Positions 1 to 15,180 of a stretch of DNA of 15,180 bases are shown here, in pieces. The position numbers and the translations under genes were made by a program. The notes beneath the pieces are model-generated. The model worked only from the letters and a program-made list of their open reading frames with translations. It did not search any database and was not told the DNA's origin. The stretch is from the NCBI GenBank assembly GCA_048939465.1, contig JBHLPL010000042.1, positions 1 to 15,180 of the forward strand, given 5' to 3'. This stretch comes from Promethearchaeota archaeon. GTDB taxonomy: Archaea > Asgardarchaeota > Odinarchaeia > Odinarchaeales > JBHLKK01. Positions within the stretch are counted from its first letter, which is position 1. Each line of letters starts with the position of its first letter.

Positions 1-36
1 GTCCCCAAGAAATACATTACTGTCTGCAGAAATACA
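1..36 (-). mobile_element. N-terminal splicing block of an intein inserted in MCM (CDC21-b type site), truncated by the window edge
   Basis: After ...GKGTTAAGL the frame reads CISADSNVFLGD instead of the conserved TAAV.RD. C-x-x-x-D-[ST]-x-V matches intein block A, and the AAGL|T junction is an established MCM intein site. Only 12 residues are visible. Confidence 0.85.
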
Positions 37-1155
37 TAGACCCGCCGCCGTTGTACCCTTCCCAGAGGTAAAAAGTCCTCTCGGCGCAAGACGTGCTACA
101 TACATAAGTAACTGGCTCTTTGCTGTCCCAGGATCACCCACGAGAAGGACGTTTGGCTCTCCTCTTATCTTCATACCATCGGGAAGAACCTTTGGAACCC
201 CTCCAAATAGTTGCAGTGCAATAGCTTCCTTTATTGGTTCATTGCCAAAAACCGAAGGTGCAATGGATGCCACAACCTTCTGATGAATCCACTCATCCTT
301 AGACAAATCTATGATTACCTTTTCTTCATCCGGAGTGATTTCAACTTTTTCTAGTTCTTTTTCCGATACGTCCACATAGTTTGTGTCCAAGAATACATCA
401 AAGGTTTCGAATTCTCTGCTTCTTTGTTTTGAAGGGTTCGATCTTAAGAGTCCTATTATGGCTATGCGATCCCCCGGTCTGGCAACATCCACAAGATCCC
501 TTCTTAGGATAGCATCCAGGGTTCGTGGTAGCTGTCCTGGCGGCAGCTCCTCTGGCCTCTCCTGAATCCGAATCTTTTGCCAGTCTATGAATTTCGACAT
601 CTCTTCCATAAGGCTGAACGGTCCTTTGCGTCCACAATTGGGACTATCACATACCGGTGGCGGTCTGATGGGCCCCCCTTCCTGAGCCCTTAATGTTATT
701 CTTCCACACCTTTGACACTGAAACGCAGCTTCGATGATTTGTGGTTTGACTTCGCTAGCTCTGGTGAGGATGCCGTCTACCATGATGAACTTTCCTATAT
801 GCTCGGCTCTTAATCTTCTTAATGAAATGTGATTTGTGGTAGGCAGGTTCTTAAATCTGCCAGAGAACCTATCCCCCTTCTTCTCGACACGCTCAACGTA
901 CTCCTTTTCATCTATCTCTATTACGTTTTTCACAGCTTTGGAGGATGCTTCAATGTGCTTTTCTGGTTTTTCGAGCATACTCTTACCGAGTTCTGGGTCA
1001 AATTTGAGCAAATCATCAAAATCAATGACAAGAGAAATATCACCCATAACTGGCATCTGACCTATCTTTTCGCGGTATATGGCTCTGCCTTTCTCATCCT
1101 TATAGGTCTTATAGAAATTCTCAAATCTTTCTACGGGATCAACTTTAAGCTCCAT
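1..1155 (-). CDS. mcm: MCM replicative helicase, N-terminal 385 codons (3' part lies beyond the window start; absent from the ORF track)
   Basis: Manual translation from ATG at 1155 (in-frame GTG alternative at 1164; GGTG/GGAG SD-like sequence upstream) gives MELKVDPVERFENFY...FQCQRCG...VCDSPNCG (C4 zinc finger)...QKIRIQERPEELPPGQLPR (ACL loop)...IAPSVFG...GMKIRGEPNVLLVGDPGTAKSQLL (Walker A)...GLFTSGKGTTAAGL. The frame is open down to base 1. Confidence 0.97.
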   Translation of the reverse strand, partial: MELKVDPVERFENFYKTYKDEKGRAIYREKIGQMPVMGDISLVIDFDDLLKFDPELGKSMLEKPEKHIEASSKAVKNVIEIDEKEYVERVEKKGDRFSGRFKNLPTTNHISLRRLRAEHIGKFIMVDGILTRASEVKPQIIEAAFQCQRCGRITLRAQEGGPIRPPPVCDSPNCGRKGPFSLMEEMSKFIDWQKIRIQERPEELPPGQLPRTLDAILRRDLVDVARPGDRIAIIGLLRSNPSKQRSREFETFDVFLDTNYVDVSEKELEKVEITPDEEKVIIDLSKDEWIHQKVVASIAPSVFGNEPIKEAIALQLFGGVPKVLPDGMKIRGEPNVLLVGDPGTAKSQLLMYVARLAPRGLFTSGKGTTAAGLCISADSNVFLGD

Positions 1156-1166
1156 ATTCTCCACAC

Positions 1167-1700
1167 CTAAAGAATCATTGAACTCCAATCTCTTATTAGC
1201 TTAGCTAACCTTTCGTAAAGCCATAATTCCTCGCTGGTCATTGTTCCGGTAAGGCTTGGATGAATATCTTTCAACGCCATTTTTACCATTTTTGAAAGAC
1301 GAGCGGAAATTAGATCGCGCACAGGCACTTCTATCTGTTCTAGCTTTTGTGATGTGATTGGGGTAGGTTCCTTCTGATTTCTTTCCTTTAGGCTTCTCAA
1401 CTTCTTTCTTATCTCAAAATAGAAGTCCTCATCCAATTCTCCAAGCTTAACATCAGAGGTCTCTTTCCACAGGATGTTGTGTAGTTTAGAAACGTCTATT
1501 TCTTTCTCATCCAGATACTCTGCGATACCATTTTCTACCAGTATGTCGGCTTGCCATCTTGGGATTTCCATTCTGTCTCCTTCTCTAAGCGGCCCAAGTG
1601 CTTGACCTGCAACATTAATCTTATGATGCTCCTTCTTGATTATGATTCTTTCTGGCCTATTCTCGTGTTCGAAACCAAACCTCTCTGGGTTGAACTCCAA
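1167..1700 (-). CDS. gins23: GINS complex subunit, Gins23 (Psf2/Psf3-like, B-domain first)
   Basis: 177 aa with N-terminal B-domain motifs (GPLREGDRMEIPRWQADILVENG) followed by a helical A-domain (KLGELDEDFY). It lies directly upstream of mcm, the conserved gins23-mcm arrangement. TTG start with GGAGGG SD at 1708-1713. Confidence 0.88.
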   Translation of the reverse strand: MEFNPERFGFEHENRPERIIIKKEHHKINVAGQALGPLREGDRMEIPRWQADILVENGIAEYLDEKEIDVSKLHNILWKETSDVKLGELDEDFYFEIRKKLRSLKERNQKEPTPITSQKLEQIEVPVRDLISARLSKMVKMALKDIHPSLTGTMTSEELWLYERLAKLIRDWSSMIL

Positions 1701-1736
1701 TGATCTTCCCTCCAGAATATTAGTGAAAAATAAACA

Positions 1737-1744
1737 TTATAAAA
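1737..1744 (-). promoter_or_regulatory. Candidate TATA box for gins23-mcm
   Basis: Minus-strand TTTTATAA about 37 nt upstream of the gins23 start. Assigned by position only. Confidence 0.4.
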
Positions 1745-1760
1745 CCTAACCCTTCATAGT

Positions 1761-1779
1761 CAGATTAAATATAAATCTG
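1761..1779 (+). promoter_or_regulatory. TATA-like element of the thrC-like/wHTH gene embedded in a CAGATT-N7-AATCTG inverted repeat
   Basis: CAGATT (1761-1766) AAATATA AATCTG (1774-1779). The AT core lies about 35 nt upstream of ATG 1809. Confidence 0.5.
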
Positions 1780-1808
1780 CCCCCTAAAACATCTCGCAGG
1801 AATGAGCT

Positions 1809-3224
1809 ATGAATGAAAGCTATCTAGAATGCCCTCAATGTAAAACCAGCTATGGGGCCTTCCCCCCCAGGTCCAAGTGCTCAGATTGCGGGTCAGCCTT
1901 GGAGTATCAATATGACTACGAAGCACTTAGGCCTGTCGTATCTTTGAAGGGAAGCATAAGCTTCTGGCGTTATGCTTCATTATTGCCCGAAGTAAAAGCC
2001 AAGTACAGGATCTCGTTAGGAGAAGGTGGGACGCCCGTAATAGCAGCAAAACGACTTGCAAAAGAATTAGGTCTTGTGCGATTGGCACTTAAAGATGAGA
2101 CAAGAAATCCCACGAATTCCTTTAGGGACAGAGCAGCAACACTTATGATCTCCAATGCATTTGAATATGGTCACAAACACGTAATCTGTGCCTCTAATGG
2201 AAACCTGGGTGCATCTGTTGCCGCTTATGCCGCCAAAGCAGGTCTCAAATGTAGCGTCATCGTACCTCGGAAGGTCCACGTTGGAAAGCTTGCGCAAATG
2301 TATGCCTATAATGCACTAGTTACTACAAAAGGCGACATTGTGGATGACTCTATAGAACTGGCAGAAAAACTGGCAAGAGAAGAGGATTTGTACCAAGCTA
2401 CGGATGGTCTAAATCCCTTAACTATCGAATCCCAGAAGACAATAGCATTTGAGATCTCGGAGCAAATCGATATTCCTGACTGGATAATTGCTCCTATGGG
2501 AAGCGGGGGTACGGTATATTCCATTTGGAAAGGCTTTAGGGAACTTGAACTGTTGGCTCTTTCTGAGAAGCTGCCAAGAGTAGTTGGAGTTCAGGCTGAG
2601 GGGTGTGCACCCATAGTGAGGGCTTTTGAGAGGAACGGTAGGATCGAGAGTCTCTCCAAAGTGGGAACAGATGCTCTTGCCATTCTTGTAAAACAACCGT
2701 TGAGCGGTGAACGGGCACTAGAGGCAGTCAGGGAATCTGGTGGTCTTGCCACCTCGGTATCCGATGAAGAGATACGAAAAGCCGAACGTCTTATTGCTCA
2801 ATCGGAGGGACTTTTCTCTGAACTAGCTAGTGCTGCGACAATATCTTGTGTTCAGAAGTTGGTGGCAGATGGAACAATCGATTCTCAAGATCGGGTTGCT
2901 TGCTTAATCACTGCTAGTGGTCTAAAGGCCCCCTATGTCCTTGAAGCTCTGATTAGGCATCCAAAAGCTATTGGGATGAGGGGGAAAGTAAGCGTAAAGC
3001 TTAGAGTCCTTCGTCTTCTTGAATTGGGCAAGTCCTACGGCTACCTAATTTGGAACAGCCTAGGCCGCTCTGTAAGCCTTCAGGCAGTCTATCAGCATTT
3101 GACTGAGCTGGAGGAGAAGGATTTGGTATCTTCTAAGGAGGAAGGTAAACGAAAATATTACAGAATCACTAATCGCGGGAAGCGAGTTTTGAACGCTTTA
3201 GAGGAACTTGCTATGCTTTTCTGA
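1809..3224 (+). CDS. Threonine-synthase-like (PLP fold type II) protein with N-terminal Zn ribbon and C-terminal PadR/ArsR-like winged helix; predicted pseudoenzyme and transcription regulator
   Basis: CPQC-x12-CSDC ribbon; SLGEGGTP; LKDETRNPTNSFRDR (canonical SFKDR); ASNGNLGAS; PMGSGGT; ITASGLK. Residues ~395-471 (LRVLRLLELGKSYGYLIW...QAVYQHLTELEEKDLV...RKYYRITNRGKRVL) form a typical wHTH. The symbol thrC is withheld because the catalytic Lys is absent. Confidence 0.88.
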   Translation: MNESYLECPQCKTSYGAFPPRSKCSDCGSALEYQYDYEALRPVVSLKGSISFWRYASLLPEVKAKYRISLGEGGTPVIAAKRLAKELGLVRLALKDETRNPTNSFRDRAATLMISNAFEYGHKHVICASNGNLGASVAAYAAKAGLKCSVIVPRKVHVGKLAQMYAYNALVTTKGDIVDDSIELAEKLAREEDLYQATDGLNPLTIESQKTIAFEISEQIDIPDWIIAPMGSGGTVYSIWKGFRELELLALSEKLPRVVGVQAEGCAPIVRAFERNGRIESLSKVGTDALAILVKQPLSGERALEAVRESGGLATSVSDEEIRKAERLIAQSEGLFSELASAATISCVQKLVADGTIDSQDRVACLITASGLKAPYVLEALIRHPKAIGMRGKVSVKLRVLRLLELGKSYGYLIWNSLGRSVSLQAVYQHLTELEEKDLVSSKEEGKRKYYRITNRGKRVLNALEELAMLF

Positions 3225-3255
3225 TATGGTGATCTTCTGCTTCTAGCACAAGTGT

Positions 3256-3298
3256 TATATACAAGTTATAATTTTATTAAAGTTTGAACTTGTATATA
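3256..3298. promoter_or_regulatory. Perfect 12-bp inverted repeat enclosing a TATA-like box upstream of the ECF S-component gene
   Basis: TATATACAAGTT (3256-3267) and AACTTGTATATA (3287-3298) are exact reverse complements. The 19-nt spacer contains TTTATTAA (3273-3280). SD GGTGA at 3301-3305 and ATG at 3311. Confidence 0.7.
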
Positions 3299-3310
3299 CT
3301 GGTGAAGTAT

Positions 3311-3877
3311 ATGGGAATAATTGACATCATCCGTGAAAAAACCCCGCGATATCCTGCCAGCTTAAATATAGCCCTTATTGCCGTTTTCACACCCCTTACG
3401 ACCGCCTTAACGATGTTTATTCAAGTTCCTGTTCCTGCCACTGAAGGGTACATCAACATAGGTGAGGTCGGCGTCTTTCTATCTGGTCTGCTCTTGGGTC
3501 CAGTGGGAGGTGCGATAGCAGGAGGTGTTGGTTCTGCGCTCGCAGATTGGGTCACAGGTTGGGTCATTTACGTACCTTGGACCTTCGTGATTAAGGGTAT
3601 GGAGGGATTAATAGTTGGACTCTTTAGCAGAAGAAGGACAGCTTTCAATGCAGTTGTAGTCATTGCAGCTGGCCTTTGGATGGTTGCAGGCTACTTCCTG
3701 GTTGAAGGGTTTTTACTATGGGGGGTCGCAGCCGCAGCGATAGAGATTCCTGGAAACCTAGTACAGGTCGGTGTTGGAGCAACTATTGCTTTGCTTGTTG
3801 CTACCCTAGTTAGGCCGGCAATGCCATTTCCCAAGGAAGGTCCTCAAGAAAAGGAAGAGCCTACGACGAAGAGCTAG
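3311..3877 (+). CDS. ECF transporter S-component, resembling the HmpT/PdxU2 (COG4720-like) family
   Basis: About 6 hydrophobic helices; motifs QVPVPATEGYINIGEVGVF, GGVGSALAD, FVIKGMEG, MVAGYF, IPGNLVQ. The start is moved from 3284 to ATG 3311 because of the GGTGA SD. Substrate is not established. Confidence 0.85.
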   Translation: MGIIDIIREKTPRYPASLNIALIAVFTPLTTALTMFIQVPVPATEGYINIGEVGVFLSGLLLGPVGGAIAGGVGSALADWVTGWVIYVPWTFVIKGMEGLIVGLFSRRRTAFNAVVVIAAGLWMVAGYFLVEGFLLWGVAAAAIEIPGNLVQVGVGATIALLVATLVRPAMPFPKEGPQEKEEPTTKS

Positions 3878-3973
3878 CAGTTGCCCGACATTCTCAAATC
3901 TCCTATCTTATTTTGGAACCTTGATTGTAAAATTGACGTCAAAATAAAATAAGAAGATTCCACTTCTGAAAAA

Positions 3974-3996
3974 TTTAAATATATAACTGCGTTATA
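3974..3996 (+). promoter_or_regulatory. TATA box followed by a TATAAC-N3-GTTATA inverted repeat upstream of the metalloprotease gene
   Basis: TTTAAATATATA from 3974; TATAAC 3982-3987 and GTTATA 3991-3996; GGAG SD-like sequence at 4003-4006. Confidence 0.45.
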
Positions 3997-4018
3997 ATAT
4001 TTGGAGATTGGTATTCAT

Positions 4019-4519
4019 ATGGACTTTCAAGAATTAAGAAGACAACTGCCGGATATCTTTGAACGGGTAAAGAGGGATGTTGAAGACGAGACCGGACACC
4101 ATCGAGCTGGTCTTGCTCTTGGCCTCGTAGAAATGGGTATGTTTCGAGGTGGATTCATCGGCGGAATGTTCTTCTCCGGTGGAACAATGATCTTGATGAA
4201 TAGAACACCTCTGCGGATAATCATGGCAGAGCAACCTGATGAAGTCGTCTGGGCCTACAATTATCACATTCTGTTGCATGAGTACCTACATTCACTGGGC
4301 TTTATGGATGAACGTCAGGTCAGAGCACTCACGATCGGAATCAGTCGAAGTGTTTTTGAAGATCCTGGGCATCCTTCAGTAGTCCTTGCTGAGAGGGGCA
4401 TAGGCGCCTTTTTCACGAACTTACCGTTGATCTACGCTCCCCCTGGATTTAGTCCCAAAGGACTGCACATCGATGTCGTGAAGGATTTTGATAAAGGGAG
4501 TCAGACCTACTTCAGTTGA
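4019..4519 (+). CDS. Small soluble zincin-like metalloprotease (hypothetical)
   Basis: HEYLHSLGFMD (His codons 4277 and 4289) fits HExxHxxGxx[H/D]. No obvious signal peptide or TM helix. ATG 4019 is preferred over TTG 4001 because GGAG lies upstream of it. Confidence 0.7.
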   Translation: MDFQELRRQLPDIFERVKRDVEDETGHHRAGLALGLVEMGMFRGGFIGGMFFSGGTMILMNRTPLRIIMAEQPDEVVWAYNYHILLHEYLHSLGFMDERQVRALTIGISRSVFEDPGHPSVVLAERGIGAFFTNLPLIYAPPGFSPKGLHIDVVKDFDKGSQTYFS

Positions 4520-4598
4520 GCTGCAGTCCATTACTGAGACTCATTACTCCCAGAATTATGGCCGTGAACCGTCTCTGCATATGCAAGGTAGTCTGTTC

Positions 4599-5372
4599 TC
4601 AATTAGCCTCTGCCAGTTCGAAATCCATGACGCGAGATTCCTCTTTTATCCACCGTCCTCGTCCTGTCGTTCTAAAAAGCAGTGTGAAGATTATCCCACC
4701 CATGAATCCGCCTATGTTGGCCGTGTTTCCAAATACATAGAACGTACCGAAATTTATCACAAGAAGCGTAAACGCCAACTCGAATAATATAATGACTACC
4801 ACAAAGAACCAAGCAGAGATCCTAGCTGTCCTTATCACAGTACGATAATACATGGTGCCATAATACTCCCTGGCCAGATAATATATCTTAAGCTTTCTTT
4901 TTGGAAAGAAAAAGGCATAGGCTGCCATGATTCCGAATACGGCTCCCGATGATCCCCAAGCTGGGAGGTCCATTGCGGGGGTAAGAAAGGTCACAACTAG
5001 GGCTGAGTGAAATAGACCTCCTATGACTCCACAGAACAGGTAGAATAAGAGGAACAGGACGTTTCCAAAGACATTTTCAGCATCATCTCCAAAAAGGCCG
5101 AGCAGGAACATATAAACTCCAATATGAATCAGACTGAGTGGCCACCCGTCATATAGGCCCACGTGCAAGAATATTGATGTTATTAGTGCGTGAAGATTCT
5201 GCCCATTCATGAGCTGAGACGGTATTAATCCGAAGTCATTCTTGAGAAACGCGTATATCTCTGGACTTATGTTTTCAACAAAATACATTGCCAGGGTAAT
5301 AATTATTATCGCATAGGTGAAGAATGGCTTCGTTACCTTACGAAGTTGCTTTTCTTCGGTCGGTAATGCCAA
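4599..5372 (-). CDS. Rhomboid-family membrane protein, predicted catalytically inactive (pseudoprotease)
   Basis: Rhomboid TM pattern, SIFLH, FGDDAE..FG, FYLFCG, GSSGAVFG (Ser kept), but ANIGG in place of AHxGG and HIGVY in place of HxxxN. TTG start with a GGAG/GAGGGGAG SD. An in-frame TGA just upstream fixes the earliest possible start. Confidence 0.88.
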   Translation of the reverse strand: MALPTEEKQLRKVTKPFFTYAIIIITLAMYFVENISPEIYAFLKNDFGLIPSQLMNGQNLHALITSIFLHVGLYDGWPLSLIHIGVYMFLLGLFGDDAENVFGNVLFLLFYLFCGVIGGLFHSALVVTFLTPAMDLPAWGSSGAVFGIMAAYAFFFPKRKLKIYYLAREYYGTMYYRTVIRTARISAWFFVVVIILFELAFTLLVINFGTFYVFGNTANIGGFMGGIIFTLLFRTTGRGRWIKEESRVMDFELAEAN

Positions 5373-5387
5373 CTCCCCTCATCTCCA

Positions 5388-5425
5388 ATCGTTAAATTCC
5401 CACTGATCGTCAAATTCCCACTGAT
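5388..5425. repeat. 18-bp tandem direct repeat (about 2.1 copies)
   Basis: ATCGTTAAATTCCCACTG ATCGTCAAATTCCCACTG AT, with one mismatch between units. Confidence 0.9.
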
Positions 5426-5588
5426 ATTAGCCACACTTATCATATTTTACTATCGACTAGACTATCCATCTCTGTAATTCTGGTGATTGTTTGAGGGTCC
5501 TCCATCCCCCACTCCGAGCCCCTCGTCCGGCTGCTTTCAAAAATGAGGCAAGAATGTCATTTCTTCTTCCCACTTGCCAGAGGCAGCA

Positions 5589-6317
5589 TCAGTATTCTTC
5601 TACACGGAAATAATACTCATCTGGAAGCTCCTTCTTTTCCTTCCAAGGTCCTCTCCCGGTCAGCTTGAAAATAAGGGTAAACGCTGCTCCTGCAATGAAT
5701 CCCCCTACGTGAGCTGTGTTTGCTATTGAAACGGAGAGACCAAGAGTTATTGAAAATATGGAATACATGACTTCGATTGCTACCAAGAAGGCCACCGCAG
5801 CGAGTGCAGGTAGTTGCACAGGGTAATAATACATGAACATCATGAGTCTCCTTTTCGGAAATGCGAGCGCGTAGGCTGCCATAACTCCGAATATGGCACC
5901 GGAGGCTCCTATAGTCGGGATATTTGCCATACCAGGCAGGAATAATACAGTTATCGCCGAATGAAACAGACCGGCTATGATCCCGCAGAATAGGTAGAAG
6001 GTGAGAAACAGGGGCGATCCAAAGATCCCTTCGGCATCATCCCCAAAGATGAATAGAATGTACATATTCATGAAGATATGAAGCAGCCCGTAGTAGCCCT
6101 CGTAAATACCAGCATGAAGAAACATGGATGAGAGCAGTGTAATTAGGTTTTGCCCACTCATTATCTCCGCAGGTCTAAGGCCGTAGTTATTCACCGCGAA
6201 AAGATAGGTACCAAGATCTAGGTTTTCAAAAATGTACACTATTATGTTAATCAAGATAATTGAGTACGTAACAATAGGTCTTATTTTCTTACGTCCAGGC
6301 TCCGCTTCAAATATCAC
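5589..6317 (-). CDS. Rhomboid intramembrane serine protease, catalytically intact
   Basis: SMFLH, HIFMN oxyanion motif, GASG (Ser codon 5901-5903), AHVGG (His codon 5709-5711). GTG start. Confidence 0.93.
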   Translation of the reverse strand: MIFEAEPGRKKIRPIVTYSIILINIIVYIFENLDLGTYLFAVNNYGLRPAEIMSGQNLITLLSSMFLHAGIYEGYYGLLHIFMNMYILFIFGDDAEGIFGSPLFLTFYLFCGIIAGLFHSAITVLFLPGMANIPTIGASGAIFGVMAAYALAFPKRRLMMFMYYYPVQLPALAAVAFLVAIEVMYSIFSITLGLSVSIANTAHVGGFIAGAAFTLIFKLTGRGPWKEKKELPDEYYFRVEEY

Positions 6318-6340
6318 CTTTCATACACCTGCGGGAATCA

Positions 6341-6389
6341 CTTTCCAAATGTTTGGAAGGTTATTATTTCTGCCCTATTTAAACTTTTT
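6341..6389 (-). promoter_or_regulatory. BRE/TATA promoter of the rhomboid pair with a palindrome at the predicted start site
   Basis: Minus strand AAAAAG (6384-6389) followed by TTTAAATA (6376-6383). The near-perfect palindrome CTTTCCAAATGTTTGGAAGG lies at 6341-6360. Confidence 0.6.
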
Positions 6390-6408
6390 AAGCCATTGAA
6401 TTTGTACT

Positions 6409-8232
6409 TCAGAGCACGGTTACGGATTTAGCAAGATTCCTGGGTTGATCGGGGTCATGCCCTCTCAGCACTGCCGCATAATAAGCAAGCAGCTGCAGAG
6501 GAACAACATAAGGTATCGGGGCTAATGTTTCTGGAACTGCCTTTGGTATATTAAATACCGTGTCTGCTATACCTGCCACTTCTTTGTCACCATGCTCAGC
6601 TACAGCTATTATTCTTGCTCCTCTTGCTTTCATTTCCATGATATTCCCGATAATCTTATGATGGGTTTTATCCGGAGGAGTTACGAAGACGACAGGAAAC
6701 CCTGTCTCCACAAGAGCTATTGGACCATGTTTGGATTCTCCGGCTGGATAACCCTCTGCATGAATGTAAGAGATTTCTTTGAGTTTTAAAGCCCCCTCCA
6801 TGGCTGTGGCCATGTTGATTCCTCTTCCAAGGAAGAGGAAGTCAGGACTCTTTGCATATTCCTTTGCAGCCGTTTTGACCGCATTCTCTTCTCTTTTTAT
6901 CACCCTTTGGACGATTTCTGGTAAGCCTTCCAGGCCTCTCATCGACTCTTTAAACTCTGAATCGACTAAAGTCCCCGCGTAATTGGCAAGGTGTAGGCTG
7001 ATGAGTCCCAAGCTGGCCAGTTGAACTAAAAAAGTCTTTGTGGCAGCAACACCTATTTCTGGACCCGCGTGAGTGTAAAACACCTTATCTGCCCTTCTGG
7101 TAATTGAGCTCCCGATGGTATTTGTTACGCAAATTACCTTTGCCCCCGTCTCTCTGGCATGTCTTAGTGCCACAAGAGTATCTGTGGTCTCTCCAGATTG
7201 GCTGACGGCTAACACGACTGAGTTCTCGTTAATTGCTTTCCCAACAGCGTCTGAAAATTCTGAAGATATTACTGCTTGAGCAGGAGTATTTGTCAACTCG
7301 GCAAACATGTATTTGCCAGCTATCCCTGCATGATTTGCTGTCCCTGCGGCGGTAATATAGATATCATTCGCATCGTGTAACATCTTAACGACTTCATTCA
7401 AAGTTTCTCTCTTCGCTCTCAGCGTATCCCTCAGTGCTCTAGGCTGTTCATGAATCTCTTTGAGCATAAAATGCGGAAATCCGCCCTTTTGGGCCATTTC
7501 TACCGTCCATGATACAGCCGAGGGATTTCTTGCAATCGGTTTTTCATCTAAAATGGATTCGATTCTGTAACTGTTAAGCGTAAGTGTAACAACCTCCCCA
7601 TCATGAACGAATACGGCTTTGTTCGTCATCGGCAGAAATGCAGGAATATCAGATGCACAAAACGCCGCTCCATCTTTAACTCCCAGAACCAAAGGACTTT
7701 CGTTTTTAGCGCAAATCAATTTATCGCTTTCGCCAACGTACAGAGTAACTATTGAATAGAAGCCTTCTAATTTCAGCAAAGCCTCCTTGACCGCTGTCTT
7801 TAAATTACATCCCTTTTCAATCGCTTCTTCAATTAGATGGGGGATTACTTCAGTATCTGTTTCAGATCTAAAGCGGTGCCCTCTTTCCTCAAGTTCTCTT
7901 CTCAATTCTGCAAAGTTCTCAATGATTCCATTGTGCACAACTGCGATTTCTTCCGTGCAGTCCACTTGGGGATGCGCATTTTCCCTTGAAGGAGCACCAT
8001 GTGTTGCCCATCTAGTATGTCCAATTCCTATGTTACCTTGCAAACCGTCAAGTTTGAGTCTTGCACTGACTTCATCAATCTTTCCCTTATCCTTTTTGAT
8101 TAAGAGTCTGCCGTTGTGAACAGTGACTAATCCGACGGAGTCGTAGCCGCGGTATTCCAGTCTTTTTAGAGACTCTCTCAGTAGTGCGGCTACTTCCCCT
8201 TCTTCCAGTAGGATTCCAATTATCCCACACAT
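6409..8232 (-). CDS. glmS: Glutamine--fructose-6-phosphate aminotransferase (isomerizing)
   Basis: MCGIIG (Ntn Cys), GHTRWATHG, NAHP, VVHNGIIEN, SETDTEVI, SQSGET, EGALKLKEISYIHAEG, PRNLAKSVTV; 607 aa. Confidence 0.98.
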   Translation of the reverse strand: MCGIIGILLEEGEVAALLRESLKRLEYRGYDSVGLVTVHNGRLLIKKDKGKIDEVSARLKLDGLQGNIGIGHTRWATHGAPSRENAHPQVDCTEEIAVVHNGIIENFAELRRELEERGHRFRSETDTEVIPHLIEEAIEKGCNLKTAVKEALLKLEGFYSIVTLYVGESDKLICAKNESPLVLGVKDGAAFCASDIPAFLPMTNKAVFVHDGEVVTLTLNSYRIESILDEKPIARNPSAVSWTVEMAQKGGFPHFMLKEIHEQPRALRDTLRAKRETLNEVVKMLHDANDIYITAAGTANHAGIAGKYMFAELTNTPAQAVISSEFSDAVGKAINENSVVLAVSQSGETTDTLVALRHARETGAKVICVTNTIGSSITRRADKVFYTHAGPEIGVAATKTFLVQLASLGLISLHLANYAGTLVDSEFKESMRGLEGLPEIVQRVIKREENAVKTAAKEYAKSPDFLFLGRGINMATAMEGALKLKEISYIHAEGYPAGESKHGPIALVETGFPVVFVTPPDKTHHKIIGNIMEMKARGARIIAVAEHGDKEVAGIADTVFNIPKAVPETLAPIPYVVPLQLLAYYAAVLRGHDPDQPRNLAKSVTVL

Positions 8233-8390
8233 GGTTGATGTGGTCTCCAGACATTTGCTTCAGTCTTGTTGATCCTAAATAAGCAACTTAAATAAACCTT
8301 ATTAAGATCCTTTGCTTGAGATTTCTGATATCTTATTAACATCGCCCAACAGTTATTAATTTGTTGGACGCTTCTTAAAATACGTAAAAT

Positions 8391-8405
8391 CACAAAATTT
8401 ATAAA
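8391..8405 (+). promoter_or_regulatory. Candidate BRE/TATA for tuf
   Basis: CACAAAA followed by TTTATAAA (8398-8405), about 83 nt upstream of the tuf ATG; SD GGAGGG at 8473-8478. TTTATAAA is self-complementary, so its direction is inferred. Confidence 0.45.
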
Positions 8406-8487
8406 GTTGGTTTATGCCACTATCTTAGCCAAACAAGTCAAGAACCTCAATAATGAATAAAAAAGAGCTATTGGAGGGAAAAAACTT

Positions 8488-9786
8488 ATGTCTGATAAGA
8501 AGCCCCACCTAAACCTAGTCGTCATCGGCCACGTAGACCATGGCAAAAGTACCCTAATGGGGCACGTGCTTTTCAAAACCGGTGCAGTAACCGATGCTGA
8601 GATGCGCAAGTTAGAATCCCTTGCTACCGAATACGATAAATCAAGCTTCAAGTTCGCATTCGTACTTGACCGTTTAAAGGAAGAACGCGAAAGGGGTCTG
8701 ACTATTGATCTGTTCTACAAGAAATTCGAAACCGAAAAATACTACTTCACGATCATTGATGCTCCTGGGCACAGAGACTTCATCAAGAACATGATTACAG
8801 GTACAAGCCAGGCAGACGGCGCTCTTCTTGTGGTGTCAGCAAAGAAAGGTGAATTCGAAGCAGGAATAGGTCCCGGCGGACAGACTCGTGAGCATGCTTA
8901 TCTAGCTCGTACGCTAGGAGTCGATCAGCTGGTTGTAGCCATAAACAAGATGGATGACCCGTCAGTGAAGTGGGATCAAAAACGATTTGAGCAGGTCAAG
9001 GAAGGCGTTCTAGACATGCTTAAACCCATCTACCAGAAGAAGGTCGAAGATATAAACTTCGTTCCGGTATCTGCATGGACTGGCGATAACTTCACAGAAC
9101 TCAGTGACAAGATGCCCTGGTATAAAGGCCCAACATTAATCGGAGCTCTTGATCTACTGCATGTTCCCGAAAAACCGGTCAAACTGCCTCTCCGTATTCC
9201 AGTTGAAGCTGTATTTACAATAACTGGAGTTGGAACAGTCCCATGCGGTCGAGTCGAAACTGGTGTACTCAAAGTCGGAGACAATCTCATATTTGAACCA
9301 ACAGGAAAATCTGGTGAAGTTAAGACTATCGAGATGCATCACGAATCTCTTCCTTCAGCAGGACCTGGTGACAACATTGGCTTTAACATGCGTGGTCTGA
9401 GCAGAGCCGATATTCGAAGAGGGGATGTGGCTGGTCATTCGACAAAGCCTCCAACAGTCGTAAAGGATTTCACTGGTCGTATCCTTGTTCTGAGTCATCC
9501 AACTGCTATTGCGAAGGGATATACTCCAGTAATTCATGCCCATACTGCCCAGATAGCATGCAAGTTCGAGGAAATAATAAGCAAATTTGATCCGAAAACG
9601 GGAGCAAAAGTCCAGGACAAACCCGACTTCATCAAGACTGGCGATGGAGCTCTAGTCAAAATGGTACCCACAAGACCGATGGTACTTGAGAAGACAAAAG
9701 AAATTCCTCCGCTTGGTCGATTCGCAATCAGAGATATGGGACGGACTGTTGCGGTAGGTGTGGTCGAAGATTTGACGCCCCGTTAA
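8488..9786 (+). CDS. tuf: Translation elongation factor aEF-1alpha
   Basis: GHVDHGKST, ERERGLTID, DAPGHRDF, NKMD, GEFEAG insert, GTVP.GRVETG, PGDNIGFN, LGRFAIRDMG; 432 aa; followed by rps10. Confidence 0.99.
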   Translation: MSDKKPHLNLVVIGHVDHGKSTLMGHVLFKTGAVTDAEMRKLESLATEYDKSSFKFAFVLDRLKEERERGLTIDLFYKKFETEKYYFTIIDAPGHRDFIKNMITGTSQADGALLVVSAKKGEFEAGIGPGGQTREHAYLARTLGVDQLVVAINKMDDPSVKWDQKRFEQVKEGVLDMLKPIYQKKVEDINFVPVSAWTGDNFTELSDKMPWYKGPTLIGALDLLHVPEKPVKLPLRIPVEAVFTITGVGTVPCGRVETGVLKVGDNLIFEPTGKSGEVKTIEMHHESLPSAGPGDNIGFNMRGLSRADIRRGDVAGHSTKPPTVVKDFTGRILVLSHPTAIAKGYTPVIHAHTAQIACKFEEIISKFDPKTGAKVQDKPDFIKTGDGALVKMVPTRPMVLEKTKEIPPLGRFAIRDMGRTVAVGVVEDLTPR

Positions 9787-9800
9787 TAAACTAAACCGTA

Positions 9801-9819
9801 TTTCTTCCTTTGTTTTTTT
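9801..9819 (+). terminator. Possible oligo-T archaeal terminator between tuf and rps10
   Basis: TTTCTTCCTTTGTTTTTTTG about 15 nt after the tuf stop. Archaeal intrinsic terminators are typically oligo-T. Confidence 0.4.
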
Positions 9820-9859
9820 GAAGCAAAGATTCTAAAGCGTATATAATGAGGAAACAGGG

Positions 9860-10168
9860 ATGCCCCAAAAAGCTAGAATCAGAATTTCAAGCACTGATCG
9901 AAAGATGTTAGATGGCGTATGTGGGCAGATTAGTTCAATCACCAAAAGGACAGGTGTGCGCATATCCGGCCCGGTTCCGCTGCCTACGAAGAAACTCAGA
10001 GTTCCTCTACGTAAGACTCCATGTGGCGAAGGAACAGCTACGTGGGAGAAATGGGAATTGCGTATCCATAAAAGACTCATCGATATTGATGCTGATGAGC
10101 GAACCATGCGTCAAATAATGCGCATACGCATTCCGCCGAAGGTTTTTATTGAAGTCGAGCTCCTATGA
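9860..10168 (+). CDS. rps10: 30S ribosomal protein uS10
   Basis: [40 protein letters not shown]; 102 aa; canonical position after tuf. Confidence 0.99.
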
Positions 10169-10319
10169 GCAGACTCTTATTCATAAAAGAACGCCTCTCT
10201 GTTTCTTGCCCCGAATACATAGGTTAATCTATAATCTTAATAACCATCTGTAGGTAAGATATTACTCCAAAACGTTTCACTGCTCATTGATATTGCAGAT
10301 TGAAGGAGGGATAATAAAC

Positions 10320-12191
10320 ATGGGCATTCCCGTTTTCGCAAAGGATTCTCCAGGCGAGCAAGTTCTTCTGTGGGGGAATGAGGCCATAGCCAGAGGTGCT
10401 ATCGAAGCTGGCGTGAATGTTGCGGCATCTTATCCGGGTACCCCCGCTTCCGAAATTCTGACAAGTCTAGCGAGGGTGGCCAAAGATTTTGACATGTATG
10501 CTGAGTGGTCTACAAATGAGAAAGTTGCCATGGAGGTTGCCATTGGAGCTGCCATTACCGGTTTGAGATCGATGGTTTCTATGAAACATGTCGGGCTCAA
10601 CTGGGCTGCAGATCCGCTTATGTCCCTAAATCAATCTGGCGTCCGCGGTGGCATGGTTATCGTCACAGCTGACGATCCAAGCGCACACAGCTCTCAGAAT
10701 GAACAGGACAACCGATTTTATGCCATGTTTTCTGAGTTGCCAATGTTGGAGCCGGCAGATCCCCAAGAAGCAAAAAACATGACTGCCGAGGCCTTCGACC
10801 TATCGGAAGAGTTAGAACTTCCTGTTATGATTCGGTCAGTAACTAGGTTAAGTCACTCAAGGGGCAACGTTACGTTGGGTCAAATAAGACCAACAAAGCA
10901 GAAGGCCGAATTCGTACGGGATCCCCATAGATGGGTTATGGTCCCCTCTTGGGCTCATCATAGACACAAGTGGCTCCACGAAAAGCAGAAACTAATTCAA
11001 GAGCTAACGCTGGCTCTACCTTACAATGAGCTAAGAATAAGAGGAAAGGAGTTAGGTATCGTTGGATGCGGTTCCGCCTCTAATTATGCGCTAGATGCCT
11101 TGAAGATTCTTGAACTTAACGATAAGGTTTCATACCTCAAAATCGGCGTTGCCAATCCGGCTCCTACTCCTCTAGTAAAGACTTTGCTACAGAGCGTAGA
11201 GAGAGTCCTAGTCTTGGAGGAAGTCGAGCCTTTTGTGGAGAGGAGGCTTAAAGAAATAGCCTATGACTTAAAAGCTAGTGTAGACATAAGGGGTAGACTG
11301 ACCGGTGACTTACCTAGGGAGTGGGAGTTAAACGCTGAGCTGACCGTTTCTGCCATTTCTAAGCTACTGGAACTCGAACAGAATGAAAGCTTCGAGTTGT
11401 CGAAGAGAAGTAGTGATTTGATACCTCCAAGAAGCATTGTAATGTGCCCTGGCTGTCCTCATAGAGCAACCTTTTTTGCAATTCGCCGAGCAATCCGAAA
11501 ACCGATTATTACGGGCGACATAGGATGCTACACTCTTAGTGCGTTTCCGCCGTTGGAGATGCAGGACACCTGCTTCTGCATGGGCGGAAGCATAGGCATT
11601 GGGATCGGTGTGTCCAAAGCGGGGGTTGAAAATCCCGTAATCGCAACCTTGGGAGACTCTACTTTCTTCCACGCAGGAATGCCTGCATTGGTCAATGCAG
11701 TATTTAATAAAGCGAATCTAACGATCATCGTTTTTGATAACCAGACTGTAGCTATGACCGGCTTTCAGCAGAGTCCAAGCGCTGGAAAAACAGCAATGGG
11801 CGAAACCACACACATAATAAGAATCGAGGAGATTGCCAGGGCATCTGGCATAGATTTTGTCGAAGTCATTGATCCTTTTGACATCGAGAAAAGCATCGAA
11901 GTAATTAAGAAAGCGGTAGAACACAATGGTCCCGCTGTTGTGGTTTCTAGAAGACTCTGTGCGTTGCTACAGACCAAAATCGATGAAAGAGAAGGAAAAC
12001 CCAAGGTTCTCTATGCGGTTGATTCCGAAAAATGCACGGGTTGCAAAATCTGTCTACGTGACTTCGGCTGCCCTGCAATAGTGTGGGATGAAGGAATCGA
12101 GAAGACGAATGTTGAGCCGACGCTTTGCGTTGGATGCGGTGTTTGTGCTGAAATCTGTCCGTATCAGGCTTACTCCGAAGTGGAGGATTAG
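10320..12191 (+). CDS. iorA: Indolepyruvate:ferredoxin oxidoreductase alpha subunit
   Basis: GNEAIARGA, YPGTPASE, EWSTNEKVA, MKHVGLN, DDPSAHSSQNEQD, MCPGCPHR, GDIGCY, GDSTFFHAG...N (ThDP motif), and a C-terminal 2x[4Fe-4S] domain (CTGCKIC...CP, CVGCGVCAEICP). Start moved to ATG 10320 because of SD AGGAGGG at 10304-10310. Confidence 0.96.
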   Translation: MGIPVFAKDSPGEQVLLWGNEAIARGAIEAGVNVAASYPGTPASEILTSLARVAKDFDMYAEWSTNEKVAMEVAIGAAITGLRSMVSMKHVGLNWAADPLMSLNQSGVRGGMVIVTADDPSAHSSQNEQDNRFYAMFSELPMLEPADPQEAKNMTAEAFDLSEELELPVMIRSVTRLSHSRGNVTLGQIRPTKQKAEFVRDPHRWVMVPSWAHHRHKWLHEKQKLIQELTLALPYNELRIRGKELGIVGCGSASNYALDALKILELNDKVSYLKIGVANPAPTPLVKTLLQSVERVLVLEEVEPFVERRLKEIAYDLKASVDIRGRLTGDLPREWELNAELTVSAISKLLELEQNESFELSKRSSDLIPPRSIVMCPGCPHRATFFAIRRAIRKPIITGDIGCYTLSAFPPLEMQDTCFCMGGSIGIGIGVSKAGVENPVIATLGDSTFFHAGMPALVNAVFNKANLTIIVFDNQTVAMTGFQQSPSAGKTAMGETTHIIRIEEIARASGIDFVEVIDPFDIEKSIEVIKKAVEHNGPAVVVSRRLCALLQTKIDEREGKPKVLYAVDSEKCTGCKICLRDFGCPAIVWDEGIEKTNVEPTLCVGCGVCAEICPYQAYSEVED

Positions 12192-12197
12192 TACACG

Positions 12198-12842
12198 ATG
12201 TCCCCCGTCAAAAGGCTTGAGGAATTCAATCTGTTAATTGCAGGTGTCGGCGGTCAGGGCATAGTTCTGGCCGCCACAATCTTAGCAAATGCCGCTGTAA
12301 AGAATGGAATAAAGGTGAGGGCGGCTGATACGTTCGGCGCAGCTCAAAGAGGTGGTCCTGTTCTGAGTCACATAAGAATGGGCAGTGAGGTCTACGGACC
12401 TTTAGTTCCTAAAGGACGGTGTGATGTTCTTTTGGGATTTGAGCCTATTGAGGCTCTGAGAGTAGGGGAGGAATATCTATCCTCCAGAAGTTATGTACTG
12501 ATGAACACTAAACCCATCTTCTCAGTTGATGTAACAACAGGAAAAGCGTCCTATCCCCCAATAAGAAAAATCATCGATTCGTTAAGAGATATAACCAAAG
12601 ATGTGGTAACAATAGAAGCGACCAGTCTTGCAGTAAGAACCGGGAACGTTGTAAGTACTAATGTTGTCATGCTTGGAGGATTGTCGGCAAGCGGTAGGAT
12701 TCCTCTGGCGATTGAGGATATTAAAGACTCAATTAAAGAGATCATTCCTAAAGGCAAGCAGAAAATGAACTTGAACGCGTTTGATTTCGGAGTTAAGGCA
12801 ATAAAGGAGAAGTTAGAAGAATCCAAATCAAGAAGACAGTGA
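12198..12842 (+). CDS. iorB: Indolepyruvate:ferredoxin oxidoreductase beta subunit
   Basis: IAGVGGQGIVLA, GAAQRGGPVLSHIRMG, DVLLGFEPIEALR, NVVMLG, NLNAFDFG; 6 nt downstream of iorA. Confidence 0.96.
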   Translation: MSPVKRLEEFNLLIAGVGGQGIVLAATILANAAVKNGIKVRAADTFGAAQRGGPVLSHIRMGSEVYGPLVPKGRCDVLLGFEPIEALRVGEEYLSSRSYVLMNTKPIFSVDVTTGKASYPPIRKIIDSLRDITKDVVTIEATSLAVRTGNVVSTNVVMLGGLSASGRIPLAIEDIKDSIKEIIPKGKQKMNLNAFDFGVKAIKEKLEESKSRRQ

Positions 12843-14209
12843 GAAGATGCTTCTCATCGCTCCACATATGGACAGGAGGGACAAAAACGAAGAAACGAAA
12901 CGATCGGTATTGGGATAAAGAGGTAGAGACGCTTCCTTTGCCAAGATTAAGAGATCTGCAACTCAAGAGATTGAAAAGTATAGTAAAATACGCATACGAA
13001 AATGTTTCCTTGTACAAGAGGAAGTTTGATGAAGCAGATGTAAAACCAGATGAAATCGAGAAGCTTGAGGACATCACAAGACTTCCATTTACTAGAAAGG
13101 AGGAACTGAGAGACAGTTACCCCTTTGGAATGGTCGCAGTACCTTTTGATAAAATAGTCAGGATTCACGCAACTTCGGGTACAACTGGAAAACCGACCGT
13201 CGCATGTTATACCAAAGACGATATTGAGACTTGGACCGACTTAATGGCAAGGTGCATGTATACCGCGGGAGTAAGGCAAGATGATATCGTTCAGAATGCC
13301 TATGGGTACGGGCTATTCACGGGAGCTTTAGGGTTTCACTACGGTGGAGAGAGGATAGGATCGACTATTATACCCACTGGCAGTGGAAACACGCAAAGAC
13401 AATTGATGATAATAAAAGACTTTGGGACGACCGTTCTATGTTCCACCCCATCTTTTGCTGCATACTTGGCAGAAGTTGCGAGAGAGCAGGGTATGATCAT
13501 GAGTGAAGATGCGAGAATAAGACTTGGATTGTTTGGAGCTGAAGCATGGTCTGATGAATTAAGGAAAAGAATAGAACAGGAATACAATATGGCTGCTATT
13601 GACTTCTACGGACTTGCAGAGATAATTGGTCCCGGAGTCTCGGTTGAATGTTACGAAAGAAATGGATTACACCTGTGGTCTGATCATTTCTACGCTGAGA
13701 TAGTCGATCCCGCGACAGGCATTGTGTTGAATCCTGGTGAAAGGGGCGAACTGGTCATAACAACCTTAACAAAAGAGGGCATACCGGTAATAAGGTACAG
13801 AACGAAAGATCTGACAATTATTGATGAAGAAGAATGTAGCTGCGGTAGGACTCATCCGCGTATTGCACGAATACTTGGAAGATCGGATGATATGATAGTC
13901 ATACGAGGGGTAAATGTGTTTCCAAGCCAAATCGAGCACGCATTAATCGGTATAAAGGGTGTTACCTTAAATTATCAGATAGTCCCAAAGAGAGCGGTCA
14001 GATTGGATGTTGAGATATTAGATCATCTTCTTGTGAGAGTTGAGCCTGAAGAAGAAATATGGGAGAATAAGAGGCTGGGGGATGAGCTTAAGAGAGAGAT
14101 CACTGAGGAATTGAAAAGCGCCCTTGGTCTGAGAACGGAAGTTGAGCTAGCTGCTCCTGGTAGTCTTCCCAGATCAACTGGAAAGGCGAAAAGAATCGTT
14201 GAGGAGTAG
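12839..14209 (+). CDS. paaK: Phenylacetate--CoA ligase-like (aryl-acetate CoA ligase, ANL superfamily); start position uncertain
   Basis: RIHATSGTTGKP, AYGYGLFTGALG, GLFGAEAWS, YGLAEIIGPG, LVITTLTKEGIPVIRYRT.D, GRSDDMIVIRGVNVFPSQIE, GKAKRI. The GTG start overlaps the iorB stop (GTGA). Confidence 0.93.
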   Translation: MRRCFSSLHIWTGGTKTKKRNDRYWDKEVETLPLPRLRDLQLKRLKSIVKYAYENVSLYKRKFDEADVKPDEIEKLEDITRLPFTRKEELRDSYPFGMVAVPFDKIVRIHATSGTTGKPTVACYTKDDIETWTDLMARCMYTAGVRQDDIVQNAYGYGLFTGALGFHYGGERIGSTIIPTGSGNTQRQLMIIKDFGTTVLCSTPSFAAYLAEVAREQGMIMSEDARIRLGLFGAEAWSDELRKRIEQEYNMAAIDFYGLAEIIGPGVSVECYERNGLHLWSDHFYAEIVDPATGIVLNPGERGELVITTLTKEGIPVIRYRTKDLTIIDEEECSCGRTHPRIARILGRSDDMIVIRGVNVFPSQIEHALIGIKGVTLNYQIVPKRAVRLDVEILDHLLVRVEPEEEIWENKRLGDELKREITEELKSALGLRTEVELAAPGSLPRSTGKAKRIVEE

Positions 14210-14215
14210 GATTAT

Positions 14216-15180
14216 TTGAACACAGTAGAAGCCTTTACCGACGCCCCTCGTTTCAAGTGGTTAGTTCTGGCTCTGACTAGTGCTTCTGCCCTCCTGGCAT
14301 ACATTCACGTTTTTATGTATCCGCCACTGATTCCGAGTTTCATCTCTGAGCTTGATATAACTTACGCTGAAGCGTCATTATTAATCGTGTCTTTTGGTTT
14401 TGCATATGCTTCCAGCGGAGTTGTTTGGGGACACATCATCAATCGCTACGGTGCTAGGTGGATTCTTTTGATCGGGCTATTTTGCATTTCAATTCCTCAA
14501 TTTATCATCGGCTTATTGCCCCCTTTTTACATAATGATAGCACTCAGATTTATCCTTGGCCTCGGAGTGTCCAATATCCGTGTAACGGGGATAAGTTATC
14601 TGCATTCATGGTTCTTTTCTTCGGAGGTAAGCAAGGCAATAGGCATTTTCAACGCATCCGTTCTCGTAGGAATGTCAATTGCTCTTGCGACACCTCCTAT
14701 TCTCCAGATCTATTTTGGGTGGCTATTCCCTTTCATGTTTTTTTCGCTGATTACCTTCTTCTTCATAATGGTCTTTGCTGCTTTAACGCAGAAAACACCT
14801 GGCTCAATGCAGCTAATGTTTGAGAAGAACTCAGAGAAGGAGTCGGAGGGGTCTCCCGGGTCTAACGAGTCTGTATATCGAAACCCCTCCGTCATAATAC
14901 TGGGATTTATGGCATTCTCTCTATACTTCGCCGTCTACGCCGCCCTATCGTGGATACCATCTTACGTTTATGAGGTGGGTAATCTGTCTGAACTCGAAAG
15001 GGGTATCGTACTTCCCTTTTTGACTCTTGTAGGGATACCCGCTTCTTTGACAGGTGGATTCATTGGCGACAGAACTGGAAAGAGAGTCCTGGTTACGGCT
15101 GTGGGGTTGGGGATTAATGTTAGTATATTGATTCTTGCTGGCCCCCCGATAACAAACCTCGCCTACCTGCTGGGCACGCT
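14216..15180 (+). CDS. MFS transporter, truncated at the window end (absent from the ORF track)
   Basis: Manual translation from TTG 14216 (SD GAGGAG at 14201-14206) gives MNTVEAFTDAPRFKWLVLALT...WGHIINRYGARW (motif A)...LRFILGLG...GGFIGDRTGKR (second motif A). The frame is open for 321 codons with repeated TM helices. Confidence 0.92.
   Translation, partial: MNTVEAFTDAPRFKWLVLALTSASALLAYIHVFMYPPLIPSFISELDITYAEASLLIVSFGFAYASSGVVWGHIINRYGARWILLIGLFCISIPQFIIGLLPPFYIMIALRFILGLGVSNIRVTGISYLHSWFFSSEVSKAIGIFNASVLVGMSIALATPPILQIYFGWLFPFMFFSLITFFFIMVFAALTQKTPGSMQLMFEKNSEKESEGSPGSNESVYRNPSVIILGFMAFSLYFAVYAALSWIPSYVYEVGNLSELERGIVLPFLTLVGIPASLTGGFIGDRTGKRVLVTAVGLGINVSILILAGPPITNLAYLLGT

Follow-up and report, generated by a model that had tools for sequence, protein, structure and literature searches.

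A threonine synthase-like protein with a PadR domain, a candidate sensor of vitamin B6 in Archaea

The fold of a PLP-dependent enzyme has been reused as a sensor in the bacterial one-component transcription factors MocR, GabR and PdxR. In these proteins, an N-terminal GntR-type wHTH precedes an aminotransferase-like domain of fold-type I, which binds PLP covalently via a lysine. PdxR controls pdxST, and PdxU-type B6 transporters appear in predicted regulons (PMC5320631; PMC9997740). The only regulators named in a 2023 overview of how PLP is made and salvaged are bacterial (PdxR and PdxR2), and the same work rates B6 transport as poorly studied (PMC9997740). Among archaeal one-component regulators, RbkR also joins the fold of a vitamin-metabolism enzyme to a wHTH; it is reported to consist of a riboflavin kinase and a wHTH, to act on a local operator, to control genes for B2 synthesis and transport, and to be bifunctional in that its enzyme activity is kept (PMC5397151).

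Two further families bear on the locus described here. Threonine synthases (ThrC; TIGR00260, PRK05638, PRK08197, PRK06450) carry a catalytic lysine and residues that contact the phosphate of the substrate, and the archaeal types begin with a zinc ribbon. Canonical PadR repressors are proteins of about 110-180 aa with an N-terminal wHTH, which dimerize through their own C-terminal helices. In the following, we analyze a window of 15,180 nucleotides from a Promethearchaeota archaeon (contig JBHLPL010000042.1), in which one gene encodes a ThrC-like protein with a C-terminal PadR domain (Table 1). To our knowledge, no transcription factor is known for vitamin B6 homeostasis in Archaea; the ThrC-PadR family, if it regulates B6, would fill this gap. 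Full-text literature searches returned no description of such a regulator. We consider it fairly probable, judging from sequence comparisons, that the protein is a homodimeric, B6-sensing local repressor of the adjacent B6 transporter gene.

Table 1. Features of the regulator-transporter locus (positions within the window)
Feature	Position	Strand	Basis
Regulator gene, 471 aa: zinc ribbon, Lys-less ThrC-fold sensor, C-terminal PadR wHTH	1809..3224	+	ORF, translation
N-terminal four-Cys zinc ribbon (C8, C11, C24, C27)	1830..1889	+	weak Zn-ribbon Pfam matches
ThrC-like fold-type II PLP domain, residues 68-368, proposed ligand sensor	2010..2912	+	PF00291 (PALP), E 3.9e-72
AGG codon, Arg106, at the Schiff-base Lys position of ThrC	2124..2126	+	sequence; alignment to solved ThrC
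Flexible linker between sensor and wHTH, residues 385-393	2961..2987	+	sole AF2 segment with pLDDT <50
PadR-type wHTH, residues 400-462	3006..3194	+	PF03551, 38.2 bits (cut-off 27)
Operator-like 43-bp imperfect palindrome	3256..3298		repeat search: 21-nt arms, 86% complementary
GGTGA, Shine-Dalgarno-like, 5 nt upstream of the start of the transporter gene	3301..3305	+	conserved in relatives L111, L100
ECF transporter S-component, PdxU/PdxU2(HmpT) family, 188 aa, proposed target	3311..3877	+	PF07155, 121 bits

The regulator gene is an open reading frame throughout. Structure prediction, which a preliminary description of the gene had proposed as a check, returned the ThrC fold: the AF2 model of the 471-aa protein (pLDDT 91.6) finds its best Foldseek matches in the threonine synthases 2zsj, 6nmx, 2d1f and 1v7c, with target TM-scores of 0.82-0.87, and superimposes on 6nmx and 1v7c with an rmsd of 1.9 A. 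A C-terminal wHTH had been claimed at 2991-3221, and the Pfam PadR match falls inside this interval; the 18 Pfam matches listed for the protein (E up to 1) do not include GntR. In the model, this domain comprises helices 396-405, 411-417 and 424-436, a wing (440-453) and a C-terminal helix (455-470), which is the helix-wing-C-terminal-helix layout of PadR repressors, and it scores above the PF03551 cut-off as they do. In our reading of the model, A426-Y428-Q429-H430-L431 would belong to the recognition helix; the stretch is invariant in 21 diverse homologs, and H430 in 83. At the other end of the protein, the four cysteines of the zinc ribbon, an element shared with archaeal ThrC types and absent from the earlier listing, are all invariant among 121 homologs.

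The protein also shares the dimer interface of ThrC, as judged from a homodimer model in which the predicted interface sits in the ThrC-like domain. This model reaches an ipSAE of 0.82 versus 0.00 for the best control, with a contact agreement between runs of at least 67% and a partner pLDDT of at least 86; among solved homo-pairs 20 of 30 attain the corresponding mark, among single chains one of 23, and the pass may simply reflect resemblance to solved ThrC dimers. Unlike canonical PadR repressors, the protein carries its wHTH appended C-terminally to a sensor of 390 aa that is predicted to be dimeric.

The sensor is clearly homologous to ThrC, with 36-41% identity to the solved structures, but it differs from the enzyme in its active site. 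Codons 2106-2132 translate as N-P-T-N-S-F-R-D-R, and HMMER alignments place R106 exactly at the lysine of SFKDR in 2d1f, 2zsj and 6cgq, which confirms the Lys-to-Arg replacement reported in the preliminary description. Two other changes reported there are equally apparent from the alignments to solved ThrC, namely ASNGN for ASTGN and the loss of the arginine of the NP.R.EG motif, which aligns with Thr205 (NPLTIESQKT vs NPvRIEGQKT); the alignments further pair PMGSGG with PVGNAG and TASGLK with TGNGLK. Arginine occupies position 106 in all 121 close homologs, two of which share 91% and 82% identity with the protein, and it is encoded by five different codons in 78 related loci (AGA 38, AGG 30, CGA 7, CGG 2, CGT 1). 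On these sequence grounds, Arg106 is to be seen as a family trait under selection and not as a chance event. A sequencing error or a pseudogene as its source is ruled out by the same counts.

The remainder of the PLP pocket is kept, as had been suggested before: N132, G231, G233 and T368 are invariant or nearly so in the homologs, and so are S104, D107, R108, E338, G371 and K373. Across all subfamilies, conservation is highest at the positions that anchor PLP in fold-type II enzymes, while position 106 varies freely. The site for the substrate phosphate presents a different picture. In ThrC, we take the phosphate of O-phosphohomoserine to be contacted by the Thr of ASTGN, the Asn-Ser before NP, the Arg of NP-x-R-IEG and the Asn of the GNAG loop, as in the T. 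thermophilus ThrC structures. The positions aligned with these are N130, D199, G200, T205 and S232 in the regulator; in the family as a whole, E prevails at 200, and V, A or T at 205. If these residue roles are correct, the phosphate-site residues have been replaced while the cofactor-holding residues stayed conserved.

Position 106 was also compared across the superfamily, which we represented by 150 sequences at 50% identity. The lysine is kept in 70 of the 71 tail-less ThrC representatives and lost in about 72 of the 74 with a PadR tail, where R, L, I, V, M, T, F or similar residues take its place; a PadR domain was detected in 9/9 of the PadR-tailed representatives tested, regardless of residue 106. 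Loss of the lysine thus accompanies the PadR tail, and the tabulation of K and R that the preliminary description had suggested for proteins combining PALP and wHTH domains comes out in favor of its proposal that a ThrC-fold pseudoenzyme has become the sensory part of a one-component regulator. Further support for this proposal comes from a separate Lys-bearing ThrC paralog in the same genome (PRK06450, 415 bits, cut-off 301), and from the conserved target gene and the genome-unique operator-like palindrome described below.

Could the protein nevertheless still be an enzyme, a threonine synthase or a catalyst of some other PLP-dependent reaction, to which the wHTH adds no more than autoregulation? 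Databases label the family 'threonine synthase', and the protein scores 218.6 bits with TIGR00260 (thrC), above the cut-off of 167.1. The best-matching equivalog model, NCBIfam PRK05638, spans the whole protein including the wHTH and gives 411.4 bits, near but under its cut-off of 421. Moreover, two PadR-tailed representatives (P0123 and P0124, on contigs of <2 kb) retain the lysine. We regard this explanation as scarcely tenable. Fold-type II enzymes depend on the Schiff-base lysine for catalysis. None of the 121 close homologs has this lysine, and sister subfamilies carry aliphatic residues in its place; the residues at the phosphate-contact positions have been exchanged as well, and the genome encodes the Lys-bearing ThrC paralog. 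As to autoregulation, a repeat search over 1690-1830, upstream of the regulator gene, revealed nothing operator-like. The absence of the lysine, together with the replaced phosphate-site residues, therefore suggests that catalysis has been lost. Hundreds of archaeal genes would then be misnamed 'threonine synthase', which skews metabolic reconstructions of Asgard archaea and Bathyarchaeia; in the present genome, the apparent thrC at 1809-3224 is probably not the enzyme.

A candidate target lies next to the regulator. We compared 80 related loci from Bathyarchaeia, Asgard lineages, Thermoproteota and Geothermarchaeales, and in 63 of them the next gene 3' of the regulator, in the same orientation, encodes a PF07155 S-component; for the distant Ile and Leu subfamilies, an S-component gene is linked as well, in divergent orientation. 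The start codon of the window's transporter gene (ATG, 3311) agrees with the 188-aa gene call in L100. The only PDB match of the encoded protein is HmpT/PdxU2 (4HZU chain S, E 2e-19). PdxU and PdxU2 both belong to PF07155 (PMC9997740), and the substrate extracted from HmpT/PdxU2 of L. brevis is pyridoxamine, although the protein had initially been predicted as a hydroxymethylpyrimidine (HMP) carrier (PMC4860826). HmpT has six conserved residues in its pocket (E41, H84, Q87, Y120, N140 and Q143; PMC4860826), of which E41, Y120, N140 and Q143 are kept here, whereas H84 is replaced by K and Q87 by E. For the energizing module of the ECF transporter, the genome encodes two EcfT (CbiQ) proteins, on contigs C4 and C55.

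In one of the 80 loci, L079, the same type of regulator and the same dyad (see below) directly precede pdxS-pdxT (342 and 184 bits). The neighborhood thus points to vitamin B6 as the ligand class, because it combines a PdxU2/HmpT-type S-component with pdxST in L079. Neither the target gene nor a likely ligand class had been named in the preliminary description. PdxS was found neither in the window's own genome, a 91% complete draft, nor in a congener and two genomes of the same order, one of them a single contig with 98% completeness. This suggests B6 auxotrophy, although absence from draft genomes is no proof, and it fits a reliance on B6 uptake; for cultivation attempts, the suggested auxotrophy is a useful hint.

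The transporter gene might also be regulated in response to a ligand other than B6, such as a (phospho-)amino acid bound where the substrate once sat, an adduct of PLP with an amino acid, or the thiamine-related pyrimidine HMP. Family members have themselves conserved the remodeled substrate-site residues (N130, mostly E200, and strictly NPL-x-IE-x-QKT), which suggests a selected second pocket, and HMP was the first assignment of HmpT (PMC4860826). In addition, the gene most commonly co-transcribed in Bathyarchaeia encodes an AIR-synthase (AIRS)/ThiL-like protein without a known role in B6 metabolism, whose nearest relatives are HypE and ThiL. This protein, however, remains well under the ThiL cut-off (107 vs 184 bits), the same regulator and operator precede pdxS-pdxT in L079, and it is the PLP-holding residues that are best conserved in all subfamilies, with position 106 free to vary. 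We therefore think a non-B6 ligand unlikely, albeit less so than continued catalysis.

Just upstream of the transporter gene lies the operator-like palindrome. Its perfect 12-nt arms, TATATACAAGTT (3256-3267) and AACTTGTATATA (3287-3298), surround an A/T-rich, TATA-like stretch, and the genome (1.96 Mb) contains no further copy of the 12-mer. Copies with one mismatch lie in unrelated contexts and lack a partner arm, so that no wider regulon can be predicted; likewise, no operator was seen upstream of the genome's own AIRS-like ortholog (C104:4790-5776). The relative at 91% identity keeps both 10-nt arm cores while 7 of 19 spacer bases have changed, and in the relative at 82% the arms show three non-compensating changes. 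The distance of 31 bp between the arm centers is unusual for a wHTH dimer.

Comparable elements are found in related genomes. Upstream of the S-component gene, 67 of the 80 loci have a 22-bp dyad, which stays with this gene even where it lies 0.5-1.2 kb from the regulator. In all five whole genomes searched, the dyad is restricted to the regulator locus (one site, or two sites 17 nt apart), whereas a backwards version, used as a control, gives no hits. Four Odin-like genomes each contain a 14-bp palindrome once, 26-40 nt past the regulator stop codon. Genome-unique palindromes occupy an equivalent place in Bathyarchaeia and Odin-like genomes. When the Bathyarchaeial operator matrix was run on the window's own genome, the site at 3256-3298 was not ranked and the top matches were unrelated. 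Since the half-site has diverged, we claim no motif shared between the window and Bathyarchaeia, and the predicted operator rests on its own palindrome, its uniqueness in the genome and the three-sequence footprint.

Alternatively, the protein could bind B6 without being a transcription factor, for PLP storage or delivery or to assist the ECF transporter; the palindrome might then act as an RNA hairpin, a terminator or the like. A 43-bp palindrome between two co-directional genes could indeed form a hairpin, and DNA binding by the wHTH is a prediction. Yet the PadR wHTH is complete and its putative recognition helix invariant, and the arm changes in the relatives are non-compensatory, as expected of a protein site and not of a hairpin. 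Furthermore, the Bathyarchaeial dyad tracks the target gene and not the 3' end of the regulator, and the divergent arrangements offer no upstream gene to terminate. A terminator scan gave no match at the palindrome, but its models for promoters and terminators are of bacterial type and uninformative for an archaeon. Taken together, we judge a non-regulatory role very unlikely.

As a B6-sensing repressor, the product of 1809-3224 would act as a homodimeric one-component regulator, in which the ThrC-derived domain, devoid of catalysis for want of the Schiff-base lysine and the phosphate-site residues, most likely accommodates a phosphorylated B6 vitamer (PLP, possibly PMP or PNP) in the retained cofactor pocket by non-covalent binding. 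The flexible linker would join this sensor to the PadR-type wHTH, which may bind the inverted repeat at 3256-3298, around and just past the TATA-like box that precedes the transporter gene. At high ligand levels, the promoter would be blocked and the PdxU2/HmpT-type S-component, and with it B6 uptake, repressed; control in this direction, by the ligand-bound form, is what we infer. Dyad operators that overlap the promoter, as predicted here, are also a feature of PadR repressors. Regulator, predicted operator and target together are compact enough for direct experiments in vitro.

The likeness to MocR, GabR and PdxR is one of principle, since the archaeal protein has a ThrC-like fold of type II in place of a type I fold, a C-terminal PadR domain in place of an N-terminal GntR domain, and no Schiff-base lysine. 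Fold, lysine loss and PadR domain all support the earlier proposal of an independent fold-type II counterpart, and these sequence features set it outside the MocR/GabR/PdxR group as an apparently separate invention. It would be the second PLP-enzyme fold to have independently become a sensor, in this case of type II and with the covalent link lost. The two archaeal regulators, RbkR and the ThrC-PadR protein, differ in vitamin (B2 vs B6), fold and wHTH family, and also in that the enzyme fold of the latter appears inactive (PMC5397151).

More tentatively, and with somewhat less than even confidence, we propose that the entire superfamily of PALP+PadR proteins constitutes the long-missing vitamin B6 sensor of Archaea, a fold-type II pseudoenzyme found in Bathyarchaeia, many Asgard lineages and other Thermoproteota, with R, L, I, V, M, T or F at the former Schiff-base position. 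Its members would read the pool of free PLP (or PMP/PNP) by non-covalent binding and, through a dedicated operator, switch B6 uptake (PdxU2-type S-component) or synthesis (pdxST). DUF4147/MOFRL genes, like those for the AIR-synthase-like protein, share operons with PALP+PadR genes; if this broader reading is true, both would encode unrecognized B6 salvage enzymes.

Finally, in the Freya genome G043, where no matching site was found near the regulator or the S-component operon, a unique dyad at pdxS shares the heptamer TTGTATA/TATACAA with the arms of the window's palindrome, a resemblance that we take as suggestive only.

Aligned by HMMER with the solved threonine synthases (ThrC) of M. tuberculosis (2d1f), A. 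aeolicus (2zsj) and B. subtilis (6cgq), the regulator places Arg106 opposite the Schiff-base Lys of SFKDR, ASNGN opposite ASTGN, and NPLTIESQKT opposite NPvRIEGQKT, with Thr205 in the position of the ThrC Arg; PMGSGG and TASGLK correspond to PVGNAG and TGNGLK. The preliminary description had read these losses and retained motifs from the sequence, together with a C-terminal winged helix (wHTH), and all of them hold, the latter as a PadR domain (Table). A four-Cys ribbon at the N-terminus is an additional feature that it did not list. In NCBIfam, the protein reaches 411.4 bits on PRK05638, slightly under the cut-off of 421; this model has 442 positions and includes the wHTH in its span.

Table. 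Features of the window and of the regulator protein.
Feature	Position	Strand	Basis or detail
MCM, GINS (Sld5-like)	1-1700	-	left of regulator
Regulator ORF	1809-3224	+	translation; 471 codons, open frame
Four-Cys ribbon, N-terminal	C8, C11, C24, C27		regulator protein
PALP domain	residues 68-368		Pfam, E 3.9e-72
PadR wHTH	residues 400-462		Pfam, 38.2 bits, cut-off 27
N-P-T-N-S-F-R-D-R stretch	2106-2132	+	Arg106 codon AGG at 2124-2126
Perfect 12-nt operator arms	3256-3267, 3287-3298		TATATACAAGTT, AACTTGTATATA
S-component gene	3311-3877	+	PF07155, 121 bits
172-aa ORF	4001-4519	+	between S-component and rhomboid genes
Rhomboid to GlmS stretch	4599-8232	-	gene order vs Odinarchaeia loci
Two tandem rhomboid paralogues	4599-5372, 5589-6317	-
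Right part, ordinary neighbors	8488-15178	+	Pfam unless stated
EF-1alpha	8488-9786	+	by eye
Ribosomal protein S10	within 8488-15178	+	Pfam
Two-subunit 2-oxoacid:ferredoxin oxidoreductase	within 8488-15178	+	Pfam; TPP + POR + 4Fe-4S domains
AMP-binding ligase (phenylacetate-CoA-ligase-like)	within 8488-15178	+	Pfam
MFS transporter	within 8488-15178	+	Pfam

Judged by its conservation, Arg106 is a family trait. From the thousands of matches in a protein search space of 5.8 billion, we took the best 120, all of which combine PALP and PadR in 463-494 aa; they stem from Promethearchaeota, Odinarchaeia, Freyarchaeota and Bathyarchaeia, and the named members are labelled 'threonine synthase'. All 121 sequences in a MAFFT alignment have Arg at position 106, as do relatives at 91% and 82% identity. 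The codon itself varies across 78 related loci (AGA 38, AGG 30, CGA 7, CGG 2, CGT 1), which argues for synonymous drift under selection for Arg and, together with the constancy of the residue, rules out a sequencing error as its source. Also invariant in this set are the four Cys, S104, D107, R108, N132, G231, G233, E338, G371, L372 and K373; T368 is kept in 120 of the 121 sequences, position 130 is mostly Asn, and position 205, the ThrC Arg site, is V, A, T, I or S.

We searched 1.84 billion 50%-identity representatives exhaustively with HMMER; of the 1533 proteins with E ≤ 1e-30, the best 150 were aligned to tabulate position 106, as had been proposed. Among these 150, Lys is found in 70 of the 71 proteins without a C-terminal tail. 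Those with a wHTH-aligned tail have Leu (18), Arg (16), Ile (14), Val (6), Thr (5), Met (4), Phe (3) or, once each, other residues; eight have Lys. Six of these eight are 602-633 aa long (P0188, P0198, P0207, P0219, P0254 and P0261), and the one that we examined, P0188, has the LeuA allosteric (dimerization) domain as its tail and no wHTH. The only true Lys-PadR proteins in the best 150 of 1533 are P0123 and P0124; in this set, loss of the Lys accompanies the wHTH tail. Nine PadR-tailed representatives were run against Pfam, and all nine matched PadR irrespective of their residue at 106. P0123 (locus L104) and P0124 (L105), which keep SFKDR and lie on contigs of <2 kb, could be intermediates or bifunctional forms. 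The 602-633-aa proteins would join a regulatory domain to ThrC in another way, with the catalytic Lys kept.

The PLP pocket is otherwise retained, in line with the initial reading: in an alignment of 83 sequences across subfamilies, D107, R108, G131, G233, E338, G371, K373 and H430 are invariant and S104, N132, G231 and T368 nearly so. We take these conserved positions to be the cofactor-holding residues of fold-type II enzymes, in which the glycine loop holds the phosphate, and the Asn of S-x-G-N and the Ser/Thr ahead of G-L-K bind O3' and the ring nitrogen, respectively. The positions opposite the ThrC residues that, in the structural literature, contact the phosphate of O-phosphohomoserine carry other residues. 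A pocket that persists, a reactive Lys that can be dispensed with and a replaced substrate-phosphate site are together the signature of a pseudoenzyme that would still bind a PLP-like ligand. That the protein is an active enzyme, as the label of its homologs has it, is very improbable. By its motif and score, a real threonine synthase is encoded elsewhere in the window's genome (1.96 Mb, 152 contigs, 91% complete): contig C53 has another ThrC-like gene, whose 372-aa product has SFKDRG and scores 415 bits on the threonine synthase model PRK06450 (NCBIfam cut-off 301).

An AlphaFold2 model built on the 83-sequence alignment (mean pLDDT 91.6, pTM 0.80) contains the ThrC-like body and separate wHTH module proposed earlier, the module being arranged as helix-helix-helix-wing-helix and joined to the body by the sole disordered segment (385-393). 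Against the PDB, Foldseek ranks threonine synthases first (target TM-score 0.82-0.87); the rmsd to 6nmx and 1v7c, both closed forms, is 1.9 Å. When two copies were modelled together with PLP, the ipSAE reached 0.82 over three runs (best of three controls 0.00), with contact agreement of at least 67%, partner pLDDT of at least 86 and a confident interface in the ThrC-like core (residues 70-168, 327-336 and 370-381); in calibration, 20 of 30 solved homo-pairs passed this mark, as did 1 of 23 single chains. Because ThrC dimers are already solved, the predictor may have reproduced a similar known complex, and the model shows likeness to ThrC dimers rather than proving a homodimer of the regulator.

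For gene context, we clustered ORFs without prior labels at 80 loci from species-representative genomes, out of 200 matched stretches. The commonest neighbor is an ECF S-component of PF07155, which lies directly 3' of the regulator on the same strand in 63 of the 80 loci and is also the next gene in the window; among the exceptions, it is broken or masked in L046, L064 and L072 and convergent in L013. Since the flanking genes differ between Bathyarchaeial and Asgard loci, this pairing goes beyond simple inherited synteny. A divergent pairing is found in distant subfamilies of ~40% identity (P0134, an Ile form, and P0136, a Leu form). In 41 loci, the S-component is followed by an AIRS/AIRS_C-domain protein of ~340 aa, present in 53 of the 80 (e.g. 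L021:3256-4275), which is nearest to HypE and ThiL, yet far below both cut-offs and under every other, and is a candidate for an unrecognized B6 salvage enzyme. Its gene is absent from the window; the orthologue in the same genome is unlinked (C104:4790-5776), and no operator was found there.

The pair is accompanied by operator-like palindromes. In Bathyarchaeia, a 22-bp dyad, TAGTATAGTT-NN-AACTATACTA, lies ahead of the S-component gene. It directly follows an A/T-rich TATA-like box, at a distance of 15-45 nt from the start codon, and occurs in 67 of 80 loci (≤4 mismatches); in every case it precedes the S-component, even at three loci where 0.5-1.2 kb separate this gene from the regulator; it is confined to the regulator locus in five whole genomes (backwards control, 0 matches), and some Bathyarchaeial loci have tandem dyads at a 17-nt offset. 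Four Odin-like genomes of the window's order have a 14-bp palindrome, ACTTGTATACAAGT (≤1 mismatch), once per genome, 26-40 nt past the regulator stop. In the window, the 86-nt spacer between the two genes holds a 43-bp imperfect palindrome, whose perfect arms are 31 bp apart, center to center, and have no other copy in the genome. Between them is a TATA-like stretch; the palindrome is followed by GGTGA and the ATG at 3311, which gives the same 188-aa product as the gene call in the relative L100. The Bathyarchaeial operator matrix, run on the window's genome, did not recover this site; an alternative reading would make it a pair of overlapping AAGTT-NN-AACTT-type dyads (3258-3279 and 3275-3296), whose 17-nt offset resembles the tandem Bathyarchaeial sites. 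The 91% relative has both 10-nt arm cores intact and 7 of 19 spacer bases changed, and the three arm changes of the 82% relative are non-compensatory, which argues for a protein site over an RNA hairpin. Because the predicted site lies over the TATA box and transcription start, known archaeal repressors would predict repression when bound.

The S-component's only PDB relative is chain S of 4HZU (E 2e-19), L. brevis HmpT/PdxU2, from which pyridoxamine was extracted as the substrate (PMC4860826). Of the six conserved HmpT pocket residues named there, the window's protein keeps E41, Y120, N140 and Q143 and has Lys for H84 and Glu for Q87. PF07155/COG4720 is the family of PdxU and PdxU2, two of only three characterized prokaryotic B6 transporters (PMC9997740). 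At L079, the regulator and a Bathyarchaeial-type dyad are followed by pdxS (PF01680, 342 bits) and pdxT (PF01174, 184 bits) in place of the transporter. No PdxS turned up in the window's genome, a congener (82% complete) or two same-order genomes, one of them a single 1.4-Mb contig of 98% completeness; PdxT gave no match above cut-off. The window's genome does encode a Phos_pyr_kin-family kinase, and it has two EcfT genes. Together, the likeness to HmpT/PdxU2, the family, the pdxST genes of L079 (one locus of 80) and the undetected PdxS point to a B6 vitamer as the putative signal, with B6 supply as what the regulator would control. The main rival, the same regulator responding to another ligand, would fit L079 less well; we consider it possible, if clearly the less likely. 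PdxS is present in other Asgard genomes with the regulator, including the complete Freyarchaeota genome G043, in which a genome-unique dyad, TAGTATACAA-N8-TTGTATAGTA (G043:C1:3164286-3164313, L118), lies ahead of pdxS between a TATA-like box and the Shine-Dalgarno site. It has the heptamer TTGTATA/TATACAA in common with the window's arms; no tie to the G043 regulator was found.

We thus favor, as probable, a homodimer that senses B6 and acts as a local repressor of the PdxU2-type transporter gene next to it; sensing of a B6 ligand would lead to repression of this gene. A non-regulatory B6-binding protein seems unlikely beside the PadR domain and the palindromes. Sensors with a PLP fold on a wHTH are a known concept from MocR/PdxR. 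The window's protein shows none of the features that define MocR membership and lacks the catalytic ones of ThrC, from which we infer a mode of action similar to PdxR in a regulator built independently, in Archaea, from a Lys-less fold-type II domain; the proposal of an independent fold-type II counterpart of MocR/PdxR is thereby supported at the sequence level. A 2023 survey of the PLP pathway has only the bacterial PdxR and PdxR2 as regulators (PMC9997740), and our full-text literature search found no description of a ThrC-PadR regulator. Full-length homologs including the wHTH occur in about 57 of 121 sampled genomes of the window's phylum.

The order MCM, GINS (Sld5-like), regulator, S-component, rhomboid, GlmS is common to the window and the Odinarchaeia loci L101/L102, L010 and L027; in the relatives L101 and L103, MCM is interrupted by inteins, and the MCM gene of the window runs off its edge. 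The 172-aa ORF is missing from the equivalent Odin loci, in which the rhomboid gene directly follows the transporter. Its product matches nothing in Pfam or NCBIfam; with an H-E-x-x-H motif (LLHEYLHSLG), it could be a small metallopeptidase-like protein. The 2-oxoacid:ferredoxin oxidoreductase is probably of the indolepyruvate type. In the Freyarchaeon L013, a DUF4147+MOFRL (glycerate-kinase-like) gene (10381-11775, - strand) immediately precedes the S-component in the same orientation, and in another Asgard genome (G011:C2, L112) a gene judged by eye to be DUF4147+MOFRL-like directly follows the regulator.

Follow-up and report, generated by a model that had tools for sequence, protein, structure and literature searches.

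A lysine-less threonine synthase-fold protein as a predicted vitamin B6-sensing regulator of an ECF S-component gene in Archaea

In a Promethearchaeota archaeon of the order Odinarchaeales (assembly GCA_048939465.1, contig JBHLPL010000042.1), a gene whose homologues are named threonine synthase stands just before a gene for an ECF transporter S-component, and the question raised by this locus is whether the first gene product makes threonine or controls its neighbour and, if the latter, what it senses. The window analysed here is the whole 15,180-nucleotide stretch of DNA, in which an earlier note made from the sequence alone had picked out three elements in a row (positions 1809–3877), namely a regulator derived from a pyridoxal phosphate (PLP) enzyme, a palindromic promoter region and an S-component, and had proposed that they form a vitamin B6-sensing module. 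All three elements were confirmed, in the same orientation and at these coordinates (Table 1), and the computational checks named in the note all favoured its proposal. The gene named threonine synthase in databases is, we predict, most likely a vitamin B6-sensing DNA-binding regulator.

Table 1. Features of the regulator/S-component locus, in window coordinates.
Feature	Position	Strand	Basis
Regulator gene, 471 aa: zinc ribbon, lysine-less threonine-synthase-fold sensor, linker, PadR winged helix	1809..3224	+	ORF; Pfam PALP and PadR
Putative N-terminal four-cysteine zinc ribbon (C8, C11, C24, C27)	1830..1889	+	Cys invariant in 28-sequence alignment
Fold-type II PLP-enzyme domain, residues 68–368, proposed sensor	2010..2912	+	Pfam PF00291, 243 bits
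Arg106 codon AGG, at the Schiff-base lysine position	2124..2126	+	Alignment to the SFKDR Lys of 2d1f and 2zsj
Flexible linker, residues 383–392, between sensor domain and winged helix	2955..2984	+	pLDDT <50 in model
PadR-type winged helix-turn-helix, residues 400–462	3006..3194	+	Pfam PF03551, 38.2 bits, cut-off 27
43-bp inverted repeat over the S-component promoter	3256..3298		Repeat search, shuffles, relatives
Putative 22-bp operator core	3275..3296		Architecture conserved in Odin-lineage and Bathyarchaeia
Shine-Dalgarno-like GGTGA, 5 nt upstream of the start codon	3301..3305	+	Sequence; conserved in relatives
ECF S-component gene, 188 aa, PF07155 (HmpT/PdxU/PdxU2 family)	3311..3877	+	Pfam, 121 bits

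The regulator combines PALP and PadR domains, has neither a GntR nor an aminotransferase domain in Pfam, and thus does not show the MocR/PdxR architecture. At the position of the Schiff-base lysine it carries Arg106, within a motif that reads SFRDR versus SFKDR in the solved threonine synthases 2d1f and 2zsj, which upholds the earlier description of the protein as a PLP-fold pseudoenzyme regulator, a threonine synthase (ThrC) with a lysine-to-arginine change and an added winged helix. Arginine occupies this position in all 121 of the 121 close homologues retrieved, and a sister subfamily, the second lysine-less one, has Ile, Leu, Met or Val there. The ThrC-like region is 36–41% identical to ThrC structures, and the glycine-rich phosphate loop (GSGG) and the GN.GAS and TxSGLK motifs are conserved across the family, with relatives of the regulator present in at least 290 species genomes. 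The N-terminal CxxC...CxxC pattern probably forms a zinc ribbon. An AlphaFold2 model of the regulator (mean pLDDT 88.3) returned ThrC structures for all of its top Foldseek matches, with TM-scores normalised to the target of up to 0.86. Residues 383–392 are the sole internal stretch of the model with a pLDDT below 50, and after this disordered linker the model shows helices and a wing formed by a beta-hairpin (region 390–470). Five residues of the predicted recognition helix (A426, Y428, Q429, H430 and L431) are invariant in the 28-sequence alignment. Prediction of a homodimer gave a score of 0.83 (best of three controls 0.00), with a contact agreement of at least 42% and a pLDDT of at least 86 over the runs; for comparison, 20 of 30 solved homodimers and 1 of 23 proteins solved as single chains attain this mark, and since threonine synthase dimers have already been solved, the pass may reflect likeness to them. 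The earlier note knew of no description of such a regulator, and our literature searches for a ThrC-PadR fusion regulator likewise found none.

The match of the S-component to PF07155 (cut-off 26.7 bits) extends over model positions 6–168 of 172, and the motifs by which the protein had been recognised by eye (P..GY.NIG, ALAD, MV.GYF and GN..Q...G) are every one present in the translation. The proposed likeness to the HmpT/PdxU2 group also held, since the sole sequence match of the protein in the PDB (E 2e-19) is HmpT/PdxU2 of L. brevis (4hzu_S). The longest open reading frame begins at TTG 3284, within the inverted repeat; the likely start is ATG 3311, with the putative Shine-Dalgarno-like site upstream of it, and the gene as called in a relative with an 82% identical regulator likewise encodes 188 aa. 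Four of the six pocket residues of HmpT (E41, H84, Q87, Y120, N140 and Q143) are retained, as E52, Y128, N149 and Q152. The two changes, of His84 to Lys95 and of Gln87 to Glu98, count against the B6-module reading, and K95 and E98 are themselves conserved, in 67/73 and 69/73 S-component orthologues respectively. Pyridoxamine binding has been published for HmpT/PdxU2 (PMC4860826); the assignment itself is based on co-purification mass spectrometry and simulations, a further point against that reading. PF07155 contains both of the proposed bacterial ECF-type B6 transporters, PdxU and PdxU2/HmpT, with a verified substrate for PdxU2/HmpT alone (PMC9997740). We propose that the archaeal S-component imports a B6 vitamer; support for this is indirect and comes from the regulator and operator that its gene shares with pdxS-pdxT and from the failure to find B6 synthesis genes in the host.

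The adjacency of the two genes extends well beyond this one genome, as a PF07155 S-component lies downstream of a lysine-less ThrC-PadR gene at 72 of the 78 genome loci that were informative and at 65 of the 70 metagenome loci. The pair spans Bathyarchaeia and Asgard lineages, also occurring in relatives with regulators of 82% and 91% identity to that of the window; unrelated genes downstream of the regulator in 6/78 loci count against the B6-module reading. At 56 Bathyarchaeia loci the gene after the S-component is AIR-synthase-like and was considered as a possible thiL, and hence as a link to thiamine, but was dropped as a candidate; it scores far under the thiL, hypE and selD cut-offs and is missing from the window.

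The 43-bp palindromic region reported between both genes was borne out as an inverted repeat with 21-nt arms that are 86% complementary and include perfect 12-nt arms at 3256–3267 and 3287–3298, 19 nt apart. Shuffling the intergenic region 2000 times never gave a 12-nt arm, the repeat occurs once in its own 1.96-Mb genome, and its arms are kept in the relatives with 82% and 91% identical regulators. Inside it, the putative operator core consists of two 10-nt half-sites ending AAGTT and AACTT with a 2-nt spacer, overlaps the TATA-like TTTTATTAAA (3272–3281) and ends 14 nt upstream of the ATG. The same architecture is seen at three Odin-lineage loci (L007, L016 and L024) and in the Bathyarchaeia consensus, the 22-bp operator being conserved from Asgard archaea to Bathyarchaeia. 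Compared with the Bathyarchaeia sites, the window's operator departs more from the cross-lineage consensus in its right arm, which counts against the B6-module reading. AAGTT-N2-AACTT has just four occurrences in the window's genome, and a palindrome of the TATAG-N6-CTATA type stands at most 200 nt after the regulator gene in 106/155 loci, for a background expectation of 0.008 per segment; in five Bathyarchaeia genomes it is confined to one site or locus per genome. No further operator copies were found in the window's genome, where the long repeat and its 8-nt core are unique; the sequence upstream of ecfA on contig C55 likewise had none, so the regulon here seems to be a single gene. The second subfamily has a motif of its own, TATATAAG-N7-CTATATA, common to S-component-linked and pdxS-linked loci; as it lies between divergent genes and may be just two TATA boxes, we give it little weight.

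What ties the regulator to vitamin B6 beyond its fold is found in other genomes. The earlier note had raised the possibility of a neighbourhood link to pdxS and pdxT, and this link is present at two loci with the same regulator and operator (L083 and L126) and at one with the sister subfamily (L090). At L083 the same palindrome separates the regulator from pdxS-pdxT downstream of it; this is the sole exact site in that genome, in which no strong S-component was found. At L126 the palindrome comes after the regulator and before pdxS, whilst at L090 a lysine-less regulator of subfamily 2 is divergent from pdxS-pdxT. Seven genomes with both the regulator and pdxS hold 16 exact matches to the operator core, 15 of them at the regulator/S-component locus or the pdxS promoter. 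The exact core occurs at the former in 7/7 genomes holding both targets and at the latter in 5/7, with a sixth genome (G227) having it there with one mismatch. Presence of the regulator against absence of pdxS was also considered as support and rejected, the two not being strictly complementary, which counts against the B6-module reading; pdxS is missing from most genomes that have the regulator, but equally from most that do not, so that the phyletic pattern provides no independent support.

Searches of the genome from which the window comes turned up no PdxS, PdxT or PdxJ; as that genome is 91% complete, these missing genes are not proven absent, which counts against the B6-module reading. 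In the same order, no PdxS was found in seven genomes, including one that is 98% complete in a single contig; among sampled Bathyarchaeia, it was found in just 27 of 251 genomes. The search for a vitamer kinase in the window's genome also counts against the B6-module reading: it found one of the ThiDN type but none of the dedicated PdxK/PdxY type, which obscures the route from an imported unphosphorylated vitamer to PLP. An ecfA-ecfA'-ecfT cluster is encoded on contig C55, as two ABC ATPase genes and then a CbiQ/EcfT gene, with no adjoining S-component.

We hold with good confidence that the locus is a vitamin B6 homeostasis module in which the lysine-less ThrC-fold regulator, when B6-liganded, represses the neighbouring S-component importer. 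Of this reading, the in silico results show the domain architecture with its lysine loss, the conservation of the gene pair and of the operator, the presence of the operator before pdxS-pdxT in other genomes and the failure to find pdxS, pdxT or pdxJ in this one; from these we infer the binding of the regulator to the operator, its ligand, the repression and the vitamer transported. The sensor would be the threonine-synthase-fold domain, with its PLP pocket kept and its Schiff-base lysine lost, and we propose that with the loss of this lysine catalysis is no longer possible and a B6 vitamer, most likely PLP, is bound reversibly; against this, the same loss could also mean that PLP binding has gone completely. 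The regulator would dimerise via its enzyme-like body, each subunit carrying one PadR winged helix on the flexible linker. With enough B6, the dimer would carry its ligand and sit on the 22-bp operator, cover the region from TATA box to start and block transcription; when B6 is low, the operator would be freed and the S-component produced. The S-component would then dock on the shared EcfAA'T module, whose genes lie at another place in the genome, and import a B6 vitamer that the host apparently cannot make.

The direction of control proposed here follows from where the operator lies. Repressor sites in Archaea usually lie between TATA box and start, and the operator stands over this region in the window and directly before the pdxS start codon at L083. 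For this reason a B6-responsive regulator of the opposite logic, whether acting as a ligand-free activator or sensing a PLP-amino acid adduct, PMP or PNP instead of PLP, appears quite unlikely to us, even though bacterial PdxR is an activator that is switched off by PLP (PMC5320631). It is very unlikely that the dead domain instead recognises O-phosphohomoserine, threonine or a related amino acid, as a threonine-pathway regulator controlling thrC or an amino-acid-related uptake gene. The sensor domain does derive from threonine synthase, and in several Bathyarchaeia (e.g. G227, G221, G253 and G167) a canonical thrC is head to head with the regulator gene, but this arrangement is accounted for equally well by an origin through tandem duplication, and the conserved operator is on the other side of the regulator, at the S-component or pdxS and not at thrC. 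Furthermore, the canonical thrC of the window's genome, with SFKDR, is on another contig, and where ThrC has the NSVNPxR segment, which holds the substrate phosphate, the aligned residues of the regulator family read D/A-G/E-L-N-P-L-T/I. A thiamine-precursor module, with the S-component importing hydroxymethylpyrimidine (HMP) and the regulator sensing HMP or a thiamine intermediate, is most improbable: HmpT was first named for HMP as its predicted substrate (PMC4860826) and the genome has a ThiDN-type HMP kinase, but the host also has thiC (636 bits) and makes HMP-P itself, so that import of a thiamine precursor is unneeded, whilst the same regulator and operator stand at pdxS-pdxT in other genomes and the sensor has a PLP-enzyme fold. 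Finally, that the protein is an active threonine synthase as annotated, with its neighbour there by chance, is scarcely credible despite 218 bits against the TIGR00260 thrC domain model (cut-off 167) and the name threonine synthase given to homologues in the source databases, since the catalytic lysine is missing in every member, a DNA-binding domain is fused on, a canonical thrC is also present in the genome, and conservation of the neighbourhood and operator is far above chance.

The B6-sensing repressor remains the reading that we prefer, and with fairly good confidence we extend it to the family, such that lysine-less ThrC-fold/PadR proteins would be the B6 regulators of Archaea, with a regulon that takes in the PF07155 S-component and pdxS-pdxT, perhaps also the ECF module, and with lysine loss making a reversible PLP sensor. 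In the surveys of B6 metabolism consulted (PMC9997740, PMC5320631), the regulators listed are all bacterial and of MocR type, and the three transporters are likewise bacterial, only two of them with a verified substrate; the family would close both gaps for Archaea, the regulated S-component being, if this is true, the first B6 importer proposed there. B6 auxotrophy, with reliance on the S-component, would then hold for most Bathyarchaeia and for the Odin-related Asgard lineage, and the rarity of PdxS points to a wide reliance on community B6, a dependence that would be useful to consider in designing media for hard-to-grow archaea. The regulator would also be a case of a pseudoenzyme turned sensor, in which removal of one catalytic lysine is proposed to have made cofactor binding reversible, and a soluble protein with a 22-bp operator opens the idea to direct testing in vitro. 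A further consequence concerns annotation. The annotated homologues retrieved are named threonine synthase, and one curated NCBIfam model extends over the whole fusion, DNA-binding domain included, so that predictions of threonine synthesis are inflated. The full-length NCBIfam model NF004170, under which such proteins receive the name threonine synthase, gives the window's regulator 411 bits, under its cut-off of 421. Fourteen control genomes, amongst them Sulfolobus acidocaldarius, Haloferax volcanii and two methanogens, gave no match above that cut-off.

Amongst known systems, the closest in layout are the bacterial PdxR/MocR proteins, in which a PLP-enzyme-like sensor is also fused to a winged helix, but in MocR an N-terminal GntR winged helix is joined to a fold-type I aminotransferase-like domain. 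That fold-type I domain typically retains its lysine. PdxR resembles the archaeal regulator further in its regulon, made up of pdxST and the PF07155 transporter gene pdxU, with PLP as the effector (PMC5320631), whereas the archaeal protein is of fold-type II, lysine-less and carries a C-terminal PadR domain, and likely represses where PdxR activates; it would thus be a functional analogue of PdxR assembled from different parts and not homologous to it as a whole. The S-component shares with L. brevis HmpT/PdxU2 (4HZU chain S) the PF07155 family, an alignment over residues 22–164 and four pocket residues (Glu, Tyr, Asn and Gln), and differs from it in the only moderate identity over the aligned stretch, in Lys95 and Glu98, in its archaeal host and in having a protein regulator encoded next to it. 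With ThrC the regulator has its fold in common, as well as a zinc ribbon that is shared with the genome's own archaeal-type ThrC, whilst it differs in lacking the Schiff-base lysine, in changed residues around the substrate site and in the DNA-binding domain that it has gained. The PadR-type winged helix and a palindromic operator with short half-sites, putative in the present case, recall PadR and LmrR, and the conserved palindrome beside the gene, with the predicted homodimer, would fit binding of such an operator by a dimer. Classical PadR proteins are small, dimerise via their own C-terminal helix and bind their ligand between the subunits, whereas here the PadR domain is appended to a 380-residue enzyme-like body predicted to form the dimer. 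In the CymR-CysK system of Bacillus subtilis, an active fold-type II PLP enzyme binds a separate repressor and supplies it with metabolite sensing; in the archaeal regulator, a dead paralogue of such an enzyme is fused directly to the DNA-binding domain.

The regulator gene and the S-component gene lie 86 bp apart in the same orientation with an inverted repeat between them, and the three co-oriented elements that the earlier note had read as a vitamin B6-sensing module are thus all present in the window. Pfam assigned residues 68-368 of the regulator to a fold-type II PLP-enzyme domain and residues 400-462 to a PadR winged helix. When the protein was aligned to solved threonine synthases, Arg106 fell where SFKDR has its Schiff-base lysine, and a separate contig of this genome carries a canonical thrC with SFKDR. 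From 5.8 billion proteins searched, 120 close full-length homologues were recovered, containing both domains and originating in Bathyarchaeia and Asgard archaea (Odin, Frey and others); they are named threonine synthase where they are named at all and carry Arg at the lysine position in 120/120 cases. Alignment of 28 sequences showed the four N-terminal cysteines, Arg106, the GN.GAS segment, the glycine-rich loop (231-233), the TxSGLK segment and the predicted recognition helix to be invariant or nearly so. Since GN.GAS, the glycine-rich loop and TxSGLK, which contact PLP in fold-type II enzymes, are kept and the lysine is lost, the cofactor pocket appears preserved with its covalent anchor gone.

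The AlphaFold2 model (mean pLDDT 88.3) comprised an enzyme-like body, a disordered linker (383-392) and the winged helix, and its best structural matches were threonine synthases throughout. Homodimer prediction scored 0.83, against 0.00 for the best of three controls, with contact agreement between runs of at least 42%, pLDDT of at least 86 and the predicted interface in the enzyme-like body; 20/30 proteins with solved structures of two identical chains reached this mark, as did 1/23 with single-chain structures. Because threonine synthase dimers have already been solved, the predicted pairing may merely mirror likeness to them. The top-ranking NCBIfam models were also threonine synthase, with NF004170, a curated 'equivalog' model of 442 positions, giving 411 bits, slightly below its 421-bit cut-off. 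As its match covers the full protein including the winged helix, this model seems to spread a wrong name for the lysine-less ThrC-fold/PadR family. A second subfamily, met among 251 Bathyarchaeia genomes, is ~40% identical to the window's protein and shares its two-domain build, with the lysine position occupied by Ile, Leu, Met or Val.

The only match of the S-component among solved structures was chain S of 4HZU, Lactobacillus brevis HmpT/PdxU2, the group to which it had previously been likened by eye. Of the six pocket residues conserved in HmpT, two are changed, the replacements being themselves conserved among orthologues. The adjacency of the S-component to the regulator is not peculiar to this genome. 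A one-genome-per-species scan yielded 290 stretches encoding regulator relatives, of which 80 were fetched and all ORFs clustered; the S-component adjoined the regulator gene in 72 (66 of these pairs on the same strand and within 300 bp), two loci stopped at a contig edge and six had other genes downstream. In a metagenome scan a PF07155 gene lay downstream in 65/70 informative loci. Two near relatives of the window, whose regulators are 82% and 91% identical to its own, retain the pair, and the longer of their contigs (L108) keeps the entire MCM-GINS-regulator-S-component order. Second-subfamily regulators are mostly divergent from, not upstream of, the S-component gene or pdxS-pdxT, and 5/10 are divergent from an S-component of the same kind (PF07155). 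An AIR-synthase-related gene, absent from the window, follows the S-component in 56 Bathyarchaeia loci; its best matches (HypE, ThiL and SelD) were all far below cut-offs.

The palindromic promoter region of 43 bp described in the earlier note was confirmed as an inverted repeat with perfect 12-nt arms, a length attained in 0/2000 shuffles, that occurs once in the 1.96-Mb genome and consists of a conserved 22-bp operator plus one additional upstream half-site. The spacer between both genes in Bathyarchaeia contains a 22-bp palindrome with the consensus TAGTATAGTT-NN-AACTATACTA, and its core, allowing at most one substitution, was found in 106/155 loci in the 200 nt that follow the regulator gene (expectation 0.008 per segment, taken from the remainder of the same loci). 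In five large or complete Bathyarchaeia genomes the palindrome was at that locus alone, with one site in four and two overlapping sites in the fifth. Odin-lineage loci share the layout, with half-sites ending CAAGTT or AAAGTT, and the central AAGTT-N2-AACTT of the window's operator has just four occurrences genome-wide. In the window, the operator shares bases with a TATA-like TTTTATTAAA, and 14 nt separate its end from the start codon; given how archaeal promoters generally work, a protein bound there should block initiation.

Co-occurrence with pdxS and pdxT, a check that the earlier note had proposed, was borne out. At one locus (L083) the palindrome comes after the regulator gene, with pdxS (341 bits) 16 nt beyond it and pdxT (184 bits) next, and neither a second exact palindrome copy nor a strong PF07155 gene was found in that genome. 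A metagenome contig (L126) has the same arrangement, and at L090 a second-subfamily regulator is divergent from pdxS-pdxT. Seven Bathyarchaeia genomes carry the regulator/S-component pair and pdxS on separate contigs, and in 7/7 pdxS has an operator-like site between its start and a TATA-like box. Exact operator-core matches in these seven numbered 16, with 15 at the regulator/S-component locus or the pdxS promoter; the sole match elsewhere precedes an ORF with ArsR-type HTH, ATP-cone and anaerobic ribonucleotide reductase domains. An operator-like site also precedes two tandem ABC ATPase genes resembling ecfA-ecfA' in G227, which may place the ECF energising module within the regulon of some genomes; the identical 16-mer occurs in G058:C29 and G253:C30, the three genomes possibly being close kin.

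Searches for PdxS, PdxT and PdxJ found none of them in the window's genome (91% complete), and PdxS was found in 0/7 genomes from that order, which include a single-contig genome of 98% completeness; the regulator is present in 6/7. As far as can be seen, the host is without the ability to make B6. It has thiC and therefore no need for hydroxymethylpyrimidine, the alternative HmpT substrate, and it encodes an ecfA-ecfA'-ecfT module lacking an S-component of its own. Neither PdxK nor PdxY was found in the genome, just a ThiDN-type kinase; an imported vitamer may be converted to PLP by a ThiD-type kinase, or a phosphorylated vitamer may be imported. Across the 251 Bathyarchaeia genomes (at least 80% complete) PdxS was above cut-off in just 27, and the known archaeal route to de novo B6 thus seems rare in the class.

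Features located in the window and at related loci (L, locus; G, sampled Bathyarchaeia genome; C, contig)
Feature	Position	Strand	Remarks
Regulator gene	1809-3224	+	471-residue product
Arg106 codon	2124-2126	+	AGG
Inverted repeat	3256-3298		
Additional half-site	3256-3267		
Operator	3275-3296		TATTAAAGTT-TG-AACTTGTATA; layout as in Odin-lineage loci
S-component gene	3311-3877	+	188 residues; PF07155 ECF S-component (Pfam)
ORF directly downstream of S-component	4001-4519	+	172 aa; HExxH-like HEYLH motif
Tandem rhomboid-family genes	4599-5372 and 5589-6317	-	PF01694, 57 and 88 bits
Indolepyruvate-type 2-oxoacid:ferredoxin oxidoreductase pair (TPP, POR domains), AMP-binding acyl-CoA ligase, MFS transporter	10287-14209	+	Resembles a gene cluster for aromatic amino acid fermentation
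AIR-synthase-related gene (example)	L053:6264-7283		339 aa
Exact core match outside the two targets	L214:1559-1574 (G137:C17)		~60 nt upstream of 489-aa ORF
Operator-like site before ABC ATPase genes	L215:1454-1469 (G227:C12)		One mismatch to core; 6 nt upstream
Head-to-head thrC/regulator genes (among others)	G227:C1:144112-146822, G221:C1:79958-82674, G253:C49:3090-5839, G167:C17:9092-11783		
Second-subfamily regulators	L090-L099 (G090, G049, G165, G009, G116, G096, G126, G036, G042, G242)		480-510 aa

The other window genes include MCM, GINS, two rhomboids, GlmS, EF-1 alpha, an indolepyruvate oxidoreductase pair, an acyl-CoA ligase and an MFS transporter, and a B6 link is evident for none of them. 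The ORF directly downstream of the S-component had no match in Pfam or NCBIfam, and its HEYLH motif suggests that it may encode a small metallopeptidase-like protein.

Four lines converge on B6, namely the operator at pdxS-pdxT, the genomes with both targets, the host's gene content and the published background, in which PF07155 holds both bacterial ECF-type transporters proposed for B6, PdxU and PdxU2/HmpT, the substrate being verified for the latter only (PMC9997740), and pyridoxamine has been found bound to HmpT (PMC4860826). On strong comparative evidence, the regulator, operator and transporter probably form a B6-responsive module; the exact vitamer sensed and repression by the liganded form are what we infer for it. 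That the regulator instead serves the threonine pathway is improbable: in some Bathyarchaeia genomes the regulator gene faces a canonical thrC head to head, but the operator is on the opposite side of the regulator gene, and duplication accounts for the arrangement equally well; this layout is consistent with the regulator having arisen as a tandem duplicate of thrC. The proposed B6-responsive module deserves bench work, and our literature searches found neither the fusion nor any B6 regulator of Archaea described. The nearest parallel is bacterial PdxR, whose regulons comprise pdxST, pdxK and pdxU (PMC5320631). The likeness is one of working, as the window's regulator lies outside the PdxR family: its sensor is of fold type II without the lysine, whereas that of PdxR is of fold type I, its DNA-binding domain is of the PadR type and C-terminal, where PdxR has an N-terminal GntR domain, and its hosts are Archaea rather than Bacteria.

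Follow-up and report, generated by a model that had tools for sequence, protein, structure and literature searches.

Probable origin of a predicted rhomboid pseudoprotease by tandem duplication in an Odinarchaeia-type Asgard lineage

Introduction

Does a rhomboid gene that has kept its nucleophilic Ser and lost its catalytic His, next to an intact paralogue in an archaeal genome, encode a genuine pseudoprotease, and from where did it come? The general base of rhomboids is the His in TM6 of the Ser–His dyad, and according to published mutagenesis of GlpG, replacing this His abolishes activity. The iRhoms and Derlins are central to eukaryotic signalling and to ER-associated degradation, and their origin from proteases is an open question. 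The locus described here appears to preserve a recent step from protease to pseudoprotease, in an organism related to the eukaryotic ancestor.

Methods

The stretch of DNA analysed, referred to as the window, comprises 15,180 nt of a Promethearchaeota archaeon (assembly GCA_048939465.1, contig JBHLPL010000042.1, positions 1–15,180 of the forward strand) with the GTDB lineage Archaea; Asgardarchaeota; Odinarchaeia; Odinarchaeales; JBHLKK01. Phylogenetic relationships were taken from a maximum-likelihood tree of 51 rhomboids in an archaeal setting. Catalytic residues were also compared across 154 aligned proteins, made up of the 150 best matches plus earlier ones. All dN/dS values are Nei–Gojobori estimates. 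Hairpin lengths were read by DSSP from the AF2 models of the two rhomboids of the window, and the gaps in the alignment of the two proteins agree with them.

Results and Discussion

Two rhomboid genes, one without the catalytic His

Two genes, designated A and C, are the only matches to the Pfam Rhomboid family (PF01694) in the source genome, an assembly of 1.96 Mb that is 91% complete; genomes of the same order measure 1.3–1.4 Mb. Upstream of the rhomboid genes lies glmS and downstream a convergent gene of 172 aa. The first-pass annotation had considered that the locus would matter most in an Asgard host, and such a host is supported: proteins of the same genus are named Promethearchaeota, and the closest single-copy relative is named Odinarchaeia. 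One record from the same species bears the label Candidatus Hodarchaeota instead, and the host is taken here to be of Odinarchaeia type. The two genes and their key codons are as follows.

6375–6388, minus strand: BRE/TATA-like box AAAAGTTTAAATAG, candidate promoter roughly 60 nt 5′ of the GTG of A
5589–6317, minus strand: rhomboid A, GTG start, 242 aa, canonical intramembrane serine protease, presumably active
6066–6068, 5901–5903 and 5709–5711, minus strand: key codons of A, for Asn84, Ser139 and His203 respectively
4599–5372, minus strand: rhomboid C, TTG start, 257 aa, predicted pseudoprotease
5112–5114, 4947–4949 and 4716–4718, minus strand: key codons of C, for Tyr87, Ser142 and Asn219 (AAC) respectively
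4815–4895, minus strand: beta-hairpin of C between TM4 and TM5, residues 160–186, rich in Arg, Lys and Tyr, 12+12 residues

Gene A has the complete series of H, H, N, S and H in the motifs FLH, HIFMN, GASG and AHVGG, the last three of which had been correctly read and placed at first pass. The protein scores 88.3 bits against PF01694 (cut-off 22.6) and falls below the NCBIfam cut-offs for GlpG (TIGR04239, 24.6 against 250 bits) and rhombosortase (TIGR03902, 25.7 against 84). By its sequence, the box at 6375–6388 is a candidate promoter for this gene.

Gene C is 44% identical to A over 245 columns (BLASTP, E 2e-70); the earlier view of the two as paralogues stands, and the accompanying estimate of roughly half identity was slightly too high. 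A score of 56.8 bits against PF01694 (cut-off 22.6) places C in the rhomboid superfamily (MEROPS S54), and no match was obtained to TIGR04239 (GlpG) or TIGR03902 (rhombosortase). The motifs of C are FLH, HIGVY, GSSG and ANIGG. The nucleophilic Ser is thus retained as Ser142, within the GxSG motif atop TM4. The general-base His of the TM6 motif AHxGG is absent, its position being occupied by Asn219, and the HxxxN oxyanion-hole motif of TM2 is incomplete, with the His kept and the Asn replaced by Tyr. A full-length downstream copy with Ser kept, His changed to Asn and Asn changed to Tyr is what had been described initially, and the coordinates and codons given were exact. The Shine–Dalgarno sequence reported before C likewise corresponds to a purine-rich, SD-like stretch, GGAGATGAGGGGAG, immediately 5′ of the TTG start. 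Given the Ser–His dyad mechanism of rhomboids and the mutagenesis of GlpG, C is predicted to be unable to hydrolyse peptide bonds.

The AF2 model of C (pLDDT 92.5, pTM 0.88) adopts the six-helix rhomboid fold, with TM1 starting at about residue 17 and a loop 1 of about 45 residues; that of A has a pLDDT of 91.5. The TM4–TM5 beta-hairpin of A is short, at 6+6 residues. By the positive-inside rule, the longer hairpin of C would be located on the cytoplasmic side. Prediction of a heterodimer of A and C gave a score of 0.01 against a mark of 0.32, a value that speaks neither for nor against binding, and a feature search of the ESM Atlas returned generic rhomboid clusters only.

The locus is found in DNA runs from 7 studies, of mangrove and other sediments, and in public runs of three or more studies, contigs span the junction between A and C. 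Additionally, a strain variant has 11 differences over positions 4400–5832, with the three key codons of C unchanged. Bridging by independent contigs and a strain variant with the same key codons both show that the sequence is not an assembly quirk. All of the runs examined are DNA contigs, and no RNA run containing the locus is listed.

The pair as the remainder of a three-gene array

The locus had been described at first as a tandem pair. In a genome of the same genus, that of a sister species (G002), three tandem rhomboids, A, B and C, lie between the same flanking genes, and A-B-C arrays are also found in three NCBI MAGs and three Logan contigs. The locus is thus more than a simple pair: A and C are the rest of an A-B-C array from which B has been deleted in the window. 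The A of the sister species is 91% identical to that of the window with every motif present, and its C is 93% identical with the same HIGVY, GSSG and ANIGG. The intervening gene B encodes 279 aa in the sister species; GASG is kept, the TM6 His is replaced by Ala (LAIGG), and L...H replaces H...N in TM2. B scores 57.8 bits against PF01694. The motifs of C (HIGVY, GSSG and ANIGG) and of B (LFGFH, GASG and LAIGG) are identical throughout the sister species, the three MAGs and the three Logan contigs.

The extent of the deletion can be read from a blastn comparison with the sister species, in which window positions 5551–4400 correspond to L021 1541–410 and window positions 6500–5588 to L021 3298–2393. 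L021 1542–2392, comprising most of the A–B spacer and nearly all of B, has no counterpart, and thus 851 bp of the B region are missing from the window. The spacer between A and C, 216 bp in length, holds a stump of B that was overlooked in the first reading. Its components, with those of the leader of C, are as follows.

5552–5588, minus strand: remnant of the A–B spacer, from the stop of A to the breakpoint; aligns with the start of the sister-species A–B spacer
5462–5551, minus strand: stump of B, the final ~90 bp of its coding sequence, with no start and put out of frame by a 1-nt indel
5437–5451, minus strand: A/T-rich box AGTAAAATATGATAA within the nearly invariant B–C spacer, candidate TATA-type promoter
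5388–5423, minus strand: 18-bp tandem duplication, two copies of CAGTGGGAATTTRACGAT, in the leader of C

The spacer around 5437–5451 is near-identical in both species, although the third positions of codons in the coding sequences differ. The near-invariance of this A/T-rich box upstream of C suggests, at the level of sequence, that C may have a promoter of its own. The 18-bp unit CAGTGGGAATTTRACGAT is present as a single copy in the sister species.

The array has a different composition in other lineages. In L028, a Logan contig of a different lineage, the gene after A is a full-length B, which is 81% identical to the B of the sister species, with unchanged TM4 and TM6 motifs and identical substitutions at the four key positions. 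A JGI contig of a third lineage (L026) has A followed directly by a further gene, D, whose product is C-like but far more diverged (41–43% identical to C; 45.5 bits against PF01694). D keeps GASG and has Asn in place of the TM6 His (MNTGG), the TM2 motif has become Y...F with the loss of both residues, and the His of FLH is lost as well. An in-frame TAG is present in D where relatives have Gln. At the flanking genes, the four lineages are about equally distant from one another (dS 0.3–1.0). The lack of rhomboids in a second genome of the same genus (G001) carries no information, since this assembly has a completeness of 78% and is without the flanking 172-aa gene too.

B, C and D each have altered oxyanion-hole residues in TM2, together with the six-helix fold, a conserved GxSG turn and a conserved GG packing motif in TM6. 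A lengthened TM4–TM5 hairpin rich in Arg and Tyr is common to the dead copies, and the corresponding insert of B is longer than that of C.

Two further proposals concerning the neighbourhood were discarded. A link to defence systems, raised for the volatile array, is without support, as PADLOC returned no match for A, B, C, D or the neighbouring 172-aa gene. A pairing with a neighbouring HExxH gene, on the lines of iRhom and ADAM17, was rejected as the genes lie about 250 kb apart in a closed genome of the same order.

Origin and distribution of the dead copies

The tree unites A, B, C and D in a single clade (support 97/87) with the topology (A),(B,(D,C)). The dead copies are monophyletic (100/98) and sister to A, and the sister group of the entire clade (93/92) consists of single-copy rhomboids from a family of the same order, including a protein named Candidatus Odinarchaeia. 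A phylogeny with archaeal rhomboids, suggested at the outset as a check, thus locates B, C and D beside A, inside the Odinarchaeia-type rhomboids. According to the free tree, the duplication postdates the divergence of the same-order family (97/87); a somewhat older event, with A joined to the orthologues of that order, was not rejected by the AU test (p 0.168).

Close relatives are few. An exhaustive HMMER search against 1.84 billion cluster representatives yielded four proteins below 1e-30, namely the entries representing C, A, B and D themselves, and all other proteins in that search are at most 45% identical. A metagenome scan with A recovered distant single-copy rhomboids only, none above 43% identity, and revealed no additional array, while a scan of genome contigs with C recovered only one distant rhomboid, of Bathyarchaeota. 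Dead copies were not found in the 38 other genomes sampled from the phylum, and no tandem rhomboids were seen at the other loci fetched.

Loss of the TM6 His is correspondingly rare among the proteins compared. H-N-S-H is present in 132 of the 154 aligned proteins, and most of the exceptions are fragments. The sole other full-length protein among the 154 with His changed to Asn (P0066) has a cluster mate with His, which marks the change as a private variant. Among the other archaeal rhomboids tabulated, H, H, N, S and H are all present, with the exception of L019, a copy that has a stop codon. In C itself, the substitutions are fixed in two species and in the strain variant; retention of His and Asn in close relatives, which the first-pass annotation had named as evidence against its reading, is not seen in the sister species.

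C is probably, then, a catalytically dead rhomboid derived from a tandem duplication of A within one Odinarchaeia-type Asgard lineage. The fixed substitutions, the position in the tree and a dN/dS of 0.18 (see below) make a real pseudoprotease that arose inside its own lineage, and that is evolutionarily volatile, the most likely reading. An 'independently evolved or ancestral-type' pseudoprotease had been proposed; the first half of this is sustained by the placement of B, C and D beside A in the archaeal tree, and the second half is not, as the dead copies belong to one genus-level lineage.

Maintenance or loss

The genes that remain are under purifying constraint. For A, dN/dS is 0.07–0.14 across the four lineages. 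Comparison of C between the window and the sister species gave 22 non-synonymous and 33 synonymous differences, with dN/dS at 0.18 and a departure from neutrality at p 7.6e-9, and comparison of B between the sister species and L028 gave 65.5 and 85.5 respectively (dN/dS 0.17, p 1.5e-17 against neutrality). With neutral evolution rejected for both C and B, the dead copies still in existence are constrained, less so than A; the difference in the ratio of non-synonymous to synonymous changes between C and A is not significant (Fisher p 0.11). In the strain variant, C has 6 synonymous and 4 non-synonymous differences, and A has 5 synonymous and none that are non-synonymous. The earlier opinion that C is a maintained gene and not in recent decay agrees with these values and with its full length. 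The dS of C between the two species is 0.21, and that of its neighbours is 0.47–0.96. Owing to this lower dS, the conservation of C may in part reflect a recent exchange of the segment.

The most serious competing explanation is that the dead copies are redundant duplicates in the course of being lost one by one, with C having no role of its own and merely not yet hit. The fate of the sisters of C fits this well: B has been deleted from the window with a frameshifted stump left behind, and D has TAG for a conserved Gln and the longest branch in the tree (1.19). Measured as path length from the duplication node, B and C have evolved at about twice the rate of A and D at nearly four times the rate of A, and the entire dead clade is limited to one narrow lineage. 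Against this, neutrality is strongly rejected for C and B, both are full length in every genome that has them, and B has been conserved between two lineages separated by a dS of 0.66. Furthermore, E99, the glycines of GxSG, the TM6 GG and the spacer box upstream of C are all conserved. Passive loss is therefore considered unlikely for C, while retaining some weight.

A pseudoprotease born by tandem duplication of the resident A remains the preferred reading. One of the duplicates gave rise to the clade of B, C and D, all of which lack the TM6 His. C would be made from its own promoter and inserted into the membrane like A. It may still bind transmembrane segments in an active-site groove that is open but inert, and could thereby hold or divert clients of A, or pass them to cytosolic machinery by way of the enlarged hairpin. 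The dead copies would be useful but dispensable, as suggested by the deletion of B in the source genome and the stop codon of D in another lineage.

Residual activity

As the Ser is retained, residual or altered catalysis in C may persist as far as its sequence is concerned. In the strongest form of this idea C would still be a protease, of altered specificity, in which Ser142 works with another base or with a bound water. The GxSG context and the His of TM2 (HIGVY) are kept along with the Ser, and the Ser is kept by all three dead types. However, the residue replaced in TM6 is the general base, the loss of which abolishes the activity of GlpG, and in B the same position is occupied by Ala, which offers no acid–base chemistry. 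The Asn of TM2 has been lost too, and of the archaeal relatives checked, just one lacks the TM6 His. An active C is thus very unlikely.

Comparison with known rhomboids and rhomboid pseudoproteases

The E. coli and H. influenzae GlpG proteins share the six-TM core of C and are its best matches by profile and by fold, yet they have the Ser–His dyad and HxxxN where C has Asn and Tyr, and the long TM4–TM5 hairpin is a feature of C. A sequence-profile search of the PDB placed GlpG first (2.7e-12) and iRhom1 at 8e-9, with no Derlin at E <= 1; phmmer with C alone against PDB sequences gave no match at E <= 1. By Foldseek, ranks 1–4 and most of the top 37 are GlpG (target-normalised TM 0.6–0.7), the chains of iRhom1 and iRhom2 come after GlpG, and Derlin-1 and Der1 appear at ranks 38 and 42 (7y4w_W, E 0.08; 6vjz_C, E 0.28).

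In iRhoms the N-terminal domain is long and cytoplasmic, loop 1 contains a large luminal iRhom homology domain, there is a seventh TM helix, and Pro precedes the position once occupied by the Ser. RHBDF1/2 and Drosophila iRhom are like C in having a rhomboid fold with an incomplete catalytic apparatus and in occurring alongside active rhomboids. C, however, is a bare six-TM core of 257 aa with GSSG, and its origin appears to be independent and recent. The description 'iRhom-like' given at first does not fit, since C has neither the N-terminal domain, the iRhom homology domain and the seventh helix nor the Pro of the Ser turn. That C is an ancestral Asgard pseudoprotease specifically related to iRhoms or Derlins is highly improbable: the host is an Asgard archaeon and iRhom1 and iRhom2 chains are among the profile and fold matches, but B, C and D branch next to A among the Odin-type rhomboids, iRhom is a poorer match than GlpG, Derlins are not found by sequence, the iRhom-specific features just listed are wanting, and the dead copies were not found in the 38 other genomes sampled from the phylum and have no further relatives below 1e-30 among the cluster representatives. 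As the duplication is confined to one lineage, the locus has no bearing on the origin of iRhoms and Derlins.

Judged by what iRhoms, Derlins and protease-dead YqgP do, C would most likely bind transmembrane clients without catalysis. In Drosophila, iRhom opposes active rhomboids, whose clients it diverts (PMC3149277). Derlins bind membrane clients, thin the bilayer and pass the clients to a cytosolic AAA ATPase (PMC8641752, PMC12615303). Derlins and Dfm1 share an inactive rhomboid fold with C, and their mode of action is the working model borrowed here. They have, however, lost both the Ser and the His and carry WR and SHP-type motifs, whereas C retains the Ser, and the match of Derlins to C is weak by fold and absent by sequence profile. 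The prokaryotic precedent for a rhomboid working without catalysis is Bacillus subtilis YqgP (GluP), which when protease-dead still presents MgtE to FtsH; no activity has been detected for YdcA, and an adaptor role that preceded the loss of catalysis has been proposed from the YqgP work (PMC7231995). YqgP and YdcA keep all of their catalytic residues, whereas B, C and D have lost theirs genetically and in tandem with an active parent.

The literature searched treats rhomboid pseudoproteases as a eukaryotic theme, with YqgP as a hint to their origin (PMC7231995). A review that cites Kinch and Grishin 2013 mentions, at the level of the superfamily, inactive rhomboid-like families in prokaryotes and inactive members in all domains of life (PMC12615303). 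The literature searched, with Kinch and Grishin 2013 outside its scope, contained no rhomboid pseudoprotease of an Asgard or other archaeon, and a paper on Streptomyces rhomboids does not mention inactive copies. What would be new here, as predicted from sequence, is a rhomboid pseudoprotease of an Asgard archaeon that has evolved independently, retains its Ser, is arrayed in tandem and is volatile.

A bolder extension, tentative and on balance improbable, is that A and its dead paralogues constitute a working membrane module, in which the dead copies shield clients from A or deliver them to a cytosolic unfoldase–protease (Cdc48/PAN with the proteasome). The inert groove would capture transmembrane clients, and the enlarged cytoplasmic hairpin rich in Arg and Tyr would serve for shielding or for delivery. 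The locus shows no link to a partner of the Cdc48 or Hrd1 type. If true, the module would amount to an archaeal counterpart, evolved independently, of the logic of iRhoms and Derlins, and the step from protease to pseudoprotease could be studied with the parent enzyme next door. In the arrays the presumably active parent and up to two dead daughters are adjacent, with the loss of the His fixed and selection acting, and the natural knock-outs (B deleted in the window, D with a stop codon) make this a small and testable system.

Divergence along the locus

Divergence from the sister species, a genome of the same genus, is uneven along the locus. Estimates of dS between the window and this species are 0.21 for C (the His-less paralogue and predicted pseudoprotease), 0.47 for the convergent 172-aa gene downstream of it, 0.72 for A (the canonical rhomboid gene) and 0.96 for the 3′ part of glmS, upstream of A. 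The contrast lies between window positions 4599–5372 and 5589–8232. Measured from the deletion that removed B, the middle paralogue, DNA identity to the sister species is 88.9 % towards C and 83.6 % towards A. This unevenness may reflect recombination with a boundary where B was lost, or else small-sample noise.

The leader of C also differs between the two species, as the unit of the following repeat is present in one copy in the sister species.

5388–5423, minus strand: 18-bp tandem duplication in the C leader, perfect but for one position

The gene convergent to C is as follows.

4001–4519, plus strand: gene for a 172-aa protein

This protein has no family match in Pfam or PADLOC, and is found at 40–62 % identity across many Asgard genomes of the sampled set. 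Its HEYLHSLGFMD segment fits the HExxHxxGxxD motif, a metzincin-like zinc-protease signature. The 172-aa gene and the rhomboid gene are unlinked in those genomes, with ~250 kb between them in the closed same-order genome.

Additional rhomboid copies

A fourth, C-like rhomboid type, D, directly follows A, without B, on one JGI contig.

L026 (JGI 3300009034), 1397–2260: D

Every TM2 and TM6 catalytic position is altered in D, and an in-frame TAG (1646–1648) replaces the Gln of the conserved GQNL. D is known from this one contig only, so that the stop codon marks either a pseudogene or an error in sequencing.

An Asgard rhomboid copy from the same phylum (L019; G033:C177) reads FAYIGG in TM6, with Tyr for the His, and is interrupted by a TAA; it is probably a broken extra copy. 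Its 4.5-Mb genome yielded six first-look candidates with C as the query.

Taxon labels

Labels for proteins P0159 and P0009 conflict: one conspecific MAG is deposited under Candidatus Hodarchaeota and others under Promethearchaeota. The nearest relatives indicate Odinarchaeia.
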